Source of the DNA: Candidatus Uhrbacteria bacterium GW2011_GWC2_41_11
Lineage (GTDB): Bacteria > Patescibacteriota > Patescibacteriia > UBA9934 > GWF2-40-263
Assembly (NCBI GenBank): GCA_000996355.1
Contig: LCAH01000004.1
Span: 14,501-78,500 of the forward strand
Length of the DNA: 64,000 nt
Direction: 5' to 3'
Below, piece after piece: positions 1 to 64,000 of the stretch (position 1 is the stretch's first letter; every line of letters begins with the position of its first letter). Made by a program: the position numbers and the translations under genes. The notes below the pieces were generated by a model. The model was not told where the DNA came from. It was given only the letters and a program-made list of their open reading frames with translations, and did no database searches.

Positions 1-15
1 GCCCACCACAAAAAA

Positions 16-39
16 CATCGACGAAAGTCGATGTTTTTT
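16..39. terminator. Rho-independent terminator hairpin (bidirectional)
   Basis: Perfect 7-bp stem CATCGAC/GTCGATG closed by a GAAA tetraloop. An A6 run lies upstream and a T6 run downstream, so it can terminate transcripts on either strand. Confidence 0.6.
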
Positions 40-121
40 GTGTCCTCCATAGTTTAAATGAACGACGGAGGGCTGTATTATTTTTTTTATTAAAAATATT
101 TTTGTGTCATACTAAAGACGT

Positions 122-373
122 ATGTCTCCTTTTTTTCGTGTTCCTCTTGGATTTCTCATTGTTGTGGTTGGTATTCACATGGTTTGGAAAACGGATTTTT
201 ATTATGATCTGACCGGTCCCATTGATTTTGCCGAAGATAAATTAGGATTTGGTGGAACACGTAGTTTTCTTAAACTTATTGGGATAGGTGTGTGTTTTAT
301 TGGGATGGCTGTGGTATCAAATTTGATTTCAGATATTCTTCAAGTCATTGCTCATATTTTTGTTCGGACGTAG
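122..373 (+). CDS. hypothetical small membrane protein
   Basis: 83-aa ORF with two hydrophobic segments. No recognisable motif. Confidence 0.3.
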   Translation: MSPFFRVPLGFLIVVVGIHMVWKTDFYYDLTGPIDFAEDKLGFGGTRSFLKLIGIGVCFIGMAVVSNLISDILQVIAHIFVRT

Positions 374-866
374 TTTTTTGTTTGAATTCGTTGAATACCG
401 ACCTTGTCTTTTTGCTTTCTATTTGATAGGATGGAGTCAATTTTTAACTTTTTCTATGTCTGTTTTACGTTCTTGGGTTAGTATACAGCCGGCTCCGCTT
501 ACATCAGGATTACTGTTTGGAATGATATTCTTTTTTGTCGTTCTTTTTTTCGGAGGCATCATGGTTCGGGTTCTTGGATCTCGTAAAAATGTGAATCATT
601 ACAACAAAGATATAAAATTTCGTCTCAGCCGTATTTGCATGACCATGGGATTTTTTGGACTTATATTTGTCTTTTTTTCTTACGAACAAGTTCGATTTCT
701 CGGCGCGCGTTTTTGGTATGTCCTCTGGCTTGTTGGAACGTTTGTTTGGGTTGGATTCTTTTCCCATTATCTTCTTCGTGTGATTCCTATGAAACGTGTT
801 GAAGAAGTTGATCGTCAAGAAAAACAAAAATATCTTCCTGGAAGAAAAAAACACAAGAAACATTGA
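348..866 (+). CDS. hypothetical polytopic membrane protein
   Basis: 172-aa ORF with several hydrophobic helices and a Lys-rich C-terminus. Its stop overlaps the yraN start (ATGA). Confidence 0.4.
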   Translation: MLIFLFGRSFLFEFVEYRPCLFAFYLIGWSQFLTFSMSVLRSWVSIQPAPLTSGLLFGMIFFFVVLFFGGIMVRVLGSRKNVNHYNKDIKFRLSRICMTMGFFGLIFVFFSYEQVRFLGARFWYVLWLVGTFVWVGFFSHYLLRVIPMKRVEEVDRQEKQKYLPGRKKHKKH

Positions 867-1252
867 TTCGAAACGAGTTTATGGAGGAAAGACGTCGATT
901 TGGTAATGAAGGGGAAGAAATGGCTGCTGTATATCTTGAACAATTGGGATATGACATTCTTGCTCGCCAATATCGGACAATGGTTGGGGAAATTGATCTT
1001 ATTGCGCGCGATGGTTCTGAAATCGTTTTTGTTGAAGTGAAAACAAGACACGGAACACGATTCGGGTTTCCAGAAGAATCTGTGACTCCCGCAAAATTGC
1101 GAAAGATACAGATGGGAGCTGAATTTTTTTTGGAACAAAAAGGTTGGTATCATTCTCCCATTCGTGTGGATATTCTCGCTATTCTTTTATTATCAGGTCA
1201 TTGTACAGACATTCAACATTTCAAAGGGATTGACGTTTCATCTCTGATTTGA
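863..1252 (+). CDS. yraN: YraN-family (UPF0102) endonuclease
   Basis: The motif GEIDLIA...VFVEVKTR matches YraN/UPF0102. The length of 129 aa is typical of the family. Confidence 0.75.
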   Translation: MIRNEFMEERRRFGNEGEEMAAVYLEQLGYDILARQYRTMVGEIDLIARDGSEIVFVEVKTRHGTRFGFPEESVTPAKLRKIQMGAEFFLEQKGWYHSPIRVDILAILLLSGHCTDIQHFKGIDVSSLI

Positions 1253-1355
1253 AATACTAAAGATATTACAGAACCTGTCGGAAACGACGGGTTTCGTTGT
1301 TTATCGGACTTCCTTATTTTGTATATTTTTTAACTTCACACTCTCACCTCTTTTT

Positions 1356-2603
1356 ATGCCTTCACCTATCGAACAGGCCATGCGACAAATTTGCGAGGAA
1401 AAAGGTCTTTCTATTGAATCTGTTCTTCAAACCATTGAAGCAGCCCTTGCTGCAGCATATCGTAAGGATTTTGGAGAAAAAAATCAGAACATCGAAGTGG
1501 AATTTAATCCGGTAAATGCGGAAATTCGTGTTTTTGATGTAAAGACAGTCGTGGAAGATGTAGACCTTGAAGAGTTAGAACGTCGTCAAGAAGCCAGACG
1601 AGCACGTGCAGAACAGGCAGCACAGGCGTTTACAGAAGCTCGCGAACGTGGAGAACAGATTTCTGCTATGGTTATGGAAGAGGATGAAGAAGAAGAACTG
1701 AAATTCAATCCAAAGACGGACATGATGATTTCAGAAGCTTCTAAAGTAAAAGCAGATGTTGGGCTTGGGGAAATTATTCGAACAGAACTTCCACAACCTG
1801 GGGCATTTGGACGCATGGCAGCTATGACGGCAAAACAAGTGATTACGCAAAAATTGCGCGAAGCAGAACGTGAAATTGTCTTTAGTGAGTTTAAAGAAAA
1901 AGAAGGTGAAGTATTAAACGGAGTTGTTCAACGTCGCGAAGGCCGAATGGTTCTTGTTGATCTTGGACGCATTACTGGTATTTTGCGTCCAGAGGATCAA
2001 ATAGCAAACGAACATTATGTTCCTGGTGAAAAGGTAAAAGTGTTCGTCCGTCAGGTGAGTCTTTCCACTCGTGGACCGGAAATTATCTTGTCTCGTACGG
2101 CTGAGGAACTGGTAAAAAGAATTTTTGAACTGGAAATTCCTGAAATTTCGGATGGGTCTGTTCAGATCAAAGCGATTGCCAGAGAAGCAGGTTCTCGTTC
2201 CAAAGTAGCGGTATCCACAACAGATGAAAATTTGGATCCGATTGGTGCATGTATTGGCCAGCGTGGAACACGTATTCAAACCATTATTGGAGCATTGGGC
2301 GGAGAAAAAATTGATATTATTGAATGGAGTGAAGATCCAGAAAAATTCATTGCTCACGCATTAGCGCCTGCAAAAGCGCAACATGTGGAACTTCGTCCAG
2401 ACCAGCGGCTGGCTGTTGTACAGGTGGATTCGGATCAGCTTTCATTGGCGATTGGAAAAGGCGGACAAAATGTTCGACTTGCTGTCCGGCTCACTGGATG
2501 GAAAATCAATGTAAATGGACAAGAGGTTTCTGAAGAAATCGAAACAGATTCTCTTCTTGAGGAAGTTCCTCAAGAAGAGAAAAAAGAGGAAGAAGCCACC
2601 TAA
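1356..2603 (+). CDS. nusA: transcription termination/antitermination factor NusA
   Basis: N-terminal NusA domain, an S1 domain (GEVLNGVVQRREGRMVLVDLG) and tandem KH domains (GQRGTRIQ, IGKGGQNVRL). Acidic tail. Confidence 0.9.
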   Translation: MPSPIEQAMRQICEEKGLSIESVLQTIEAALAAAYRKDFGEKNQNIEVEFNPVNAEIRVFDVKTVVEDVDLEELERRQEARRARAEQAAQAFTEARERGEQISAMVMEEDEEEELKFNPKTDMMISEASKVKADVGLGEIIRTELPQPGAFGRMAAMTAKQVITQKLREAEREIVFSEFKEKEGEVLNGVVQRREGRMVLVDLGRITGILRPEDQIANEHYVPGEKVKVFVRQVSLSTRGPEIILSRTAEELVKRIFELEIPEISDGSVQIKAIAREAGSRSKVAVSTTDENLDPIGACIGQRGTRIQTIIGALGGEKIDIIEWSEDPEKFIAHALAPAKAQHVELRPDQRLAVVQVDSDQLSLAIGKGGQNVRLAVRLTGWKINVNGQEVSEEIETDSLLEEVPQEEKKEEEAT

Positions 2604-2624
2604 CCATTAGCCTCCGGAATTTTT

Positions 2625-3368
2625 ATGTTTTACGCTGTTTTGTATCAGCCGTTATTCAACCTCCTTATTTGGCTGTACAACATTATTCCGGGAATGGATC
2701 TTGGATTTGCTATTATTGCCATTTCTCTTGTTACAAAATTGGTTTTGTGGCCATTTTCGCATGTCGCTCTTAAATCTCAAAAATCCTTGCAGGAAATCCA
2801 GCCGAAACTTGAGGCTCTGAAGGAACAATTTAAAGATGATAAGGAAGGACTCACAAAAGCCATGATGCAGTTGTATCAAACGGAAAAAGTAAATCCGTTA
2901 TCTTCCTGCCTTCCTTTGCTTATTCAATTGCCTATTCTCTTTGCTCTTTACGCGGTTTTACGCGACGGGTTACGTGTAGACAGTTTGGTTCATTTGTATC
3001 CATTTATTCATAATCCAGGTTCCATCAATCCATTCTTTTTAAACTGGATTGATTTAGGTCAACCACATCTTGTGATGGCAATTGTGGCAGGAATATTGCA
3101 ATTCGTTCAAACAAAAATGCTCATGACTCAACGTCCGCCACGAGCGATTCGTAAAAAGGAGGGAGCCAAAGATGAAGATATGCTCACAGCGATGAACCAG
3201 TCCATGACATATATGATGCCAATTATGACGGTGGTGATAGGAGCATCATTGCCAGGTGGGTTGACGTTATATTGGATTGTCATGAATATTTTTTCCATTG
3301 TTCAGCAATTTTTCGTTTTGAAATCGCACAAAAAATCTGAGATATCTTCTCCTGTGATTTCACAGTAA
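2625..3368 (+). CDS. yidC: membrane protein insertase YidC (short form)
   Basis: Conserved YidC/Oxa1 core (LVTKLVLWPF, QPKLEALKEQFKDDKE, LQLPILFALY). At 247 aa it matches the short Gram-positive/CPR type. Confidence 0.85.
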   Translation: MFYAVLYQPLFNLLIWLYNIIPGMDLGFAIIAISLVTKLVLWPFSHVALKSQKSLQEIQPKLEALKEQFKDDKEGLTKAMMQLYQTEKVNPLSSCLPLLIQLPILFALYAVLRDGLRVDSLVHLYPFIHNPGSINPFFLNWIDLGQPHLVMAIVAGILQFVQTKMLMTQRPPRAIRKKEGAKDEDMLTAMNQSMTYMMPIMTVVIGASLPGGLTLYWIVMNIFSIVQQFFVLKSHKKSEISSPVISQ

Positions 3369-3374
3369 AAAAGT

Positions 3375-4337
3375 ATGGATACTTTGGCAGCAACCTCTCC
3401 CACATCTGAGGAAGCGGCTTTCTATCGTACGATTGCGTGGTTTTGGTTTTTAGATTACCCGCTTACTTTTTTTGAGGTTTGGAAATGGGTGATGAAACCG
3501 CCACATTCATTTTTTCCTGAAGAGGTTCAAAATTTTTTAGAGCAACATTCATGGTTAAGAGATCGACTTGTTGTTGAGGGAGGATTTATAACCCTTCGAC
3601 GTCCTGGTTATTCCCTTGCGGAGCTTGTTATACTTCGTCAACATCGTTTTGTTGATGCAACGAGAAAATTCCGAAAGCTCAATCATTTTTTGTCTTTTTT
3701 TCGTTTGCTTCCTTGGATTCGGATGGTGGCTGCATGCAATTCTTTAGCTTGGTATCAAACGGAACAAACAAGTGATATTGATCTTTTTATTATTGTTCGT
3801 ACAGGAACGCTTTGGCTCACGCGTCTTTTTCTTGTGACTCCATTTGCTCTTCTTGGTCTTCGGCCGAAGCTCTCCACAACAGAAGATAAAATGATTCAAC
3901 AGGATCCATTTTGTTTTAGTTTTTTTCTTGACGAAAAATATCTGTCTCTCGAAAAAATTCAACTTCCTGGGGAAGATCCCTATCTTGCTTCATGGGTATT
4001 ATCCCTTGTTCCTGTGTATGATCCAGATGGACTGTATGATGTATTTTTGAATCAAAATAGTTGGAGTCATGAATTTTTTCCGCATGCAACTGCATCTATT
4101 CACGAAGGTAAGAAAATACAGCGCTCTTTTTTTTCTTTTTTGTTTCGGGTTTCTTTTTTTGAACCTTGGGCAAAGAAGATACAAATGAAACGTTTACCTG
4201 CAGTCATTCGTGAACAAATGAATAAAGATTCTTGTGTGGTTGTTTCAGATCAGATGTTAAAATTTCATAGTAATGATCGACGGGCATTTTATCGGGATCA
4301 ATGGAAAAAACTTTTAAAAGAGGAAGGAATTTCATGA
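3375..4337 (+). CDS. hypothetical protein (possible nucleotidyltransferase-like fold)
   Basis: 320-aa ORF. An SDIDLFIIV-type motif is reminiscent of minimal nucleotidyltransferases. It is translationally coupled to the downstream O-antigen-ligase-like gene. Confidence 0.45.
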   Translation: MDTLAATSPTSEEAAFYRTIAWFWFLDYPLTFFEVWKWVMKPPHSFFPEEVQNFLEQHSWLRDRLVVEGGFITLRRPGYSLAELVILRQHRFVDATRKFRKLNHFLSFFRLLPWIRMVAACNSLAWYQTEQTSDIDLFIIVRTGTLWLTRLFLVTPFALLGLRPKLSTTEDKMIQQDPFCFSFFLDEKYLSLEKIQLPGEDPYLASWVLSLVPVYDPDGLYDVFLNQNSWSHEFFPHATASIHEGKKIQRSFFSFLFRVSFFEPWAKKIQMKRLPAVIREQMNKDSCVVVSDQMLKFHSNDRRAFYRDQWKKLLKEEGIS

Positions 4338-5644
4338 TGACTCTTTCTCGTCAAAATTTGGCGAATGGTTTTACGTATCTCGCCCTTTTTTTGCTGCCAT
4401 GGCAAACGCGGTGGATTTTTGCGCGTCTCAATTTGGGTGGTGAACCATGGGAGTATGGAGTGCTCAGTTTATACGCGGTGGAGATACTTATTTTCTGTGC
4501 CGTTCTTTTACGTGGAAGATTTCACTGGCCATTGAAAATGCATTCACTTATTTTTCCAGGAGGTATTTTTTTTGGCCTTTCGTTTATTTTCTCTTTTTTT
4601 TCTCTTGTTCCTATTCTTTCTTTTGTCACGCTTTTTCATACATTTTTTGCCTTTCTTCTGTTTCTTCTTTTGTTGGATGAACGTCTCTCTTTTTTTACAA
4701 GTCTTACATATTTTTTTTGTGGGTTACTTGTTCCTGTCTGTCTCGGATGGTTTCAAGTTTTGACTGGGACAAGTCCTGCCTCTACTTTTTTTGGACTTGC
4801 CGAACATATGGCCACAACACTCGGTGTTTCTGTTATTGAAACGAGTGCTGGACGGTTGATGCGTGCATACGGTTCTTTTTCTCATCCAAATATTTTTGGT
4901 GGTTTTTTAGCTGTGGCGGTTTTTTTTGCTAGTATCTTTCCTATTGTTTTTCAGAAGAAAAAAACGATTTGGTTTGTTCTTGCTGCTTTTCTGTCAAGCA
5001 CAACACTGATCGTAACGTTTTCTCGATCTGCTTGGGTGGCGATTGTAGTCAGTTTGATTTTATTTTTTCTTTTTGTGTGGTTTGAAAGAAAAGAATCGAA
5101 AAGATTTCATCGATCTTTTGGTGTGATGAGTTTTGTGTTGATTGGAGGATGCATTGCTCTTTTTGGGTTTCGTGATGCGGTTATGACACGTTTTAATTCC
5201 ACTGTCCGCCTGGAAGTGAAGTCTGTTTCAGATCGAGTCTTTGAATACGGAGATTTTCAAACCCTTTATTCGTCGTTGCATCCAATGCAATGGTTTTATG
5301 GAATAGGTTCTGGAACATATACGGTTGCTCTTGAACAACTGAATCCCGGATATTCCGTTTGGAACTACCAACCTATTCATAACACCGTTTTTCTTTTTTT
5401 GATTGAAAATGGATGGATCCTTTTTCTCATTGCAACCGTTTGGCTCGGAATGTATCTCAACTATTTTTTTAAATATCGTGTGCAAGGAGGAATTATTGGA
5501 ATCATTTTTTGCGTTTTATATGGAACAATTGCCTTATTTGATCATTATCTTTGGAGTTCCTGGAGCGGGATGGTGTTGATTGCCGTATCTGTGGGTTTTA
5601 GTTTGCGTTTTGTGCAAGAAAAAGAAAAAGAGAATAGCGGTTGA
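4334..5644 (+). CDS. O-antigen ligase (Wzy_C) family polytopic membrane protein
   Basis: About 10 TM helices with the central FSRSAW motif of O-antigen ligase/WaaL-like proteins. SD AGGAAGG lies 7 nt before ATG 4334. Confidence 0.7.
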   Translation: MMTLSRQNLANGFTYLALFLLPWQTRWIFARLNLGGEPWEYGVLSLYAVEILIFCAVLLRGRFHWPLKMHSLIFPGGIFFGLSFIFSFFSLVPILSFVTLFHTFFAFLLFLLLLDERLSFFTSLTYFFCGLLVPVCLGWFQVLTGTSPASTFFGLAEHMATTLGVSVIETSAGRLMRAYGSFSHPNIFGGFLAVAVFFASIFPIVFQKKKTIWFVLAAFLSSTTLIVTFSRSAWVAIVVSLILFFLFVWFERKESKRFHRSFGVMSFVLIGGCIALFGFRDAVMTRFNSTVRLEVKSVSDRVFEYGDFQTLYSSLHPMQWFYGIGSGTYTVALEQLNPGYSVWNYQPIHNTVFLFLIENGWILFLIATVWLGMYLNYFFKYRVQGGIIGIIFCVLYGTIALFDHYLWSSWSGMVLIAVSVGFSLRFVQEKEKENSG

Positions 5645-5703
5645 CAAGGGGAAATTTGATGTCTAAGATACGAACGTTAGCACTCAAGGAGGATGACTGC
5701 TAG
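5641..5703 (+). promoter_or_regulatory. sigma-A-type promoter plus CIRCE-like HrcA operator for groESL
   Basis: -35 TTGACA (5641-5646), N17, -10 TAAGAT (5664-5669). It is followed at 5677-5703 by the inverted repeat TTAGCACTC-N9-GACTGCTAG. The CIRCE consensus is TTAGCACTC-N9-GAGTGCTAA, so the right arm has 2 mismatches. Confidence 0.55.
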
Positions 5704-5750
5704 CGTCTTTTTTCTTAAAAATTGTTTATTTATTATTTTTTTCATGTCCT

Positions 5751-6041
5751 ATGAAAATCCAGCCTATCGGAGAACATGTTATCGTCAAAACCTTGCCGTT
5801 TCAGGATGTGACAAAGTCCGGCATTGTCCTTCCTGATACCGTTGACAAGGATCGTCCTGAACAAGGAGAAGTTGTTGCTGTTGGTCCAGGAAAAGTTTTG
5901 GAAAATGGCCAGCGCGGACCCATGGATGTTGCCATCGGTCAAAAAGTTGTTTTTAAAAAATATGCTCCAGATGAAATCAAGATAGAAGGAGAGAAATATC
6001 TTGTGATTCGCATGGATGACATTATGGCTGTGATTGAATAA
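5751..6041 (+). CDS. groES: co-chaperonin GroES
   Basis: 96 aa with the mobile-loop sequence KSGIVLPDT and a canonical GroES fold. Confidence 0.95.
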   Translation: MKIQPIGEHVIVKTLPFQDVTKSGIVLPDTVDKDRPEQGEVVAVGPGKVLENGQRGPMDVAIGQKVVFKKYAPDEIKIEGEKYLVIRMDDIMAVIE

Positions 6042-7694
<1,653 letters not shown>

Positions 7695-7753
7695 AAGATT
7701 TTTTTTCAAAAGAGGGTGGATTTCCACCCTCTTTTGATATACTGTACCTATCT

Positions 7754-8888
7754 ATGAAAGAACTTATTTCCGAAATAAAAGTCCTCCGGGAGCGGATCCG
7801 CGCCACCTGGGGGTTACTTTGACCTTGATACGGTTGCGATTCAGGCAAAAGTATTGGAAACAGAAATGGGAGCTCTTGATTTTTGGCAGAATGCAGACCA
7901 TGCAAAACGTATTTCAAAACAAGCAGCTGATTTGCGTTCTGAATTGAATATCTGGCAAACCCTTATTCGAGAGGTTGAGGATTTACTTGCTCTTGCTGAA
8001 CTTGCTGAATCTGAAGGAGACGAGCAACTCCATGACGATATTGCACATAAGATTGAGACACACAAAACGTATTTTGCTCAACTGGAATTTGCGACGCTTT
8101 TTTCCGGAGGACATGACAAAACAAACGCGATTGTCTCCATTCATGCCGGAGCCGGAGGAACAGAAGCCCAGGATTGGGCTGAAATGCTTTTGCGTATGCT
8201 TCTGCGTTTTGCAGAACGAAAAAATTGGGAAACGAATGTGCTTTGGGAATCACGCGGAGAAGAAGCAGGAATCAAAAGTGTCACCTTTCGCGTGGCTGGT
8301 CGTTATGCGTTTGGATATTTAAAATCCGAAGCTGGAGTACATCGGCTTGTGCGACAGTCTCCGTTTAATGCAGATCAGTTACGTCAGACCTCTTTTGCTT
8401 TGATTGAAGTGATCCCTGAACTGGAAGAAGCGGAAGATATTGCTGTTGATCCAAAAGATTTGCGTATTGATACGTTTATGGCTGGAGGTCATGGAGGACA
8501 GAGCGTAAATACAACGTATTCTGCTGTACGTATTGTCCATATTCCAACTGGTATAACTGTTTCTTGTCAAAATGAACGCAGTCAGTTACAAAATAAAGAA
8601 ACCGCTTTAAAAGTATTGAAATCGCGTTTGTTTCAAATGGCGGAAGCAAAACGGGAAGCGGAAAAAAAGAATTTACGTGGGGAATTCAAGAGTGCGGAAT
8701 GGGGAAATCAGATTCGCAGTTATGTGCTTCATCCGTATCAGATGGTAAAAGATCATCGAACCGAATATGAAACAAGTGATACACAAGGAGTGTTGGATGG
8801 AAAATTAGAACCGTTTATGGAAGCATTTCTTCGCCAGCAGTTAGGTGATTCCGATCGTTTTGCAAATGCAAATAAGGAATCAGATTAA
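7754..8888 (+). CDS. prfB: peptide chain release factor 2, made by a programmed +1 frameshift
   Basis: ORF0 runs 7754-7822 (MKELISEIKVLRERIRATWGLL, then TGA). After a +1 shift at CTT TGA C it joins the 7854.. frame (LDLDTVAIQAKVLETEMGALDFWQN...). The downstream protein has the RF2-specific SPF motif and GGQ. Confidence 0.9.
7809..7823 (+). promoter_or_regulatory. RF2 autoregulatory frameshift site (internal SD + CUU UGA C)
   Basis: The sequence TGGGGG TTA CTT TGA C mirrors the E. coli prfB site AGGGGG TAT CTT TGA C. An SD-like GGGGG sits 3 nt upstream of the slippery CUU codon, which is followed by UGA. Confidence 0.85.
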
Positions 8889-8896
8889 ACGTCTTT

Positions 8897-9835
8897 ATGC
8901 CCAAAGCTTTTCGTCGTGCCTTGGTAACGGGTGGAGCTGGATTTATTGGCTCTCATCTTGTGGACAAACTCATTCGATGTCGCATGCAGGTATGTGTGGT
9001 TGATGATTTATCTTCTGGGGAACGTTCATTTGTAAATCCAAAAGCAGAATTTTTTCAGATGTCCATCAATGATCCAGAATTCTTTTTTTTGGTTCAACGC
9101 ATAAAACCGGATGTTATTTTTCATTTGGCAGCGCAAATCAATGTTCGATATTCGGTAAAAAATCCGCGACATGATGCCGAGGTGAATATTTTGGGAACCC
9201 TTGCTGTCCTTCAGGCAGCAAAAGAAAGCAATGTAAAAAAGATTGTGTTTTCTTCTTCAGGAGGAGCCATGTTTGGAAAAGGAAAGCCTCCTTATACGGA
9301 AATGGTTTCCCCAAATCCATTTTCTCCATATGGAATATCGAAACGCGCTGCGGAATTGTATTTTTTGCAAACACAAGCCTTGTACAATCTTCCATGTGTG
9401 ATTTTGCGTTATGCGAATGTATATGGACCGCGACAAGGAGCAAAAGGGGAGGCTGGGGTCATCTCGGTGTTTGCTCGTCGGATGCTTGCGGGTGGATCTG
9501 TCACCATGAATGGTTCCGGAAAACAAACAAGAGATTTTGTGTATGTCGATGATGTGGTTGCGGCAAATATTTTGGCAATGAAGTTTCCTCAGAGTGATCT
9601 TTTCCATATTGGAACAGGAAAAGAAACAAGCATTCTCACCCTCTATCGTGCCATGGAAAAATGTATGAATATTTCGCTTGCGTTGAATCATATCCCTCCT
9701 GTTTCAGGTGAAGTCATGCATTCTTCTTTGGATGCTCATCGAGCAAGGCGTGTTTTAAAATGGCAACCAACGGTGAAACTGGAAGAAGGACTTCAACGAA
9801 CAATTGCGTGGTTTAAAATGCAAGAAAAGAAATAG
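8897..9835 (+). CDS. NAD-dependent sugar epimerase/dehydratase (GalE-like)
   Basis: Rossmann motif TGGAGFIGSHL plus a YxxxK catalytic region. 312 aa. Confidence 0.85.
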   Translation: MPKAFRRALVTGGAGFIGSHLVDKLIRCRMQVCVVDDLSSGERSFVNPKAEFFQMSINDPEFFFLVQRIKPDVIFHLAAQINVRYSVKNPRHDAEVNILGTLAVLQAAKESNVKKIVFSSSGGAMFGKGKPPYTEMVSPNPFSPYGISKRAAELYFLQTQALYNLPCVILRYANVYGPRQGAKGEAGVISVFARRMLAGGSVTMNGSGKQTRDFVYVDDVVAANILAMKFPQSDLFHIGTGKETSILTLYRAMEKCMNISLALNHIPPVSGEVMHSSLDAHRARRVLKWQPTVKLEEGLQRTIAWFKMQEKK

Positions 9836-9840
9836 ATTGT

Positions 9841-10644
9841 ATGAACATTCGGGCAAAAAAATCATTTGGTCAGCATTTTTTGACTGATCAACACGTTGTC
9901 CGAAAAATTGTGGAAGCTGCTGAGATTGTTCCTAGACAATGGATTTTGGAAATTGGTCCTGGAACAGGTGTTTTAACACGAGCCCTTGTGGATGCTGGGG
10001 CAAACGTTGCGGCAGTGGAAGCAGATCATGATTTGATCCACCCGCTCCGTGAACAATTTGAAAATAAAATTATCCTTTTTGAAGGAGATATTCTTGGGAG
10101 TGCCGGTAAAGCAGCAGAAAAATTTTTGCAGGATCAAAAAATGCCATTTCAGGTTGTGGCAAATATTCCTTACAACATCACTTCTCCTATTCTTGAACAT
10201 TTTTTTCGCGAAACTCCATATCCGTTTCGTTTAGTTCTTATGGTGCAAAAGGAGGTTGCGGATCGCATGCTTGCCACACCTCCAGACATGAGTCTCTTGT
10301 CTGTGGTGATACAACTTTACGCAACAGGAAAAAAAGTCGTAAAAGTTTCGAGTGGAGCGTTTCGTCCTTCGCCGAAAGTGGATTCAATGGTGGTTCGTTT
10401 AGATAGGCGATCTACTTGGATCAAAGGAATAAATCCGGAAAACGTTATTGCGGTTGCGAAAGCGGGTTTTCACGCTCGCCGCAAACAATTGCATCGAAAT
10501 ATTGCAGAAGCAGGGTTCTGTTCCTCTGAAGAAATGAAACAAATTCTTTTTAGACTAGGAAAAGATTCACGCAGCCGAGCAGAAAATTTAACCGTTGAAG
10601 ATTGGGCAGAACTCACTTCTCTTCTTGTGAATAGAAAAAAGTAG
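9841..10644 (+). CDS. rsmA: 16S rRNA (adenine1518/1519-N6)-dimethyltransferase RsmA/KsgA
   Basis: FGQHFL start, SAM-binding motif EIGPGTGVLT, and the conserved NIPY motif. Confidence 0.9.
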   Translation: MNIRAKKSFGQHFLTDQHVVRKIVEAAEIVPRQWILEIGPGTGVLTRALVDAGANVAAVEADHDLIHPLREQFENKIILFEGDILGSAGKAAEKFLQDQKMPFQVVANIPYNITSPILEHFFRETPYPFRLVLMVQKEVADRMLATPPDMSLLSVVIQLYATGKKVVKVSSGAFRPSPKVDSMVVRLDRRSTWIKGINPENVIAVAKAGFHARRKQLHRNIAEAGFCSSEEMKQILFRLGKDSRSRAENLTVEDWAELTSLLVNRKK

Positions 10645-10661
10645 AAACCCAAACAAAGAAG

Positions 10662-11444
10662 GTGGTATACTATTTTCAAACTATGGATGATGTTGAACAG
10701 GAAGAACTGTCCAAGGCGCGGCAGAATCGTCGCACATTAACCTCTGAACAGCGGGTTGTCTTTGTGTTATTGATTTTTATTGGAATTCTTGGAACTATTT
10801 TTGGATTTCGTGCCATTCCTGCACATTTACGCCGACCGTTTGATGAACAATTGGCAAGCTATAAAGGTCCGGAGTTTTTAACAGAATCTGAACAAGAATC
10901 TCGGGAAGCCGAACGTCAAAAAACGTCGGATACAGATAAAGACGGTCTCAAGGATTATGATGAATTGTATGTTTTTAAGACGAGCCCTTATCTCACAGAT
11001 TCAGATTCGGATGGTTTTGATGATAAGACAGAGGTATATTCCGGAAATGATCCAAATTGTCCAACAGGAAAAAATTGTGGAACGACATTAGTGGAATCAT
11101 CAGAAGGAACAGGTTCAACATCTGCAGATGTTCCGGCTCTTCTAGCAAATATTTTAAGTGTAGATCCAACACGTTTTGAAAATACTTCGTTTCAATCTTT
11201 AGAAGACGTGCAAGGATTTTTTTCAAGCTTGAGTGCAGCAGAAGTTCGATCTTTACTTATTTCTCAAGGAATTCCAGCTCAAACAGTTGAACAATTAAGC
11301 GATGAACAATTACAAGAACTTTTACAAGCCTCGGTAGATGAAGCAAGTACTTCAGGTCAATTCGATTCGCTTATTCAATCATCTGGAGAAGGGGAGGTAG
11401 CTCCTTCTTCCGAATCTTCAAATCAAAACATTTCCACTGAATAA
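10662..11444 (+). CDS. membrane-anchored acidic protein with calcium-binding (TSP3-like) Asp repeats
   Basis: Single N-terminal TM helix, then DTDKDGLKDYDE and DSDSDGFDD repeats and a Ser/Glu-rich tail. It lies immediately upstream of the giant gene. Confidence 0.55.
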   Translation: MVYYFQTMDDVEQEELSKARQNRRTLTSEQRVVFVLLIFIGILGTIFGFRAIPAHLRRPFDEQLASYKGPEFLTESEQESREAERQKTSDTDKDGLKDYDELYVFKTSPYLTDSDSDGFDDKTEVYSGNDPNCPTGKNCGTTLVESSEGTGSTSADVPALLANILSVDPTRFENTSFQSLEDVQGFFSSLSAAEVRSLLISQGIPAQTVEQLSDEQLQELLQASVDEASTSGQFDSLIQSSGEGEVAPSSESSNQNISTE

Positions 11445-11450
11445 CTTGTT

Positions 11451-14400
11451 ATGCGTTTGTGGCATCCAGGCACACGGAAGATCATAAGTGGTTTTTTCCT
11501 TACCGGAGGATTTCTTTTTTCATTCACACTCTTTTTTTGGTTGTTAAAACGTCCAGTATTAGCTGATGATAGTGGAAGTGAAGGGGGTGCACCTGCAGCT
11601 GTTACAGTATCAGAAACATCTTCTGCCGCAGCAGAAGGAGTTTCTAATCCAGCTGTTGATCCAGCTGCTCCTGCAAAAGCTGCGACAAAAGTAATTGAGA
11701 AGACACGTAAACAGATGATTGTTCCCATGCTGAAAGCGGCTTTTATTACTATTATCATCAATGTCACTCAATTTGTTTTGGATCGATTGGCCTATGATGC
11801 AGCCGTGTGGGTCGCAAGTGGTGGTAAAGGAGAAACCCCTCTCTTTCACGCAGACGGGGCACAAAATGCATGGGAAAAATTCGGTTTAGACGTTGCCGGG
11901 GAGGCGTTTGGTTCTTTTTCCCAGTCTTTGAACGGATATTTGGATGGAAATTTCAATTTGTGTGCGCCAACCACTCCACAGATTCGTCTTGGTCTCCAGC
12001 TTGGTGTGAAGGGAGTGTATCAACCACCGAAACCGAAATGTGATTGGGAATCCATTCAAAATAATTGGTCTGGATTTGTACAAGGAGTCGTTGATAAATC
12101 CGAAAATTTTGATCCAAATGCTTATGTGTTGAATACGGTTGCAAAAGGTTTACAGCCTGGTCAGAATGCGCTCTCTTACTCTATTGCGACAAATATAAAG
12201 ATTCACGGCAAGGTTCTCGAAAAGAAGCAGAATTTATTTGCGGAATATCTCAAAAGTGGAGGATTTAAAAATGTGACTGATGTTGTGACCGGAGCTGTAA
12301 AAACGCCATCGTCTTTGGTACAAAATCAGCTTCAGACTCAATTAACAGAAACTCAACAAAAAGGACGGGAATTTTCTTTTACCGCAGCGATCAGTAATGC
12401 AGAGTTATGGCAGACAGTTGGACTCCATACTTTATCTGTTTTTTTTAATACGCTTCTTTCTCAAGGACTCCAGAAACTTTATAATGGACTTCTTCCATCA
12501 CAAGACATTGAATTTGATCCATTTAATGAACAGAGTGCAAACATCCGCGGTCGTGAAGCAGCTGCAGAAGAATTTGCAGGTCTTATTTCAACCATTCCTT
12601 CTGTTATTGATCAATACAATGTTTTAACTGAATTTGTCGTATGTCCCACGGCTCCGGCGGTACGTCAAATCAATAATTGTGTTTTAGATGCTTCGTTTGC
12701 GGAAGCAATTGTGCGTTCAGACACATCTGAATCCTTGACGGTTGCTCAAGCAATGGAAAATGGTTTGTTGCATGGAAGCTGGCCACTTTATCGTTCAGAT
12801 GATTTGACACATAATCAGGATTTATTCTGCCATACGTATGGATATTGTTATGGAAATTTAGTGAAATTGCGCAAGGCACGTATTCTTCCTGTTGGATGGG
12901 AATTGGCTGCTGAATCTCCCCAAAATAAAAGTTCGAATCCTGTAACGCTTGAACAAGTTGTTGCCGGATTTGAAGAATGTGACAGTGATGGAAAATTGAG
13001 TGCAGATCACCCATGGTGTCATTTGATTGATCCAAATTGGGTTTTGAAATATCCGAAAACACAATGCTTGGCTTCGGTTGTTGGGGAACAGCTTGTGAGT
13101 ACGCTTTCGATAGGTCGTTCCGGAACTTGTGTGGATACGCCAAGTTGTGTGAGTGAAAATGAGGATGGCATTTGTTCCGGGTATGGATATTGTGTGCGTG
13201 AAAAAAATACTTGGCGTTTTGATGGAGATGAATGTCCGGAACAGTTCGCATCCTGTCTTGCTTTTACTAATGCGGAAACAAGTGAAACAGGAGCCTGGCT
13301 TTTGAGTACTCTGGATTTTGGGGTTTGTTCTCAAGGAAATGCAGGATGCTTGTGGTATCGAACACAAAAACATTTGAATGATGGGGGAACACCGGATGAT
13401 AAAAGCGACGATACGTACGAATGGTTACCCGAAGACGACATTTTTGTGACTTCTGATCGAGAAAATGATGTTTTGACTTTCGATGTTGCAGGAAATCGGA
13501 CAAATCGCACGACCTATTCCTATGATACGGATGAAAATGGAATAGATGATCTTTCCTATGAAACGTATACATTTGAGGATCGAATGTATTTGAACAATCA
13601 AATTCAGGAATGTTCGGAATCCGAGGCGGGTTGTACAGAACTTTATCCAATTAGAGAAGGACTTTCCTTGAATATTTTACGAAATCCAAGTTTTGAGGAT
13701 GATGAAGATAAGAATCATTTGGCTGATTCTTGGGAAATTTTCGGGACCAAAGATGTTCATTATTCGTATGATGAAGAAGGATCAAATGCTTTTCATGGAA
13801 CAGATGCGTATAAGTTTGATGGAGGAACAGCAAGCCAATTGGCCATCCCTCTTCAACAGAATCAGTTTTATACGCTTTCCTTTTATGCAAAAGGAGTGAC
13901 GAGTGCGGCTTCGGCAACCGCTGCATTAAAATTTGTTGCTTCAGATAACACAGCGATTGATTTTACCGGATATACAACCAATTGTACTGTTGCTGGAGAT
14001 ACTGTGAGTTTACAAGCAAGTGAAATTGATACAGAGGATTTTGAGAGTTTTGACTGCGCATTTACCACCCCTATTTTGAACGATTCACGTTTAGGTATTG
14101 TGGCAACGCTGACGTTTAAAAATATGGCGGATGTTTATGTGGACGCCATACAGTTAGAAATAGGAGAAAATGCTTCAAATTTTCATGACAGATATAGTGA
14201 AAATAATCCGGATGTTGTTTACAATCGCGTGGCCCCGAGTTGGCTTGGATGTACGGGAAATGCAACAGATCCAAAAGAATGTGAAGATTATGCGACGTTC
14301 TGTTCTGCAACAGAGATTGGATGTTCTTTGTATACTCCAAAAGATGGAGATCCGAATGTTCCGGCTGTTTTGACGCAAACCGATCAATGTCCGGATGAAT

Positions 14401-17400
14401 GTGTCGGATATGCTGCCTTTAAACAGGAAGCAACTTCCTATGATGCAGAAGAATTTCCTGTGTATTTAATTTCAGATACAGCTGTTGCGTGCAGTGAACA
14501 GGAAGTTGGGTGTGATGAGTTTACCAATTTAGAAACAGAAGAAACACAAGCCTATTCAACTTTGCGTGCATGTGTGACTCCGGACATGATTTCTTCTGAG
14601 AACAATGCTGTTTTTTTCACTTGGCAGGGGTCGGATCTTACCGGATATCAACTCGTTTCGTATCAACTCCTTCGTTCTGATTTAACGGGAGGTGATATTA
14701 GTTATACGCAAGATACAGATGAAGATGGCACGTTTGATACAAAAGATTCTGGGTATACAGAAACGATTTTCAATGACACAACTCCAGAAGTTGCCCCTTG
14801 TACAAATTGGGATGTGACTTCTGAATCCAAACTTTCCTGTGTGGATGATGTGATTGTGTTGGCAGCTGATGATGGATGTAATGAACATGCAGATATTTTT
14901 ACAGAACCGGATTGCCGCGAATTTTATGATGAACTTGGAAATATTCATTATCGTCGGTATTCAGAAACTATTTCTGTCCGGGAAGAATGTACAGCTTTCC
15001 GTAAAACAGATGCGAATCAGACCGATTGTGATGCGTCTGGTGGATATTGGACAGCAGGCGGGGAATGCCGGTACTTTGCTTGGCCTGCAGAAAGTACGTC
15101 TTGTTCTGAAACAGCCGTCGGGTGTCGTTCGTATACAGGAGGAGCTGGTCGAAATTCTACAACGGTGTATGAAGATTTATTCGAGAATGGACAATTGGTT
15201 GCATATGAAACAGCGAGTGGAACAACAATTTCGCTTAGTAACGAATCTGTTGCCACTGATGGACACTCAATGCGGGTTGTTATGGGCTCTTCGAGTTCGC
15301 TTTCAACCTTCCAGATTTATTTGAACACATCAGATAAAACGATGACATACAATAAAGATGATTCAGGTACTTGTGGAGATACGAATGGGGACGGAGTCTC
15401 TGACAAATCTGATCGAAACATATCGAACAACGGATGTGCAATAGATGCAGATGGTGATGGAACTTTTGATTGTACCATTGCTGATGGTGATAATTCTTGT
15501 GGAGCATTGGATGATCAACTTGTCCAGGGAAAGAGTTATATTCTTTCTTTCTGGGCAAAAGGAACTGGCAGTATCAAAACAGATTTTGTGACACAAAGTG
15601 GAACAGGAACGGTGTATGATCTTGTTGATCCAAATGATGGAGAAGGAGATTCAGATTCACTTAGTCTTGATGGAAGTTGGCAATTGTATGAACTCGGTCC
15701 GCTTGATACCACAGACATGACGGATTTTGATGATACGGCCATTCTTCGCTGGAGTGCGGGAGTTGGGACAACTTTTTATCTCGATAATATTGTCCTGAAA
15801 GCTGTTGAAGAAAATGTCACCCTGATTAAAGATTCCTGGGTCACACCTTCCATATGCGACAAAACTCCTGCCGGAGCAGATACTCCTCAGTATTATTTAG
15901 GTTGCGAGGCCTATACGGACCAGAATGGAGATACTGTTTCTGTGTATCAATTCAACAATCTTTGTTCAGAGTCTGCGGTCGGATGCGCATCTTTTTATCA
16001 AACACAAAATTCCACTTCGCCGTATACACAAGTTTTTAATGGAACCTGTTATATATCTGTTGATAAAGATGGAGATGGAATCTTTTCGTTCCAGGCTTTA
16101 AATTTGGAAGAAGATATTGTGTCTCAAGCCACTGACTGCGAATTGGAAGGAGAAACGGTTTGTACAATCCTTTCTGGAAGCAATCAGTGTCAGTTTACTC
16201 TTGACCGCGAATTACCAATTCCTTATCCAATGAATATTGTCCTTGGTCCTGAAACAGTTGTTGTTCCAGCAGATAAAGTTGTTTACCTGATTGAAGATGA
16301 CGAAACAACATGCACAGAATCCAATGCGGGTTGTACGGAGGTTGGTATTCCAACGTTTAGTCAAGATCATACAGCTGTGGAGAGTCTCGTCTCTACCTAT
16401 ATTTTGAATCTTCCTGATACGTATGCAGATATTCTGTGTTCAAATGAGGCACTTTTTTGTGCAGAATGGGCATCCACAGAAAATGGAAATTATTATTTCA
16501 AAAATCCAGGTGATCAAGCTTGTGAATATAAGACAGGTGTTTCTTTGAACGGAGTGAGTTATAGCGGATGGTTCCGAACCGGAACAACCCAGTTTTGTTA
16601 TGGAACAGGCTCATGTTCAGGTAACTCATCTCTTTCCTGTACGAATGATGCAGATTGTATAAAGACAGATGCAGGAACGTGTAATGTAACCACTGGTTCC
16701 TACATTCAAGGCGGAGACTATTCAGGTATTTGGTTTAATGGAGATACGAGATATGAAGGATGGACAGGCGAATGTGAAAGTCAATATGATTTGTGTACGG
16801 AGTTTGTCGATCCTGTTGATACAAGTGAAGGAGAACGTGATAGCGGAACCTCGTATTTTTTCTTGGATAATTCCAGTTTGAATGAAGAAACACTTGCTGC
16901 TTCAGAACGTTGCAAAGGTCAGGTAAGTCTCACTTCCGGTTGTGCCTTGTTTGATGATCTTGTAGATCAGGAACTCACGTACTCTGCCTCCCCAAGCTAT
17001 CTTGTTTCTGAACATGCAGATCTTTTCTTTGGAGAAAGTCCGCGTTCGCTTCAAAATCCGATTTCTTGCCCAGAGAACGGAACATTTACTCTCACAACTG
17101 GAATAAAAGTCGATGTCTGTGCCAATCGGTGTGCCTATGAAGTGAATACAGACGAAGAGCTTGAAAATGTGGCTGCCATCGAAGGTCCAAGTGATCAGAT
17201 AACAACAATTTTTTTCGGTCAGGCATGTTTGACAAATCTTGATTGTCCCATGGCTGAGGATTCGCTTGGAAACGAAGTGGAAGGTTCCTGTTTTAATTTG
17301 AAAACAGATCAGAATGGCGATGGAGTGATTGACACAACGTTTGATGCAGATGCAAATGGAAGTCTTGATGCGAGTTATGATGCGAATGGAGATGGGGTGG

Positions 17401-20400
17401 TTGATTATCTTTTTGTCAATGATACAAATCGCATGTTAAAAGTTTCACGTGATCGTGCATGTGCTGAATGGCTTGCGTGTGAAAGTTCTCAGCGAACGTG
17501 GGATGAAAATACAGCTTCTTGGCGTTCTATTTGTGAGCAGGTAAATCTTTGTAATGAATTTAGTGCGATTGGTGAATCCGGATTCTGTTCCCATTGGGTC
17601 GAGGAAGATCCAATCGTGTTTGACGCGAGTAAATATTCTGCCCGAGACGTTTCTTGGTACGGACTCGACTATTCTGGATATGCAATTCCAAATCAGCTTC
17701 CACTTGAATTTTATACGCAGGCAAACGTGAATCCAGATCGGTACTGTGCGACCGATGCAACAGGTCTTCATCCTCAGATGACTTCTGTTGGAGCATTTGT
17801 GGCATGTGCAACAGATGCAGATTGTACGAATAGTTCTTTTAAAACATGTACTGAGAGTACACCGGATTTTCGATTGGCCTATGTGGCTGGTTCATGCGAC
17901 GAAGAGGATGGACAATCATGTATGGTGGGATTTTGTCAAAATTCCGGTGAATCGTGCAACGGAAACGAAGAATGCAATAATGGAGAAAATTGTATTATTG
18001 GATATTGCGAAACAACGGATGTAGATGCTTCCTGCGGTAAGGATACAGACTGTATTTCTGGTTTTGAATGCAAAAATAGCATTTGTGTGGATACAAAAAC
18101 CGGATCAGGAGATGGACGAGAAACGTGTACAACAATTGCTGATTGTACAGTCAGTGGGACAGAAGGTACGGTGACTGAATGTGTAACAGGGGCATTGGCA
18201 AAAGTGGGGGCGTGTTATAACAGCTCTTGTTTGATTGGAGTTGATGGACAACCATTTGTAAAAGATGATGCAGAATCGCAATCTTGTCGCGGGTATCCGG
18301 AATCAAGTTCTCCGTTTCCAACAAAAGTAGTAAAAGAGTGGATGGATCCTGACAAATTGGTTGATGGTGCCAGCGATGCGGATCTTCTTTCTTTGGAACA
18401 AGTGGATCATAAAGAAGAATTAGATGCAGTTCCATATAATTATGTGAACGGTTTTTCCGGATCTTCAACCTGTGCACCAACGATGTCTGGAGCGGATGGA
18501 GCTGTTGTTTCTGATGATTGTACTTGTTCGTATCTAAAGGCAAATTATGGTAATGGTTTTTTCCAGCGTTACTATCCGACCGGAACCGCATCGGAAGAAA
18601 TGTTATCCGGTATTTGTTCAGGCGGAGATAAACCAGGTGCATCCTGCGTTTCAAATGAAGACTGTGGTGCCGCGGAAAGCGGAGCTATGTGTTATCACAT
18701 AACCCGTCAGGATCGCATGATCGGCTGGCCAGGATTCTGTGTAGAACGAGACAGTTCCATTCAATTGTATGGAAGTACGAGCGAAGCGGATCGTGCGTGT
18801 CTTACCTGGTTACCTGTGGATCAGCTTGAGGGATCAACAGATATTTATGCGAAATATACAGGAGCCGGTTATCCGTTGCAGGAAACGTTTTATTGTACAG
18901 AGATTGGATATTATGTTGATCTGTATCCGACCGGTGCGCGGTTTGATGATGAAGGAAGTGTGACTTCGATTGATTACGCGTGCGCGCAAACAAACAATGC
19001 TACAGGCTGTGATTTTGGTGAATATGGAGATGATTCCGATGAAAATATTGGATGTCAAGAAAATGTCTTTTGTCCAAAAGGATACGTGGCTATGCTTGGA
19101 TATTGCGATAATGGAGGCGGAACAACAGAAAATACAAATGCGGGAACCATGTGTAAAAGCGATGGCGAGGATGAAAAACAAATAGACGGAGCACAAGATT
19201 CTCAGGATGATTGTCCATTTTTCTGCATTCCGACAGGAAGCAGACATATGGAAGGAAGTGATCTTGGAAAGAGTTGTGATACGGATTTGAAAACAACCAA
19301 CTATCATACAAGATCCTATAACAACACAAAAATGTACGAAGCAGGTGATTTGGGATATGTGCCAAATTTTGATGGAGAAAGCGATTTCAAGAAATTTGAG
19401 GATTGTGTTGTTCGCGGTATACCGTTAGGAGATGATTCTGTCTATGAAACAGACTACGTGGATGGATTGTTTGATGGTTTTAGCTCAGGTGGATACGGAT
19501 ACAAACACACAGATGCAGAAGGAAGCGGAGAGGGGGATGAAGAAATTTATGCTTTTGGCATTGCTCACCGTGCGGTTGGTGCTACGATCGGAGGGTGTAC
19601 GAGTTATTCCATTTCGCATGGAGGTGGAAGAGGGTCTCCTCCTCCTACATTTTATAAGGGAGGAGAATCATGTAACACCGATACAGACTGTCCGGGATAT
19701 AATAATGGTTCAATGTGTGAAACAAGTCCTGAGACGGATAGCGGTTCCATGCAGGAATATCTTGGGTGTTACCAAGTGACGCAAGTTTCTACAACTTCTC
19801 AGACAGATGGAAACAAAGCCTGGACGAATCGTACTTGGGATGGAAATCCTAATATGTTTGAAACATTCACTTCAGGTGATTTTTCGGATGGATCAAAAGG
19901 GTATGGATATGGATCATTGGATGAACCTGTGGAAGCCGGTCGTGCGCTGTTTGGAGAATATTATCAACAGGATGGAGATTATTGGCGTTTAGAAAATTTT
20001 GGGGATGATTCTTGGCCTCTTCCCGTTGGTGTTTGTGATTCATCATCACTTACTTCTGGAGCTGTTGGTCTTGCCGCCTCTTCCCCTGATGATATGGCTG
20101 TCTGTGCGAATAAATATTTCTATCCAAACAAAGCGCAATATATTTATGATGGAACATTGACCAAATCCATTTTACCGGATGATCAGGCACCGTATGCACT
20201 TGCGGCCCCATATGAAGATTTGGATCGTAACCCGGATGAGGAAGACGCGATTCTCGGTTCTATTTCCGCGGACAATTTTGATGATTTTGGTGTGAGTTCG
20301 AATGACAATCCTGTGAGTATCACGCAATTGCTTACCCAACTGTACGCCAAGATATACGGTTTATGGCGATATGATTGGGATGCGAGTGGTGGTGGATATA

Positions 20401-21266
20401 AAAAAGAGGAACTGGATGCGAAAATTTCGAGTTTTGCATCCTATAGTGATGGAGAATATGATATTTCAAATGTGGGAGATACACATGGATCAGGTGCAAA
20501 CCTGGGTGAACCCACTGTTCCACAAATTGCCTCGGTTCAAGAATGTTTTGGAAGTGAATGTGTGGAAGGGGATACCGGATCATTTTCTGTGAATGAAATA
20601 GATAATGGAACTGTAGAAGGAAGCGGAGGAAACAAGCATACTTCACTTAAGTTTTTTGCCTGGGCAAATTCGAACCAGATGCCGATTCGTAATGTGATTG
20701 TGGACTGGGGTGATGGCAAGCGTGAAGGATCTTACGAGGGCTTTGCCTGGCCGCTTGATAGCCAATCCGGAAGTATTGCCAAAGATAACTTTTTCAAAAA
20801 TCATCGCGGGCTTGAAAAAGAAAATGAATCCAAGTGTGAAGCAGTAGATGAATGGGGACTGATAAGCGCCACATGCGAAACCACTTACTTCAGTTTTGAG
20901 CATGATTATCAATGTTCAGAAAATAAAGTGAAGGAAATGCAAAATGGAAATATTCTTTGTGAATATGCTTCGGATGGCAGTGGACGACTTGTGAATTCAC
21001 CATGTACAGGTGGAGATGTAGCTAATGCTGCAGACAAGTGTGTATTTCAGCCACGTATATTTGTAAAAGATAATTGGGGCTGGTGTACCGGATTCTGCAA
21101 TTCGAATCCGGATGATGCAACGGATGGATGCTATGGAAGTGAGTGCAACTTTACGTATTGTCCGAGTTATAAGAAATCTGAAAAATGTTCGGATATCGAT
21201 GGAAATATAACAAATCCTTGGGTAAATTTTGGTGGGTTGATTCTTTTGGATTGGAAAGGTGATTAA
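11451..21266 (+). CDS. giant (3271 aa) secreted/surface Cys-rich protein
   Basis: One uninterrupted 9.8-kb ORF with an N-terminal signal/TM segment. The module C-[ST]-E-x3-G-C-x2-[FY] recurs (ECSESEAGCTELY, FCSATEIGCSLYT, ACSEQEVGCDEF, SCSETAVGCRSY, LCSESAVGCASFY, TCTESNAGCTEVG). It has many DxDxDG calcium-binding loops and a C-terminal Cys-knot-like region. No minus-strand ORF in the interval has an RBS or homology. Confidence 0.8.
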   Translation: MRLWHPGTRKIISGFFLTGGFLFSFTLFFWLLKRPVLADDSGSEGGAPAAVTVSETSSAAAEGVSNPAVDPAAPAKAATKVIEKTRKQMIVPMLKAAFITIIINVTQFVLDRLAYDAAVWVASGGKGETPLFHADGAQNAWEKFGLDVAGEAFGSFSQSLNGYLDGNFNLCAPTTPQIRLGLQLGVKGVYQPPKPKCDWESIQNNWSGFVQGVVDKSENFDPNAYVLNTVAKGLQPGQNALSYSIATNIKIHGKVLEKKQNLFAEYLKSGGFKNVTDVVTGAVKTPSSLVQNQLQTQLTETQQKGREFSFTAAISNAELWQTVGLHTLSVFFNTLLSQGLQKLYNGLLPSQDIEFDPFNEQSANIRGREAAAEEFAGLISTIPSVIDQYNVLTEFVVCPTAPAVRQINNCVLDASFAEAIVRSDTSESLTVAQAMENGLLHGSWPLYRSDDLTHNQDLFCHTYGYCYGNLVKLRKARILPVGWELAAESPQNKSSNPVTLEQVVAGFEECDSDGKLSADHPWCHLIDPNWVLKYPKTQCLASVVGEQLVSTLSIGRSGTCVDTPSCVSENEDGICSGYGYCVREKNTWRFDGDECPEQFASCLAFTNAETSETGAWLLSTLDFGVCSQGNAGCLWYRTQKHLNDGGTPDDKSDDTYEWLPEDDIFVTSDRENDVLTFDVAGNRTNRTTYSYDTDENGIDDLSYETYTFEDRMYLNNQIQECSESEAGCTELYPIREGLSLNILRNPSFEDDEDKNHLADSWEIFGTKDVHYSYDEEGSNAFHGTDAYKFDGGTASQLAIPLQQNQFYTLSFYAKGVTSAASATAALKFVASDNTAIDFTGYTTNCTVAGDTVSLQASEIDTEDFESFDCAFTTPILNDSRLGIVATLTFKNMADVYVDAIQLEIGENASNFHDRYSENNPDVVYNRVAPSWLGCTGNATDPKECEDYATFCSATEIGCSLYTPKDGDPNVPAVLTQTDQCPDECVGYAAFKQEATSYDAEEFPVYLISDTAVACSEQEVGCDEFTNLETEETQAYSTLRACVTPDMISSENNAVFFTWQGSDLTGYQLVSYQLLRSDLTGGDISYTQDTDEDGTFDTKDSGYTETIFNDTTPEVAPCTNWDVTSESKLSCVDDVIVLAADDGCNEHADIFTEPDCREFYDELGNIHYRRYSETISVREECTAFRKTDANQTDCDASGGYWTAGGECRYFAWPAESTSCSETAVGCRSYTGGAGRNSTTVYEDLFENGQLVAYETASGTTISLSNESVATDGHSMRVVMGSSSSLSTFQIYLNTSDKTMTYNKDDSGTCGDTNGDGVSDKSDRNISNNGCAIDADGDGTFDCTIADGDNSCGALDDQLVQGKSYILSFWAKGTGSIKTDFVTQSGTGTVYDLVDPNDGEGDSDSLSLDGSWQLYELGPLDTTDMTDFDDTAILRWSAGVGTTFYLDNIVLKAVEENVTLIKDSWVTPSICDKTPAGADTPQYYLGCEAYTDQNGDTVSVYQFNNLCSESAVGCASFYQTQNSTSPYTQVFNGTCYISVDKDGDGIFSFQALNLEEDIVSQATDCELEGETVCTILSGSNQCQFTLDRELPIPYPMNIVLGPETVVVPADKVVYLIEDDETTCTESNAGCTEVGIPTFSQDHTAVESLVSTYILNLPDTYADILCSNEALFCAEWASTENGNYYFKNPGDQACEYKTGVSLNGVSYSGWFRTGTTQFCYGTGSCSGNSSLSCTNDADCIKTDAGTCNVTTGSYIQGGDYSGIWFNGDTRYEGWTGECESQYDLCTEFVDPVDTSEGERDSGTSYFFLDNSSLNEETLAASERCKGQVSLTSGCALFDDLVDQELTYSASPSYLVSEHADLFFGESPRSLQNPISCPENGTFTLTTGIKVDVCANRCAYEVNTDEELENVAAIEGPSDQITTIFFGQACLTNLDCPMAEDSLGNEVEGSCFNLKTDQNGDGVIDTTFDADANGSLDASYDANGDGVVDYLFVNDTNRMLKVSRDRACAEWLACESSQRTWDENTASWRSICEQVNLCNEFSAIGESGFCSHWVEEDPIVFDASKYSARDVSWYGLDYSGYAIPNQLPLEFYTQANVNPDRYCATDATGLHPQMTSVGAFVACATDADCTNSSFKTCTESTPDFRLAYVAGSCDEEDGQSCMVGFCQNSGESCNGNEECNNGENCIIGYCETTDVDASCGKDTDCISGFECKNSICVDTKTGSGDGRETCTTIADCTVSGTEGTVTECVTGALAKVGACYNSSCLIGVDGQPFVKDDAESQSCRGYPESSSPFPTKVVKEWMDPDKLVDGASDADLLSLEQVDHKEELDAVPYNYVNGFSGSSTCAPTMSGADGAVVSDDCTCSYLKANYGNGFFQRYYPTGTASEEMLSGICSGGDKPGASCVSNEDCGAAESGAMCYHITRQDRMIGWPGFCVERDSSIQLYGSTSEADRACLTWLPVDQLEGSTDIYAKYTGAGYPLQETFYCTEIGYYVDLYPTGARFDDEGSVTSIDYACAQTNNATGCDFGEYGDDSDENIGCQENVFCPKGYVAMLGYCDNGGGTTENTNAGTMCKSDGEDEKQIDGAQDSQDDCPFFCIPTGSRHMEGSDLGKSCDTDLKTTNYHTRSYNNTKMYEAGDLGYVPNFDGESDFKKFEDCVVRGIPLGDDSVYETDYVDGLFDGFSSGGYGYKHTDAEGSGEGDEEIYAFGIAHRAVGATIGGCTSYSISHGGGRGSPPPTFYKGGESCNTDTDCPGYNNGSMCETSPETDSGSMQEYLGCYQVTQVSTTSQTDGNKAWTNRTWDGNPNMFETFTSGDFSDGSKGYGYGSLDEPVEAGRALFGEYYQQDGDYWRLENFGDDSWPLPVGVCDSSSLTSGAVGLAASSPDDMAVCANKYFYPNKAQYIYDGTLTKSILPDDQAPYALAAPYEDLDRNPDEEDAILGSISADNFDDFGVSSNDNPVSITQLLTQLYAKIYGLWRYDWDASGGGYKKEELDAKISSFASYSDGEYDISNVGDTHGSGANLGEPTVPQIASVQECFGSECVEGDTGSFSVNEIDNGTVEGSGGNKHTSLKFFAWANSNQMPIRNVIVDWGDGKREGSYEGFAWPLDSQSGSIAKDNFFKNHRGLEKENESKCEAVDEWGLISATCETTYFSFEHDYQCSENKVKEMQNGNILCEYASDGSGRLVNSPCTGGDVANAADKCVFQPRIFVKDNWGWCTGFCNSNPDDATDGCYGSECNFTYCPSYKKSEKCSDIDGNITNPWVNFGGLILLDWKGD

Positions 21267-21483
21267 ATTATCTGGGGCTCTGCCCCAACATCCTGACCTA
21301 TTTTCTTGTGCTTGCCCAAAGAAAATGGGTGAAAAGAAAGGATATTCCGAAGCTTTAGCAAAGGTGGATCGGATAGACCTCGCTCGGGCTTCGGGGAAGG
21401 ATTGGATTGGTGTTTGAATTGTGAATGGTAATATAGAAAATTTTGATAAAAAAATTCAGGCAGTGATGTCTGAATTTTTTGAA

Positions 21484-21511
21484 CAAAAAAAGCGACGGGA
21501 GTTTCCGTCGC
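21484..21511 (-). terminator. Rho-independent terminator for the minus-strand lipoprotein gene
   Basis: Stem GCGACGG/CCGTCGC with a 6-nt loop. On the minus strand it is followed by T7 (the A-run at 21484-21491 on +). Confidence 0.55.
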
Positions 21512-21517
21512 ACTGAT

Positions 21518-22183
21518 TTATTCGTCGAGGCTGAGAATCATATCTGAGACCATCGTATCATCGACATCGAATCGATAGTAGTAGATAGTCTTGAGATCAT
21601 CCTCGATTTCTCCTTTGATATAACCACCATCATCAAGAACACCATAGAAGGTGTTTAATGAAATGATGGCATCAACACTGAATCCATCAAGGACAAGTTC
21701 GTCGAAACCATCGTTATCAATGTCGTAGATGATCGTTGTGATTTTCCATTCCCAGTCATCTTCGTCAAGATAGATTTCATCTGGTGCCAGTCCGAACTGG
21801 TCAGACGCCCAGGATGCCTTGTAGATCGCCCCATTCTCGGAAACCTTTGCCTCGAGCTCGACAGCTCGATAGTTTGTCTTTTGTCCGAGCACCTCATATG
21901 TTCCGGACTCAGAGACGGTAACCAAGCACTCGATCCCGGCCTTGCAGGACGAGACGAGTTCATCGTTTACCACGAACCCTTCGACCTGAATCGGAGCCGT
22001 GATGTTGATCTTCGCCGAGAAGGCGGTCGAAGTCGAATCATCATCGTCTCCCGACTGGGTCGGGGTGGGGGTGAGGTTGCCCACCTGATCGTCATCGTCA
22101 TTCGCATTGCCACCATCGAAGAGCCCGCACCCTCCCAAAAAGAGGGCGAGGGTCAGAAGGAACCACTTTCCTGTGGTCTTCAT
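21518..22183 (-). CDS. lipoprotein, GC-rich and probably horizontally acquired
   Basis: Start placed at MKTTGKWFLLTLALFLGGC, a lipobox of type LGGC. The acidic Asp-rich body uses GC-rich codons (GAC/CTC/GTC), unlike the neighbouring genes. Confidence 0.6.
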   Translation of the reverse strand: MKTTGKWFLLTLALFLGGCGLFDGGNANDDDDQVGNLTPTPTQSGDDDDSTSTAFSAKINITAPIQVEGFVVNDELVSSCKAGIECLVTVSESGTYEVLGQKTNYRAVELEAKVSENGAIYKASWASDQFGLAPDEIYLDEDDWEWKITTIIYDIDNDGFDELVLDGFSVDAIISLNTFYGVLDDGGYIKGEIEDDLKTIYYYRFDVDDTMVSDMILSLDE

Positions 22184-22649
22184 AGGTAAACCCTCCAAAT
22201 GCCCGCTGGTGCGGGTGCTATCTCCGGGTGACTCGAACGAGTCTTTTCGCAAAAGAGCGCGACGGTCTCCCTCTCCGTTGACCGCGTTTCAGTTTAGAGA
22301 AACGCTTTGAAACACGAATATGTTTCAACACCTTCCCCCAAAGTCAATTCTAGTAAGCCACAAAAGGATTGTTTTTGTCAAGCAAAATGGACGGAATTTA
22401 TAAAATTTGTTTATTTATCCACATTTTTGACTTTCTTTTTTCTGACATTTTGTCACAATACTTTCTGCGGATGACAAACTGTTCTTTGGGTTGTTCTTTC
22501 TTCTTCACAGACGAATCTTCTAGAAAAACTTGATCCTGTTTTGAAAAATGGGGGATTAAGTTCTCGTTACAGGAGACGTGTGTGCATTGTGTTGGAAATC
22601 GGTGCAGTCCGATATTGCACAATGTTTTCCATAGAAGGAGGAATAAACC

Positions 22650-22850
22650 ATGCAAGAAAACATGTTGTCATATCGTGAAGGCGGATATCTGTGCGGGTTT
22701 GGAGGATGTAAAGCGCCATGTCGACCAATTCCTATTTGGATGCCTGGGAGGATGTTTCCAAGTATGAATATGAAAAAAGAAGTACGGATAACGTTTGTTG
22801 TAGAGAATTTGATCTTTCGAACCACGCAACTGCAACGGATGTCTGCATAA
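22650..22850 (+). CDS. possible small Cys-containing protein (66 aa)
   Basis: Strong SD GAAGGAGGA 8 nt upstream of ATG 22650. A hairpin plus T-run follows at about 22855-22880. No homology recognised. Confidence 0.3.
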   Translation: MQENMLSYREGGYLCGFGGCKAPCRPIPIWMPGRMFPSMNMKKEVRITFVVENLIFRTTQLQRMSA

Positions 22851-22970
22851 CGGTCCGTCGTGCGGGAATCATCCTGCACGTTTTTTCCGAAAAAAAGCGA
22901 TCTGTTTTTATACAGACCGCTTCTCATCATCGTTTCGAATGTCTCGACGATCTCTGTAGATCGTCTTTTT

Positions 22971-24230
22971 TTATCCAATTTTTTCTTTTCCAATCCACGG
23001 TCGAAGAACTTCAGGAATGAGAACAGATCCATCTGCTTGCTGATAGTTTTCAAGAATAGCAATAAGAATGCGACCGATTGCAAATGCGGTTCCATTTAAT
23101 GCATGGGCTAATTCGTTTTTTCCATCCACAGTTTTATAACGAATGCGCAAGCGACGTGTTTGATAATCCGTTGTATTCGACGTTGAATGAGTTTCGCGAT
23201 ATTGATTTTGAGAAGGAATCCAAGTTTCGATGTCATAGGTGCGAGCAGAAGGACGTCCAATATCTCCCGAACAAAGACGAAGCACACGATAGGGAAGTTG
23301 AAGACCTTTCATGAGACGTTCCTCAAGTGAAAGAAGAAGTTCATGTTCTTCATCTGAATGTTCCGGCGTGGTAAAGCTAAACATTTCCACTTTATCAAAT
23401 TGATGCATACGCAAGATACCGCGCACATCCTTTCCATGGCTTCCGGCTTCACGTCGATAACAAGGAGAAAAACCAACATAGCGTAAAGGCAAGGATTCAA
23501 GGGGAAGAATTTCATCCATGTGCATAGGCCCAATGGATTGTTCTGATGTTCCAATAAGCACAGCATCGTCGTGTTTTAAATGATAGATCTCTTCCTCACC
23601 TCCATGCTCTAAATATCCCATGCCTGCCATGGATTTGATGCTAATAATATGAGGGGGAAGGACAGGAGTGAATTTTTCTGGAATAACAACGGACAGAATG
23701 TATTGAATGAGAGCAAATTCCATGAGTACTAAATCTCCTTTGAGATACACAAATCGACTTCCAGATACTTTTCCTGCACGTTCAATGTCGATGATCCCAA
23801 GACGTTCACCAATCGCCACATGATCTTGAATCGGAAAATCAAAAACACGCGGTTCATTTACCAAACGCAAAATTTCGTTGTCATCCGAATCCTTTCCTAT
23901 TTTGACATCTTCTCGAAGAAGATTTGGATATTTTTTTAATTCACGTTCCAAATCTGTTTCCATTTGGAGAAGTGTTTCTTCTGCTGCTCTGGCTTCTTCT
24001 TTAAGGGCGCGTCCTTCAGCGATGAGCGCATCTCTTATTTCTGCAGATGCTTGTCGGACAGTTTCTGCACTTTCGTGAATGCGACGGCGCACATCATCTA
24101 CGCGTTGAACAGCTTTTGTTCGTTCTTCTGCCAGTGTTTGAACAATATGAATATCAATGTCTGCACTGCGACGTCGATTATTTTCTTCGATAACGTCCGG
24201 ATGCTGAAGAAGGTATTTAAGATCAATCAT
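22971..24230 (-). CDS. serS: seryl-tRNA synthetase
   Basis: N-terminal coiled-coil arm (MIDLKYLLQHPD...), class II motifs, and FRRE/GSAxxxGR-type C-terminal core. Start taken at MIDLKY. Confidence 0.92.
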   Translation of the reverse strand: MIDLKYLLQHPDVIEENNRRRSADIDIHIVQTLAEERTKAVQRVDDVRRRIHESAETVRQASAEIRDALIAEGRALKEEARAAEETLLQMETDLERELKKYPNLLREDVKIGKDSDDNEILRLVNEPRVFDFPIQDHVAIGERLGIIDIERAGKVSGSRFVYLKGDLVLMEFALIQYILSVVIPEKFTPVLPPHIISIKSMAGMGYLEHGGEEEIYHLKHDDAVLIGTSEQSIGPMHMDEILPLESLPLRYVGFSPCYRREAGSHGKDVRGILRMHQFDKVEMFSFTTPEHSDEEHELLLSLEERLMKGLQLPYRVLRLCSGDIGRPSARTYDIETWIPSQNQYRETHSTSNTTDYQTRRLRIRYKTVDGKNELAHALNGTAFAIGRILIAILENYQQADGSVLIPEVLRPWIGKEKIG

Positions 24231-24685
24231 AAAATAGAGCCATGTGAGAAAAAGTGAATAATTCAACCTTTCTAATATGGAGGAAATTTACAAGAACGTC
24301 CAGATTTTCCAGAAGTGAAAATGTTATTCACAGAGTTTCGTTTGATTTTTTTGACATGTTTTTAGGTTATTTTTCTTCTATTTTTGTGATATTTTATTTG
24401 TTCGTGTCAAGAGAACATATCAAATTTTTTGGCTAATTTAAGCCAAAAAATGATTGACAAACTGCTTATTTTCTGATGAAATACCATCAGATGGATGAAA
24501 GAAATTTTGGCCATCATCCAGTTTAAAAGAACTGGATATCTTACACCATCCCTTCTGGTTCGTTCGTTTTTAAAAACTTGTTAAATATAGATTCTTGTTT
24601 TTGAAAACGCCGATTTGGCATTTTGGTTCAATGGATAAATAAGAAAAGAACTTGAGTGATAAGGGATGTTTATTACGCCTGTTTC

Positions 24686-24808
24686 GGCGGCTGACGGCTG
24701 GGGAGACGTCGGCCGCCAAAGACGGCGAATTCGTAAACCATCGGGGCCGGCGCGGAAGTACTGACGCGTCCGGTTCCGGCGGTTGACCATGGTGGTTTCC
24801 GCCTTTTT
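24686..24808 (+). promoter_or_regulatory. GC-rich structured 5' leader with terminator hairpin; candidate riboswitch/attenuator
   Basis: Hairpin 1 (24686-24717): 11-bp stem GGCGGCTGACG/CGTCGGCCGCC with a 10-nt loop. Hairpin 2 (24747-24773): CCGGCGCG/CGCG(t)CCGG. Hairpin 3 (24778-24808): GGCGG...ACCATGGT...CCGCC followed by T5. The SD GAGGTG and ATG 24830 follow. It is embedded in AT-rich intergenic DNA. Confidence 0.45.
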
Positions 24809-24829
24809 GCCTGTGCAGCGAGGTGTGAA

Positions 24830-26938
24830 ATGAAACGTTCTTTTGTTGCTTTTTGTTTCTTCATGATTCTGGAATGTTTGACTGTTTGTCATCCCATGTT
24901 CCAGACACAGGAAGAAGAAAATCTCTCCCATTCATTAAACATTTCTTCTGATCAGGGCGGCGGTGACGAATCTGTTTTGCATCTGCCTTTTGCAAAAGAC
25001 GATACGATTTTGTGTACGCAAGGAGCCTATGGTTCGTACAGCCATAATTATACGTCGACCAAGAAAGATTTAGACTTTGACACAAGCAATAGTGTTGATG
25101 AAGAAATCTACGCACCTGCAACCGGAATGGCTTATGTGCACACAGAAAGTGCAACGAGTGGTTTTGGGTACCATGTGAATATCGACTTGGGAGATGGAAC
25201 ATATGTTGTTCTCGGACACTTTAAGGAAATTTTTATTGGGAATGAATCAGAAGTTGCGGCAGGTGAACTTCTCGGATATGAGGGATGTACAGGAAGCTGT
25301 TCCGGTGACCATGTTCATATTGGTCTTCATGCCGGAGACGCGACACTTAAGGCTGAATACGGGGAATCCATTGATGTCTCGTATTATTCACAGGACACGA
25401 CGAATAAAGGAGAGTTTGAGAATATTGCAAGTATAGATTTTATTTGTGGAGTCGGAGATGAGAATGGAACAGAAGGACATTGGTATCGTTCAGCTCTTCC
25501 GGTTACTCTTTGGCATCCGAATGGAACGCTTGTCAAAACGCCAAATAGCACAGCCGTGTATCTTTTGGAAAATGGAGAAGCCAAATGGTTTGTGACCCAG
25601 GATATTTTCTGGAGTTACGAATATTCATTTAGTAACACGGTCTTAATTTCAGACGAAGAATTGAGTTGTTATGCGAGGGGAACTGACATAAACAAAGAAA
25701 CGTTTATGGATGCTGTTTCAGATCCAGATGGAAAGCTATGGTTTATTGTGGGATCTGCGACTGCTTCTGATCGATACCGTATACGAGTGAAAACCACGGC
25801 ATGGGATGCGGTTTTGGCATCCTGGGGACTTATGTATACATCCTCAGATCCTCCTCAGGTTGTTCAGAACCCGAATCCTTATTTGACGGATTGGCCTGTT
25901 GAAGACGGATATCTCCATTTTCGTGATGGTTCGATTCTCAAGGAAGAATCTCATTCGGATGTGTATGTGATATCCGATCAAGTTGCTCTTCCTGTACGAG
26001 ATTGGGAAACATATCTACTTCTTGGGTTGTATGATCTGGAAGTACTCGTTGTTCCAGACGGATCTGTTTTAAATGTACAAGAGCAGGTAGGGAGTTGTTC
26101 TTCAGGTATGTGGTGTCTGGATCGTGAGGCAGTAACGACCTGTGGTGGTGGATTAGAACTGGGAACCGGAGAAGAAGGCGGATCTGGAGACGGGGAAGTG
26201 ATAAAAGAAGAAACTCCGAGTCCATTCCCGTGCACAGATACGGATGTGGATGGATTTTGCAATACAGGAACAGACGGAGAAGATTGTTGGGATAAAAATG
26301 CATCTGTGTATCCTGGAGCGGAAGAGATATGCGGAAATGGAATTGATGAGGATTGTAGTGGAACAGATGCACTTTGTAATTCTCTCGAAATAGACACAGA
26401 CGGAGACGGAGTTTCGGACGCAAAAGACAATTGTCCATTTCACGACAATCCTGAACAGGACGACACAGATGCAGATGGGCTTGGAGATGCCTGTGACGCA
26501 GAAATATTCACCCCTGTTCCGACTTTCGTGTCGGAAGATGAAACAGAAAATGAACATGAAGAACCAAATACTGATTCCTCTGTCCTTCATGTTTCTTGGA
26601 CAGCGCCGTTTAGTGAAATCATGAATCTGATTACCATTTCAGGTGAATATCGTTTTGCAAACGGTTCGTATGGTTTTACATGGCGAGAACTTCTTTCGAC
26701 ACTGAGCGAACCATTAATCGATTATGAGATAACAGGCGTTTCTTTGGGAGACCAATTTCGTTTTTCCATTGAATTCGTAAACGAATATGCGCAAACAAGC
26801 TGGTCTTGTATTGGTCCATATCCTCCAGGATCACTTCAAGGAACGCCGGAAGCGGACGTGGACAATCTTCCACTTATGGTCGAAATGACAGATGATCCAA
26901 TATCAGACGGATGTGGATTGATCGTCGAAATTCTTTAA
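24830..26938 (+). CDS. secreted M23 (LytM-type) peptidoglycan peptidase with TSP3 and Cys-rich repeats
   Basis: Signal peptide, then the M23 catalytic motifs HVNIDLGDG and GYEGCTGSCSGDHVHIGLH. Cys-rich repeats follow (CTDTDVDGFC, DCSGTDALC), then TSP3 calcium-binding repeats (DTDGDGVSDAKDNCP, DDTDADGLGDACD). Confidence 0.8.
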   Translation: MKRSFVAFCFFMILECLTVCHPMFQTQEEENLSHSLNISSDQGGGDESVLHLPFAKDDTILCTQGAYGSYSHNYTSTKKDLDFDTSNSVDEEIYAPATGMAYVHTESATSGFGYHVNIDLGDGTYVVLGHFKEIFIGNESEVAAGELLGYEGCTGSCSGDHVHIGLHAGDATLKAEYGESIDVSYYSQDTTNKGEFENIASIDFICGVGDENGTEGHWYRSALPVTLWHPNGTLVKTPNSTAVYLLENGEAKWFVTQDIFWSYEYSFSNTVLISDEELSCYARGTDINKETFMDAVSDPDGKLWFIVGSATASDRYRIRVKTTAWDAVLASWGLMYTSSDPPQVVQNPNPYLTDWPVEDGYLHFRDGSILKEESHSDVYVISDQVALPVRDWETYLLLGLYDLEVLVVPDGSVLNVQEQVGSCSSGMWCLDREAVTTCGGGLELGTGEEGGSGDGEVIKEETPSPFPCTDTDVDGFCNTGTDGEDCWDKNASVYPGAEEICGNGIDEDCSGTDALCNSLEIDTDGDGVSDAKDNCPFHDNPEQDDTDADGLGDACDAEIFTPVPTFVSEDETENEHEEPNTDSSVLHVSWTAPFSEIMNLITISGEYRFANGSYGFTWRELLSTLSEPLIDYEITGVSLGDQFRFSIEFVNEYAQTSWSCIGPYPPGSLQGTPEADVDNLPLMVEMTDDPISDGCGLIVEIL

Positions 26939-27030
26939 ATGCAACCTCTCGTTTTTTTTCGAGAGGTTTTATCTTTTTTATTTCTCCAACGCGACGTCGC
27001 TCTGAATTGTGTGCATGTGCTATACTATTT

Positions 27031-29964
27031 ATGTCTATGAAGCGATGTCTTTTGCAGTGGGTGATCAAAGTGGATCGCCTATTTCACCGGCCAGTGAAGC
27101 CGTGGATCATTTTTGTTTTTCTTCTCATTTTTTTGGGTGGAAGTTTTTTGTTAACCCAAACAGTTTTCGCACAAACACCAGCTTCTAATACCGCAACAGC
27201 CAGCACAGGAAACACGGCAACCAAAACTGAACCAAGCATCAGTTATCCTGCTTTGATTGCATTGTATTTATCCTCGATTATTCTTTGGCTTGTCCAGGGT
27301 GTGGGTCAGCTTATTGTCCTTTTGATTGGCATTGCCGTTGTTCCACTCATGCAATACAACAATTTTGCTACTGCTCCAGTTATTGGGATGGGATGGGCAG
27401 TGATTCGGGATACGGTAAACATGTTTTTTGTCATTGTTCTGATTGTGATTGCATTTGGAACGATTCTTGGTCACCAACGATTCAAATGGCAACAACAAGT
27501 TCCGCGACTTCTTATCACAGCAATTGTTATCAATTTTAGCCGGACATTGTGTGGTCTCATGATTGATTTTAGTCAGGTCATCATGCTTACATTTGTGAAT
27601 GCACTGAAAGATATTGCCGGAGGAAATTTTGTGGAAATGTTCGGTCTGCGCCACATGTTAAATCTCAATCCAACCGCTATTATTTTTAAAGATGCAGCAG
27701 CAAGTTCTGCAGCAGCAGGCGTTCAGCCGGGAGATACATTTATTGCAGCCATTATTGCTCTTGTGATGATGCTCTGTGTACTCGTGGCTATTATTTTTCT
27801 TGCGATCATTCTTGCCTATCGGATCGTCATGCTTTGGATTTTGGTCACTATTGCTCCTCTTGCATGGTTTTTTAAAGGTGCCGAAGGGGTTATTACAACA
27901 AAGAGTAATCCATATGCGAAATGGTGGGCTCGTTTTTCATGTGTGTTACAAGTAGGACCTGTTCTTACATTTTTTCTCTGGCTTTCCCTTGCGGTTGCAG
28001 GAAGCGGCAATATTGGAGCTGAACAATTTCCGTCCTCAACCGCACCAAGTGGAGAATCAGGATTGGATGTGGGAAGTATTCTTGGCATTATGGATTCTGC
28101 ACGCATGACAAGTTTTATCATAGGTCTCGCACTTCTTTTTGCTGGATTTGATGCAGCGAAGGAAACATGTGAAGGAACTAGTGGATTTATCTCAGATCGA
28201 TTTAAACAAATGGGAGGTCTTACTCGCAAGATTGCTCAGTTTCCCGTTGGAGCAGCTGGGACTGCAGCGGCATGGACAGGTCGTCAAGCCATGCGTCCGG
28301 CACGATATGGCGCACGGAGTGTTTATGCAAATACGGTCGGTCGCGGACTTTCTGCTTTCCGAAACATGACAGCGAATCAAGCACAAAAATATGCGGGAAA
28401 GTTTTCTGGGAGTTCTGCGACTCGTCGTGCATTAGAAGGATATGCGTCTCAGCAAAAAGCGCGTCAGGCAGCAGAAACTGATTTTGCAGTTAAAGACAAG
28501 AAACCGATGAGTACAGAGTATATGTCTGCATATTTGCAAGGCGGTATTCCTCGAACGGAAGGTGCGCGCAAGGAATTTTTTGCTCGTTTGAAACAAGGAT
28601 TACAAGATGGAGATGTGCGCAAAGCTCTTGGAAATAAAGGATTGCAAAAAGTATTGAAGGAAACGATTGATCCGCGAACAGGAAAAACAGCATTGGAAAG
28701 TCTCGAAGATACCTATAAGGGCGATCCAGCATTCCAGAAACAAATGAAAGACTTGAAGGGTCGCATGCCTTCGGTTTTTGGAGTAGATGCCTTAAAAGAA
28801 ATTCGTGAAGCAAAAGATGTTCAAGATGTTGATAAATCTGAATTTGAAAGTAAAGATTTCCGCAATCATGTTTCAAAAATGGAGTATTCTTTTATGGATA
28901 AAGATGGAACACGTAAAACGCTTGAGGGTGGCATGACTGCGGCAATTCTTCAAGGGTATCTTGGGGGTAAAATAAAAGAACAATGGATTGATGGTGGAAA
29001 GAAAGTTGGAGAAGAATTGACTCCTGAGGTGTTGGCTTCCATGCCAGCAAATTTGATTGATGTGACGCAAATTAAACCGGAAATGATTACACCTACGGCA
29101 GCTGCAAATCTTTTGACAAATGGAAACGAGGCACAGGTGAAAGCCTTGGCAAACCGTGCGGATCTCAAGGAACGAATGAAGGGTGAGAATCTTAAGAAAA
29201 TTTTGCAGGAAGGATTGACAAGAGCCGGAAAAGACAAGGACAAGCGTGGAGCTTTGCGTGGAAATTTAGCCAGGCTTGGATTTGATCTAAATGAAGTGTT
29301 TGATTTCAAGGACGACCATTTTGTGGATCAATATGCACAGGATGATTTTTCTTCAGCTGTGGGAGAGGACAAGGATTTGATTTTGCGCGCAACAGAAGAT
29401 CCAACAAGTGAACTGGCAAAATTTACAGCTAGTGCGATGTCAACACATAGTGTCAGTCGTTTGCTGCGTGATTTCGAAGATATGTCAGATGATGATGTTC
29501 CAAAAAAGAAAGCGTTCAAAAAACAATTGGATGCTGTTTTTCAAGCCGTTGAATCACAAAAGGGTGTGATGGACAATCAAGCAAGAGAGGGTGAGCTTAC
29601 CAAAGCTCAAAAAGAAGAACATGGACGATTGAAAGAATTGTTAAAACAAAAACGATTGTTTGAACGAAAGGCAAAAACGTTTGCTGATCGTACACGCCCA
29701 CCATCTCCTCCTGCACCGTCTCCTTCTACTCCACCAACATTGAATCCAGAGCAACGACGTCAGAAAATAGAAACATTAATCAATCAGATCACCACACAAA
29801 AGAAAGTGGTGGATGATTCAGAACGGGCATACATGGCTATGCCTCGAGAAGAACGAGGGAAAGCAACAGGTCAGGAGGCTGAACGAAAATTAGAAGAGGC
29901 AAAACAATTTTTGAGAAGGATTGAAAGGGAATTACAAGATCTTTCCGGTCCTCCTGTAGTTTAA
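27031..29964 (+). CDS. polytopic membrane protein with long charged C-terminal domain (VirB6/TrbL-like, inferred)
   Basis: N-terminal signal sequence, then at least 6 TM helices over about 350 aa. A 600-aa Lys/Glu-rich extension ends in a Pro-rich segment (PPSPPAPSPSTPP). The role is inferred from operon position next to VirB4, not from homology. Confidence 0.45.
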   Translation: MSMKRCLLQWVIKVDRLFHRPVKPWIIFVFLLIFLGGSFLLTQTVFAQTPASNTATASTGNTATKTEPSISYPALIALYLSSIILWLVQGVGQLIVLLIGIAVVPLMQYNNFATAPVIGMGWAVIRDTVNMFFVIVLIVIAFGTILGHQRFKWQQQVPRLLITAIVINFSRTLCGLMIDFSQVIMLTFVNALKDIAGGNFVEMFGLRHMLNLNPTAIIFKDAAASSAAAGVQPGDTFIAAIIALVMMLCVLVAIIFLAIILAYRIVMLWILVTIAPLAWFFKGAEGVITTKSNPYAKWWARFSCVLQVGPVLTFFLWLSLAVAGSGNIGAEQFPSSTAPSGESGLDVGSILGIMDSARMTSFIIGLALLFAGFDAAKETCEGTSGFISDRFKQMGGLTRKIAQFPVGAAGTAAAWTGRQAMRPARYGARSVYANTVGRGLSAFRNMTANQAQKYAGKFSGSSATRRALEGYASQQKARQAAETDFAVKDKKPMSTEYMSAYLQGGIPRTEGARKEFFARLKQGLQDGDVRKALGNKGLQKVLKETIDPRTGKTALESLEDTYKGDPAFQKQMKDLKGRMPSVFGVDALKEIREAKDVQDVDKSEFESKDFRNHVSKMEYSFMDKDGTRKTLEGGMTAAILQGYLGGKIKEQWIDGGKKVGEELTPEVLASMPANLIDVTQIKPEMITPTAAANLLTNGNEAQVKALANRADLKERMKGENLKKILQEGLTRAGKDKDKRGALRGNLARLGFDLNEVFDFKDDHFVDQYAQDDFSSAVGEDKDLILRATEDPTSELAKFTASAMSTHSVSRLLRDFEDMSDDDVPKKKAFKKQLDAVFQAVESQKGVMDNQAREGELTKAQKEEHGRLKELLKQKRLFERKAKTFADRTRPPSPPAPSPSTPPTLNPEQRRQKIETLINQITTQKKVVDDSERAYMAMPREERGKATGQEAERKLEEAKQFLRRIERELQDLSGPPVV

Positions 29965-29994
29965 ATGAATGTCTTTTGAAAAAGGTCTTAGGAT

Positions 29995-31752
29995 ATGCAA
30001 GAAGAGAAATCCCGTTCCATGTCTGAACTTCCGGATGAAGTTCGAGATTTTCTTCTCGAACCTGCTCTTTTAGACTGTATTGATGAGATTCGTGAAAAAC
30101 ATGCACTCGCAGAAAATACAGAGGATGTGTTGATTGATTTTGCTGAACAAATAACACTTGGTTCTTTTTCTTTGGAATTGTTGCCACAGAAAATTTCCGC
30201 GGAATTACACATGGAAGAATCAAAAGCAAAACAAATTGCCATTGATCTTGCCGGACATCGTCTTCTTCCTATCGCTCCTTTAATAGGTGATGTTGCTCAG
30301 CAAATAGTTGTATGGGGTGGAAATCTTGAGGATTTTGCGCATATTCCAAAGGTAGAGATTCATATTTTTAGCCCAGAATATGTTGTTCGAGAGACGTTAG
30401 GTGAAGCACATCTCAATACATTAGATCCAAAATTACAGGATCGATTGGAATTTATTTTTACCTCTTATCTAAAAGGCAAGCGTAATGAGACAGAAATAAA
30501 AGAAGTTTTGATGCGTTCATCAAAAGTGGGAGGTATGGATCTTGATAGTGAAACAGCAGATCGTCTTCTTATTTTATTTCGAGATAAACAGAAATTTGCT
30601 AAGATCAATTTTCATTCCCAAGAAGAATCTTCAACATTTACACCAACTGTTTTGGTAAAGAAAACGGAAAAGCCTATCCAATTAGAAAAAAAAGAATCTT
30701 CTGTTCCTGAACCAAAAGCAAAAATGGAAGTACTTTTTGCAAAAGAAGATGAACAGGAAATTACTCGACTGACTTCTTTTGTCCAGGAAAATCTTCCTCC
30801 TGTTTCCCAACTGGATGTTTCTTTGAAAGATGCTGTTATTCAAGTGATTCGTGAAGCAAATTTGGATCTAAAAGATGAAGAAATAAAAAAACGATTTGTC
30901 TCTCTTGTGGAAGCTCGTTTGCGGGATGTACGGGATCCGTATGAGACACGTTCTCAGTTAGAATATCCTTCGGAAAAAGGCGGGCTTGGTTTGTCTGGTC
31001 TCACACTGGTTCGAACTCTTGAGTGTATTGAACGTATTTTTGGGGAACGTCAGAATCTTCTTAAAGACCAAGTAAACAAACAGAAAGCCGTCATGGTAGA
31101 ACAAAAGAAACAAGAGGAAGCAGAACGAGAATCATTAGCACGAAAAGAAGCTTCGACACTCACAAAACGATATATAGAGATGACAGGAAAAATACCAACG
31201 GAATCAATTCAACCTGCCTCTGTATCAGGAACAAGAGTGACAACAGCCATGTCTTTACAAGAAGCAGCTATAAGAAGGGAAGAGAAAATTGACAAGCAAA
31301 AAGTAAAAGAGGCATTCACATCAGCAAAGCCAGTTGCACCAGTTATTGTGCCACGTCTTTCTCAAGGGAGTATTTCTTCTGTATCTACTCCGCGGCCTCA
31401 GGTGGAAGATATTAAATTTGTTCGGAAATTATCAGGACCACTTGAGGAACTTGAACAGATGACATTAACCGAATTTCGTCGGCTGTCCCGCGATCCAAAA
31501 GAAGCAGTCTTGAAATTAAAAGACAAAATTGACTTATTGGAAGAACAAGGATACGAAAAAAAGATTCATGGGATCAAGGCGTGGCGTGAATCTCCTCTGA
31601 ATCGGTTGTATCTTGAACTGTTTCAAGAAGCACTTCGTCGAGGTCGCCCACTTCAGGAGATTGCAGATGAACGCCGTACAGCGAATCAGAATATGTTAAC
31701 AGCCGGAGAGATCGATGTCTTGGTGGATTTGAATGCCTATGTACGATTTTGA
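29995..31752 (+). CDS. hypothetical protein (585 aa) in T4SS-like cluster
   Basis: Soluble, with a charged coiled-coil centre and no NTPase motifs. Short spacings to neighbours imply co-transcription. Confidence 0.5.
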   Translation: MQEEKSRSMSELPDEVRDFLLEPALLDCIDEIREKHALAENTEDVLIDFAEQITLGSFSLELLPQKISAELHMEESKAKQIAIDLAGHRLLPIAPLIGDVAQQIVVWGGNLEDFAHIPKVEIHIFSPEYVVRETLGEAHLNTLDPKLQDRLEFIFTSYLKGKRNETEIKEVLMRSSKVGGMDLDSETADRLLILFRDKQKFAKINFHSQEESSTFTPTVLVKKTEKPIQLEKKESSVPEPKAKMEVLFAKEDEQEITRLTSFVQENLPPVSQLDVSLKDAVIQVIREANLDLKDEEIKKRFVSLVEARLRDVRDPYETRSQLEYPSEKGGLGLSGLTLVRTLECIERIFGERQNLLKDQVNKQKAVMVEQKKQEEAERESLARKEASTLTKRYIEMTGKIPTESIQPASVSGTRVTTAMSLQEAAIRREEKIDKQKVKEAFTSAKPVAPVIVPRLSQGSISSVSTPRPQVEDIKFVRKLSGPLEELEQMTLTEFRRLSRDPKEAVLKLKDKIDLLEEQGYEKKIHGIKAWRESPLNRLYLELFQEALRRGRPLQEIADERRTANQNMLTAGEIDVLVDLNAYVRF

Positions 31753-31844
31753 CAGCAGAATTTTTCTAGAATGAAGATTTAGATGAAAAAAATTCTGCAT
31801 GAGACTGACGTGTGTAGATATGATAGAATATTTAGAACCAAAGT

Positions 31845-32282
31845 ATGCCGGATCAATATGTTGTCCCGCAATTTATCGAGGTGGAAGATAAGATTCTCGG
31901 TCCTCTTTCCGTGCGTCAGTTTTTGATTTTACTTGTTGGATTCATGATGGATGTTATTTTATATAAACTGTTGAGTTTCGTGGTTTTCCTTTTAGTGGCT
32001 ATTCCTATCATTGTATTTGTCGGTGTCCTTGCTCTTACGAAGGTGAACGGCATGCCGTTTCATTTTTTTCTTCTGAATATCATTCAGTCATTTCGCAAAC
32101 CTAAGTTACGCATTTGGGATAAACAACTTACCGATGAGGAATTACGTCTTCATCTTGGAGAAGCAGCCCCTGTTGTTCTTTCTCCTTTTATTCGCAAAGC
32201 ACCTATGACGACTTCGCGACTTCAGGAATTAACGCTTGTCGTGAACACAGGAGGAGTGTATCGACCTGAAGACGAAGATTAG
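31845..32282 (+). CDS. small two-TM protein, PrgI/TcpE (VirB3-like) family candidate
   Basis: 145 aa with the N-terminal pattern IEVEDKILGPLSVRQFLILLVG followed by two TM helices. It sits directly upstream of the VirB4 homologue, as in Gram-positive T4SS loci. Confidence 0.5.
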   Translation: MPDQYVVPQFIEVEDKILGPLSVRQFLILLVGFMMDVILYKLLSFVVFLLVAIPIIVFVGVLALTKVNGMPFHFFLLNIIQSFRKPKLRIWDKQLTDEELRLHLGEAAPVVLSPFIRKAPMTTSRLQELTLVVNTGGVYRPEDED

Positions 32283-32292
32283 TATCGAAGAT

Positions 32293-32973
32293 ATGGAAAG
32301 CAAGACATTAGCAAAACCAAAACCAGGTCCCGCAACCCAGCGATATCTTGATATTGCAGAAATTCGCGATGATGTTGTGATTTTAAAAGATGGAACATTA
32401 CGTGCTGTTTTGTTAGCTGCGAGCATAAATTTTGCCTTGAAATCTGTTGATGAACAAGAAGCGATTGTTCAGGCATATACGGCTTTTTTGAATGGATTGG
32501 AATATCCGATCCAAATTGTCATTCAGTCGCGGAAAATGAATATTGACCCGTATCTCGAGGAACTTGGAGAACAGGAAAAGAAGACAGAAAATGAATTGTT
32601 ACGCGTACAAATTGCTGATTACCGGACATTTGTCCAAGAACTTGTTCAGCTTGGAGAAATCATGCAGAAAAAGTTTTATGTGATCGTTCCATTTGATCCA
32701 GGCACAGATAAGCGAAAAAATTTTTGGACGCGATTTTCCGGAGCGGTTTCTCCTGCGCTGGGAATTCGATTGAAGGAAACACAATTTCGAGAGCGGCGGG
32801 AAGAGCTTTTGAAACGAGTAGAAAATATTCGTTCTCAATTAAATAGTATGAGTGTGACCGGGGTGTTGCTTGATACACAAAGTCTGATTGAACTGTATTA
32901 TACTTGTTACAATCCTGATGTCTTCGAAACAGAAAAATTATCAGATCTGTCTAAAGTCCGTTACGAAACGTAA
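32293..32973 (+). CDS. VirB4-family N-terminal domain (in frame with the downstream ATPase ORF)
   Basis: DIAEIRDDVVILKDGTLRAVLLAASINFALKSVDEQEAI...YPIQIVIQS matches the N-terminal domain of Gram-positive VirB4 (TcpF/PrgJ-like) ATPases. It ends at a single TAA, 6 nt before the next ORF, in the same frame. Confidence 0.6.
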   Translation: MESKTLAKPKPGPATQRYLDIAEIRDDVVILKDGTLRAVLLAASINFALKSVDEQEAIVQAYTAFLNGLEYPIQIVIQSRKMNIDPYLEELGEQEKKTENELLRVQIADYRTFVQELVQLGEIMQKKFYVIVPFDPGTDKRKNFWTRFSGAVSPALGIRLKETQFRERREELLKRVENIRSQLNSMSVTGVLLDTQSLIELYYTCYNPDVFETEKLSDLSKVRYET

Positions 32974-32979
32974 TATATT

Positions 32980-35073
32980 ATGCCAATTGAGATTGGACAA
33001 TTAGGAAAAACAACTCCTGCGGCGCCATTGGAACCGCCAAAGGCTCCAAAACCGGCGCAGGAGAAATTAGCCGTTGAACGTATTGCGTTGGAAGAAGAAC
33101 GTATTTATCGTCGTGGAGTTGTGACGGTTCGGGATATTATTTCTCCGGCCTCTTTTGACGTTTCTCCAAATCATCTGATTCTTTCCGGTATATACGTACG
33201 GACATTATTTGTTATTACGTATCCTCGTTACATTGGTCTTGGATGGTCTGCTCCTCTTATCAATTTAAATAAAACATTCGATGTTGCCATGTATTTTTAT
33301 CCGGTGAAGTCGAATGTTATTTTAAAACAGCTTCAAAAACGCGTGGGATATCTTGAGGCTGGAATTATGACCGATGCGGAAAAAGGGAAACCGCGCGATC
33401 CGCTTCGAGAGACAGCGCTTCGTGACATTGAAGAATTGCGCGATGCATTGACCCAAGGCATTGAACATTTTTTTCAATTTGCTTTTTACATCACGATCTA
33501 CGCAAAAAATCAGGAAGAGTTGGAACGATTGACAGGCGATCTCGAAAGCATGTTTGGCAGCAAATTGATTTATACAAAAAAAGGATATTATCAAGCTGAA
33601 CAAGGGTTCAATTCCACCATGCCACTCTGCAATGACGAACTCATGATTACCTACAACATGAACACGTCGCCCATTGCCGCTTCATTCCCTTTTATTTCTT
33701 CGGATCTTACCTCTGATCACGGTATTCTGTATGGAATCAACCGTCATAATAATTCCCTGATTCTTTTTGATCGTTTTAGTTTGCAAAATGCGAATTCCGT
33801 TGTATTTGCCACTTCTGGTGCAGGAAAATCGTATGCCGTGAAACTCGAAATTTTACGAAGTCTCATGATGGGAATTGACGTGATTGTGATTGATCCGGAG
33901 ATGGAATATAAACATCTTTCTGAAGCAGTCGGAGGGACCTATATCAATGTTTCTCTTGCCAGTCAGTCAAAAATCAATCCATTTGATTTGCCGCGTCCAA
34001 AAGGAGAAGAGGTGCGTGTGGAAGATGTCATCCGCAGTGCTATTATTACTCTAAAAGGTCTTCTGCGTATCATGATTGGAAAGCCGCTTGGGGAGGCAGG
34101 AGTAGTTGGATTTACACCAGAAGAAGATTCCATTTTAGATCGAGCGCTTATCGAAGCGTATGCGAAAAAAGATATTACCGCAGATATTGCAACCCTTGTT
34201 GATGTCGAACCTCCAATTCTCAGTGATTTTCAAGATGTTTTGGAAGGAATGGAAGGCGCGGAAGATTTGGTTGCACGTCTTCATAAATATACAGATGGAA
34301 CATTTGCTGGTCTTTTGAATTCTCCCACAACCGTTGAAATGCATAATCAACTTGTGATTTTTTCCGTTCGCGATCTTGAAGATGAATTGCGTCCAATGGC
34401 TATTTATACGATCGTGAACTATATCTGGAATGTGGTGCGCTCTGAACGCAAGAAACGTATTTTGGTGATTGATGAAGCGTGGTGGCTCATGCAGCACGAG
34501 GATTCGGCTAAATTCATTTTTGCGCTTGTGAAACGCTGCCGTAAATATTTTCTTGGGGTCACAACAATCACACAGGATGTGAATGATTTTCTTCGCTCTC
34601 CATACGGTCAGGCTATTGTGACCAACTCATCGATTCAATTATTGTTTAAACAGTCTCCGGCAGGTGTAGATCTTGTTCAAAAAACGTTTAACCTAACAGA
34701 CGGAGAAAAATATTTATTGCTTGAATCTGGGATAGGGGAAGGATTGTTTTTTGCCGGACAGAAGCATGTAGCCATTAAAGTGGTTGCGTCCTATGCAGAA
34801 GATCAAATTGTTACTACGAATCCACAGCAATTATTGGACATTGAAAAAGCACGTAAAGATTTTGAAAAACAGCTTGCCAATCGAGAGGAGCAAGAAGCCC
34901 TTGTCGAGGTTCCGGAGATAGATTTAGAAACACCTTCTGACACAGAACAAGGAGAACAAGAAGCTCTTGCAGTTCAAACGGCAGCAGCGGCAAGTGCGGC
35001 AGCGGAGTTTTTAACAAAAGAGGAACAAGGTCAAGAAGAAGCGGATCGTATTCGTCGAGAGCTGGCTGGATAA
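32980..35073 (+). CDS. VirB4-like type IV secretion ATPase (C-terminal ATPase part)
   Basis: Walker A TSGAGKSY and the VirB4-diagnostic Walker B ILVIDEAWWLM. Acidic C-terminal tail. Confidence 0.8.
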   Translation: MPIEIGQLGKTTPAAPLEPPKAPKPAQEKLAVERIALEEERIYRRGVVTVRDIISPASFDVSPNHLILSGIYVRTLFVITYPRYIGLGWSAPLINLNKTFDVAMYFYPVKSNVILKQLQKRVGYLEAGIMTDAEKGKPRDPLRETALRDIEELRDALTQGIEHFFQFAFYITIYAKNQEELERLTGDLESMFGSKLIYTKKGYYQAEQGFNSTMPLCNDELMITYNMNTSPIAASFPFISSDLTSDHGILYGINRHNNSLILFDRFSLQNANSVVFATSGAGKSYAVKLEILRSLMMGIDVIVIDPEMEYKHLSEAVGGTYINVSLASQSKINPFDLPRPKGEEVRVEDVIRSAIITLKGLLRIMIGKPLGEAGVVGFTPEEDSILDRALIEAYAKKDITADIATLVDVEPPILSDFQDVLEGMEGAEDLVARLHKYTDGTFAGLLNSPTTVEMHNQLVIFSVRDLEDELRPMAIYTIVNYIWNVVRSERKKRILVIDEAWWLMQHEDSAKFIFALVKRCRKYFLGVTTITQDVNDFLRSPYGQAIVTNSSIQLLFKQSPAGVDLVQKTFNLTDGEKYLLLESGIGEGLFFAGQKHVAIKVVASYAEDQIVTTNPQQLLDIEKARKDFEKQLANREEQEALVEVPEIDLETPSDTEQGEQEALAVQTAAAASAAAEFLTKEEQGQEEADRIRRELAG

Positions 35074-35100
35074 CAAGAGAAGTTTTAAACAGATATTTTT

Positions 35101-35679
35101 ATGACACGAAAGAAAAAAATTGTGATTGCACTGGGAGTCATTTTTCTTTTATTACTTCTTTTTTTTCTTTTTTGGTTTTTGTCTAGACAAAAAAAATCCG
35201 CAGCTTCTGTCGTGACTCCTCCTGTTGTTCAAGAACAGATTCCGGTAGCTAAACCTCGAAATACGGAAGAAAAAGCTCTGCCACTTTATCTCAATACAGA
35301 ACAGACTTCTTCAGAAATTTCTTTGCAAAATCTCGCACAGACATTTACGGAACGGTATGGAAGCTATTCCAATGAAAGTGATTTTGCTAACTTATATGAT
35401 GTTCTTGATTTAATGAGTGCAACATTCCGTGCGGAAACGGAACAAACGATTGCAACCGCTCAAGTTCCTGATCATTATTATGGAATTACCACTCATGTTC
35501 TTTCTGTAAAAATGGATTTGATGGATGAAACAGGAGGAACAGCAAAAGCAACTGTGAATACTCAGCGAGAAGAGGCAACGAAAAGTATCCAAAATGTTCA
35601 AGTGCGTTATCAATATCTTTCACTTTTGTTTGTGAAAGAACAGGGTATATGGAAGGTCGACGGAGCTGCTTGGGAATAG
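35101..35679 (+). CDS. bitopic membrane protein (possible VirB8-like component)
   Basis: N-terminal TM anchor KKKIVIALGVIFLLLLLFFLFWFL with a C-terminal globular domain of about 150 aa. The assignment rests on position and size only. Confidence 0.4.
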   Translation: MTRKKKIVIALGVIFLLLLLFFLFWFLSRQKKSAASVVTPPVVQEQIPVAKPRNTEEKALPLYLNTEQTSSEISLQNLAQTFTERYGSYSNESDFANLYDVLDLMSATFRAETEQTIATAQVPDHYYGITTHVLSVKMDLMDETGGTAKATVNTQREEATKSIQNVQVRYQYLSLLFVKEQGIWKVDGAAWE

Positions 35680-36368
35680 TGTGTGACACGATTGCAGATT
35701 GGTTGTTTCCTTGTTTTTGTCTTCAATGCAAGCAAGAAGGAAATACCATGTGTGAGATATGCAAAGAATCGTATACACCAAAACGGACAGGAGATACTTG
35801 TCCGTTTTGTCGTAAAAAATCTTTGGGTTCATTAACATGTGAATCTTGTCGTACTTTGGTTGCTTTGGATAGATGTTTGTCTCTTGGATGGTACCACGAT
35901 TCAGTTCTTCGAGAAGCGATTCGAGCCGCAAAATATACAGATGATCCAGCTCCATGGAAGCTGTTTCCGGAATGGATGCGAAAAATGTCTATAGAAAATA
36001 TTTTTTTCGGAGATACATGGGTTGTTTCTTTTGTTCCGCTTCATGTATCACGTCGGCGAGAGCGAGGCTTTGATCAAGCGGAACGAATTGCTCATTTGGT
36101 TGGAGAGGCAACGAAATTTCCTGTTGTCGATTTATTGGAACGTGCGGAATGGACAGACCCACAAGCACAGCGAGATGCAAGAGAACGTCAAGTTGGAGAT
36201 ATGGATGGTATCTTTCAGGTCATAAAACATCCAATTCCATCTCGGGTTATTTTATGCGACGATGTTTTGACAAGCGGGGCAACCATGGATGCAGCCGCTC
36301 AGATTCTGAAACAAGCCGGGGCAGAACAAGTTTGTGGGTTTGTTCTTGCCCGTCGCGGAGGGGAATAA
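35649..36368 (+). CDS. comFC: competence protein ComFC (phosphoribosyltransferase family)
   Basis: N-terminal 4-Cys zinc finger (CxxC...CxxC) and the PRTase motif VILCDDVLTSGATM. The exact start is uncertain because the ORF overlaps the upstream gene. Confidence 0.75.
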   Translation: MEGRRSCLGIVCDTIADWLFPCFCLQCKQEGNTMCEICKESYTPKRTGDTCPFCRKKSLGSLTCESCRTLVALDRCLSLGWYHDSVLREAIRAAKYTDDPAPWKLFPEWMRKMSIENIFFGDTWVVSFVPLHVSRRRERGFDQAERIAHLVGEATKFPVVDLLERAEWTDPQAQRDARERQVGDMDGIFQVIKHPIPSRVILCDDVLTSGATMDAAAQILKQAGAEQVCGFVLARRGGE

Positions 36369-36417
36369 CCTTTGAGGCTTGCTTCCTTTGCTTGTTTCCG
36401 ATATGCTTTTTGCGCGC

Positions 36418-36438
36418 GGAGAGGTACCCAAGAGGCTG
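36418..36438 (+). repeat. 21-nt direct repeat copy 1 (GGAGAGGTACCCAAGAGGCTG), identical to the 5' end of tRNA-Ser at 36764-36784
   Basis: Exact 21/21 match to tRNA positions 1-21. Downstream sequence lacks anticodon and T arms, so this is not a tRNA. The two copies bracket the GIY-YIG gene. Confidence 0.7.
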
Positions 36439-36498
36439 CGGGTCCGCCGGAGAGAAACGGAGGCGGAAAGGGGCGAGTTTACTTACAGAAAGAATCGT

Positions 36499-36810
36499 AT
36501 GTCTTTGATATATCTTCTGTTTAGTCCAAAAATAAATCGATTTTATATTGGTTCTTCTAGAGAAAATACTGTTGAATCCCGTTTGAAACGTCATAATGAA
36601 GGAAGAGTAAAATCGACAAAGTTTGGAAGTCCTTGGAAAGTTGTCTGCGTTGAACATTTTGAAACGTATACTCAAGCTCGAAAAAGAGAATTGTATTTGA
36701 AAAGTGGTGTTGGAAGAGGAAAAATAGCAAAAGTATTCGGTTATTTGAAAGGTGAAAATATATGGAGAGGTACCCAAGAGGCTGAAGGGGCGGGTTTGCT
36801 AAACCTGTAG
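36499..36810 (+). CDS. GIY-YIG nuclease superfamily protein (YhbQ/YazA-like)
   Basis: The motif IYLLFSPKINRFYIGSSRENTVESRLKRHNEG is a GIY-YIG core. The ORF has no stop before running 47 nt into the tRNA-Ser gene, so its true end is uncertain. Confidence 0.6.
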   Translation: MSLIYLLFSPKINRFYIGSSRENTVESRLKRHNEGRVKSTKFGSPWKVVCVEHFETYTQARKRELYLKSGVGRGKIAKVFGYLKGENIWRGTQEAEGAGLLNL

Positions 36811-36857
36811 GTCGGGGTTTTCCCGGCGCGAGGGTTCGAATCCCTCTCTCTCCGCCA
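36764..36857 (+). tRNA. tRNA-Ser (anticodon GCU)
   Basis: Acceptor stem GGAGAGG/TCTCTCC, 3-bp D stem, anticodon loop TTGCTAA, long variable arm, T loop GGGTTCGAATCCC, encoded CCA. Confidence 0.85.
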
Positions 36858-36868
36858 GGACAATTTTT

Positions 36869-37339
36869 ATGCCTTCAATTGAAACTGGAAAATTAATTTC
36901 GAGCGCCATTATTATTCGTGATGATCGTGCCCTTGTATTTGAAGAAAAAAACGATGTTGGAGAATTAAAATATAATTTGCCGGGTGGTCACATTGAACCG
37001 GGTGAGACTCCTATTGATGCACTGCTTCGCGAAGTACTGGAAGAAACTGGAATGGTATGCGAACCGATGTCATTTTTGCAACTAGTTGTAAACACCTGGG
37101 ATCGAAATCATTCGGTGCTTATGTATTTTTCTGTTCGTGTGGCAGCTGATGCTGTCGTGGTGCTAGAGGAGGGAATAACTGCACAATGGATGACTAATGA
37201 AGACATTGCTGAGCTTCCGGATGATCGGTGTGTGTTTGGTATTAAATCCGCTTTGGCTATGGTTTTAAGAAATGAGGTGCTGCCCTCAACAGCACTTTTG
37301 TTACGCAAGGGTGGTAAACAATTTGAGTGGCAGAAATAA
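36869..37339 (+). CDS. NUDIX hydrolase
   Basis: Nudix box GGHIEPGETPIDALLREVLEETG. Confidence 0.8.
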   Translation: MPSIETGKLISSAIIIRDDRALVFEEKNDVGELKYNLPGGHIEPGETPIDALLREVLEETGMVCEPMSFLQLVVNTWDRNHSVLMYFSVRVAADAVVVLEEGITAQWMTNEDIAELPDDRCVFGIKSALAMVLRNEVLPSTALLLRKGGKQFEWQK

Positions 37340-37596
37340 TTATTCTTGGTGGCGCGTGCTGACCATTTTTTACTGAAACTTCGCGACCCACATGCCTCAA
37401 AAATGCCCAAACCAATATCGTTGAAAACCTCTTGAAAGAGCCCTATAATCTTGGTACTTAACCCGCGTACACCGCCAGGATTACGTCGTATCGGAAGACC
37501 CAAGTGCCTCAGGGCGAGCGGGGCGACCGATGTGGCTTGATCCAAGACAAAACAACCCTTCGCTGGGTTGTTTTGTTATGCTAAAGTTATGAACGT

Positions 37597-38112
37597 ATGA
37601 AAGTCATTCTCTACATTGCCATCACTGCGAACGGAATGATTGCCGGAACGGACGACGAGACAAGCTGGCTCACCAAAGAAGAGGCGGATAGCTACTGCAC
37701 AATTGTGCGTGAGGCCGGGTGTCTCATTGTAGGCAGAAGAACATATTACATCCTTACCAAACAGCCGGAGTTTCAAGAATTCAAAAATGCCAAGTTGGTT
37801 GTCGTGTCACATAATGACGTTGAACTGATCGACTCACGACATATCGTTGCTCGCACGCCGCAAGAAGCCATTGAAGTTTTGTCCGACTTTCCGGAAGTGA
37901 TTGTTGCGGGTGGTGGAATTCTTAATGCGTCATTTCTCGCCGACAATCTTATAGATGAAATGTATATCGACATTGAACCAGTGGTCATCGGCAAGGGCAT
38001 TCCTCTTTTTAAAGGTCAAGATTTTGAACGCAATCTGAAGCTACTTGGACAGAGGACGTTGTCTGAAAATGAAATTCAACTTCACTATAAAGTTGTGAAA
38101 GAAGGTAAGTAA
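37597..38112 (+). CDS. dihydrofolate reductase-like (RibD C-terminal domain) protein
   Basis: MKVILYIAITANGMIAG... with GRRTY and a C-terminal GG motif, matching the RibD_C/DHFR-like family. Confidence 0.7.
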   Translation: MKVILYIAITANGMIAGTDDETSWLTKEEADSYCTIVREAGCLIVGRRTYYILTKQPEFQEFKNAKLVVVSHNDVELIDSRHIVARTPQEAIEVLSDFPEVIVAGGGILNASFLADNLIDEMYIDIEPVVIGKGIPLFKGQDFERNLKLLGQRTLSENEIQLHYKVVKEGK

Positions 38113-38350
38113 GTAGCCCGCCCGACTTACTTGCCTCAAATTCGCTAATGGACAAACCTTTCAAAACCCCTTCAAAACTTCGCCTAAATTTGGTACTGAA
38201 CTCGAGTGGCCCGCCATATTACCAACTTTGAACCGAAGCAAAATAAGGGTTTTTGGACAATAAAAAGCCGATTTCTTAGAGAAGTCGGTTTTTTGTATTT
38301 TTTTGAATAAGGTACATAATATAATCAATCTATTTTAGTAAAGATAAATT

Positions 38351-38548
38351 ATGTCTACCATCAGTAAAAACATTCGCAAATTAAGAGAACAAAGAGGCAT
38401 CTCGCAAGATAGACTTTCTAAATTGGCAGATATTTCTTTGAATACTATTGCCAAGTTAGAACTCAACGAAAATCAAAATCCCACCATTGAAACTTTGCAA
38501 AAAATCGCAAAGGCTTTAGATGTTAAAGTTGAGGATTTAATAAAATAA
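38351..38548 (+). CDS. XRE-family HTH transcriptional regulator (RM controller-like)
   Basis: 65 aa with a helix-turn-helix (ISQDRLSKLADISLNTIAKLE). It lies 4 nt upstream of hsdM. Confidence 0.8.
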   Translation: MSTISKNIRKLREQRGISQDRLSKLADISLNTIAKLELNENQNPTIETLQKIAKALDVKVEDLIK

Positions 38549-38552
38549 AAAT

Positions 38553-39937
38553 ATGTTTGAACAAGCATTAAAAAATATTGATGATATCTTGCGGGCGGAT
38601 AATGCTGGGAGTGCCCTTGATTATATTGAGCAGACTTCGTGGATTTTGTTTTTGAAATATCTGGATGATTTGGAAAAAGACAAAGAAAAAAGCGCGCGCT
38701 TGGCTGGGAAAAAATACAAATATATTCTATCGCCTGAATTCCGCTGGCAAGTATGGGCATGTCCCAAGACTGCTGACGGAAAAATTGATCATCATAAAGC
38801 GATGGATGGTGACGATTTGAAAGATTTTGTTAATAACAAGCTTTTTCCGTATTTGAAAAAATTTAGAGTTGAAGATTCCAACACTATTGAAAATAAAATT
38901 GGAGAAATTTTTCATGAGCTCAAAAATAAGATTCAGAGTGGGTATTCCTTGCGAAATATTTTGGACATCGTGGATAAACTTCATTTTCAAACTAACGAAG
39001 AAAAACACGAGCTTTCCCATCTCTATGAAAGCAAAATACAAAACATGGGCAATGCTGGTCGTGATGGTGGGCAATATTATACCCCTCGTCCGCTGATTAA
39101 AACGATTGTCAAAGTTGTTGATCCAAATCTTGGCGAAACTATTTATGACGGAGCTTGTGGAAGTGCTGGATTTTTGGTGGAGGCCTTTAATTATTTGACA
39201 GAGCAGCGCGAAAAATTAAGTTCCAAAGAATGGGATGTTTTGCAAACAAAAACTTTCTTTGGCAAAGAAAAAATCACTTTGCCATATATTATCGGTGTGA
39301 TGAATATGATTTTGCATGGCATAGAAACGCCGAATATAAAACATAAAAATACTTTGTCGGAAAACTTGGCGGATATTCAAGAAAAAGACCGTTATGATCT
39401 CGTCATCGCCAATCCGCCTTTCTGTTTTTGCAACATTTCATCAAAATTCTCAAAGCTGGTGGGCGAGCGGGTATTGTTATTAAAAATACTTTTCTTTCCA
39501 ACACCGACAACGCTTCAGTCAGTTTGCGAAAATTGCTTTTGGAAAATTGCAATCTGCACACGGTTTTGGATTTGCCCGGAGGCGCCTTTCAAGGCGCGGG
39601 AGTAAAAACTGTTGTTTTATTTTTTGAAAAAGGCGCGCCAACGAAAAAGGTTTGGTTTTATCAACTTAATCTCACGCGTAATCTCGGCAAGGGTAATCCT
39701 TTAAACGAAAACGATTTGGTGGAATTTGTGGAGTTACAAAAAACTAAGGCGGACAGCACAAATTCATGGTCAATAGATGTGAAAAATGTTGATCAAAATA
39801 CTTTTGATTTATCGGTAAAAAATCCGAATAAAAATGACGAGGTGGTTTTAAGAGAGTCAAAAGAGATTTTGGAGGAGATGAGGAAGTTGGATGGGGAGAA
39901 CGGGGAGATTTTGGATAACATTAAAAAATTATTATGA
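38553..39937 (+). pseudogene. hsdM: Type I RM methyltransferase HsdM, disrupted after motif IV (NPPF) by a frameshift/short deletion
   Basis: The N-terminal HsdM domain and motif I (DGACGSAGFL) read in frame A up to NPPF at 39411-39422. The continuation FLQHFIKILKAGGRAGIVI is in another frame, beginning with TTG at 39428. Only about 3 residues separate NPPF from FLQH, where about 25 are expected. Inserting one T in the T5 tract 39425-39429 restores a single ORF. Confidence 0.7.
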
Positions 39938-40968
39938 AAGCAACACTAAAGCATTCAAAGAATGATATAGATAAAGCTGGAAATGTTCTGGCTGGAATAC
40001 CAGATTTAAAAATCAATCAAGATCAGGCAATTGAAATACTTGAAAACTTTAGATCAGTACACAACCATCCACTTATTGTTTTCAGGATGTCATTAAATAG
40101 GAAGGCAAAAAACATTTCAGGAGATCTTCTAATATCACAAAGATTAAAAAGAGCCCCTTCTATTGTGAATAAATTGAAAATTCAAAAGAACATGTCTTTG
40201 TCTCAGATGCAAGATGTGGGTGGTCTCAGAGCCGTTGTCTCGGACTTACAACAACTATATAAATTACGAGACTCTATAAGAAAGGGAGAAAATCAAATAG
40301 CTTTTAAATCCACCTTTTTGAAAGAAACAGACTATGTAAAGTTTCCAAAAGAAAGTGGCTATCGGAGTATACATTTGATATACAAGTATGATAAAAAAGT
40401 TCCTCTAAATGCACAGTGTCGCATTGAAGTTCAATTAAGAACAAAAATTCACCATGCGTGGGCTACTGCCGTTGAAGTAATCGGCACTTACCTTAGACAA
40501 CCACTTAAACAAAGTTTTGGTGACGCTGAATTACTTGAGTTATTTAAAGAGATTAGCAAAGTTTTTATTTTAATTGAGAATAATGAATTCAATGAAGATT
40601 TATTTAAAACAACTTCAGCGAGAATAAATGTATTAAAATTAAGAGACAAATTACGAGGTTTTTCTATTGTAACGCAAATCTCAGCACAAGAAAGTAAACA
40701 GGAGAAAGGTAAATATTATCTAATTTCCTTAAATTTTAAAGATAAAACCCTTAGTGTGCGAAGATATTCAGAGTCAAAGCTTGATCAAGCAAACAATGAA
40801 TATTCTGAATTAGAAAAGAAATATCTTAATAACAAAAATATAGAGATTGTGTTGGTTTCGGTTGATGACATGGATAATCTTAAAAAACTTTATCCTAACT
40901 ACTTTCTTGATACACAGGAATTTGTCAAGCTATTGGATATAATTGATAATAAAATAAATGAAAACTAA
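39934..40968 (+). CDS. RelA/SpoT-domain nucleotidyltransferase (toxSAS/CapRel-like) embedded in the RM operon
   Basis: Synthetase-domain motifs DVGGLRAVVSDLQQLY and GYRSIHLIY...RIEVQLRTKIHHAWATAVE. A Cys-free C-terminal extension of about 140 aa follows. Its start overlaps the hsdM stop (ATGA). Confidence 0.65.
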   Translation: MKATLKHSKNDIDKAGNVLAGIPDLKINQDQAIEILENFRSVHNHPLIVFRMSLNRKAKNISGDLLISQRLKRAPSIVNKLKIQKNMSLSQMQDVGGLRAVVSDLQQLYKLRDSIRKGENQIAFKSTFLKETDYVKFPKESGYRSIHLIYKYDKKVPLNAQCRIEVQLRTKIHHAWATAVEVIGTYLRQPLKQSFGDAELLELFKEISKVFILIENNEFNEDLFKTTSARINVLKLRDKLRGFSIVTQISAQESKQEKGKYYLISLNFKDKTLSVRRYSESKLDQANNEYSELEKKYLNNKNIEIVLVSVDDMDNLKKLYPNYFLDTQEFVKLLDIIDNKINEN

Positions 40969-42076
40969 CTGGCAAACAAAAAATTTTGAGGATTGTTTAG
41001 ATAAAGTTGTCTATACAAGCAAAATCCAAAGAAAAGATTTTTTGAAATCTGGACTTTTTCCTATTATTTCTCAAGAGTCAGAAGATATAAACGGATATTG
41101 GGATGACAAAAAAGATTTATTCAAATGCAAAAAGCCAGTTGTGATTTTTGGTGATCACACTCAAGTTTTAAAGTATGTGGACTTTGACTTTGTTTTAGGT
41201 GCTGATGGCGTAAAAATATTACAACCAAAAGAAATTTTAGATTCAAGGTTTTTTTACTTCTTTTTACAAAGTGTTGATTTAAAAAGTTTAGGATATGCCA
41301 GACACTATCGTTTATTAAAAGAAATAGATGTTTCGTTTCCGTCTCTCCCCGAACAACACCGCATTGTGAAGATTTTGGATGAGGTTTTTGAGGATACAGC
41401 GAAAGCGAAAGAAAATGCGGAAAAAAATCTCCAAAATGCCAAAGAACTTTTTGAATCATATTTGCAGAGTGTTTTTGCGAATCCGGGCAAGGATTGGGAG
41501 AAAAAAAGATTGGGCGATGTTTACGATGTCCGTGACGGAACGCATGATTCGCCTAAATATCAGAAAGTAGGATATGCTTTGATTACTTCAAAAAATCTCA
41601 AAAGAGATGAATTAGATTATCAAAAAATCAAGTACATCTCAGAAAAGGATTACGATAAAATTAATGAACGAAGCAAAGTGCACAAAGGAGACATCTTGTT
41701 TGCAATGATTGGAACAATCGGCAGTCCTGTTGTGATTAAGACAGAACCAGACTTTGCTATAAAAAATGTTGCTCTATTTAAAATACCAAAAGAACAAAAC
41801 AGCTATTTTCTTAAGTACTTTTTAGATTCAAAATTTGTTATTGATAAAATAATGAGTGAAGCCAAGGGAACAACTCAAAAATTTGTTGGTTTAGGATATT
41901 TAAGAGATTTTAAAATTCAATTACCAAAATTAGACGAACAAAAATCCATCGTCGCCAAACTTGATGCTCTTTCTGCCGAAACCAAAAAGCTAGAAGCGAT
42001 TTATAAGCAAAAGCTGGCGGATTTGGATGAACTGAAAAAATCAGTCTTGAAACGTGCCTTTAATGGGGAATTATAA
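40958..42076 (+). CDS. hsdS: Type I RM specificity subunit HsdS
   Basis: Two target-recognition domains separated by the conserved coiled-coil regions (LPEQHRIVKILDEVF; LDEQKSIVAKLDAL). Confidence 0.85.
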   Translation: MKTNWQTKNFEDCLDKVVYTSKIQRKDFLKSGLFPIISQESEDINGYWDDKKDLFKCKKPVVIFGDHTQVLKYVDFDFVLGADGVKILQPKEILDSRFFYFFLQSVDLKSLGYARHYRLLKEIDVSFPSLPEQHRIVKILDEVFEDTAKAKENAEKNLQNAKELFESYLQSVFANPGKDWEKKRLGDVYDVRDGTHDSPKYQKVGYALITSKNLKRDELDYQKIKYISEKDYDKINERSKVHKGDILFAMIGTIGSPVVIKTEPDFAIKNVALFKIPKEQNSYFLKYFLDSKFVIDKIMSEAKGTTQKFVGLGYLRDFKIQLPKLDEQKSIVAKLDALSAETKKLEAIYKQKLADLDELKKSVLKRAFNGEL

Positions 42077-42153
42077 GTTTGTATATATTGTTTGACTTAA
42101 AAGATACAAACTGGTATACTTTGTATACATTATAAATAAGATAGATACAAGTT

Positions 42154-43308
42154 ATGCCAAAAGTTGAAATAGGGAAGAATATTCAACAAAAAGAAGGCTT
42201 TAAGGCTTTTATTCCCAATTCTTTTCCACCAAAGGCCGGTTTTGATTTTGATCCCAAAATTCTCAAAAAGAACAATGAGGCTACTCGTCTTCTTGGTAAA
42301 TTAGATGGCATTACAAAGCTTCTTCCTGATGCAGATTTTTTCCTGCTTATGTACCTACGAAAAGATGCCACTTCTTCCAGTCAAATTGAAGGAACAAGGG
42401 CAACAATGATTGACGCGATAGAAGCAGAAGTAAAAATTAATGATAATCCTCCAGAAGATGTTGATGACATTTTGCATTATATAAACGCTCTTAATTATGG
42501 AATAAAAAGAATCACGGCAGATAATTTCCCGATGGCATTAAGATTTGTCAGAGAACTTCATGGAAAATTAATGCAAAAAGCGCGAGCAACACATTTTTCT
42601 GATCCTGGAGAATTTCGAAAAAGCCAAAACTGGATAGGCGGCACGCGGCCAGATAATGCTCGTTTTGTTCCTCCGCCAGTAGATGAAATGCACAAAGCCT
42701 TGAATGATTTTGAATTATTCTTTAATAAAGAAGACTCAACTCCCACTGCAATAAAAGCGGGTCTTATCCATGCTCAATTTGAAACGATTCATCCATTTTT
42801 AGACGGTAACGGAAGAACAGGGAGAATGTTAATCATTTTTTATTTATGGAAAGAAGGATTTTTGGAAAAACCGGTCTTATTTCTATCTTCTTATTTTAAA
42901 AAACATCAAAAAATTTACTATGAAAAATTGGCCTCCTATCAAGGTGAAGAGGTAGATGTTTCGGAATGGATAGAATTTTTCTTGGATGGTGTGATTGAGA
43001 TAGCAAATGAAGCAATTGATATTGTAGGTAAAATTACGACCTTGCGTGAGGAAGATATGAGAAAAATTCAAACTTTTGGAAAAAGAGCATCTGAAAGCGC
43101 GATAGTGGTTTTGCCAAAATTATATGGTCAGCCGATTATAAATAATGCCATTGTTCAAAAATGGACTGGATTTACCCGTGCCGGAGCGCAAACTGTCATT
43201 GATCGATTTATCCAGAAAGGAATTCTTACTCCAAAAGATAAAGACAAAAAATATGGTCAATCTTATGTGTATAGAAAATATTTGGATATTTTCATAGATA
43301 AGAATTAA
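42154..43308 (+). CDS. fic: Fic/DOC family protein
   Basis: Fic motif HPFLDGNGRTGRMLI with a C-terminal winged-helix-like tail. It lies between hsdS and hsdR. Confidence 0.85.
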   Translation: MPKVEIGKNIQQKEGFKAFIPNSFPPKAGFDFDPKILKKNNEATRLLGKLDGITKLLPDADFFLLMYLRKDATSSSQIEGTRATMIDAIEAEVKINDNPPEDVDDILHYINALNYGIKRITADNFPMALRFVRELHGKLMQKARATHFSDPGEFRKSQNWIGGTRPDNARFVPPPVDEMHKALNDFELFFNKEDSTPTAIKAGLIHAQFETIHPFLDGNGRTGRMLIIFYLWKEGFLEKPVLFLSSYFKKHQKIYYEKLASYQGEEVDVSEWIEFFLDGVIEIANEAIDIVGKITTLREEDMRKIQTFGKRASESAIVVLPKLYGQPIINNAIVQKWTGFTRAGAQTVIDRFIQKGILTPKDKDKKYGQSYVYRKYLDIFIDKN

Positions 43309-43312
43309 TTTT

Positions 43313-45706
43313 ATGAACGAAGCAGAAACAAGGGCCGAATATATTGATCCAAAACTCAAAGCGAGTGGTTGGGGTGATGTCGAAGGGTCAAAAGTTCTGC
43401 GCGAATTTCGCATTACTGACGGCAAAATCCAAACAGGGGGAACAAGAAGTAAGCCGGAGATTGCCGACTATATTTTGGTATATAAAAATCAAAAGATTGG
43501 CGTGATAGAAGCCAAAGCGGAGAGTTTGTCTGTCACCGAAGGAGTGGTGCAAGCAAAAGCGTATGCCGAAAAATTGCATATTGATTATACATACGCTACC
43601 AACGGCAGAGAGATTTATGCCATATCCATGAAAACCGGCGAGGAAGGCGAGATTGCCGATTTCCCAACCCCTGACGAACTTTGGAACAAAACTTTTGCAG
43701 ACTGGAACGAATGGAAAGAAAAATTTGCGAGTGTCCCAAATGAAGGCGAATATGGCAAACGTTATTATCAAGAAATTGCCATCAATAATGTTTTAAATGC
43801 AGTGGCTGAAGAAAAAGACAGACTACTTTTAACAATGGCGACCGGAACCGGAAAAACCGCCGTGGCTTTTCAAATAGCGTGGAAACTTTTTCAAACTCGC
43901 TGGAATTTGAAACGAGATGGCGCGCGAAGACCGCGAATTTTATTTTTGGCAGATAGAAATATTTTAGCCGATCAAGCGTTCAATGCATTTTCTGCTTTTG
44001 ATAAAGATGCGCTGGTACGAATCAACCCGCTGGATATTCGCAAAAAGGGCGGAGTGCCGATGAGCGGAAGTGTTTATTTTACAATCTTTCAAACTTTTAT
44101 GAGCGGTCCGGACGGAACGCCGTATTTTGGCGATTATCCGGCAGACTTTTTTGACTTTATTATTATTGACGAGTGTCATCGAGGTGGTGCGAACGACGAA
44201 AGCAACTGGCGCGGTATTTTAGATTATTTTTCTCCCGCTGTTCAACTCGGTCTTACTGCCACACCAAGACGACAAGACAATGTGGATACTTACCGATATT
44301 TTGGCAAACCGATTTATACTTATTCGCTCAAAGAGGGCGTAAATGATGGATTTTTGACACCTTTTAAAGTCAAAAGGATTAAAACTACGCTGGACGATTA
44401 TGTTTATACCTCGGACGACCAGATTATTGAGGGTGAAGTAGAAGAAGGCAAAATCTATGAAGAGCCGGATTTCAACAAAATTATTGTTATCAAAGAACGC
44501 GAAGCCAAAAGGGTGCGAATTATTTTGGATGAAATAAATCAAAATGAAAAAACGATCATTTTCTGTGCTACGCAAAATCATGCTTTGGCGGTTCGTGATT
44601 TAGTAAATCAGATGAAAGAAAGCAAAGATCCGAATTATTGCGTCCGAGTAACTGCCAACGATGGCGCGCGCGGAGAACAATTTCTGCGCGAATTTCAGGA
44701 CAATGAAAAAACAATCCCCACTATTTTAACAACTTCGCAAAAACTTTCTACCGGCGTGGACGCGCGAAATATCCGCAATATTGTTTTGATGAGACCGGTT
44801 AATTCTATGATTGAATTTAAGCAGATTATCGGTCGCGGAACGAGGCTTTTTGACGGCAAGGAATATTTTACCATTTATGATTTTGTGGACGCGTATAAAC
44901 ATTTTTCTGATCCAGAATGGGACGGCGAGCCAATAGAGGAAGCCTGCTCAAAATGCGGTCAAAATCCTTGTATTTGCGAAGTAAAACCACCGCGCGTTTG
45001 TAATGTTTGCGGACAAAGCCCTTGTGTATGCGAAAAACCGCCCAAAATATGCCCTGTTTGCGGAAAAGACCCTTGCGAGTGTGAGAATCCACCAAAGAAA
45101 AAACTGAAAATAAAATTGCGTGATGGAAAAGAGCGTGAAATTCAACACATGATTTCGACTTCATTTTATAGCGCGGACGGAAAACCAATTTCGATTCAAG
45201 AGTTTATGGATAATATGTTTGGAGCTATGCCGGAATTTTTCAAGAGCGAAGAAGAACTCCGAAAAATTTGGTCAAATCCAACGACCAGAAAAGCATTTTT
45301 GGATAGTATTGCTGAAAAAGGTTTTGGCAAAGACGAATTGGAAACACTGCAAAAGATGATTGATGCCGAGCAAAGCGATCTTTTTGATGTTTTGACTTAT
45401 GTATCATTTTTAACACAGCCAATCTCAAGAACACAAAGAGTGGAGCAATCAAAAGACAAAATCTTTAAAGGACTAGATGAAAAGCAAAAAGAATTTTTGG
45501 ATTTTGTATTGTCTAAATACGAAGAAAAAGGAGTTGAGGAGCTGGACGAAGAAAAATTACCGGTATTGCTCAATTTGAAATATCACGCAATTGCAAACGC
45601 AGAACAATCGCTTGGAAGCGTAGATAGTATTCGTTCAATATTCTTTGCTTTTCAGAAAAATTTGTATGCAAAAGTAAAAAAAGAATATGTTTATACTCCA
45701 AAATAA
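43313..45706 (+). CDS. hsdR: Type I restriction enzyme R subunit HsdR
   Basis: N-terminal nuclease domain (MNEAETRAEYIDPKL), SF2 helicase motifs (TGTGKT, DECHRG, QxxGRGTR). An unusual C-terminal Cys-repeat insert precedes the C-terminal helical region. Confidence 0.9.
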   Translation: MNEAETRAEYIDPKLKASGWGDVEGSKVLREFRITDGKIQTGGTRSKPEIADYILVYKNQKIGVIEAKAESLSVTEGVVQAKAYAEKLHIDYTYATNGREIYAISMKTGEEGEIADFPTPDELWNKTFADWNEWKEKFASVPNEGEYGKRYYQEIAINNVLNAVAEEKDRLLLTMATGTGKTAVAFQIAWKLFQTRWNLKRDGARRPRILFLADRNILADQAFNAFSAFDKDALVRINPLDIRKKGGVPMSGSVYFTIFQTFMSGPDGTPYFGDYPADFFDFIIIDECHRGGANDESNWRGILDYFSPAVQLGLTATPRRQDNVDTYRYFGKPIYTYSLKEGVNDGFLTPFKVKRIKTTLDDYVYTSDDQIIEGEVEEGKIYEEPDFNKIIVIKEREAKRVRIILDEINQNEKTIIFCATQNHALAVRDLVNQMKESKDPNYCVRVTANDGARGEQFLREFQDNEKTIPTILTTSQKLSTGVDARNIRNIVLMRPVNSMIEFKQIIGRGTRLFDGKEYFTIYDFVDAYKHFSDPEWDGEPIEEACSKCGQNPCICEVKPPRVCNVCGQSPCVCEKPPKICPVCGKDPCECENPPKKKLKIKLRDGKEREIQHMISTSFYSADGKPISIQEFMDNMFGAMPEFFKSEEELRKIWSNPTTRKAFLDSIAEKGFGKDELETLQKMIDAEQSDLFDVLTYVSFLTQPISRTQRVEQSKDKIFKGLDEKQKEFLDFVLSKYEEKGVEELDEEKLPVLLNLKYHAIANAEQSLGSVDSIRSIFFAFQKNLYAKVKKEYVYTPK
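44945..45094 (+). repeat. 3 x 51-nt tandem coding repeat within hsdR (C-x2-C-G-x2-P-C-x-C-E-x2-P-P)
   Basis: The peptide units are CSKCGQNPCICEVKPP, (R)VCNVCGQSPCVCEKPP and (K)ICPVCGKDPCECENPP. The DNA units are about 75% identical to each other. Confidence 0.7.
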
Positions 45707-45979
45707 TCCACCTCATTTTTTCCTTTATCTGACTTTGGTTTTGGTGTCTCAAACCATTCAGGGTGGATCTTGAAGATACGCCTTAATTCCTGTATACTTT
45801 TATCAATATCCTTGAATTTGAACCACCTTTTCGGTTCAAACATCGGGACATTGCCACCGCCAGGACAATTTCTTATCGTGCAACGCACTTACTGACGTAA
45901 GTGAGGCGACCGATAGGGATGTGTCCAATAATAAAATGACTCCGCATTGGAAACTTTGTTTCAGTTTTTTCACCGGCCA

Positions 45980-46498
45980 TTAAAATACCTTTTCATCGTC
46001 CATTTTCATCGAATCGACAAGGTGCTGGAAAACTGCATCTTCGCTTGAGGACACTTCTCCGTTTAACCCCTCTCCCTCATACTTTGAAACACTGATGCTT
46101 ATTGTGGGCGTCTCGTTGGTGAAATACACCTCAGTAGATGCCATACCTTTTAATGAATAGATAGTTTTACTGTCGAGTCGTTCCACTTGTACTTCTGGTG
46201 CTCCAGTTGGTCTAGGGTCATCCCAACCCGCATAGATTGCCGCACCTTCCTTGAATTGGTTGAATGAGACGACGTAGCTATCCTCCTCGTATTGGAATTT
46301 CCACACATCCTCAAAACCATTTACTCCATCACGCAGTGTTGAGCCGGTAGGAACATCGAAAGAAATATTAGTCTCCTGATTGCTGTAGGTGACATAGGAG
46401 ATAGCTTGTTCACTTGGTTGTTGGTCGGTGTTGAGACAACCAGCACCGGTCAATACAAGACCTAGTGCACCTAGAAAAAATAAATGCTGTATACGCAT
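45980..46498 (-). CDS. lipoprotein (hypothetical)
   Basis: Signal peptide with lipobox LTGAGC. Confidence 0.55.
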   Translation of the reverse strand: MRIQHLFFLGALGLVLTGAGCLNTDQQPSEQAISYVTYSNQETNISFDVPTGSTLRDGVNGFEDVWKFQYEEDSYVVSFNQFKEGAAIYAGWDDPRPTGAPEVQVERLDSKTIYSLKGMASTEVYFTNETPTISISVSKYEGEGLNGEVSSSEDAVFQHLVDSMKMDDEKVF

Positions 46499-46594
46499 AA
46501 GTAAGGTTAGATGTTTTTTATCATTGCGCCATATATAGGCGGAGGCCTTAATCGAGTCACGTACACGTTGTTATATGATGTAATGAAAAAATCA

Positions 46595-47002
46595 TTAATT
46601 TCGTTGCCTAAGTTTATCGATTAATTTTTCGAGATCATTTCTATCGTCTATTCTATCTCCTTTAGTATTAAGAATGGCACTCATACCAGCAAAGCTATGA
46701 GAATCTAATAATCTTTTAGCGACTGATGCAAACGTCTCCACTTGTCTTATTACAGAGTATTTAGTGTTTTCATCTAAGTCATTAACAGCCTCTTTTAGTT
46801 GATCCGATAATCCTATAAGTAAGTTGGCAGACTCTCTACTTTTGGATATATACTCTTCTCTGTTCCGACGGTTAAGTGCTTCATCGGATTCATTGATCAA
46901 CATGCGGAATCTTGTAGCAACATCTTCCATAATTTTTATTGCTTTCGGTGTTGATTTTGGTTTTATTTCGAGTGACTCATTCCCCATTTTTTCATTGGTC
47001 AT
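46595..47002 (-). CDS. hypothetical protein
   Basis: 135-aa helical, charged ORF. Co-directional with the downstream methyltransferase gene. Confidence 0.45.
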   Translation of the reverse strand: MTNEKMGNESLEIKPKSTPKAIKIMEDVATRFRMLINESDEALNRRNREEYISKSRESANLLIGLSDQLKEAVNDLDENTKYSVIRQVETFASVAKRLLDSHSFAGMSAILNTKGDRIDDRNDLEKLIDKLRQRN

Positions 47003-47038
47003 AGGATTATTAGTTTAGAAAATCAGTCTTATTTGCGA

Positions 47039-47839
47039 TTATTTTTTTTTCGCCATTGTTAATGTTATTGCAAAATGTTTCATTATGCTTCCGTTGAACT
47101 CTTCATTGATCAATTGTTCAATTGCGGTCATAAAATTTGCGCGACTTTGCGATTCCATTGAAATTTGGGGTGAGTAAGTACTGAGCAACTGAGTATATTC
47201 TTTGGCGGTGTATTGAATCGCAAGCGGAAAGGCTTGGAAGAAAACTTGTTTAAAAAGTTCTTCGTCAACTTTATCTGTTGATAATTCTGATGTACGGCTG
47301 AATTTTAAATTTTCATCATATGTTCCTCCTGGCTTATACTGTTTGTAAATAGGCTGTGAGGCTAAAAGAAACTCGTCTCCTTTTTCGTCGGAAACATGAC
47401 AGGTGTTTATGATGGCCAAATAGCCACCATTTTTCAAAAGTTTGTGAGGTCTACTAAATTTAATTTCTGGTTTTATCCAATGAAATGCAGTTGCGGAATA
47501 AACTAAATCAAAAGTCGACTGTGGCAATTCAACATCTTCAAAAGCTCCTGTCATTATTTTTACCTTATTATATTTTTCAGTATTTTTACTTGCGACATCA
47601 GCAAGGGCGGATCCCAATTCAATACCAATTATTTCATAACCACGTTCAGCAAAGGGTATTGTTGCTTGGCCTGTACCGGGTCCAATTTCCACAAGTTTCG
47701 AGTCTGGTTGTAAATCGGCTGTTTTAACGATAGTATCGAAAAGTTCAGCAGGATAATGAGGCCTAATTAAATCGTATAGCTGAGCTTCTTCATCAAATGT
47801 TTTTCGTAAATCGATGTTGTTGTTATTTTGCATACTCAA
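47039..47839 (-). CDS. class I SAM-dependent methyltransferase
   Basis: SAM motif I VEIGPGTGQAT and post-I motif GIELGSALADVA. Confidence 0.8.
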   Translation of the reverse strand: MSMQNNNNIDLRKTFDEEAQLYDLIRPHYPAELFDTIVKTADLQPDSKLVEIGPGTGQATIPFAERGYEIIGIELGSALADVASKNTEKYNKVKIMTGAFEDVELPQSTFDLVYSATAFHWIKPEIKFSRPHKLLKNGGYLAIINTCHVSDEKGDEFLLASQPIYKQYKPGGTYDENLKFSRTSELSTDKVDEELFKQVFFQAFPLAIQYTAKEYTQLLSTYSPQISMESQSRANFMTAIEQLINEEFNGSIMKHFAITLTMAKKK

Positions 47840-47896
47840 ATATATTAAAAGTTTTTGGAATGCTAGCGGAGAAAAGCACTATCAACTCGCTTTTAT

Positions 47897-48124
47897 TTAT
47901 CCAATATATTTAAAACGAGGAATTTCTTTGCCCTCAATATTTACCGTTTCAAGGAATATACTTTTTGGTCTTGCCCATAAAGCATTTTCCCCAAATTCTT
48001 CAGAATGATAAAGTGCTTTGTAAATTACTAATTCTTCCAATGTTTCACTATGTCTAGCAAAACCAATAACTTCGTATTCCTTGCCTTTGTAATGTCCATA
48101 CTTTCCGAGTTTCAGTTCATTCAT
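47897..48124 (-). CDS. DUF1653-family small protein
   Basis: GKYGHYKGKEYEVIG...ALWARP matches the DUF1653 pattern. Confidence 0.55.
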   Translation of the reverse strand: MNELKLGKYGHYKGKEYEVIGFARHSETLEELVIYKALYHSEEFGENALWARPKSIFLETVNIEGKEIPRFKYIG

Positions 48125-48146
48125 AATATTTGATTATAAATTTTTA

Positions 48147-48479
48147 ATGGGTCGATGGAATAAAGACTGCGAACATAGTGTGGAATATTTTTGTTTAAAG
48201 AGCAAAATCGTCTATAATAAAGGTATTATTTATAAATATCACACTATGATGTACGGATTTGAACAATGGGGATTAGGATTCGGCGGAGGTATGTCGTTTA
48301 CATTCGTCCTTCTTATCCTTTGGTCTTTTTTTTGGAGAGGTCTGGCTCTTTGGCATGCGGCAAAACGAAAAGAACCACGGTGGTTTATAGCTCTCCTTCT
48401 TTTAAACACAGCTGGAATTTTGGAAATTATCTATCTTTTTGCCATAGCGAAGATAAAAAAAGAGGATTTATTTCGATGA
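48147..48479 (+). CDS. small membrane protein (hypothetical)
   Basis: Two TM helices (FTFVLLILWSFFW...; WFIALLLLNTAGILEIIYLFAIA). The real start may be the internal Met at about 48246. Confidence 0.4.
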   Translation: MGRWNKDCEHSVEYFCLKSKIVYNKGIIYKYHTMMYGFEQWGLGFGGGMSFTFVLLILWSFFWRGLALWHAAKRKEPRWFIALLLLNTAGILEIIYLFAIAKIKKEDLFR

Positions 48480-48502
48480 ATTTTTAGGATGACTTATCAT
48501 GT

Positions 48503-49573
48503 ATGGACGGTCTTACTCGTTTTTCTGGGAAGGAGACGGAACCAAAGACAGCTCGAATAGAGCTAAAAGAGATGAAAGGATTCCCTGAGAGTATCCAGGA
48601 ACTTTTTCAAGCAGTTCCAAAATCTGTTCAAGAAAGAATTATTTCCGAAATCAAAAGAGAACCCACCGAATCTTTCGAAGATAATAAGAAAAGCCTAGAA
48701 GAAATGGTTGCGAGTTTTGACCCAGAGACGCGAGAAAAATTCATGGAACATTGTTTAGGTGAATTATTTTATGTTGCTGAATTCAGAGAGAGGATAGAAA
48801 CTTTTTTTCAGGAAGGAGACATCAAACAAGAAATAACGAGATTGTTGGATGTTTTATGGAAAAATAGAGAAAAGAAAAAGGAAGAAGTCACATTATTCAA
48901 TGAACCATACTATCATTGTTTTGAAGAAGAACGGAGAATAGTATTGGAAAAAATTGAGGAGAAAAAGAGTGAAGAAGAAAAACAAAAATTAAGTCTTTCC
49001 AAAACAGAAGGTCAAAGACGATTGACTGAGACAAAGAGAAAACAATTACACCAACTTCAAGATGAGCTCACCTCTTTTATAAAAGAACGAGAAAATTTAG
49101 ATTTCCGATATCATAATTGGATTGGTTATGGAAAAGGTGGTATTTCCTGGCGTCAAAGAAAAGAAAAAGAGTGGACAGAAGGGATTGCTCTCGTTACTCA
49201 ATATGTAGATCCAACAGAATTTGCAACAGCGATCGGAGAACAATTAGACAGAACATTTGCTCAAATAAAACGTATCGTAGAAACAAAAAAAGTTTACGGT
49301 AGACCTGGCTCTGCTGAAGCTATCGAACGAGCAAGAAGAATAAGTTCGTCCATAGATGAGGCGATTCAAAGGTGGGCTGAAGTTCATGAGACAGAAGGCT
49401 CTTTGAAAAGTCATTCTGAAGCAAAGAGTGAGGAACGAATGGAAAAGGTTTTGATGTATGTAAGATCATTGATGGAGTCGTATCAAAAATTTCGAAAAGA
49501 GGGAAAAAGTGATGAGGATTTGATTTACACGATCCGACAAATAGAAATATCCTTACGACTTTTGGGAAAATAA
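48503..49573 (+). CDS. hypothetical coiled-coil protein
   Basis: 356-aa charged, helical ORF with no catalytic motif. Confidence 0.5.
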   Translation: MDGLTRFSGKETEPKTARIELKEMKGFPESIQELFQAVPKSVQERIISEIKREPTESFEDNKKSLEEMVASFDPETREKFMEHCLGELFYVAEFRERIETFFQEGDIKQEITRLLDVLWKNREKKKEEVTLFNEPYYHCFEEERRIVLEKIEEKKSEEEKQKLSLSKTEGQRRLTETKRKQLHQLQDELTSFIKERENLDFRYHNWIGYGKGGISWRQRKEKEWTEGIALVTQYVDPTEFATAIGEQLDRTFAQIKRIVETKKVYGRPGSAEAIERARRISSSIDEAIQRWAEVHETEGSLKSHSEAKSEERMEKVLMYVRSLMESYQKFRKEGKSDEDLIYTIRQIEISLRLLGK

Positions 49574-49612
49574 AAATTCGAGTCAGAGAATAAAAGACTC
49601 GAATGTCGTTTT

Positions 49613-50011
49613 TTAACCCAACCATACACCCCCACCAACATACTTCCAGCCTTTTTTGTGCTGTTTGCGGAAGCTGTTCCACGTTTTTTGTATAATTTCT
49701 TTCCAATCAGGGATCAATGATTGGTCAGAGGTGATTATGAAATCATCTTGCGAAAGTTCGATGTTCCATACACACTGTTTTTCATCAACAACCAAAAATG
49801 TTATAGGTGAAAAGAAAGGTTGGTTATGATATTTTTGAATGAGATGAATCATGGCGGCTTTTAAATCTTCACAAAGGACTGTGTAGGATGTTTGTTTTAA
49901 TCCTTTTTCATCTACTTCAGAAATAAAGAAATTTGGCATGACCTGTTCCTTTTGTATGAGATTTTGTAGAAGAACTGCGTCGAGTACATCATAAAAATGT
50001 ATGAGATGCAA
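49613..50011 (-). CDS. hypothetical protein
   Basis: 132-aa ORF with no recognisable motif. Confidence 0.4.
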   Translation of the reverse strand: MHLIHFYDVLDAVLLQNLIQKEQVMPNFFISEVDEKGLKQTSYTVLCEDLKAAMIHLIQKYHNQPFFSPITFLVVDEKQCVWNIELSQDDFIITSDQSLIPDWKEIIQKTWNSFRKQHKKGWKYVGGGVWLG

Positions 50012-50079
50012 GAGTCTAACTATTTTTTCAATTTTTGTTATTCTGAATAAAAAATAATTGTTGTGAATGAAAATTTTTT

Positions 50080-50625
50080 ATGCAGAAAATAGATATTGTA
50101 CATATTATTGAAGAGGATGAATGTATGATGAAGGTTCTTCGTGCTGTTTATACTCTTCAACTTCCAGATTGGTGGATTGGGGCTGGGTTTATTCGAAATA
50201 AAATTTGGGATATGCTTCAAGGTGAAGGATGTGTTCCTCCTGGAGATATTGATGTTGTGTATTTTGATCCAGCGAATCTTTTGGAAGATCAGGAAAAAAT
50301 ATATGAACATCAATTAGAAAATATTTATCCAACAGGAAAATGGTCTGTAAAAAATATGGCACGCATGCATGTTGTGAATGGAGATGATCCGTATGTTTCA
50401 TCGCTGGATGCGATTGCTCACTGGCCAGAAACAGCCACAGCTGTTGCTGTGACTCTTGATGAATCTGAAAAAGTTTTATTTCAAACTCCTCATGGAGCAG
50501 ATGATCTCTTGCAAATGATTATTCGTCCGACTCCTGTCTTTAAAAAGAAGCTTGAGGAATTTCGTAGGCGTACCGAAAAAAAGAATTGGAAAGAAAAATG
50601 GTCAAAGGTTCAGATAAAGGGTTAG
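50080..50625 (+). CDS. nucleotidyltransferase-family protein (NTP_transf_6/DUF925-like)
   Basis: WWIGAGFIRNKIWD and GDIDVVYFD (DxD) motifs. Confidence 0.55.
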   Translation: MQKIDIVHIIEEDECMMKVLRAVYTLQLPDWWIGAGFIRNKIWDMLQGEGCVPPGDIDVVYFDPANLLEDQEKIYEHQLENIYPTGKWSVKNMARMHVVNGDDPYVSSLDAIAHWPETATAVAVTLDESEKVLFQTPHGADDLLQMIIRPTPVFKKKLEEFRRRTEKKNWKEKWSKVQIKG

Positions 50626-50680
50626 TCGCTCTTTTTCTTTGTTTTTGCTATGATCAGCTGGAAAAGTTTCATTTGTTTAT

Positions 50681-53122
50681 ATGCCTTACGATCATCAATT
50701 CATTGAGAAAAAATGGCAGGAACGCTGGGAACGGGGGGAATCTTGGCGTGCATCCGAGGATCCGCAAAAAAAAGACAAAAAGTTTTATGCACTCGATATG
50801 TTTCCGTATCCTTCAGGAGCGGGACTGCATGTTGGTCATCCAAAAGGGTATATTGCCACTGATTTGATTTCGCGAAAGCGGCGCATGCAAGGATATAATG
50901 TTCTTCATCCAATGGGTTGGGATGCCTTTGGATTACCAGCGGAAAATTACGCAATCAAGGTTGGCATTCATCCGCGCGAAACTACAAAAAAGAATATTGA
51001 AACATTCAAACGTCAAATTCGAAGCATGAGTCTCTCGTATGATTGGTCGCGTGAAATTGCTACCTGTGATCCAGAGTATTACAAATGGACGCAATGGTTT
51101 TTTCTTTTTTTGCTTGAAAAAGATTTGGCTTATCGAGCAAGTGCTCCTGTGAACTGGTGTGATGCGTGTCAGACTGTGCTTGCAAATGAACAGGTTGTAA
51201 ATGGGACATGCGAACGATGCAAGAATGTTGTGATTCAAAAAGAAATGTCTCAATGGTTTTTTCGCATTACCAAATTTGCAGATTCGCTTTTAGAAGAACT
51301 TGATGGATTAGATTGGCCAGAATCAATTAAAGCCATGCAACGCAATTGGATTGGTCGTTCCGAAGGAGCGGAAATTACTTTTCATGGATTTCATGCGAAT
51401 GTAGATGATCCAAAAGAAGAAGAGACAAAAGAATTTTCTATTCCTGTTTTTACCACACGTCCGGATACGTTGTTTGGGGTGAGTTACATTGTTCTTGCTC
51501 CTGAACATCCACTTGTGGATGCACTTACTCATCCGGATTATCGAGATGCAGTTGTTGTCTATCGCGATGAGGCGCGTAAAAAGAGTGAACTTGAACGCAC
51601 CATGCTTGAACGAGAAAAAACAGGAACACCGATTGGTGCTGTCGTACGCCATCCATTTACAGGGGAAGAAATTCCTATCTGGATTGCAGATTATGTCATC
51701 GCGACCTATGGCACAGGAGCGGTCATGGGGGTTCCTGCCCATGATGAACGTGATTTTCTTTTTGCACAAAAATACGGACTTCCCATTCGTCAGGTTATCG
51801 CTTCTATGATGCTCGAGGAGGGAATTCATACCACAGACGAATCGTATGGAGGTTCTGGAATCTTAGTAAATTCAGGGGAGTTTAATGGCATCACAAATGA
51901 AGATGCAAAACGAAAAATCGTTGATGCTCTTGCATCTACAGGTCATGGTTCGCATGTGACGCAATATCATTTGCGCGACTGGCTCGTATCTCGACAACGA
52001 TATTGGGGCGCACCTATTCCTGTGATTTGGTGCGAGTCTTGTGGTATGGTTCCGGTTCCTCTGAAAGATTTACCTGTCTTGTTGCCAGACGATGTAGATT
52101 TTCGTCCAACAGGGGAATCCCCACTTGCGCGATCTGTTTCGTTTCATGAAGTGAGTTGTCCAAAATGTGGCGCATCTGCACGACGTGAATCAGATACCAT
52201 GGATACATTTGTAGATTCGAGTTGGTATTTTTTGCGATATCCAGATCCAAAAAATGAGACCTATTTTTCTGATGCGGAAAAGATGAAATATTGGTGTCCA
52301 GTGGATTTATATGTTGGTGGAGCAGAGCATGCAGTCATGCATTTACTCTATGCACGATTTTTTACGCACGTGCTTCACAAACATGGACTGATTGATTTCA
52401 AAGAACCATTCCATAAACTTGCGAGTCTTGGGTTGATTCTCGGACCTGATGGACAAAAAATGAGCAAGTCTCGTGGAAATGTCATTAACCCAGATGATGT
52501 TGTTACCGAATATGGAGCGGATGCCATGCGTACCTATGAAATGTTTATGGGACCATTTGCAGATTCCATTCAATGGGATCCAAAAGGAATTGTGGGTGTA
52601 CGCAGGTTTTTAGAAAAAGTGTGGGGATTAAAAGAAAAAATAGGAGATGTTTCAGATGTGGATGTCATGCGTCGTATACATAAAGCCATAAAAAAAGTAG
52701 ATGAAGATACAGAAGCTTTTGCATTCAATACAGCTGTGGCAGAACTCATGAGTACAACGAATTTGTTACAAGAACAGGAAACAATTTCGCGCGAAGAATA
52801 TGAGATTCTCTTGCAGTTGCTTGCTCCATTTGCTCCGCATGTGACGGAAGAAATTTGGGAACAACTTGGTCATGGAACCTCTATTTTTGTTGAATCCTGG
52901 CCTGTATGTAATCCAGAGCTTGCCAAAGATGACATGATTGAAATTGCCATTCAAGTAAACGGAAAATTACGTGCAACCATTCATATTTCTCCAGAACTTT
53001 CTCAAGAAGAAGTGAGTGAACGAGCATTAGCTGATCAAAATGTGCAGCGGTTTGTGGAAGGGAAAAAGATTGTGAAAATTGTGTATGTTCCAGAACGTTT
53101 GTTAAACGTGGTTGTAAAATAA
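50681..53122 (+). CDS. leuS: leucyl-tRNA synthetase
   Basis: HIGH motif (HVGHPKGY), KMSKS motif, CP1 editing domain. 813 aa. Confidence 0.95.
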   Translation: MPYDHQFIEKKWQERWERGESWRASEDPQKKDKKFYALDMFPYPSGAGLHVGHPKGYIATDLISRKRRMQGYNVLHPMGWDAFGLPAENYAIKVGIHPRETTKKNIETFKRQIRSMSLSYDWSREIATCDPEYYKWTQWFFLFLLEKDLAYRASAPVNWCDACQTVLANEQVVNGTCERCKNVVIQKEMSQWFFRITKFADSLLEELDGLDWPESIKAMQRNWIGRSEGAEITFHGFHANVDDPKEEETKEFSIPVFTTRPDTLFGVSYIVLAPEHPLVDALTHPDYRDAVVVYRDEARKKSELERTMLEREKTGTPIGAVVRHPFTGEEIPIWIADYVIATYGTGAVMGVPAHDERDFLFAQKYGLPIRQVIASMMLEEGIHTTDESYGGSGILVNSGEFNGITNEDAKRKIVDALASTGHGSHVTQYHLRDWLVSRQRYWGAPIPVIWCESCGMVPVPLKDLPVLLPDDVDFRPTGESPLARSVSFHEVSCPKCGASARRESDTMDTFVDSSWYFLRYPDPKNETYFSDAEKMKYWCPVDLYVGGAEHAVMHLLYARFFTHVLHKHGLIDFKEPFHKLASLGLILGPDGQKMSKSRGNVINPDDVVTEYGADAMRTYEMFMGPFADSIQWDPKGIVGVRRFLEKVWGLKEKIGDVSDVDVMRRIHKAIKKVDEDTEAFAFNTAVAELMSTTNLLQEQETISREEYEILLQLLAPFAPHVTEEIWEQLGHGTSIFVESWPVCNPELAKDDMIEIAIQVNGKLRATIHISPELSQEEVSERALADQNVQRFVEGKKIVKIVYVPERLLNVVVK

Positions 53123-53126
53123 AAAT

Positions 53127-53543
53127 ATGACGACAGATTTTGATCAAAGACCAAAGGTTGGAGTTGGGGTTTTTGTTTTAAAAGATGGAAAAATTCTCAT
53201 GGGTAAAAGAAAGGGAGCACATGGAGAAGGTTCTTGGAGTCTTCCAGGAGGACATTTGGAATTCAATGAATCTTGGGATATGTGTGCTGTGCGTGAAACA
53301 ATGGAAGAGACTGGTGTCACGATAAAAAATATTCGTTTTGGTACGGTAACAAATGATATTTTTCAAGAGGAAGGGAAACATTACATTACGATTTATATGT
53401 TGTCTGATTATGATGCGGGTGAAGTAAAAAACATGGAACCGGAAAAGTGTAACGGATGGGATTGGTTTGATTGGAACGAGTTACCTCAGCCCCTTTTCAT
53501 TCCTATTCAAAATTTACTGAAAACAAATTTTTATCCGTTGTAA
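53127..53543 (+). CDS. NUDIX hydrolase
   Basis: Nudix box GGHLEFNESWDMCAVRETMEETG. Confidence 0.8.
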   Translation: MTTDFDQRPKVGVGVFVLKDGKILMGKRKGAHGEGSWSLPGGHLEFNESWDMCAVRETMEETGVTIKNIRFGTVTNDIFQEEGKHYITIYMLSDYDAGEVKNMEPEKCNGWDWFDWNELPQPLFIPIQNLLKTNFYPL

Positions 53544-53575
53544 GAAAAAACCGTCAACAGTTATTGTCGACGGTT

Positions 53576-54373
53576 TTACCATATCAGAGGATGTGGTTTA
53601 TGTTTCCGAAAAAGGGCAATGGCTTTTTCAAGATAGATTTCTGCCCGATCCCATTCAATTGGATCCATAGTATTTCCACTTGAGCGCATCTGACCTTGCG
53701 CATCAATGCTGAGCCTGGGAAATTCACGAATAAGCGGTTCAACCAAGTGTATGCTGTCGGGTCCGAGTCCGCCTGCAGCTGCAATTCCAATCATTGGTTT
53801 TGCTTCGGTTAACGCACGGACAAAACGTGCAAGAAAAGATGCATTCATTCCGCGGCCTTCGCCCATACTGCAATCCAGAAGAATAAAGTCGAGAGCATCT
53901 CCATATGTATCGATTTTTTTTACAAATCGTTCTGGATCTTTTTGAATGATCTCCAATGCATCTCTTCCTGTTTGCAAAACAATCTCGATGTTTGGGTGCC
54001 TCTCTTTATACTCTCGGATGATTTCCGGATCAGGCCAAATCATGTCGAGTTGCAACGCATTCATGAATGGATTGCCATAAAGCGTTGCTTGTTCCAAACT
54101 TGATGCGATGTCTGTTCCTGTGTAGTCAGCATAATGAAGAGTGTTCATGAGTACTGGGTGGGGTACAAAGATTTCTGAAATATCTTCTTTTTTCGGAAAT
54201 ATTCGATTCCATCGTGATGGTATTTCATGGAGAGTTTTGTAACTCATCATCACTCCGACCATGAGTCGATATTGAAGCCCCAGTCCACCATGGGCAATAA
54301 AAACATCACACATGGATTTGATCTGAGAAGCATTCATAAAATCTGTAATCCCGATGTACGGTTTTTGCATGAT
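53576..54373 (-). CDS. TIM-barrel protein, phosphoribosylanthranilate-isomerase-like (tentative)
   Basis: Start taken at MQKPYIGITDF. The C-terminal pattern LLDCSMGEGRGMNASF...IAAAGGLGPDS resembles TrpF (LDxxxGGxGxxFDW...LAGGLxxxN). Confidence 0.4.
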   Translation of the reverse strand: MMQKPYIGITDFMNASQIKSMCDVFIAHGGLGLQYRLMVGVMMSYKTLHEIPSRWNRIFPKKEDISEIFVPHPVLMNTLHYADYTGTDIASSLEQATLYGNPFMNALQLDMIWPDPEIIREYKERHPNIEIVLQTGRDALEIIQKDPERFVKKIDTYGDALDFILLDCSMGEGRGMNASFLARFVRALTEAKPMIGIAAAGGLGPDSIHLVEPLIREFPRLSIDAQGQMRSSGNTMDPIEWDRAEIYLEKAIALFRKHKPHPLIW

Positions 54374-54537
54374 GTTTCTCCTGAATTTTTTGGCCTTGAA
54401 AAGAACGAGACAAAGGAGCATATCATGAGTTTTTTGAACGGGCAAATTTGGAAGACTTCTGATGTAAATTCAAACAAAAAAACCGCATCCGAGAAAGCGA
54501 TTTTTTCGCCCCCCGCAGAATGCGGTGAGATTGGCAT

Positions 54538-54891
54538 TCACCCACGCTCGGTCGTGGTGTGGGTGGTCTGACCACCGAACTGCTCTCCAAAATATACACT
54601 TCCCTCGAATTTGGATTCCCAATCTTTTTTCTTAGGATCACGACCCTCGAAAGAAAAACCTTGGAACCCATCTCCGAAGTCTTCGAATTCTATTCTGTTT
54701 ATCTTCACTTCAAATGTGAAGATATCGCCAGTGATCGGGTTGTCGTCCCGATCAACATACATTCCTTGAAAGCTCAAAAGGGATGAGCTCCCCGAGAAGA
54801 CCATATCCCGAACAACATCTTTGTTGGGACCGGATACTAATCTAACATTGTCGTAACTTGTAGAGTACCCCACAAGGTACCTCCTTCTCAA
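54538..54891 (-). CDS. hypothetical protein
   Basis: 117-aa ORF. Weak support. Confidence 0.35.
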   Translation of the reverse strand: MRRRYLVGYSTSYDNVRLVSGPNKDVVRDMVFSGSSSLLSFQGMYVDRDDNPITGDIFTFEVKINRIEFEDFGDGFQGFSFEGRDPKKKDWESKFEGSVYFGEQFGGQTTHTTTERG

Positions 54892-55101
54892 TGATGGTTG
54901 GTGGCCTGTTTGGCCAGGAACACAAAAACAAAACGTAATGGTTTATTTAGTCTATCATAAAATTATTTTTTTGTCAATTTCTTGTAACAATTTGTTTTAT
55001 AAAACATGGATAAGAGATTTTTTTGACCAAAAATGATTTTTGTGGTTAGTTTTCTTTAGTTTTAGAGCTGTTGTTCTCTTAAAAAACAAGGAGAAAGAGA
55101 A

Positions 55102-55587
55102 ATGTCAGATCCAAAAATGTTGGGAATGGAACACGTTCTACAATATCTTAAGAGAAAGTTTTGGATTTCAATTCTCCCTGATGTAAATGGATTTGTTGTT
55201 TGTATAAAAAACAACAAAGATCGTGTCTATCATCGTGCGGTGTCTCGACGGCTTTATGAAGCTTTCTTGTTTCTTGAAATTCAAGCAGAGACCTCTCTTG
55301 CACAACCGAATCCTGAACATGTGACTGAGGAACAGGCTTGGAGAATCACTGATGAAGCTGAAGATCTTCCGTGGAAAGACGTCGAAGCCATTTTTGAAAA
55401 AGAAATAGTCTCTGAATTTCGTTTTTGGAAAAAAGGTCATCGATTTACCTTTAAACTCAAAAGTCAGTCTCGGTCTTTGGATGAGGACACTCCACGTCTC
55501 ACTTGGCTCAGAAAAGGAACAGTGGCTAGTGAAAGTATCAAAGAACTTATGCTTGCTGTTTCTGCTACTCAACGAAAGGAGATCTAA
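55102..55587 (+). CDS. hypothetical protein
   Basis: 161-aa ORF with the strong SD AAGGAGAAAGAGAA before its ATG. Confidence 0.45.
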   Translation: MSDPKMLGMEHVLQYLKRKFWISILPDVNGFVVCIKNNKDRVYHRAVSRRLYEAFLFLEIQAETSLAQPNPEHVTEEQAWRITDEAEDLPWKDVEAIFEKEIVSEFRFWKKGHRFTFKLKSQSRSLDEDTPRLTWLRKGTVASESIKELMLAVSATQRKEI

Positions 55588-55679
55588 TGGTCTCACTTCT
55601 TATATCCGATCATGAAGTCCGGACTCCATGATCGGATTTTTTTGTCCATTTTTCTTTTGTTTGTTACCATATTTTTACT

Positions 55680-56996
55680 ATGAATATTGTTGTGATTGGA
55701 ACCGGATACGTAGGGCTTGTTTCAGGTCTTGGGTATGCAAAACTCGGCCATCGTGTGGCTTGTGTTGATGTAGATGTAGCAAAAATTGCTGCACTTGATT
55801 TGGGTGAAGTGCCTTTTTATGAACCAGGACTTCGGGATTTACTACGCGAGATGCAGGAACAAGGACGTATTGTGTTTACAACGGATTTGTATTCTGTAGC
55901 AGACGGGGCAGAGATTTTTTTGATTGCGGTTGGCACGCCTCCGACCGCGTTTGGAGAAGTGGATTTGCGAGCGGTTTTTCATGTGGCAGATGACATTGGG
56001 AAATGTCTTGATCATGAAGCGATTGTTGCTATCAAGAGCACAGTCCCTGTTGGAACAAATCGAAAAGTTCTTGATTGTGTGCGGGAAAAAATGATTGCAA
56101 TCGGACGCGAGAATGTAAGTCGGTGTATTCAGGTAGCTTCCGTCCCTGAGTTTTTAAGTGAAGGAAAAGCTCTTGAAGATTTTTTTGCCCCACACCGCAT
56201 TGTGATTGGTGCAGAAAATTATACGACTCACGATGTCATGGGTCGTTTGCATGCAGGTCTTCCTGGGACACGAATATGTACCACTCTCGAAAATGCTGAG
56301 TTGATAAAATATGCCGCAAACGCCTTTTTGGCCACAAAAATTTCTTTTATCAATGAGATGGCTTGTATTGCAGAACGAGTCGGGGCAGATATTCAAACCG
56401 TTGCCCATGCGATTGGTCTTGACCCGCGTATTGGACCTTCTTTTTTGAAAGCGGGGATTGGGTATGGCGGATCTTGTTTTCCAAAAGATGTTTCCGCTCT
56501 GCATCAACTTGCCGGTTTGAATGGATATGATTTCAAATTACTCGGAGCCGTGATCGAAGTGAATAATCATCAGCGTGATTGGTTTTTGCGCAAGATAGAA
56601 AATAGACTCGGAAGTGTACGTGGAAGAAAAATCGCGGCATGGGGGCTTGCATTCAAAGGGGGGACTGATGATATACGAGAATCTGCAGCACTGGATATTA
56701 TTCAACGATTATGTGCGCGCGGTGCTGAAATTTCCGTGTATGATCCGTTTGCCATGACGCGTGCACATGGATTGCTTTCTGATGATATTGTCTTTGCTCC
56801 CACAGCTATGGATGCAGCAGAAGGAGCTGACGCACTTGTTGTTCTCACTGATTGGCAGGAGTTTCGGGATGTCTCATTTTCTACGTTGCGTGAACGTATG
56901 GTAAATCCACTGATTTTTGATGGACGAAATTTGCTTGCAGACATGCACCTCTCAGGACTTGGCTTTCAATATGAAGGAGTGGGAACATCAGGCTAA
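55680..56996 (+). CDS. ugd: UDP-glucose/GDP-mannose 6-dehydrogenase family
   Basis: N-terminal Rossmann motif GTGYVGL and the catalytic Cys motif GGSCFPKD. Confidence 0.88.
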   Translation: MNIVVIGTGYVGLVSGLGYAKLGHRVACVDVDVAKIAALDLGEVPFYEPGLRDLLREMQEQGRIVFTTDLYSVADGAEIFLIAVGTPPTAFGEVDLRAVFHVADDIGKCLDHEAIVAIKSTVPVGTNRKVLDCVREKMIAIGRENVSRCIQVASVPEFLSEGKALEDFFAPHRIVIGAENYTTHDVMGRLHAGLPGTRICTTLENAELIKYAANAFLATKISFINEMACIAERVGADIQTVAHAIGLDPRIGPSFLKAGIGYGGSCFPKDVSALHQLAGLNGYDFKLLGAVIEVNNHQRDWFLRKIENRLGSVRGRKIAAWGLAFKGGTDDIRESAALDIIQRLCARGAEISVYDPFAMTRAHGLLSDDIVFAPTAMDAAEGADALVVLTDWQEFRDVSFSTLRERMVNPLIFDGRNLLADMHLSGLGFQYEGVGTSG

Positions 56997-58503
56997 TGGT
57001 TTCAGAGAATATGTAAAAAGGATCGTCGCATCTCCATCACGATCCTTTTTTGTGGTTTGTCTTTCGTTTATTGGAGGGGTTGTACTCGCTGCATTTTTGA
57101 ACCGTCCAATATTTGAAATACCTTTCTGGATTTTTGCGAATCTTTTTCTTTTTGCTGCTCTTATTTTTCCTTCTCGAACCGGAAAAATGATTTTGTGGAT
57201 CTTATTTGCGTTTCTTATTGGGTGGTTGCGATTTGGACAAACTTTTCCACCTTCGGGTATTCCCAATCTTTTGGAACTTAGTGGTCGTCAAACAGTGATC
57301 AAAGGAAAAATTCAAGGGGAAGTGGTTGTACGTACAAATAATCAAGAAGTGACACTCGTGAACATTCAAACACCTGATGAACCGCTTTTTGGAAAATTAC
57401 TTGTACGTATTCCACGTTATCCAACCGTTTGGACCGGAGACACACTTGCCTTTCGGTGTCGTATTCAAGTTCCCGAATCAAAACCTGGATTTCGTTATGA
57501 TCGTTTTTTGAATAGTCGCGGCATTCTTGCAACTTGTTCATATCCACAGGAGCTTGATATTCGTCCTGCAAAAAATTTTTCTTTTTCTCGTTTTTTATTA
57601 CAGGGTAAACAGACCATGTTGGATACCTTAGCTCTTGTCTTACCAGAGCCTCATGCAGGATTTGTTTCTGGGTTGCTTTTTGGAGGGAGTCAAACATTAT
57701 CCGAAGATTTGCGTGGAGATTTTTCGCGAGTTGGTGTTTCGCATGTGACAGCAGCATCCGGATATAATGTTGCAATTTTTTCCCAACTCCTTTTGCTTTG
57801 GCTCATGCGGAGTTCATTGGGTCGGAAACGGGCTCTTCCTGTGGCTGCAGGTTTTGTTGTTATTTATGTCTTTCTTGCAGGTGCAACGGCTGCGGTTGTT
57901 CGTGCAGGAATCATGGCTCTTTTGGCCATGCTCGGAACCGGATGGGGGCGCACACCATCGATGCGAAATATTTTGGCTCTTACGGCTGTTGTGATGCTTC
58001 TTTTGAACCCACGACTTTTGTTTGATGATGTCGGGTTTCAACTTTCTTTTGCGGCAACTATTGGGCTTGTGTTGCTTGCGAGTCGTTTTGAATCTCTGTT
58101 TCGTTTTGTTCCAGAAACATTCGGTGTACGTACTTCATTAGCCGCAACATTTGCCGCGACCACACTTTCAACCCCTGTACTTCTTTGGAATTTTGGAACG
58201 TTTTCTTTTATTGCTCCCATCGTAAATCTTCTCATTCTCCCATGGATTCCGTATCTGATGTTGTTCGGTTCATTTGCGATTGGGGTCGGATTTTTGTCTT
58301 CCAGTCTTGGAAGTATTGTTGCCCTTCCTGCGATTGGATTAAGTAGTATTGTTTTGCATGTGGTTCATTGGTTTGGATTGCTTCCATTTGCATCCTCACA
58401 GATTCCATTTGCCCAAGTGTTTGCTATTACAAGCGCTGGAGGAATCACTTTTTTTCTTGTATGGCTCTCACATCGCCCTCGCGCACAAGACATCGACGTT
58501 TAA
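56971..58503 (+). CDS. comEC: ComEC/Rec2 competence membrane channel (N-terminal DUF4131 + competence domain)
   Basis: Polytopic protein with the conserved ComEC core (GFVSGLLFGGSQ, SHVTAASGYNVAIF). The start is tentative and overlaps the ugd 3' end. Confidence 0.75.
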   Translation: MKEWEHQANGFREYVKRIVASPSRSFFVVCLSFIGGVVLAAFLNRPIFEIPFWIFANLFLFAALIFPSRTGKMILWILFAFLIGWLRFGQTFPPSGIPNLLELSGRQTVIKGKIQGEVVVRTNNQEVTLVNIQTPDEPLFGKLLVRIPRYPTVWTGDTLAFRCRIQVPESKPGFRYDRFLNSRGILATCSYPQELDIRPAKNFSFSRFLLQGKQTMLDTLALVLPEPHAGFVSGLLFGGSQTLSEDLRGDFSRVGVSHVTAASGYNVAIFSQLLLLWLMRSSLGRKRALPVAAGFVVIYVFLAGATAAVVRAGIMALLAMLGTGWGRTPSMRNILALTAVVMLLLNPRLLFDDVGFQLSFAATIGLVLLASRFESLFRFVPETFGVRTSLAATFAATTLSTPVLLWNFGTFSFIAPIVNLLILPWIPYLMLFGSFAIGVGFLSSSLGSIVALPAIGLSSIVLHVVHWFGLLPFASSQIPFAQVFAITSAGGITFFLVWLSHRPRAQDIDV

Positions 58504-58526
58504 CACGTTTCTCCAATCATGTACGC

Positions 58527-59390
58527 ATGACCATCGTTCTCAGTGGTTTGTGTTTTTTTGCTGTCTTTCTCTTTTTTTCTGAAACAAAAACAAACCTATT
58601 TGAAGAACATCATCCATTGCGTGTGTGGGTGTTTGATGTGGGTCAAGGAGATGCGATTTTTGTGGAGACTCCTGAGGGTCGACAAGTACTCATTGATAGC
58701 GGTCCAGATCAAGAAGTGTTGAATAAACTTGGATCTGTGTTGTCTCCTTGGGATCGAACGATTGATGATGTTCTTCTTACACATCCGCACGAAGACCATC
58801 TGGCTGGATTTGTGGAACTGTTGAAACGATATGATGTCGAGACGGTTTATGAAACAGGGGTCTTGAGTAGCTCTCCAACATATAAAGTATTTTCAAAAGT
58901 CGTCAAAGAAGAAAATGCAAATCATATTTTCGTTCACAGCGGAATGGAAATTTCATTGGAAAAAAATATTTCCCTTCGTATTCTCGCACCTGATCAATCG
59001 CTTACAGGAACAAAGTTGGAAAATTTGAATATGGCTTCGATCGTCGTTGAATTGATTTATGGAGAAACGTCGATTCTTTTGACCGGAGATGCTCCGTTTG
59101 AGGAAGAGGAAGATTTATGGGCAGATATGATCGTTCCCATTGATATTTTAAAAGTCGCTCATCATGGAAGTGGAACATCAACTTCGCAGCATTTTTTAGA
59201 AGTGACTCATCCTCGCGAAACGGTGATTTCTGTGGGAGAAGGGAATGATTATGGACATCCACATCCCGTCCTTCTTAAACGTTTGCAGGAGATAGGTACA
59301 CATATTTGGCGCACAGATCAGGATGGTGATATTTTGATCATTTCTTTTGGAGGCGAACCTGAGATTCAATCCAATCCCTTGCCGTTTTAA
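58527..59390 (+). CDS. ComEC C-terminal metallo-beta-lactamase domain, encoded as a separate gene
   Basis: MBL motifs LRVWVFDVGQGDA, HPHEDHLAG, VAHHGS. It begins 24 nt after the comEC stop, in a different frame. Confidence 0.75.
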   Translation: MTIVLSGLCFFAVFLFFSETKTNLFEEHHPLRVWVFDVGQGDAIFVETPEGRQVLIDSGPDQEVLNKLGSVLSPWDRTIDDVLLTHPHEDHLAGFVELLKRYDVETVYETGVLSSSPTYKVFSKVVKEENANHIFVHSGMEISLEKNISLRILAPDQSLTGTKLENLNMASIVVELIYGETSILLTGDAPFEEEEDLWADMIVPIDILKVAHHGSGTSTSQHFLEVTHPRETVISVGEGNDYGHPHPVLLKRLQEIGTHIWRTDQDGDILIISFGGEPEIQSNPLPF

Positions 59391-59436
59391 AAAAAAGAGC
59401 ATAAATTAAAGGCAAAATTATTTTTTCGGAGATTTT

Positions 59437-59901
59437 ATGAATGTACAACGCAGTCTTGTTCTTATTAAACCAGATGGTCTTCAACGCGATTTGCTTGGAG
59501 AAGTTATCGGACGTTTTGAGCGCAAAGGATTAAAAATTGTGGGGTTGAAATTGATTCGTTTGACCGAATCTATGCTGGATGAACATTATGCCCATTTGGC
59601 TGACAAGCCATTTTTTGCCAGTATTAAAGAATTCATGATGCAGACACCTGTAGTTGGGATTGTTTTTGAAGGAATTGATGCCATTGAAGCCATTCGTAAA
59701 TTGATCGGATCCACAAATCCACGACAAGCAGATGCTGGAACCATTCGTGCGGACTTGGCTATGAACGTCCCGTCCAATTTAGTACATGCTTCTGATAGTG
59801 TAGAAAATGCAACAGTAGAGGTGAAGCGTTTTTTCAAAGACGAAGAATTATTCCAATACGAAAAAATTACAGATCGGTACGTATTTGGAGAAGGGGTTTA
59901 A
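59437..59901 (+). CDS. ndk: nucleoside diphosphate kinase
   Basis: VLIKPDG, the active-site NxxHxSD region (NLVHASDS), 154 aa. Confidence 0.93.
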   Translation: MNVQRSLVLIKPDGLQRDLLGEVIGRFERKGLKIVGLKLIRLTESMLDEHYAHLADKPFFASIKEFMMQTPVVGIVFEGIDAIEAIRKLIGSTNPRQADAGTIRADLAMNVPSNLVHASDSVENATVEVKRFFKDEELFQYEKITDRYVFGEGV

Positions 59902-59917
59902 GAAAAAAAGAAAAAAG

Positions 59918-59944
59918 CCGTCCTCTGCGCGAGGGCGGTTTTTG
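59918..59944. terminator. bidirectional Rho-independent terminator between ndk (+) and a lipoprotein gene (-)
   Basis: Stem CCGTCCTC/GAGGGCGG with a 5-nt loop, flanked by an A-run and T5. Confidence 0.7.
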
Positions 59945-59948
59945 ATTT

Positions 59949-60314
59949 TTATTTTTCCTCATTGTCTGACGAGGAATTTTGTTGTGTTGTCTTTGGAATT
60001 AAAAAATAAGTTACGGCAATGGCTAGGAATCCCGAAAGACCGATAGCGACGGCCGCACTCACATCCCTTGTCAGAATGTAGTAAAACGGGCAAGTGACCA
60101 GGGAGATTAACCCTACATATTGAATTGTCTCCAAAAGTCCATGCCAGATTCCTCGTCCTCCAAAGAAGACAAGGAGAAGAAAAATTGCGCTACTTAGTTC
60201 GACATAGATAGGAAGAATATTCGTTGGATCCGTTTTAAGGTCTAAGACCTGTGTTTCCACGCCTGCGCATCCAATAAGAGATAAACAGAATAATGCAGCG
60301 AGAATTTTTTTCAT
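59949..60314 (-). CDS. membrane lipoprotein (hypothetical)
   Basis: Lipobox LIGC, then 2-3 TM helices. Confidence 0.5.
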   Translation of the reverse strand: MKKILAALFCLSLIGCAGVETQVLDLKTDPTNILPIYVELSSAIFLLLVFFGGRGIWHGLLETIQYVGLISLVTCPFYYILTRDVSAAVAIGLSGFLAIAVTYFLIPKTTQQNSSSDNEEK

Positions 60315-60520
60315 GGGATCTCCTTGTATCTATATGGTATTGGTTGAAGAACAACTATATTTTTCTTTTTTTGTCAAGATTATTTGACAAATGATGTAAA
60401 TATTTATTTTATTTTTCTTCTTTTTTCTATAAATGAAAAAGACATGTTGACTGTTTTCTTCTTTTTCGTTTAAGTTAAGAAAGGTGTTCTTTTTTAAAAG
60501 AGAGAGGTAAGGGAGGTCAC

Positions 60521-61660
60521 GTGCAGGAATACGTGGAGGCCGTTGAACAGTGGAATGGATCGTATGATCCTGTCTGGCTTGGGAAACGATGGAAAATGCT
60601 TTCAGATCTTGATCAGATCCAGCACGCTCGTTTGAATGCGCGAATGTATGCACTCCAAAAAGAGCTTGTAAATCTTGTTCATCGCTATGCCATGCCACTT
60701 GAGGAAGAAGAACTCGCTCTTGAATCGCGAGTGGCTCTGGCAGTGGATATGGAGGATCTTCTTCGATTGGCTGATGTTCAAGGGGATGATCCGTTGCGAT
60801 GTCGCAAACGATTTGAAGCAAGAAGATTTTTTGATCTGACCATGTTTCTTGATCGGATTGATCGGATTGATCCGATTGAGCGGGTACGTCGGGATCTGTC
60901 TCGGATGATTCATCTATTTGAACATCATCTTTTCCTCCCTGGGAGTGAAAATATTCAGGTCTGGACATATCATGATCCAACACGCGCATATCGTGTTGCG
61001 CAGATTGGAATCAATCGTCAATTATTTCTTCCAAACGAACGATATAATCCCATGACTTGTCGGCTTTTGGCAGGGACACAAGATGGACGGGTCTTGTTTC
61101 ATCACCGAGATAAGGATACATTCGGTGCTTGTCTCAAGATTTTGAAACAGCGACAAGATAGGAAAAAAGCAGATCCATTTGATGTTCGAGATCGTCGTGG
61201 ATTTGCTCTTGTTGTTTCAGATTTGATGTATCGAGATCAATTGATTGATAAACTTCAGCAAGTAGTAACATCCGCTGGAGGTAAAATGAGACTCGACGCT
61301 TCAAATTCAACAGGTGATTCGGAAACAAAAATGGATCCGAACAATCCACATACAAGTGAGTATTTTCGAGCCACAAAATTTGAGATTCTATGGAATATGC
61401 CATCTGAGGATTGGCAAAAATTTCCTTATGAAATCATTATTTTTACTTTTGCGGATTATTTTTCGCAGAAGTTTTCTCTCGGTCTCGAAAATCATGATTT
61501 ATACAGACTTGAGCAAATGCTTGATGTCTATTTCCCGATTTTATTTCCTTCGTCCGTGTATCAGACGGTTGTGGATTGGAAGGATACATCCATTCGGGAA
61601 CTGCTTCGTAAGTGTAAACGTGCGAAGCTTGGGTGGAAGATCAATGGTCGTAATCATTAA
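60521..61660 (+). CDS. hypothetical protein in GC-rich island (GTG start)
   Basis: 379 aa, Arg/Asp-rich, using CGN arginine codons. An in-frame 3 x 9-nt tandem repeat at 60851-60877 encodes DRIDRIDPI. There is a faint nucleotidyltransferase-like pattern (DVRDRRGFALVV ... YEIIIFTFADY). Confidence 0.5.
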   Translation: MQEYVEAVEQWNGSYDPVWLGKRWKMLSDLDQIQHARLNARMYALQKELVNLVHRYAMPLEEEELALESRVALAVDMEDLLRLADVQGDDPLRCRKRFEARRFFDLTMFLDRIDRIDPIERVRRDLSRMIHLFEHHLFLPGSENIQVWTYHDPTRAYRVAQIGINRQLFLPNERYNPMTCRLLAGTQDGRVLFHHRDKDTFGACLKILKQRQDRKKADPFDVRDRRGFALVVSDLMYRDQLIDKLQQVVTSAGGKMRLDASNSTGDSETKMDPNNPHTSEYFRATKFEILWNMPSEDWQKFPYEIIIFTFADYFSQKFSLGLENHDLYRLEQMLDVYFPILFPSSVYQTVVDWKDTSIRELLRKCKRAKLGWKINGRNH

Positions 61661-61686
61661 GAGGTCATACTCGACCTCTTTTTTAT
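61661..61686 (+). terminator. Rho-independent terminator
   Basis: GAGGTC-atactc-GACCTC followed by T6. Confidence 0.6.
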
Positions 61687-61936
61687 TTGACAGATTTTTT
61701 TTTCTCGATATACTCAAACATGTTATGAATCGACGCCACACACCTTTCTTTTTTGGAGGATTCTGCTTTTTTAAAAAAGTGGGTGGTTTTGTCGTGAATT
61801 CCAGATAATATTCTGCGTTTTCGAATGATAGCCACCCTAGCCGGTGGCTGTTTTGTTTCCCTTGATGCGAGTCATTCACATGCCGTGGATGGCTCACAGG
61901 AAAGGATGAAACTCACAACCAAACGGGTAAAGGAGA

Positions 61937-63142
61937 TTGTTCATGACAGTCTATTGCCATGTTACAGAAGATGTCATTGACCACACGCCTGAAAGTCGTC
62001 GTTTGCTCGGTCAATTCTCTTTACGAGCACTCCTGCTTGCCGAGTCTCAAGATACCGTGATTCTTCCAGGACGGATGAACCTTCCTCCTGAAATGGTTCT
62101 TTTAAATACGTTGGAAATTGGTCCGGAAATTGATCGGGTAAAATTTGATTTTTCTGATATTACCGGAGTGACCATTCAGCCTTTTTCCGGTACCTCATTG
62201 CGTTTGCGTGAGATGGTTAAGAAGGCTGGATGTGTGCTCAATGCTCCCAATTTCGAAGTCTGTTATCGTGCGAATGATAAAGGTGCATTTCAAACCGTTT
62301 GCATGCCGCTTCCGGAAGCGCGATTGCCATTTGGTGTTTCTTGTCGGTCGGAGGAAGTGCCTCATGCAGTACAGATGATTCACCGCGAGTTTGGACGTCC
62401 TGCAAGAATTAAGGCATCAAATTCCGCGAGTGGATTGAAACAAGGAATCATTCGTCCTGGTGATCCTGTTGTTCTCCCAAATGGTCATGGAGAAGATGGA
62501 GTGGTAAAAATAGAATCGCATTATGTTGTTCAGATTCAATATGAACATGATCTGGATGCAAGTGTTCAGTTTTTTATTCATGAAGATGGTTGTCTTGATG
62601 TTGGACCTGTCACTCGCCAGTATGTGGATGAGGGAGGTCATCATTTCGGTAATACCCTTCTCATTTCCAACTGGATTCCAGATGAGATGCAGAAGATTAT
62701 GATTCAAGCAGCACGTGTGATTGCCGTTCAGGTTCGGGATCAGTTCAAATATTTTGGACATGGTTCTGTGGATTTCATCTGCAATCGGAAAACAGGAGAT
62801 GTGTACGCGGTTGAAGTAAATGCGCGCGTCACAGCTGCTACATATCCTCTTGAGGCTGCTCGCGCTTGGTACGGAACAGGAATGGTCCTTCCGTTCGATA
62901 TGAGAAGCTTCTGGATCCCGTATGATATTTCTCTCTGGGATTTCTCTTTGTCTTTTCATCAGGTTCTTTTTAACCGAAAAGAACGAATTGGTTTTGTTCC
63001 TTTTTGCTTTCTTCCTCATGCGTTTCCCATCGAGAACAGAGGATTTTGTTACGGGGTATGTTTTGCCCGTGATGAAAGAGAACTTCTGTGGGTTGTGCAA
63101 AAAGTTGAGGAGTGCAAACGAAAACTTCTTGAGGGCGTTTAA
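61937..63142 (+). CDS. ATP-grasp-like protein (hypothetical)
   Basis: The C-terminal pattern GSVDFICNRKTGDVYAVEVNAR resembles the ATP-grasp metal-binding E-x-N motif. GC-rich codon usage. Confidence 0.45.
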   Translation: MFMTVYCHVTEDVIDHTPESRRLLGQFSLRALLLAESQDTVILPGRMNLPPEMVLLNTLEIGPEIDRVKFDFSDITGVTIQPFSGTSLRLREMVKKAGCVLNAPNFEVCYRANDKGAFQTVCMPLPEARLPFGVSCRSEEVPHAVQMIHREFGRPARIKASNSASGLKQGIIRPGDPVVLPNGHGEDGVVKIESHYVVQIQYEHDLDASVQFFIHEDGCLDVGPVTRQYVDEGGHHFGNTLLISNWIPDEMQKIMIQAARVIAVQVRDQFKYFGHGSVDFICNRKTGDVYAVEVNARVTAATYPLEAARAWYGTGMVLPFDMRSFWIPYDISLWDFSLSFHQVLFNRKERIGFVPFCFLPHAFPIENRGFCYGVCFARDERELLWVVQKVEECKRKLLEGV

Positions 63143-63218
63143 TCGCGCTCTCTTTTTTTTTGTAAAGACTTGACGGACAAAAAAGAGCCATGATATGTTC
63201 TAAAAAGAATAGATACGT

Positions 63219-63338
63219 ATGTTGAAATCCACCAAACATCTTTCTCTTTCGATTATTGAGATCGTGATACCAATGATTATTCTTGGCATTATTATTTTGA
63301 TTAAGAGAAAGACGGTGATGGAGATTCTCTCGTATTAA
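63219..63338 (+). CDS. possible 39-aa hydrophobic micro-protein
   Basis: MLKSTKHLSLSIIEIVIPMIILGIIILIKRKTVMEILSY, a single TM helix, followed by its own terminator. Confidence 0.25.
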   Translation: MLKSTKHLSLSIIEIVIPMIILGIIILIKRKTVMEILSY

Positions 63339-63355
63339 TAGAGAATAGAAACCAA

Positions 63356-63383
63356 AGCCGTCGAATGTTTCGACGGCTTTTTC
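63356..63383 (+). terminator. Rho-independent terminator
   Basis: 10-bp stem AGCCGTCGAA/TTCGACGGCT with a 3-nt loop, followed by T5. Confidence 0.55.
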
Positions 63384-63404
63384 TGTTGTGAAAGTGAGAG
63401 GGTA

Positions 63405-63850
63405 TTGAAAAAAATTTTCCGTATCCTCCGAATTTTCGGAACACATGTTCTTTTCAAAAAAGGAGGTCTCCTCGTGTCTGAACATCGCATTGCGTTTGAT
63501 GATTTAAGTGTTTTTTGTGAACCCAATGAGGATGGGTTTCACATTGGAGTTGTCGATGGACTGAATCATTATCCTGATCGCGCTCAGGTTCTTCCTTACA
63601 AAGCTGTGTATCTCATGGATGGAGACGTATCAGACATGCTCGAACATCAGGCATATCTGCGTGCACTTGGGGTTGGAACTCAAGAACTTCGATTCGTAAA
63701 AGGAAAAAATTTGTTTGACGGCCTTCTTACAAATCGGGAAGAAATGGAACGTCTTATGTTTGAAATGCAAACAAACGAGGAACTGACCATTGATGCGTTT
63801 ACAGGTGCTTCTCCCGATTGGAAGAATATGGTGGAGGCTCTTCTTCTTGA
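63405..63850 (+). CDS. hypothetical protein; 3' end uncertain at a GC-content junction
   Basis: The frame is open to 63962, but after about 63845 the sequence switches abruptly to GC-rich DNA and the translated tail looks like out-of-frame junk (GRVRTRRPVRG...). Confidence 0.35.
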
Positions 63851-64000
63851 TCCGGGACGAGTTCGTACACGGCGTCCAGTTCGCGGTACTTTTCCGCGTA
63901 ATCCATGCCGTAGCCCACGACAAAGCCCTTGTCTATGGTCGCGCCCGTGTAATCGACCTTGAGGTCAGGGCAGCCGCCATCGCGCCGGAGCAGCGTACAT
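63799..64000 (-). CDS. partial CDS (3' end; start lies beyond the window edge)
   Basis: The GC-rich frame translates to ...CPDLKVDYTGATIDKGFVVGYGMDYAEKYRELDAVYELV..., and the stop sits at 63799-63801. It is not in the ORF track because no start codon falls within the window. Confidence 0.3.
   Translation of the reverse strand, partial: CTLLRRDGGCPDLKVDYTGATIDKGFVVGYGMDYAEKYRELDAVYELVPDQEEEPPPYSSNREKHL

Follow-up and report, generated by a model that had tools for sequence, protein, structure and literature searches.

The 64,000-nucleotide stretch of Candidatus Uhrbacteria DNA analyzed here (the window) carries a two-gene cassette whose second member encodes a giant, Cys-rich protein for which an extracellular location is strongly indicated by its predicted features. 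On balance, we lean toward the interpretation that the two gene products form a cell-surface complex in Uhrbacteria and related Patescibacteria, in which a rigid, disulfide-stapled and glycan-binding giant protein would serve as a tether anchored by its partner. The giant gene is a single ORF on the plus strand, free of stop codons (11451-21266); it codes for a strongly acidic protein of 3271 amino acids (138 Cys; net charge about −322) and starts 6 nt behind the stop codon of the partner gene. An earlier sequence-only reading of this DNA had recognized one unbroken ORF of this length but had set its span at 10662-21266; the end of this span holds for the giant gene, while its start is that of the upstream partner ORF (10662-11444).

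The giant protein is identical to a Candidatus Uhrbacteria entry (KKR87251.1/UniRef100_A0A0G0VBA4), in keeping with the CPR origin previously assumed for the organism, an ultrasmall bacterium from groundwater. Identical or near-identical copies of 3271 amino acids are present in at least seven independent public assemblies, and their sole annotation is “hypothetical protein” of Candidatus Uhrbacteria. In none of these seven is the ORF broken by a frameshift, and the 50 full-length orthologs (2918-3474 amino acids) are uninterrupted as well. A relative is encoded by 344 GTDB species genomes, and an exhaustive profile search at E<1e-30 recovered 1185 clusters at the 50% identity level, mostly of 2600-3900 amino acids. 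An assembly error, a pseudogene or a chance ORF, for which we found no point in favor, has a practically negligible probability and is ruled out by this recurrence of the intact gene, at comparable length, in independent assemblies and in hundreds of species, and by the strong purifying selection acting on the Cys residues (see below).

The full-length orthologs share a median pairwise identity of 40% and align collinearly from end to end. Judged from this alignment, the giant protein is a multidomain protein with collinear order and vertical conservation, and not a free repeat array; self-BLAST of the window revealed neither DNA-level nor tandem repeats in the giant gene. The “repeat grammar” described earlier, if taken as variable in copy number, had to be abandoned, as the recurring modules of the protein, seven in number, occupy fixed orthologous sites. 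As a target of a diversity-generating retroelement the giant gene was likewise rejected, since no repeat in the window involves it; a scan that covered all but a few of the ORFs of 150 or more amino acids detected no reverse transcriptase.

Cys residues account for 4.2% of the giant protein, against an average of 1.09% in the window's remaining 35 ORFs, which bears out its earlier description as Cys-rich. At least 90% conservation was found for 119 of the 138 Cys (86%), as compared with 39% for Trp. Without exception, the 51 orthologs contain an even number of Cys behind the signal peptide (range 122-156), and therefore every Cys is probably paired, corresponding to approximately 69 disulfide bonds. 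A cluster of putative small Cys knots (aa 2119-2260; 17805-18230, plus strand) consists of C-x5-C-x5-C-x4-C units in which nearly all Cys are at least 90% conserved; it is matched by no Pfam or NCBIfam model. This cluster includes SCGKDTDCISGFECKNSIC, formerly cited as an example of C-terminal knots; at aa 2194-2212, this segment is situated 67% along the protein.

The module that had been described as CSExxxGC does recur, and the comparison of orthologs indicates that it is really C-x5-G-C: the C, G and C positions are invariant at all seven orthologous sites, whereas S and E are kept at a frequency of only 0.1-0.9 per copy. C-[ST]-E-x3-G-C is present in five copies (aa 721, 1014, 1218, 1505, and 1621; mean in shuffled sequences 0.004), while the full pattern with x2-[FY], which had been said to occur at least six times, is found in only three. 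The relaxed C-x5-G-C core yields seven copies (mean in shuffled sequences 0.49), those at aa 626 and 951 being additional. An HMM of the module, based on 353 instances, recovered exactly these seven and gave no hit in the remaining ORFs of the window. All lie on the plus strand: module 1 (13299-13370, aa 617-640; CSQGNAGC at aa 626), module 2 (13587-13655, aa 713-735; CSESEAGC at aa 721), module 3 (14277-14354, aa 943-968; CSATEIGC at aa 951), module 4 (14460-14537, aa 1004-1029; CSEQEVGC at aa 1014), module 5 (15072-15155, aa 1208-1235; CSETAVGC at aa 1218), module 6 (15942-16013, aa 1498-1521; CSESAVGC at aa 1505) and module 7 (16281-16364, aa 1611-1638; CTESNAGC at aa 1621). The six positions originally listed (13.6, 14.3, 14.5, 15.1, 16.0, and 16.3 kb) are thus all true copies, and the one at 13.3 kb is the seventh. 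By profile comparison, the copies are detectably homologous to each other (hhalign probability of 94% for modules 4 and 7). Two copies gave high-confidence strand-loop-strand models, and module 4 is predicted to form a strand, a disulfide loop with one helical turn and a second strand.

No Pfam or NCBIfam model matches the module, as the sequence-only reading had surmised, but that reading overlooked two domains of the CBM_4_9 type (PF02018). The first (aa ~741-910; 13671-14180, plus strand) directly follows module 2, and the second (aa ~1250-1455; 15198-15815, plus strand) directly follows module 5. When the whole giant protein was searched, PF02018 scored 37.8 bits (cutoff 25.9 bits), with aa 741-845 as the best stretch, and 12 of 15 orthologs matched CBM_4_9. 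The AF2 model of the first domain is a β-sandwich (pLDDT ~90 over aa 745-910) for which Foldseek retrieved the CBM16 structure 2zey (E 3.8e-8, TM 0.73) and also CBM61, CBM4-2, and CBM22. The second β-sandwich on its own gave a sub-threshold PF02018 match (E 0.004 on the protein piece); with the family profile it matched the CBM4 structure 1gui (E 7e-4), and its comparison with the first one gave an hhalign probability of 84-86%. CBMs are the only PDB sequence relatives of the family profile. By HMM and predicted fold, the two β-sandwiches of the CBM4/9/16 type, also likened to CBM22, are the only recognizable domains of the giant protein. In distinction to known CBM modules, they make up only ~10% of a protein that has no attached glycoside hydrolase, each follows a C-x5-G-C module and holds a conserved disulfide (C845-C869 region), and the second one bears a variable insert rich in Cys and Asp. 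By analogy with these modules, both β-sandwiches may bind glycans; jelly rolls of the CBM type can be purely structural, which counts against this reading.

About 90% of the giant protein is without a match to any described protein family. Neither cadherin, Big, FN3, PKD, SLH, nor LPXTG elements were detected with Pfam and NCBIfam in the whole protein, 15 orthologs and 10 overlapping pieces, where CBM_4_9 was the only hit; a well-described adhesin family, which would have spoken against the novelty claimed earlier, did not emerge. The Cys-poor N-terminal region (aa ~73-345; 11667-12485, plus strand) is predicted to form long α-helices with low model confidence (pLDDT only 50-77), and no structural match was found for it. 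The most conserved block (aa ~405-535; 12663-13055, plus strand), which contains YGYCYGNLVKLRKARILPVGWELAA and HPWCHLIDPNWVLKYP, carries invariant charged residues and is confidently modeled (pLDDT 82-94) as a small α/β domain without a recognizable fold, for which there was no PDB match with E<1. The most variable region (aa ~2500-3000; 18948-20450, plus strand) is rich in indels, with an identity of the orthologs to the window protein of 0.07-0.28 and a gap fraction of up to 0.75. Conservation returns in the Cys-containing C-terminal region (aa ~3030-3271; 20538-21263, plus strand), which features NHRGL, DNWGWCTG, NPW[IV]N[FY]DG and a VDWGDG motif reminiscent of PKD domains, for which no HMM match was obtained; no family match, transmembrane helix or sorting signal was found in this region.

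The partner is encoded on the plus strand by 10683-11444 (253 amino acids). The mechanical ORF begins with a GTG codon at 10662; the true start is more likely the ATG at 10683, to judge from an RBS-like sequence (aaggtgg) at 10659-10665 and from the MDE or MDD start of the partner orthologs. As had been proposed, the partner appears to be an acidic, membrane-anchored protein: Asp and Glu make up 18% of its residues, and a single strong hydrophobic helix is predicted at aa 25-56 (numbered from 10662). This transmembrane helix follows a short, basic cytoplasmic N-terminus and is succeeded by two invariant TSP3-type repeats (DxDxDG..D..E), a C-x5-C loop and, at the C-terminus, a helical motif. 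In 19 orthologs, D83, D85, D87, D91, D93, and E94 of repeat 1 and D106, D108, D110, G111, D114, and E117 of repeat 2 are invariant. PF18884 (TSP3_bac) reached only 14.4 bits on the window partner against a cutoff of 25 bits, and 12 of the 19 orthologs matched at E≤0.1 (best E 6.3e-9). The two DxDxDG-x-D-x-x-E repeats, putatively calcium-binding, liken the partner to bacterial TSP3 proteins (PF18884; OmpA-family TSP3 repeats, Myxococcus MtsD/CglD), from which it differs as a small, single-pass membrane protein with two repeats only. Its weak NCBIfam matches to MtsD/CglD come about through these repeats; equivalence to MtsD/CglD was rejected (21 bits vs. a cutoff of 800 bits).

The conserved calcium-type repeats of the cassette are thus located in the partner and not in the giant protein. 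The latter had itself been regarded as calcium-binding, which in its strongest form would make it a repeat protein of the RTX or cadherin type. Its strong acidity would suit this proposal, and its DxDxDG-like loops are indeed enriched (eight D-x-[DN]-x-[DN]-G vs. 0.57 in shuffled sequences), but they sit in insertions that most orthologs lack: their columns are gaps in 30-98% of the orthologs, and their number per ortholog varies from 0 to 8. The example originally quoted, DADANGSLDASYDANGDGVVDY, corresponds to a lineage-specific acidic insert (aa 1965-1986; 17343-17408, plus strand) with three such loops that is missing in 76-98% of the orthologs. No HMM match to RTX, cadherin, or TSP3 was found in the giant protein, the EF-hand model gave E values of 0.68 or worse, and DNA-level and tandem repeats are absent. 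Given that the loops lie in gapped insertions, calcium binding does not characterize the giant-protein family; on this level, the reading is largely refuted by the ortholog comparison, and we consider it very improbable.

In 78 of 81 loci, and in all 50 of the full-length set, the giant gene is directly preceded by a partner homolog, with intergenic gaps mostly of 1-33 bp. Among the 78 is a Falkowbacteria locus, which has the cassette with a giant protein of only 27% identity. The conserved upstream neighborhood is of a housekeeping type (GroEL, release factor, epimerase, KsgA), and genes for envelope sugars are frequent (NAD-dependent epimerase/dehydratase in 62 of 81 loci; an O-antigen-ligase-like Wzy_C gene in 36 of 81).

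The giant protein starts with a predicted signal peptide (aa 1-38; 11451-11564, plus strand; hydrophobic core aa 10-33) that ends in PVLA and is followed by DD. All orthologs listed begin with a similar basic-hydrophobic-AxA leader, and together with the even Cys number in every one of the 51 orthologs this lends strong support to an extracellular location, as claimed before. A C-terminal transmembrane helix is absent, and a second hydrophobic helix (aa 87-114) is below transmembrane grade in most orthologs. We therefore envisage the following scenario. The giant protein would be exported via Sec, lose its signal peptide and fold extracellularly as a chain of numerous small domains held by ~69 disulfide staples, with the seven ~25-residue strand/C-x5-G-C loop/strand modules as disulfide-clamped connectors at fixed places between larger domains. 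Lacking an anchor of its own, it would be kept at the surface by its co-translated partner, a putative type II membrane protein that bears the two thrombospondin-type-3 repeats in its exposed portion; the gene order suggests such an interaction. The two lectin-like β-sandwiches may bind glycans of another cell (host or prey) or cell-envelope polymers. A stapled, partner-held and glycan-binding giant could therefore act as a rigid tether that resists protease and shear, and a role in attachment can be inferred.

Alternatively, the complex might be a core structural element in the envelope of the cell itself, forming a lattice of the S-layer or wall-associated kind, with β-sandwiches that bind a self glycopolymer and not the host; we grant this an appreciable, though clearly minor, chance. 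Conservation in hundreds of species, collinear evolution and the housekeeping and envelope-sugar genes upstream agree with it, and the housekeeping neighborhood and collinearity would be less expected of a rapidly evolving adhesin specific for a host than of a core component of the envelope. S-layer proteins are typically very acidic, as is the giant protein, but they are also typically Cys-poor, at odds with its 4.2% Cys; no SLH or other wall-binding domain was found, and the 500-residue, indel-rich region at aa 2500-3000 would suit an outward-facing, partner-specific surface. Less probable still is a secreted enzyme (lytic or degradative) or toxin in which conserved blocks, such as the one at aa 405-535, carry out catalysis or act on membranes and the CBM-type domains target a prey or host wall. 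Glycoside hydrolases are the usual carriers of CBM4/9/16 modules, and the PDB matches of the β-sandwich are modules of this type; the confidently modeled and highly conserved domain in which invariant charged residues occur and for which no structural match was found, the long N-terminal helices and an M23 peptidase gene downstream in the window and in 12 other loci may be read in the same way, and the ~2700 residues without structural or family assignment could hide enzymatic or other activity. Yet no hydrolase, peptidase, or toxin family was recovered from the 15 orthologs or the 10 overlapping pieces, the only PDB sequence relatives are the CBMs, perfect Cys parity speaks against a catalytic free Cys, and the conserved C-terminus is unlike that of polymorphic toxins. 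A polymorphic toxin or Rhs/YD protein was rejected on the grounds that there is no repeat-family match and that the C-terminal 240 residues are conserved and not polymorphic.

By size, signal peptide, Cys content, and origin, the giant protein falls into the descriptive class of large, Cys-rich extracellular CPR proteins, and it is by description, not by sequence, that we liken it to those of Candidatus Peribacter riflensis (mean 1655 ± 751 amino acids, ~7% Cys, signal peptides; PMC4736985). The Peribacter proteins, for which an attachment role was proposed, have no functional annotation, are multi-copy, clustered and strain-variable, and are weakly similar to Myxococcus Cys-rich repeats (PMC4736985). 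Each locus examined, in contrast, has a single giant gene, which keeps its chromosomal neighborhood and a dedicated partner gene; its product shows collinear conservation in hundreds of species, and the Myxococcus Cys-rich repeat/DUF4215 gave no NCBIfam or Pfam match at E≤1. Giant adhesins consist of tandem arrays of recognizable repeats (Big, cadherin-like, RTX), vary in copy number and are Cys-poor. The Uhrbacteria protein resembles such adhesins (RTX, Bap/Ebh-type; Omnitrophota, bioRxiv 10.1101/2023.11.21.568195) in size class, export, acidity, beads-on-a-string modularity and a presumed role in cell-cell contact; it differs in its fixed domain order without tandem array or DNA-level repeats and in its exceptional complement of probably fully paired Cys.

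A bolder version of the tether proposal, which we regard as rather unlikely, would see in the cassette an extracellular organelle that defines the Uhrbacteria/Falkowbacteria lineage within the Patescibacteria, a fully disulfide-stapled stalk of ~100 nm made mostly of undescribed folds and serving these ultrasmall cells as the main device for contacting and possibly breaching their hosts. The undescribed folds in question are the C-x5-G-C connector, the aa 405-535 domain and the long-helix N-terminus. Genomes of CPR bacteria are typically near 1 Mb; if this applies here, the 9.8-kb giant gene costs ~1% of the genome. A GC-rich hairpin with T-runs on both strands (21492-21511), a pattern match only, separates the giant gene from the convergent ORF 21518-22252 and is probably a bidirectional terminator.

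The gene of the Cys-rich giant protein is a single ORF of 3271 aa (11451-21266, + strand), uninterrupted as the sequence-only reading had described it, and is preceded in the ORF listing of the window by a 260-aa partner ORF (10662-11444, + strand). An identical protein is present in the databases as GenBank KKR87251.1 / KKR98169.1 and as UniRef100_A0A0G0VBA4, entries that are annotated as "hypothetical/uncharacterized protein" of Candidatus Uhrbacteria; its sequence is public yet unannotated. Seven sequences from NCBI, ENA, JGI and Logan assemblies, each of exactly 3271 aa, make up the cluster to which the protein belongs at 90% identity, so that the frameshifts on re-sequencing envisaged as a refutation of the ORF do not materialize. 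Cys residues number 138 (4.2%), compared with 1.09% on average in the remaining 35 window ORFs; the protein also abounds in G, S, D and T and is very acidic, with a net charge of about -322. Motif counts were set against the mean over 500 shuffles of the protein: C-[ST]-E-x3-G-C occurs in five copies (shuffle mean 0.004), its extension by x2-[FY] in three (0), the core C-x5-G-C in seven (0.49) and the calcium-loop pattern D-x-[DN]-x-[DN]-G in eight (0.57).

Word-index homolog searches returned five matches for aa 1-1200 and three for aa 400-660, and we therefore resorted to HMMER and to a genome scan. When one genome of each GTDB species was scanned with a degenerate pattern, 344 genomes proved to encode a relative, and the labels of the best 80 of these are overwhelmingly Candidatus Uhrbacteria, Patescibacteria or Parcubacteria; titles reading "uncultured Gammaproteobacteria" among the relatives' records appear to be placeholder names. 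The exhaustive HMMER search, whose query was a profile of the first ~1100 aa, yielded 1642 representatives of 50%-identity clusters at E<=1e-3, of which 1185 reached E<=1e-30, with most of the top 150 matches being 2600-3900 aa long. Viral contigs searched for relatives contained none, and a phage origin of the gene was rejected on this ground. The family is large and old. Complete, uninterrupted orthologs (n = 50) among the relatives' loci measure 2918-3474 aa. In a few related loci (L001 1748-10680, L048, L068, L027) the gene is split into two adjacent ORFs, the pieces in L001 being 2019 and 955 aa; such splits may have arisen from frameshifts in assembly or sequencing, or they may reflect true pseudogenisation in certain lineages.

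An alignment of 51 sequences, comprising the window copy and its orthologs, is collinear from end to end at a median pairwise identity of 40%. Conserved blocks span aa 400-640, 900-1050, 1150-1250, 1450-1500, 1600-1900, 2000-2100 and 3050-3271 (numbering of the window copy), while aa 1-100, 650-700, 1300-1350, 1950-2000 and above all 2500-3000 are rich in indels. No other residue approaches Cys in conservation: 119 of its 138 positions (86%) are at least 90% conserved, a level reached by 39% of Trp, 31% of Pro, 23% each of Gly and Arg, and 10% of Asp positions. When counted without the first 45 residues, the number of Cys residues is even in 51/51 orthologs over a range of 122 to 156, for which chance parity would give a probability of 2^-51. 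These counts are most simply read as complete disulfide pairing of the Cys residues in the mature protein, with Cys residues gained and lost two at a time. Such complete pairing would in turn place the folded protein outside the cytoplasm, in agreement with the signal peptides of basic-hydrophobic-AxA layout present in all orthologs (hydrophobic core at aa 10-33 in the window copy). The giant protein is directed for export. A second transmembrane helix at aa 87-114 was considered and rejected, as this hydrophobic helix is not of transmembrane grade in 42/50 orthologs. The Cys parity provides a clean signature of a fully oxidised extracellular structure, and it raises the question of how a minimal cell without a periplasm correctly forms 60-80 disulfides per polypeptide.

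The recurring module had been written as CSExxxGC. All six DNA positions named for it are true copies, to which a seventh at 13.3 kb has to be added. Its signature needs revision: both Cys residues and the Gly of C-x5-G-C are invariant across the orthologs at all seven sites, whereas conservation of the "S" and "E" varies from 0.1 to 0.9 per copy. A consensus built from 353 instances comprises a hydrophobic/aromatic strand, 3-5 residues followed by [S/A]-x-x, the core C-[S/T]-[E/A]-x-x-[V/A]-G-C, and x-[E]-[Y/F]-[T]. The corresponding HMM matches the giant protein exactly seven times and found no copies in the other ORFs of the window. When 100-aa slices of the family alignment were compared profile to profile, the modules at aa 1014 and aa 1621 matched with 94% probability and the remaining copies with 25-63%, which shows the copies to be homologous to one another. 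Since a self-BLAST of the window detected no DNA-level repeats involving the giant gene, this homology points to ancient duplications; tandem-repeat expansion and targeting by a DGR were both rejected on the same self-BLAST. AlphaFold, run on aa 696-1250, models the copies at aa 1014 and aa 1218 (pLDDT ~85-94) as two strands joined by a loop that makes one helical turn between the Cys residues; those at aa 721 and aa 951 lie in low-confidence parts of the model. We infer a Cys-Cys bond inside each module. The modules at aa 721 and aa 1218 sit directly N-terminal to two beta-sandwich domains (aa ~741-910 and ~1250-1455).

These beta-sandwiches are of the CBM_4_9 type (PF02018), the sole Pfam match when the whole protein, 15 orthologs and ten overlapping pieces of 270-400 aa were searched; NCBIfam gave nothing above threshold, so that neither collection supplied a model for the remaining parts. 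Against all PDB sequences, the window protein alone had no match, and the family profile matched solely CBM16, with the first domain, and CBM4, with the second. As modelled, aa 745-910 (pLDDT ~90) resemble CBM16, CBM61, CBM4-2 and CBM22 structures, with 2zey as the best match (E 3.8e-8, TM 0.73). The N-terminal model (aa 36-700) is weak and of low confidence overall (mean pLDDT 55): aa ~73-345 are modelled as long helices, a small alpha/beta domain at aa 405-535 is confident (pLDDT 82-94), the remainder is unmodelled, and Foldseek found no PDB match at E<1. The string of Cys knots thought to be C-terminal actually lies at aa 2194-2212, two-thirds along the protein. In sum, ~90% of the giant protein falls outside any described family, and several conserved sequence blocks are supplied here that have no family or fold match.

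The description of the giant protein as calcium-binding is not supported as a property of the family. DxDxDG-like loops are truly enriched in the window copy (eight, against 0.57 in shuffles), but every one of them sits in a segment gapped in 30-98% of orthologs, and their number among orthologs ranges from 0 to 8. The loops are lineage-specific acidic insertions and do not define the family. The conserved calcium-type motif belongs instead to the partner. Across 19 orthologs, this protein comprises a short basic N-terminus, one transmembrane helix, an RPF..Q.A.Y.G motif, two invariant DxDxDG-x-D-x-x-E repeats, a conserved NPNC-x5-C loop, a variable linker and a C-terminal helical motif. Of these 19 sequences, 12 match the Pfam model TSP3_bac (best E 6.3e-9), the window copy being sub-threshold. 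The mechanically called GTG start at 10662 is probably wrong: ATG 10683, which follows an RBS-like aaggtgg, gives a start MDDVEQ..., and orthologs begin with MDE/MDD.

In 78/81 loci, and in 50/50 of the full-length set, the gene next upstream of the giant gene is a partner homolog, mostly at a distance of 1-33 bp (6 bp in the window). Farther upstream, synteny extends to KsgA (73/81 loci), an epimerase (62/81), a release factor (59/81) and GroEL (51/81). The order KsgA-partner-giant recurs at the locus of P0003 and in a Falkowbacteria locus whose giant and partner proteins are only 27% and 33% identical, respectively. Two upstream genes of the window that are syntenic with this cassette encode a Wzy_C (O-antigen-ligase-like) membrane protein (4301-5644, + strand; 36/81 loci) and the NAD-dependent sugar epimerase/dehydratase (8897-9835, + strand; 62/81 loci). 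Downstream of the giant gene, no conserved gene order was found within the available flank, roughly 3.5 kb in other loci.

We favour, at slightly better than even chances, a reading in which the giant protein serves as a tether for attachment in cell-cell contact. Its gene is paired in an operon-like manner with that of a single-pass membrane protein bearing TSP3-type repeats; with the signal peptide presumably cleaved and the giant protein apparently lacking an anchor of its own, this partner would most plausibly be what holds it at the membrane. Disulfide-clamped modules would form a rigid chain resisting shear and proteases, and the beta-sandwiches would bind glycans. The Wzy_C-like protein and the epimerase may produce a glycan of the cell surface that bears on the CBM-like domains. 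That the ligand is the cell's own envelope, and the giant protein a scaffold, strikes us as rather unlikely, and we consider it quite improbable that the conserved domains left unassigned carry a lytic or other activity. To our knowledge, no member of this Patescibacteria branch has been cultured, and we know of no account of how its cells recognise or hold partners; the two lectin-like domains, the partner ectodomain and the conserved epitope set of the presumptive tether are handles for experiment.

Literature searches turned up no description of this family, but only general remarks on CPR proteins rich in Cys. For the Peribacteria, a different lineage of the CPR, large exported proteins with many Cys residues are on record (PMC4736985), so that the kind of protein is already known; the present family differs from these by its core-gene-like conservation, dedicated partner gene, C-x5-G-C connector and perfect Cys parity. 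It is very large, core-conserved and export-directed, and is only "hypothetical" wherever a source names it.

The window otherwise resembles a small CPR genome, with NusA, YidC, a Wzy_C-like protein, GroEL, a release factor, an epimerase, KsgA, SerRS, LeuRS, ComEC and one tRNA. A 702-aa ORF (24830-26938, + strand) combines an M23 peptidase domain with a MopE-type putative metal-binding motif; from its composition (D+E 17.9% vs K+R 4.0%; Cys 3%) it is probably another exported disulfide-containing protein, and 12 other loci have a homolog of it downstream of the giant gene. A same-strand run (26911-35073, + strand) of 1017-, 585- and 226-aa ORFs without a family match ends in a VirB4/TraG-like ATPase of 697 aa, in which TraG P-loop, AAA_10 and HerA-like domains are recognised, and may be a type-IV-secretion-like or conjugative cluster. 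A functional link of this cluster to the giant gene was rejected on a weak test, its absence from the 3.5 kb or so of downstream flank available in other loci. The ORF at 35649-36368 (phosphoribosyltransferase domain; Cys 5.9%) is presumably ComF-like. A type I restriction-modification operon (38553-45706, + strand; HsdM 38553-39605, HsdS 40958-42076, HsdR 43313-45706) is interleaved with genes of the RelA/SpoT-domain (39934-40968) and Fic/DOC (42154-43308) types, and its GC content of 0.32-0.37, the lowest of the window (vs ~0.41), suggests an acquired defence island. The ComEC-like protein (56917-59390, + strand) is represented by two ORFs overlapping by 136 nt, with domain matches to Competence and DUF4131 (56917-58503) and to metallo-beta-lactamase (58368-59390); possible causes are a frameshift, a split that is programmed, or a start of the second ORF called too far upstream. 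Short near-perfect palindromes occur where the NusA, GroEL and giant genes end or just beyond (2549-2581, 7706-7737 and 21441-21511), and also after the ORF at 55102-55587 (55604-55637); they are probably intrinsic terminators.

Follow-up and report, generated by a model that had tools for sequence, protein, structure and literature searches.

Gene content and setting of the locus

The 64-kb stretch of DNA that was analyzed (the window) carries, between positions 24830 and 36368 on the + strand, a run of co-directional and tightly packed genes, counted as nine, of which eight are described individually (Table 1). Every ORF named in an earlier interpretation of this DNA (the sequence-only reading) was found again at the same position on the + strand, but its gene list was incomplete, as the TrsD-like gene had been missed. 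The spacing between genes ranges from −31 to +98 nt, all of the ORFs are uninterrupted, and their catalytic and nucleotide-binding motifs are intact. The GC content of the cluster (0.39 to 0.43) is the same as that of its flanks, which contain genes for GroEL, RF, KsgA, and SerRS upstream and for NUDIX, DHFR, and LeuRS downstream. A tRNA-Ser gene lies 400 bp 3' of comF, and a ComEC gene is present in the same window at 56917-59390. Consensus scans of the region for promoters and terminators gave results at chance level.

Table 1. Features of the cluster, with positions in the window and the evidence for each
Feature	Position	Strand	Evidence
M23 metallopeptidase, 702 aa, MopE/TSP3-like repeats	24830..26938	+	PF01551
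Hairpin and T-run, possible attenuator or terminator	26943..26968	+	Consensus scan
Putative extended VirB6/TrbL-like polytopic protein, 975 aa from M43 (most likely start)	27037..29964	+	Topology, sub-threshold TrbL
585-aa soluble protein	29995..31752	+	Synteny, family profile search
PrgI/VirB3-like protein, 145 aa, two TM helices	31845..32282	+	PF12666, hydropathy
TrsD/TraC-like protein, 226 aa, separate VirB4 N-terminal domain	32293..32973	+	NF041427, NF045975, PF26593
VirB4 ATPase, 697 aa, CD1110/MPF_FATA type	32980..35073	+	NF045971, PF19044
VirB8-like bitopic protein, 192 aa	35101..35679	+	AF2/Foldseek, Pfam match of a relative
ComF/ComFC, 239 aa	35649..36368	+	TIGR00201, motifs

The components and their relatives

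The M23, PrgI, and ComF calls of the sequence-only reading were all borne out, by PF01551 (E = 6.6e-11), PF12666 (1.9e-12), and TIGR00201 (4.1e-16), respectively. The M23 protein has a hydrophobic N-terminal signal and intact HxxxD (HVNID, residue 115) and HxH (HVH, residue 161) motifs. As for the TSP3 repeats that had been described on it, the TSP_3 match (PF02412, 1.1e-3) is sub-threshold, and it is the MopE motif (PF11617, 1.7e-10) that is clearly detected; judged from sequence, these MopE/TSP3-like repeats may bind calcium. The protein is presumed to be the cell-wall-opening enzyme, in the role of VirB1. Among the related ABY1 loci compared, only those of Uhrbacteria have the M23 gene immediately 5' of the VirB6-like gene.

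The next ORF opens at 26911 and had been read as encoding 1,017 aa. Its start is most likely M43, because homologues begin there and because the over-extended 5' part of the ORF contains a hairpin with a T-run, just past the M23 stop codon. The hairpin has a 9-bp stem containing five GC pairs; it is weak evidence for a terminator, since the number of terminators detected in the region is close to that expected by chance. Hydropathy and an AF2 model indicate a signal-like N terminus, approximately seven to eight TM helices, and a charged helical tail; this tail had been noted before, at 600 aa, and its length is closer to 545 aa. It resembles SMC-type coiled coils and is probably cytoplasmic. 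At least 360 homologues of approximately 900 to 1,000 aa were identified, those with a named source being mostly from Uhrbacteria.

The AF2 model of residues 1 to 468 of the VirB6-like protein (pLDDT 77.8) had R388 TrwI/VirB6 (probability 0.66 to 0.82, E of about 0.3, a weak match) and DotA among its top Foldseek matches in the PDB. Pfam TrbL was the top match, at scores of 18 to 23.6 bits against a cut-off of 25.9, for one of 50 family members (5e-5) and four of nine syntenic orthologues (5e-5 to 2.5e-3), and an hhalign comparison with PrgH was negative. The topology, the recurrent sub-threshold TrbL matches, and the weak TrwI and DotA fold matches lend weak support to the VirB6/TrbL-like assignment that had been proposed.

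No match to the 585-aa protein was found in Pfam, NCBIfam, PHROG, or PDB sequences, and it lacks TM segments by hydropathy. It contains a conserved central motif (RLRDVRD..ETR..LE...KGGLGL) and a C-terminal domain of approximately 110 aa (FRRLSRDP...W..SP), and a profile search at E ≤ 1e-3 returned 3,033 representatives of 50%-identity clusters, indicating a large, conserved family. Its gene always lies between those for the VirB6-like protein and PrgI. The sequence-only reading had described the 1,017-, 585-, and 192-aa proteins as having no assignable family; this holds for the 585-aa protein but not for the 192-aa protein, which is VirB8-like, or for the 1,017-aa ORF, which is weakly VirB6-like.

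PrgI has two TM helices by hydropathy. The TrsD-like gene, which forms an ORF of its own in every related locus, encodes a protein matching NF041427 TrsD (1.7e-5) and, in precomputed annotation, PF26593 (TraC-like); NF045975 (1.2e-8) aligns it to positions 112 to 233 of the VirB4 model. VirB4 itself scored 336.6 bits against NF045971 (cut-off, 325) and 3.6e-28 against PF19044. On this sequence evidence it is of the monoderm CD1110/MPF_FATA type, in keeping with the Gram-positive-type T4SS originally proposed. Walker A (ATSGAGKS) is present in the translation, Walker B (ILVIDE) lies at residue 494, and the protein has an acidic C-terminal extension. It is 64 to 82% identical across 43 ABY1 loci, and its identity to plasmid VirB4s does not exceed 36%; the best of these come from Actinobacteria and Firmicutes (35 to 36%, with two Actinobacteria plasmid proteins at 36%). 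These identity levels and the taxonomy of the matches would place it in the Patescibacteria clade. Similarity to CedB and CedD was confined to the P-loop region and fell far below the cut-offs (47 bits versus 700 for CedB).

The AF2 model of the 192-aa protein (pLDDT 84.4, above 93 in the domain) comprises a TM anchor (helix 3-29), a disordered linker, and an NTF2-like domain of three helices and a four-stranded sheet. Its top Foldseek matches in the PDB were CagV, R388 TrwG/VirB8, PrgL, and TcpC (E, 1.4e-4 to 3e-3), with a target-normalized TM-score of approximately 0.67. The protein itself does not match Pfam VirB8 (PF04335), and a relative that is 46% identical over the full length (P0128) scores above the cut-off (28.5 versus 23.2 bits). 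Its UniRef name is TcpC, and its best hhalign template was PrgL (E = 1.5e-3). The predicted structure and the Pfam match of the close relative support the VirB8-like call made previously. The gene lies 3' of virB4 in 34 of 34 loci.

The best NCBIfam matches of ComF are TIGR00201 and GntX, both below their curated cut-offs; it also matches PRK11595 (3.3e-13) and PF00156 (5.4e-7). Four CxxC pairs form a zinc-ribbon N terminus, and the phosphoribosyltransferase-like domain contains the PRPP-binding loop VILCDDVLTSGAT.

Relationship to known systems and proposed role

The locus is a system of a kind already known from ultra-small Patescibacteria and published in 2025. The Patescibacteria-clade T4SS combines TrsD, VirB3, VirB6, and VirB4, lacks a relaxase, and has KsgA nearby; ABY1 loci, in addition, carry comF, recG, and radA, and VirB8 matches occur almost only in ABY1 (Quinonero-Coronel et al. 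2025, PMC12102498). Table S1 of that study places Uhrbacteria, including sister Uhrbacteria assemblies, in class ABY1. The window belongs to this lineage: its proteins have identical counterparts in Candidatus Uhrbacteria GW2011 MAGs. The window locus resembles this T4SS in being chromosomal and relaxase-less with KsgA nearby, in its core order (VirB6-like protein of approximately 1,000 aa, PrgI, TrsD-like protein, VirB4), and in encoding both an NTF2-like protein and an enzyme that hydrolyzes peptidoglycan; with the ABY1 loci it shares the adjacent comF and a detectable VirB8 homologue.

In S. epibionticum (Saccharibacteria), homologous T4SS genes (SEML1_0006-0019) are essential to epibiotic growth, and comEC, comF, and dprA are dispensable (Wang et al. 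2023, PMC10633639). We favor as probable the reading that the window locus is a chromosomal, vertically inherited Patescibacteria-clade T4SS, derived from monoderm MPF_FATA conjugation machinery and with ABY1 architecture; on the strength of this single experimental case, we further read it as a host-contact translocon needed for episymbiosis. The S. epibionticum locus encodes a 1,088-aa VirB6-like protein in the same position as that of the window, but it has a lysozyme downstream instead of an M23 peptidase upstream and a 998-aa membrane protein where the window locus has the 585-aa soluble protein. In the window locus the VirB8-like gene follows virB4 and is overlapped by comF, and there is no VirB2-like pilin array: no small two-TM ORF adjoins the cluster, and no PF18895 or PF04956 match was found in the small ORFs of the window. 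VirB2-like pilin genes are often, though not always, located near virB4 in Patescibacteria-clade T4SSs. The essentiality data come from Saccharimonadia, where the locus has a pilin array and lysozyme and comF is unlinked, unlike in the window.

As a host-contact translocon, the system might work as follows. By homology to characterized monoderm T4SSs, the secreted M23 endopeptidase would open the peptidoglycan locally. The extended VirB6-like protein, the two-TM PrgI/VirB3, and the NTF2-fold bitopic VirB8-like protein would assemble into the membrane translocon, and the split VirB4 (TrsD-like N-terminal domain plus ATPase) would dock on PrgI and drive assembly and transport. Together with the long tail of the VirB6-like protein, the soluble 585-aa protein would probably form a cytoplasmic platform, replacing the coupling protein that is not encoded in the locus. 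The overlapping comF implies either that the T4SS and the ComEC/ComF pathway of DNA uptake are expressed together or that the T4SS passes DNA to this pathway.

The comF gene is one ground for an alternative that we consider possible but unlikely, namely, that the ABY1 T4SS is a dedicated DNA-import machine. It would take up host or environmental DNA and hand single strands to the co-translated ComF and then to DprA/RecA, RecG, and RadA, and would be a monoderm bacterial counterpart of the Helicobacter pylori ComB T4SS or of archaeal Ced. The first 31 nt of comF are shared with the VirB8-like gene. The two genes are directly adjacent, comF being 3', in 31 of 34 loci, and they overlap in 21 of these 31; the identical 31-nt overlap recurs in 16 loci from distant lineages, including Buchananbacteria. 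So tight and conserved an overlap argues for a closer tie to DNA handling than mere co-expression and counts against the host-contact reading, yet adjacency in streamlined genomes is a sign of co-expression and not of physical coupling. RecG and RadA genes follow comF in related loci, a linkage reported before (PMC12102498) and reproduced here, and neither gene is present in this window. Import would also suit the ComEC gene in the window and the fact that Patescibacteria lack nucleotide synthesis. Against import, transformation requires ComEC in the sole genetically tested Patescibacterium, where the T4SS is essential but comEC, comF, and dprA can be dispensed with; the T4SS must therefore serve mainly for something else. 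Type IV pili, the usual agents of DNA capture, are moreover widespread in the phylum.

The known import systems are themselves distant. Like the window locus, ComB is a T4SS without VirD4 and relaxase, and it works with ComEC/ComFC-type competence proteins, but it belongs to the MPF_T systems of diderms and includes VirB2/7/9/10, and its comB genes are not in an operon with comF. Only superfamily-level homology was found between it and the window locus, the VirB4 of which is of the FATA type. Ced (CedA/A1/A2/CedB) likewise imports DNA with a VirB4/HerA-superfamily ATPase and a polytopic membrane protein; no CedA homologues were found at the window locus, and the CedB similarity extends only to the P-loop.

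Conservation across ABY1 and absence of conjugation modules from the window

Comparison with relatives supports vertical inheritance of the locus. It recurs, surrounded by the same housekeeping genes, in Uhr-, Falkow-, Magasanik-, Buchanan-, and Kerfeldbacteria. The 585-aa gene directly precedes prgI, trsD, and virB4, in this order, in each of the 48 loci from related ABY1 genomes for which the contig extends far enough.

No T4CP or relaxase domain was found in the window when all ORFs of ≥130 aa, together with ten shorter ones in intergenic regions, were scanned with Pfam, and phmmer searches with PcfC and PcfG of pCF10 found neither protein in the window or, for the 48 relatives, in the surrounding ±10 kb; the earlier statement that relaxase and VirD4 are lacking therefore stands for the window. 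No integrase was found in the 64 kb. As relaxase, T4CP, integrase, and an oriT-type module are all absent from the window, we reject a conjugative element. The cluster lies in the chromosome, is conserved by vertical descent, and is not an ICE, which agrees with the nonconjugative function (DNA uptake or host interaction) suggested by the sequence-only reading and with published work (PMC12102498, PMC10633639).

An ordinary or decaying Gram-positive-type ICE, with its relaxase and coupling protein elsewhere or lost, is accordingly very improbable, even though every recognizable component is homologous to conjugation proteins of the pCF10, pGO1, pCW3, or Tn916 type and the tRNA-Ser gene lies close to comF. 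Patescibacteria genomes often contain VirD4-like genes at other sites (5,713 in 2,918 genomes), so a T4CP may be encoded outside the 64 kb to which the absence applies, but relaxases occur in just 103 of 3,035 genomes (PMC12102498). The GC content matching the flanks and, strongly, the shared context of intact and highly conserved genes across five ABY1 lineages also argue against an ICE. Least credible of all is a chance juxtaposition or nonfunctional cluster built on over-read weak similarities, which, although three of the nine proteins have no curated-threshold match of their own and promoter and terminator scans are at chance level, is effectively refuted by the intact motifs and ORFs, the strongly conserved VirB4, and the tight spacing and order kept in 48 independent loci.

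The likeness to MPF_FATA systems (pCF10 Prg/Pcf, pGO1/pSK41 Trs, pIP501 Tra, pCW3 Tcp, and Tn916) comprises the CD1110-type VirB4, PrgI/VirB3, TrsD (pGO1 subclass), the NTF2 VirB8-like protein (PrgL, TraM, TcpC), and a large cell-wall hydrolase. TcpH is an extended form of VirB6 that carries a C-terminal domain, like the VirB6-like protein of the window. The window locus differs from these conjugative T4SSs in lacking a T4CP (PcfC/TcpA), a relaxase, accessory factors, a surface adhesin, and the backbone of a plasmid or ICE, and it is inherited vertically among housekeeping genes.

The top plasmid match to VirB4 was found on a megaplasmid of Pontibacillus sp. ALD_SL1 (NZ_CP062975.1; 382 bits, E = 5e-113, 35% identity). 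Like the window locus, this cluster is without a relaxase or T4CP, here over 14 kb; it differs in that a pilin-like gene of the Mbov_0395 family is present, that ComF and a homologue of the 585-aa protein are missing, and that the host is a Firmicute. Its short virB4 follows genes for proteins of 274, 116, and 779 aa, the last without detectable similarity to the VirB6-like family, and is itself followed by a gene for a 1,050-aa M23 peptidase.

Gene content and genome setting of the T4SS cluster

Nine co-directional ORFs on the + strand, with intergenic spacing of -31 to +98 nt, make up the T4SS cluster at 24830-36368. Profile searches confirmed the cluster as described in the sequence-only reading, except that its gene list was incomplete, a TrsD/TraC-like gene having been overlooked; the product of this gene aligns with the N-terminal part of VirB4 models. 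The M23 peptidase carries a hydrophobic signal at its N-terminus, intact HxxxD/HxH catalytic motifs and a sub-threshold match to TSP type-3 repeats, while both Walker A (ATSGAGKS) and Walker B motifs were found in VirB4. The annotated start of the VirB6-like ORF is probably mis-set, the likelier start being M43 (27037), the residue at which its homologues start; a hairpin with a T-run (26943-26968) lies within the 5' end of the ORF as annotated. Promoter and terminator scans gave counts at or near chance; one hairpin was flagged and the remaining output was not used.

Features of the window and, in the last three rows, of related ABY1 loci
Feature	Position	Strand	Match or description
260-aa TM protein and following giant ORF	10662-21266	+	
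Giant ORF, 3271 aa	11451-21266	+	Hydrophobic N-terminal anchor; one CBM_4_9 carbohydrate-binding domain; Cys-rich C-terminus
Stretch between giant gene and SerRS	21267-22970		1.7 kb; only weak ORFs (244 aa, TTG start; 179 aa) without family match
Bidirectional hairpin	21492-21511		
Seryl-tRNA synthetase (SerRS)	22971-24266	-	
M23 metallopeptidase, 702 aa	24830-26938	+	PF01551 6.6e-11; MopE metal-binding motif 1.7e-10
VirB6-like ORF, 1017 aa	26911-29964	+	No family match
585-aa ORF	29995-31752	+	No family match
PrgI/VirB3	31845-32282	+	PF12666 1.9e-12
TrsD/TraC-like, 226 aa	32293-32973	+	NF045975 1.2e-8; NF041427 1.7e-5; precomputed PF26593
VirB4	32980-35073	+	NF045971 (VirB4-like conjugal transfer ATPase, CD1110 family), 336.6 bits versus cutoff of 325
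VirB8-like, 192 aa	35101-35679	+	Single N-terminal TM helix
ComF	35649-36368	+	TIGR00201 4e-16; four CxxC pairs; PRPP loop
Small GIY-YIG nuclease ORF and tRNA-Ser	36379-36857	+	
tRNA-Ser(GCT)	36764-36857	+	Overlaps 3' end of GIY-YIG ORF
Type I restriction-modification (R-M) island	38351-45706	+	GC 0.32-0.37
hsdM, first part	38553-39605	+	N6_Mtase profile positions 2-136
hsdM, second part	39428-39937	+	N6_Mtase profile positions 166-305
RelA/SpoT-domain gene	39934-40968	+	
Fic-domain gene	42154-43308	+	
ComEC, both frames	56917-59390	+	
ComEC, frame 1	56917-58503	+	DUF4131 and Competence domain
ComEC, frame 2	58368-59390	+	Metallo-beta-lactamase domain
RecG/RadA stretch after ComF, L019	16254-19788		
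RecG/RadA stretch after ComF, L035	16848-20255		
RecG stretch after ComF, L041	16840-18912		

The locus is chromosomal and vertically inherited. It is flanked by housekeeping genes, with GroES/GroEL, a release factor, an epimerase, KsgA, the giant surface protein and SerRS upstream and GIY-YIG, tRNA-Ser, NUDIX, DHFR, the low-GC R-M island, LeuRS and ComEC downstream, and its GC content (0.39-0.43) is the same as that of the flanks. All cluster proteins are attributed to Candidatus Uhrbacteria GW2011 MAGs (NCBI, UniRef), and VirB4 is residue-for-residue identical on contigs of GCA_000994285.1 and GCA_003523645.1 and on Rifle-aquifer metagenome scaffolds. Uhrbacteria are placed in class ABY1 of Patescibacteria in the entries of Table S1 of PMC12102498.

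SerRS and tRNA-Ser lie on opposite sides of the cluster, and SerRS is inverted in the window's lineage relative to most Uhrbacteria loci. The giant ORF may encode a host-adhesion surface protein; the 260-aa TM protein encoded before it has TSP3-like, D-rich calcium-binding motifs resembling those of the M23 peptidase. Searches of the 1.7 kb separating the giant gene from SerRS gave neither a tRNA nor an RNA family. The R-M island is ordered HTH regulator, hsdM, RelA/SpoT-domain gene, hsdS, Fic-domain gene, hsdR, and the frameshift split of hsdM recurs in independent assemblies. Downstream of the T4SS-comF operon, at a distance of approximately 20 kb, two overlapping frames together encode ComEC; the gene is either frameshifted or truly split.

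Three proteins initially left without a family

The sequence-only reading had left three proteins without a family, and for the 192-aa protein this did not hold, as it is VirB8-like. Its AlphaFold model, built from a family of 24 homologues (pLDDT of 84 overall and >93 in the domain), consists of a TM helix, a disordered linker and three helices on a four-stranded sheet. In a Foldseek search of the PDB, VirB8 homologues ranked first, with CagV followed by R388 TrwG/VirB8, PrgL, TcpC, an IcmL-like protein and Bartonella TrwG (E values of 1.4e-4 to ~6e-3, target TM-score of ~0.67), with generic NTF2 enzymes interspersed. A relative from this family, with 46% identity along the entire protein, scores above the Pfam VirB8 threshold (28.5 versus 23.2 bits), in support of the original VirB8-like call, and the UniRef label of the 192-aa protein is TcpC. 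A PDB sequence profile search with this family returned nothing meaningful.

For the 1017-aa protein, an extended VirB6 is the probable assignment. A signal-like N-terminus, approximately seven to eight hydrophobic helices and a ~545-aa helical tail rich in K, E, R and D were recognized, and the strongly basic start of the tail suggests that the tail is cytoplasmic. Homologues of ~900 to 1000 aa numbered at least 360, and those with a named source are mostly from Uhrbacteria. The earlier VirB6/TrbL-like call stood insofar as Pfam TrbL/VirB6 was the recurrent top match across most of the profile, but curated thresholds were never met; the match was sub-threshold both in the one of 50 family members in which it was found (5e-5) and in four of nine syntenic orthologues from remoter ABY1 lineages (5e-5 to 2.5e-3). 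R388 TrwI/VirB6 (probability up to 0.82, E of ~0.3) and DotA were among the top PDB fold matches, and in the S. epibionticum T4SS the equivalent position is taken by a protein of 1088 aa that matches VirB6/TrbL in structure (PMC10633639). A PDB sequence profile search with the family gave only coiled-coil proteins (SMC, apolipoprotein) that matched the tail, leaving the membrane domain uninformed.

The 585-aa protein remains without a family, as first described; it has no TM segments, and neither Pfam, NCBIfam and PHROGs nor the PDB sequences yielded a match. It is not an orphan; with a nine-homologue profile, 3033 representatives of 50%-identity clusters were recovered at E<=1e-3, 1731 of them at E<=1e-30, and a conserved central motif and a C-terminal domain of ~110 aa were recognized. 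PHROG scans of the family-less proteins gave no matches. When the three family profiles were compared by hhalign with single sequences from pCF10 (PrgD-PcfD), Tn916 and the Pontibacillus cluster, the sole standout was VirB8-like against PrgL, and a weak one (probability of 16.6%, E of 1.5e-3); nothing was found for the 585-aa and VirB6-like families. Templates of one sequence each are too weak for such a comparison.

Conservation across ABY1 and coupling to comF

Related loci were sought in one genome per species by a degenerate-pattern scan based on a six-member alignment of the 585-aa protein, the nine-member alignment being too divergent, and their ORFs were assigned by local HMM searches. 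This identified 48 loci with 585-aa relatives in Uhr-, Falkow-, Magasanik-, Buchanan- and Kerfeldbacteria and in MAGs labeled "Parcubacteria". The order 585-aa gene, PrgI, TrsD, VirB4 is kept in all loci long enough to show it, with the VirB6-like gene directly upstream (30 of 32 loci), the VirB8-like gene after VirB4 (34 of 34) and ComF next (31 of 34). Linkage of M23 and SerRS to the cluster is confined to Uhrbacteria. VirB4 identity across these loci is 64 to 82%, and that of the accessory proteins only 22 to 50%.

ComF is predicted to start within the VirB8-like gene in 21 of 31 loci, and in 16 of them, including one from Buchananbacteria, the overlap is exactly 31 nt, as in the window. 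This conserved overlap favors the 239-aa ComF start and cotranslation, and the coupling of the cluster to comF is operon-like. RecG and RadA come after ComF in related loci: RecG lies on the + strand 1 to 1.5 kb downstream, followed in L019 and L035 by a RadA-like gene on the - strand. The window's lineage has lost this neighborhood, with GIY-YIG, tRNA-Ser, NUDIX and DHFR in its place.

Published systems and candidate functions

Quinonero-Coronel et al. (2025) surveyed 3,035 Patescibacteria genomes and found a monophyletic Patescibacteria VirB4 clade nested in MPF_FATA, the monoderm conjugation class, with TrsD, VirB3/PrgI and VirB6 usually adjoining virB4, VirB8 homologues nearly confined to ABY1 and M23 domains in some VirB1-type hydrolases (PMC12102498). 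Relaxases were present in only 103 genomes, T4CP homologues were mostly distant from virB4, KsgA was commonly near the T4SS, and comF, recG and radA occurred within ABY1 T4SS loci (PMC12102498). These main findings match the window locus closely, making it an instance of the published system; the system is real and already described, and is no new kind. The overall interpretation in the sequence-only reading is likewise the published one for Patescibacteria T4SS (PMC12102498, PMC10633639).

By homology to monoderm T4SS, the M23 peptidase would open the cell wall, and the VirB6-like, PrgI and VirB8-like proteins would form a membrane channel energized by TrsD and VirB4; on the cytoplasmic side, the 585-aa protein together with the VirB6 tail would provide a platform that substitutes for a coupling protein encoded in the locus. 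Patescibacteria account for much of bacterial diversity and live in dependence on host cells; to our knowledge, no T4SS other than theirs has been found essential for the survival of the organism that carries it. Our favored reading, held at or just short of an even chance, is that the T4SS is a host-contact translocon required for episymbiosis and coexpressed with the competence protein ComF. In S. epibionticum, Tn-seq showed T4SS genes to be essential for growth on the host and comEC, comF and dprA to be dispensable, with comEC needed for transformation (Wang et al. 2023, PMC10633639); a 2025 review reached the same conclusions (PMC12857230).

The main rival, direct DNA import from the T4SS to ComF, appears rather unlikely; if the ComF link were a physical coupling, it would constitute a new DNA acquisition route in organisms unable to make nucleotides. 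It is also unlikely, in our estimation, that the ABY1 T4SS, overlapping ComF and nearby RecG/RadA form one dedicated DNA import and recombination machine in which the 585-aa family is a new cytoplasmic subunit replacing the coupling protein jointly with the ~545-aa VirB6 tail; if true, T4SS-based competence would be described for the first time in a monoderm bacterium. Conjugation modules are absent within the 64 kb: domain scans found no relaxase, T4CP or integrase domain in any ORF, and phmmer searches with PcfC (T4CP) and PcfG (relaxase) of pCF10 gave no match in the window or the 48 related loci. A conjugative or ICE reading, considered on account of the downstream tRNA-Ser, is very unlikely and was rejected given the conserved synteny, flank-like composition and lack of an integrase in the 64 kb.

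The window locus illustrates the ABY1 architecture cleanly. Its remaining interest lies in the 31-nt overlap conserved between the virB8-like gene and comF, in the unannotated 585-aa family, which is large and universally syntenic (about 3000 clusters at 50% identity), and in the ~1000-aa extended VirB6; these features make the question of the transported substrate directly testable.

A look-alike locus was observed on an 898-kb Firmicute "plasmid" of Pontibacillus sp. ALD_SL1 (NZ_CP062975.1, 350336-361354), where a pilin-like gene and genes for 145-aa, 779-aa, 116-aa and 274-aa proteins are followed by a short VirB4, 35% identical to that of the window, and a 1050-aa M23 peptidase. No T4CP or relaxase lies within 14 kb, and flagellar genes adjoin; with this locus the relaxase-less architecture may have a relative outside the CPR.

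Follow-up and report, generated by a model that had tools for sequence, protein, structure and literature searches.

The window, that is, the whole stretch of 64,000 nucleotides analysed here, stems from a groundwater bacterium of the Candidate Phyla Radiation (CPR), Candidatus Uhrbacteria, and harbours a restriction-modification (RM) cluster with a CapRel-type and a SoFic-type gene. Six genes follow one another on the forward strand in the order XRE regulator, hsdM (broken), capRel homologue, hsdS, Fic and hsdR, and these identities agree with Pfam and PADLOC searches, the latter yielding matches to MTase_I, Specificity_I, SoFic and PDC-S33. The gene order, coordinates, ATGA overlap and catalytic motifs listed in an earlier, sequence-only reading of the locus are all present. 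The terminator-like hairpin of the upstream gene, detected by a terminator scan (38260..38296, + strand), marks the left edge of a low-GC island, and across 38–43 kb the GC content amounts to 0.31–0.38, down from 0.44–0.46.

The first gene of the cluster (38351..38548) lies 4 nt 5' of hsdM and codes for a 65-aa XRE/HTH_3 protein, a putative C-protein-like controller (Pfam HTH_3, E 2e-16; PADLOC HTH_VI, capH and Control_protein, E 1e-13 to 6e-9). Its sole homologue in the loci examined (59% identity) is located in L093, 5' of another RM methylase, and the XRE gene was not found in the other CPR hsd-capRel loci examined. The specificity subunit HsdS (40958..42076) comprises two target-recognition domains, reflected by two Methylase_S stretches in Pfam, and is matched by the PADLOC model Specificity_I PDLC03062 at positions 11–375 of 375. 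The apparently intact hsdR gene (43313..45706) encodes a restriction subunit of the EcoAI/FtnUII family (type IB), which scores 819 bits with NCBIfam NF046051 (cut-off 550) over residues 1–785 and contains the Pfam domains ResIII, Helicase_C and EcoEI_R_C. The 77-nt spacer between hsdS and Fic holds a promoter-like TTGACT-17-TATACT with an extended -10 element (42092..42120, + strand), bordered by GTTTGTAT/ATACAAAC and two GTATAC repeats. Promoter-like matches in the region are no more numerous than expected from shuffled sequence, and the promoters and coupling of the operon are put forward here only tentatively.

The hsdM gene (38553..39937, + strand) had been taken for a single gene, yet it is disrupted into two ORFs in different frames (38553–39605 and 39428–39937), onto which profile positions 2–283 and 309–489 of the PADLOC model MTase_I PDLC03021 fall separately. 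Protein and DNA alignments to relatives reveal a 64-bp deletion, which removes 21 codons plus 1 nt located 3' of motif IV and shifts the reading frame. The 5' part remains in frame up to the junction, runs through 59 out-of-frame codons and stops at 39605, and the 3' part terminates in the ATGA overlap with capRel. This overlap is real, but since hsdM is split by the deletion, the ORF ending in it is merely the 3' fragment of a disrupted gene. The sibling contigs L084 and L085, which come from the same sampling site, carry an intact hsdM of 482 aa. In L084 two direct repeats of CCGCCTTTC are placed 64 bp apart, and the deletion lies between them; the window retains a single CCGCCTTTC copy at the junction (39414..39422, + strand), where the BLAST offsets differ by 64. 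The apparent NPPF at 39411–39422 is accordingly a chimera across the deletion junction. The deleted allele is the commoner one among the assemblies (five of the seven listed contigs that cover the region). Type I restriction requires an M2S core. With hsdM disrupted in this way, the RM layer of the source strain is most likely inactive, and only the two abortive-infection effectors are left intact.

The gene between the hsdM fragment and hsdS (39934..40968) encodes a 344-aa protein with a Pfam RelA_SpoT domain at residues 69–179, for which a resemblance to the fused toxSAS (small alarmone synthetase) CapRel had been suspected. The CapRel system has been validated (PMC9712102); its representative CapRelSJ46 originates from the Salmonella phage SJ46 (Zhang et al. 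2022; PDB 7ZTB, 9ERV). The suspicion is borne out by several lines of evidence. A profile of the protein matches CapRelSJ46 (7ZTB/9ERV) over its full length (residues 4–337, E 1e-63), and a search with the AlphaFold2 (AF2) model (pLDDT 86.9) in Foldseek returns 7ztb_B as the best match (E 3.9e-21, TM 0.66), the best matches 7ZTB and 9ERV covering about 360 columns at 29% identity. The protein also matches the phage protein family phrog_4773 (E 1e-85). Profiles, residue mapping and predicted fold thus place it in the CapRel family of fused toxSAS toxin-antitoxins.

The predicted architecture corresponds to that of CapRelSJ46: a single polypeptide of about 340–370 aa with a toxSYNTH domain, three anchor helices, a pseudo-zinc-finger domain (pseudo-ZFD) devoid of cysteines, a YPNY motif and a C-terminal helix. 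The two proteins are 34% identical over 323 aligned residues, and all mapped catalytic and autoinhibition residues are kept. The toxSYNTH catalytic domain (residues 61–190; 40114..40503, + strand), delimited by residue mapping and an 18-sequence alignment, contains the motifs GYRSIH (142–147), EVQLRT (165–170) and HHAWA (173–177). The SJ46 residues R79, R116, Y155, V338, L339, Y352 and Y355 map to R70, R99, Y143, V306, L307, Y320 and Y323, respectively; R70 and R99 are the counterparts of the adenine-site arginines, Y143 that of the G-loop tyrosine, and in the 18-sequence alignment the mapped columns are invariant or nearly so. The C-terminal extension described earlier is present, the region beyond the RelA_SpoT domain being about 165 aa long. 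It includes the putative sensor/antitoxin pseudo-ZFD (residues 247–310; 40672..40863, + strand), for which AF2 predicts strands at 248–252, 261–267, 272–278 and 303–309 and a helix at 280–296. The strands 261–267, 272–278 and 303–309 correspond to the three-stranded sheet described for CapRelSJ46, and the predicted C-terminal topology agrees with that description (PMC9712102). The single cysteine of the whole protein, C162, lies outside this domain. The YXXY motif (Y320-P-N-Y323; 40891..40902, + strand), equivalent to Y352-P-N-Y355 of SJ46, is conserved across the family, Y320 and P321 being invariant and N322 and Y323 nearly so; its autoinhibitory role derives from work on CapRelSJ46 (PMC9712102).

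Unlike CapRelSJ46, the window protein lacks two surface insertions, and its gene resides in a CPR type I RM operon rather than in a prophage. It is also matched end to end by the PADLOC model PDC-S33 (E 4.8e-103; residues 3–337, profile positions 4–341 of 349). PDC-S33 is an unvalidated, unnamed candidate, the equivalence of which to CapRel is shown here for the window protein only, and a literature search retrieved no mention of PDC-S33 by name. The PADLOC PDC models originate from a guilt-by-embedding study (bioRxiv 10.1101/2024.01.29.577857).

The Fic protein (384 aa; 42154..43308, + strand) is of the SoFic type, class II, and its earlier reading as a Fic protein for defence was right: it is covered in full length by the SoFic model of PADLOC (E 2e-106), and SoFic chains in the PDB match with E values of about 1e-22. 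It shares with SoFic (Shewanella oneidensis, E. coli Sofic) the Fic_N domain, the Fic core, a C-terminal domain and the motifs HPFxDGNGRxGR and SxxxEG. Its inhibitory motif SSQIEG (residues 75–80, including E79) and its catalytic motif HPFLDGNGRTGR (213–224) are both intact. Unlike SoFic proper, it reaches only 122.8 bits with the NCBIfam SoFic equivalog, below the cut-off of 550. In the window no small AS1-like ORF follows 3' of Fic, because hsdR begins 4 nt later. The biology of SoFic has been described (PMC12249575; 10.64898/2026.07.09.737422), and by homology EF-Tu would be the target of the Fic protein.

The capRel gene is interlocked with its neighbours on both sides. At 39934–37 it shares the ATGA stop/start overlap with the hsdM 3' fragment, and its 3' end overlaps the start of hsdS by 11 nt; no Shine-Dalgarno sequence is visible 5' of capRel. 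The ATGA overlap is kept in all eight related CPR loci examined and is not due to chance. An ATGnnnnnTAA overlap of capRel with the next gene occurs at six loci including the window; this gene is hsdS in five of them and an unknown ORF in one (L091). The order hsdM-capRel(-x)-hsdS is shared by about 11 distinct CPR loci (the window, L001, L003/L182, L004, L005/L180, L091/L178, L092, L095, L176, L177 and L179), and Fic-domain genes are found in or beside the operon at five of the eight loci where it is largely visible. A gene that is simply carried along would not usually be so tightly overlapped by hsdM and hsdS on both sides. Of the relatives that share less than about 50% identity, roughly 2–3 among some 150 loci from genomes and metagenomes have hsdM or hsdS next to them, and none of 80 viral contigs shows this; these distant relatives almost always stand alone, and many are prophage-borne. 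An association with hsd genes above chance, as had been surmised, hence exists and is strong, but only within one CPR-centred subclade.

Taken together, the locus is probably a horizontally acquired, low-GC type IB (EcoAI-family) RM operon combined with two autonomous, self-inhibited abortive-infection effectors. The N-terminal toxSYNTH domain of CapRel would transfer pyrophosphate from ATP to tRNA 3'-CCA ends and thereby halt translation, although (pp)pApp synthesis would also fit the sequence. The pseudo-ZFD at the C-terminus would keep the enzyme inactive in cis, with YPNY plugging the ATP site, until it is bound by a phage protein; in the homologue that has been characterised, this is a capsid protein. 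Similarly, the Fic AMPylase would be kept off by its own inhibitory helix (E79). Owing to the overlaps on both sides, capRel would share a transcript with the methylase and specificity genes of the subclade, would be inherited together with them and would probably be coupled to them in translation, and the gap between hsdS and hsdR would serve as a second, variable slot, often occupied by members of the Fic family. Restriction and effectors would then be linked genetically (co-expression, co-transfer and layered immunity) instead of mechanistically, and a layered defence by RM and effectors may reasonably be inferred.

The tRNA-directed toxin PrrC offers a different model. PrrC is an ABC-ATPase fused to a nuclease, is encoded between hsdS and hsdR, occurs almost exclusively embedded in RM loci and is kept silent by the RM complex. 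As in EcoprrI, a putative tRNA-inactivating suicide enzyme is encoded here within a type I RM operon, and CapRel might accordingly be wired to the restriction complex, with HsdM/HsdS masking or binding it or with its pseudo-ZFD sensing phage anti-restriction proteins, and fire on tRNA if restriction is disabled. The embedded position with two-sided overlaps, which recurs across CPR classes, speaks for such wiring, and so does the evolution of the sensor. Relative to the 91%-identical homologue in L176, dN is 0.047 in the sensor and 0.051 in the catalytic domain, and other pairs behave similarly, whereas the pseudo-ZFD is the least conserved region of published CapRels. A sensor domain evolving no faster than the enzyme would be compatible with a trigger that is conserved and perhaps endogenous. 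Yet CapRel is unrelated to PrrC, possesses its own antitoxin domain with the full cis-autoinhibition apparatus (YXXY, V306/L307 interface) and occurs for the most part away from RM loci. Even within the close clade three members are solo (L002, L093, L094), solo copies lying next to dnaK or transposases. Moreover, the commoner, hsdM-deleted allele keeps an intact capRel, an argument weakened if the lost coupling also silences capRel. We therefore consider a PrrC-like connection unlikely.

Slightly less likely still is that the entire island, embedded genes included, is a non-functional relic heading for loss in the source strain. The prevalence of the frameshifting hsdM deletion, a further 104-bp deletion in hsdS of the L083 assembly and the possible loss of capRel expression once coupling to hsdM is broken would fit such decay. 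However, whether the hsdM allele is intact or deleted, capRel, Fic, hsdS and hsdR keep their full length and are 100% identical; the deletion is therefore recent and uninformative about the genes embedded in the operon. Strong purifying selection acts on capRel across the clade, as follows from a dN/dS of 0.054 against the L176 homologue, and Fic and hsdR have the promoter-like element of their own. Finally, a housekeeping (p)ppGpp synthetase for a reduced CPR genome, placed incidentally among hsd genes, could draw on the complete RelA/SpoT active site and on one 79%-identical homologue adjoining dnaK, but is highly improbable in view of NCBIfam scores far under the cut-offs (YjbM, 52.6 bits versus 320; RelA/SpoT, 29.8 versus 499), homology to CapRel along the whole protein, antitoxin domain included, a patchy distribution across domains with varied neighbours and no conserved synteny outside the CPR subclade, and relatives on 126 IMG/VR contigs and in a phage protein family.

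The preferred reading, an RM operon with two autonomous effectors, makes the window a fresh example of a described pattern, which here involves two known kinds of phage-triggered suicide enzymes. Abortive-infection or toxin-antitoxin genes in type I RM operons are already on record from PrrC, DarTG2 and the guilt-by-embedding study; the sequence-only reading, which did not recognise the combination as a described system, was right only in the narrow sense, as CapRel, SoFic and such embedding had each been described. A close parallel is the EPEC island RptR-HsdM-HsdS-DarTG2-HsdR, the DarTG2 toxin of which ADP-ribosylates DNA (PMC12255303). Both loci start with a small HTH regulator, encode a type I RM system and carry a toxin-antitoxin or abortive-infection module in the slot between hsdS and hsdR (Fic in the window), but the embedded effector differs, and the EPEC island lacks a gene between hsdM and hsdS, the position that capRel occupies here.

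The 344-aa protein encoded between hsdM and hsdS (39934-40968, + strand; Pfam and PADLOC) is, by sequence and modelled structure, a member of the CapRel family, fused toxin-antitoxin proteins of the toxic small alarmone synthetase (toxSAS) type, to which toxicity and activity would extend by homology. The sequence-only reading had taken the protein for a CapRel-like fused toxSAS, and this assignment is borne out by full-length homology, the fold of the model, residue mapping and matches to protein families. A search of 5.8 billion proteins retrieved 4,575 relatives, and an alignment of 18 sequences shows conservation from one end to the other, with a C-terminal Y-P-N-Y-F-(L)-D block that is invariant. 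The family profile matches CapRelSJ46 of Salmonella phage SJ46 (PDB 7ZTB, 9ERV) with an E-value of 1e-63 over query residues 4-337 and chain residues 12-368, whereas housekeeping small alarmone synthetases are matched by the same profile in the catalytic core only (E about 1e-19). The protein further harbours a Pfam RelA_SpoT domain (E 3.8e-17), is related to the phage protein family phrog_4773 (E 1e-85) and matches the PADLOC candidate family PDC-S33 end to end (E 4.8e-103, 343 bits; residues 3-337 on profile positions 4-341 of 349). PDC-S33 gave no literature match by name, and the searchable part of the supplements to the guilt-by-embedding preprint yielded nothing usable.

An AlphaFold2 model of the protein (pLDDT 86.9, pTM 0.83) retrieves CapRel chains as the top PDB matches in Foldseek (about 360 columns, E 3.9e-21, TM 0.66, 29% identity; 7ZTB over its full length), and RelP and RelQ structures cover only the N-terminal half. 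Residues R79, R116 and Y155 of CapRelSJ46 correspond to R70, R99 and Y143, i.e., the ATP-site arginines and the G-loop tyrosine, which are invariant in the 18 homologues. Likewise, V338, L339, Y352 and Y355 correspond to V306, L307, Y320 and Y323, the tyrosines forming the motif Y320-P-N-Y323, and A341 and A351 are replaced by S309 and L319. In CapRelSJ46 the mapped residues bind ATP or hold the pseudo-zinc-finger domain (pseudo-ZFD) onto the active site (Zhang et al., PMC9712102). The C-terminal part of CapRelSJ46 comprises three anchor helices, a three-stranded sheet with a connecting helix, a short YPNY helix and a terminal helix (PMC9712102). The predicted topology fits this description, with helices at 198-246, strands at 261-267, 272-278 and 303-309 and a helix at 280-296, in a cysteine-free version, as no Cys is found beyond residue 162.

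The protein is encoded within a block of seven ORFs on the + strand (38351-45706), which were identified with Pfam and PADLOC. The block is AT-rich (GC 0.31-0.38 against 0.41-0.46 in the surroundings) and starts just past a terminator-like hairpin at 38260-38296. The first gene (38351-38548, + strand) codes for an XRE protein with HTH_3 and PADLOC Control_protein matches, lies directly upstream of the restriction-modification (RM) genes and has no counterpart in the other hsd-capRel loci of the Candidate Phyla Radiation (CPR) by tblastn. HsdR (43313-45706, + strand) is apparently intact and reaches 819 bits against the EcoAI/FtnUII model NF046051 (cut-off 550), covering residues 1-785; the system is therefore assigned to type IB (EcoAI family). 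HsdS (40958-42076, + strand) comprises two target-recognition domains, with Methylase_S found in two stretches by Pfam and PDLC03062 matched over its full length by PADLOC. The ATGA overlap of hsdM and the RelA/SpoT gene noted earlier is present in the sequence, and the start codon of hsdS lies 11 nt inside the RelA/SpoT gene.

The hsdM gene of the window is disrupted by a frameshift, which the sequence-only reading had overlooked. The best PADLOC methyltransferase profile is split between two type I HsdM-matching ORFs in different frames, positions 2-283 falling on the first (38553-39605, + strand) and 309-489 on the second (39428-39937, + strand). Compared with the HsdM genes of related loci, 21 codons and one base are absent directly after motif IV, and BLAST offsets put the deletion at exactly 64 bp. 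The intact allele (contig L084, 3133-3205) carries two CCGCCTTTC direct repeats 64 bp apart, of which a single copy is left in the window at 39414-39422. Accordingly, the apparent “NPPF” motif of the window is a junction chimera produced by the 64-bp deletion between the repeats. Type I restriction requires an M2S core, and the window lacks the intact HsdM needed for methylation as well as restriction. Judged from its sequence, the RM function of this allele has thus most likely been lost.

Both alleles occur among the listed same-aquifer contigs that encode an identical 344-aa protein. An intact 482-aa hsdM is found in two of these contigs (L084, L085) and a split hsdM in five (L081, L082, L083, L087, L088), with L081 being 100% identical to the window; the identical 344-aa protein is also annotated in Candidatus Uhrbacteria bacterium GW2011_GWA2_41_10. 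The remaining genes are 100% identical between intact and deleted alleles. In L083 (GCA_000994285.1), a further 104 bp have been lost from the 5' half of hsdS (window ~41126-41229) besides the hsdM deletion, which suggests that the RM genes are decaying stepwise while capRel and fic stay identical. The contigs L084, L085 and L086 also contain 20 additional bases in the intergenic region 3' of hsdR (window ~45951).

The second accessory gene (42154-43308, + strand) codes for a protein with a Fic_N domain and a Fic core (Pfam). The PADLOC SoFic model matches residues 15-380 (profile 5-358 of 361, E 2e-106), and solved SoFic structures are matched at E about 1e-22. The catalytic motif HPFLDGNGRTGR at residues 213-224 fits HxFx(D/E)GNGRxxR, and the class II inhibitory motif SSQIEG at residues 75-80 fits (S/T)xxxE(G/N). 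Since the protein scores 122.8 bits against the Shewanella oneidensis SoFic equivalog NF046030 (cut-off 550), its sequence places it in the same broad family as S. oneidensis SoFic, and not among the orthologues by NCBI's criterion. SoFic-type proteins contain a C-terminal winged-helix-like domain. Sofic has been described as a toxic AMPylase that brings about abortive infection (Abi) and has EF-Tu among its targets (PMC12249575; 10.64898/2026.07.09.737422).

The embedded layout was surveyed in three sampled sets, comprising 80 one-genome-per-species GTDB loci from many bacterial phyla and several archaeal lineages, 80 metagenome loci and 80 viral contigs. A direct hsdM or hsdS neighbour was found at 5/79 genome loci (L001, L003, L004 and L005 in Patescibacteria, and L077), at 7/80 metagenome loci and at 0/80 viral loci; 126 viral contigs encode relatives, with 31-40% identity. 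All six metagenome relatives with at least 65% identity (L176-L180, L182) have hsdM upstream, and among the distant ones only L223 does. Targeted look-ups added three loci with the orders hsdM-capRel-206 aa ORF-hsdS-Fic-61 aa ORF-hsdR (L091), hsdM-capRel-156 aa ORF-hsdS-HTH-small Fic-hsdR (L092) and hsdM-capRel-hsdS (L095). Solo members of the close clade are found in L002 (beside dnaK), L093 and L094 (beside DUF2726 and transposase/recombinase genes). These counts and the solo members indicate that the embedded layout is a trait of a CPR-centred subclade and not of the whole family; of the 14 distinct loci that reach 60% identity or more, about 11 show it. Co-occurrence with hsd genes no higher than chance had been named by the sequence-only reading as a refutation of its claim; the association is far above chance, but within this subclade only.

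All loci of the subclade keep the ATGA overlap, and most of them also the ATGnnnnnTAA overlap with the following gene. Fic-domain genes lie in or beside the operon at five of the eight loci where it is largely visible. The subfamilies differ: the Fic proteins of the window and L091 share only 26% identity, and L003 has an AAA_14/DUF4143 ATPase and a RhuM-Fic protein between hsdS and hsdR. Given the different Fic subfamilies at this position, the hsdS-hsdR gap behaves as a variable cargo slot. Among the 150 immediate neighbours of the 80 genome loci, Pfam and PADLOC revealed no conserved partner or defence-island signal. The only recurring neighbours were the 4-5 hsd genes of the CPR loci and L077, and the others formed a mixed set (PIN, transposases, resolvases, housekeeping genes) that yields no partner gene for the family.

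The best-supported reading is that the RM operon carries two autonomous, self-inhibited Abi effectors, all biochemical steps being assigned by homology. CapRel would be kept shut by the autoinhibitory YPNY motif as long as no phage protein is bound to the pseudo-ZFD, and the released enzyme would pyrophosphorylate tRNA CCA ends and thereby block translation. The Fic protein would be kept off by E79 until a relieving cue allows it to AMPylate a translation factor. Layered immunity would then follow from shared transcription and joint transfer with restriction.

PrrC is a documented Abi gene inside a type I RM operon, and the main rival reading holds that CapRel is a PrrC-like guard that depends on the RM complex. 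The unusually tight integration of capRel into the operon favours this rival. Moreover, the sensor domain evolves no faster than the enzyme domain in the clade (dN 0.047 vs 0.051), a signal that is only suggestive, as dS is saturated in all pairs except the window and L176, and as overall divergence confounds the per-domain comparison of the close and distant sets. Arguments against a guard are the cis-inhibition apparatus, which is still in place, the existence of solo relatives and the family-wide counts, which fall short of near-exclusive occurrence with hsd genes. That the hsdM-deleted allele persists with its capRel intact points in the same direction, although less strongly: no ribosome-binding site belonging to capRel itself is obvious, and a frameshift in hsdM may therefore leave capRel poorly translated.

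A bolder version, which we regard as improbable, is that domestication has made the CPR-lineage CapRel an integral part of type I restriction, as its fourth component, and that it monitors a cue that is conserved, unlike a capsid, which evolves fast. On this reading CapRel would be translationally locked between hsdM and hsdS, with purifying selection acting on its sensor domain as it does on its enzyme domain; candidates for the cue are an anti-restriction protein of a phage and the state in which the M2S complex finds itself. If true, the protein would do the work of PrrC without being homologous to it, with the CCA end of tRNA as its target. A housekeeping small alarmone synthetase (RelQ/RelP/YjbM), the outcome that the sequence-only reading had named as fatal to its claim, is less likely, since the protein reaches 52.6 bits against YjbM (cut-off 320), is also far under the RelA/SpoT cut-off and belongs to a family with heterogeneous neighbours across 150 flanking genes. 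A wholly dead relic is likewise less likely; dN/dS of capRel is 0.054 relative to L176, indicating strong purifying selection.

Two autonomous effectors in an RM operon are in line with known systems. CapRel has been validated experimentally (PMC9712102; PMC11578894), and DarTG2 documents Abi/toxin-antitoxin genes within a type I RM operon, on an island that starts with a small HTH repressor and whose hsdS-hsdR site was called a hotspot by the authors (PMC12255303). The hsdM-capRel-hsdS layout, which is stable across the lineage, differs from this usual cargo slot. No paper that places CapRel in a type I RM operon or between hsdM and hsdS, or that reports it from Patescibacteria, came up in a literature search, an absence that is not proof. 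The lineage-specific operon layout and the natural polymorphism with a decaying RM host are therefore mildly new; current concepts are unchanged, and the locus is a well-supported annotation and a useful example. It extends a validated innate-immunity sensor and a SoFic-type Fic protein to CPR bacteria. To our knowledge, there is very little experimental insight into phage defence in these tiny-genome episymbionts. Intact and deleted methylase alleles beside unchanged Abi genes in one natural population provide a field experiment, already set up, on whether embedded Abi genes rely on their host RM system, outlive it or make up for it.

Several minor features of the window accompany these genes. 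Between the helicase and EcoEI_R_C, HsdR residues 545-590 (44945-45082) contain three tandem CxxCGxxPCxC motifs, which may be zinc ribbons; the HsdR of the patescibacterial locus L001 has two or three copies. The hsdS-Fic spacer (42077-42153) holds an inverted repeat GTTTGTAT/ATACAAAC and two palindromic GTATAC sites, which surround a promoter-like TTGACT-17-TATACT and may form an operator; a promoter scan of the region performed no better than shuffled sequence. The flanks of the RM island contain no integrase. Upstream lie a tRNA-Ser(GCT) at 36764-36857 and, at 32980-37339, genes for type IV secretion-like components (PrgI, TraC-like, VirB4/TraG-type ATPase) and ComF-like, GIY-YIG and NUDIX proteins.

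Further observations concern the related loci. The sole homologue of the XRE protein among them (59% identity) is encoded in L093 at 313-504, followed at 561-3721 by a split N6_N4 methylase, a Y1 transposase and the solo capRel, a setting consistent with an RM-controller role and with capRel mobility. A DUF2726 gene adjoins solo capRel in two unrelated genomes, Omnitrophica and KSB1 (L093 3957-4466, L094 6287-6787); it may be a partner gene that recurs, or another gene for defence. The 61-aa zinc-ribbon ORF between Fic and hsdR of L091 (11145-11330) shows a weak Lar_restr_allev match (E 9e-5, below the cut-off) and is reminiscent of AS1, a small antitoxin that has been reported from downstream of Sofic in E. 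coli; no small ORF of this type lies between Fic and hsdR in the window. Extra DNA separates capRel from hsdS in L091 (8031-8651), L092 (1875-2345), L176 (2952-3500; ~0.5 kb) and L177 (4445-6044; ~1.6 kb), which suggests a second cargo slot inside the operon; the 206-aa and 156-aa ORFs found there in L091 and L092 are mutually unrelated and have no Pfam match. Finally, a gene for a 694-aa HsdM-like methylase is directly followed by a distant capRel relative (36% identity) in L223 (926-4073), and the order in L077 is hsdR-hsdS-capRel-DUF4357-...-hsdM, which hints that RM loci outside the CPR have captured such genes independently.
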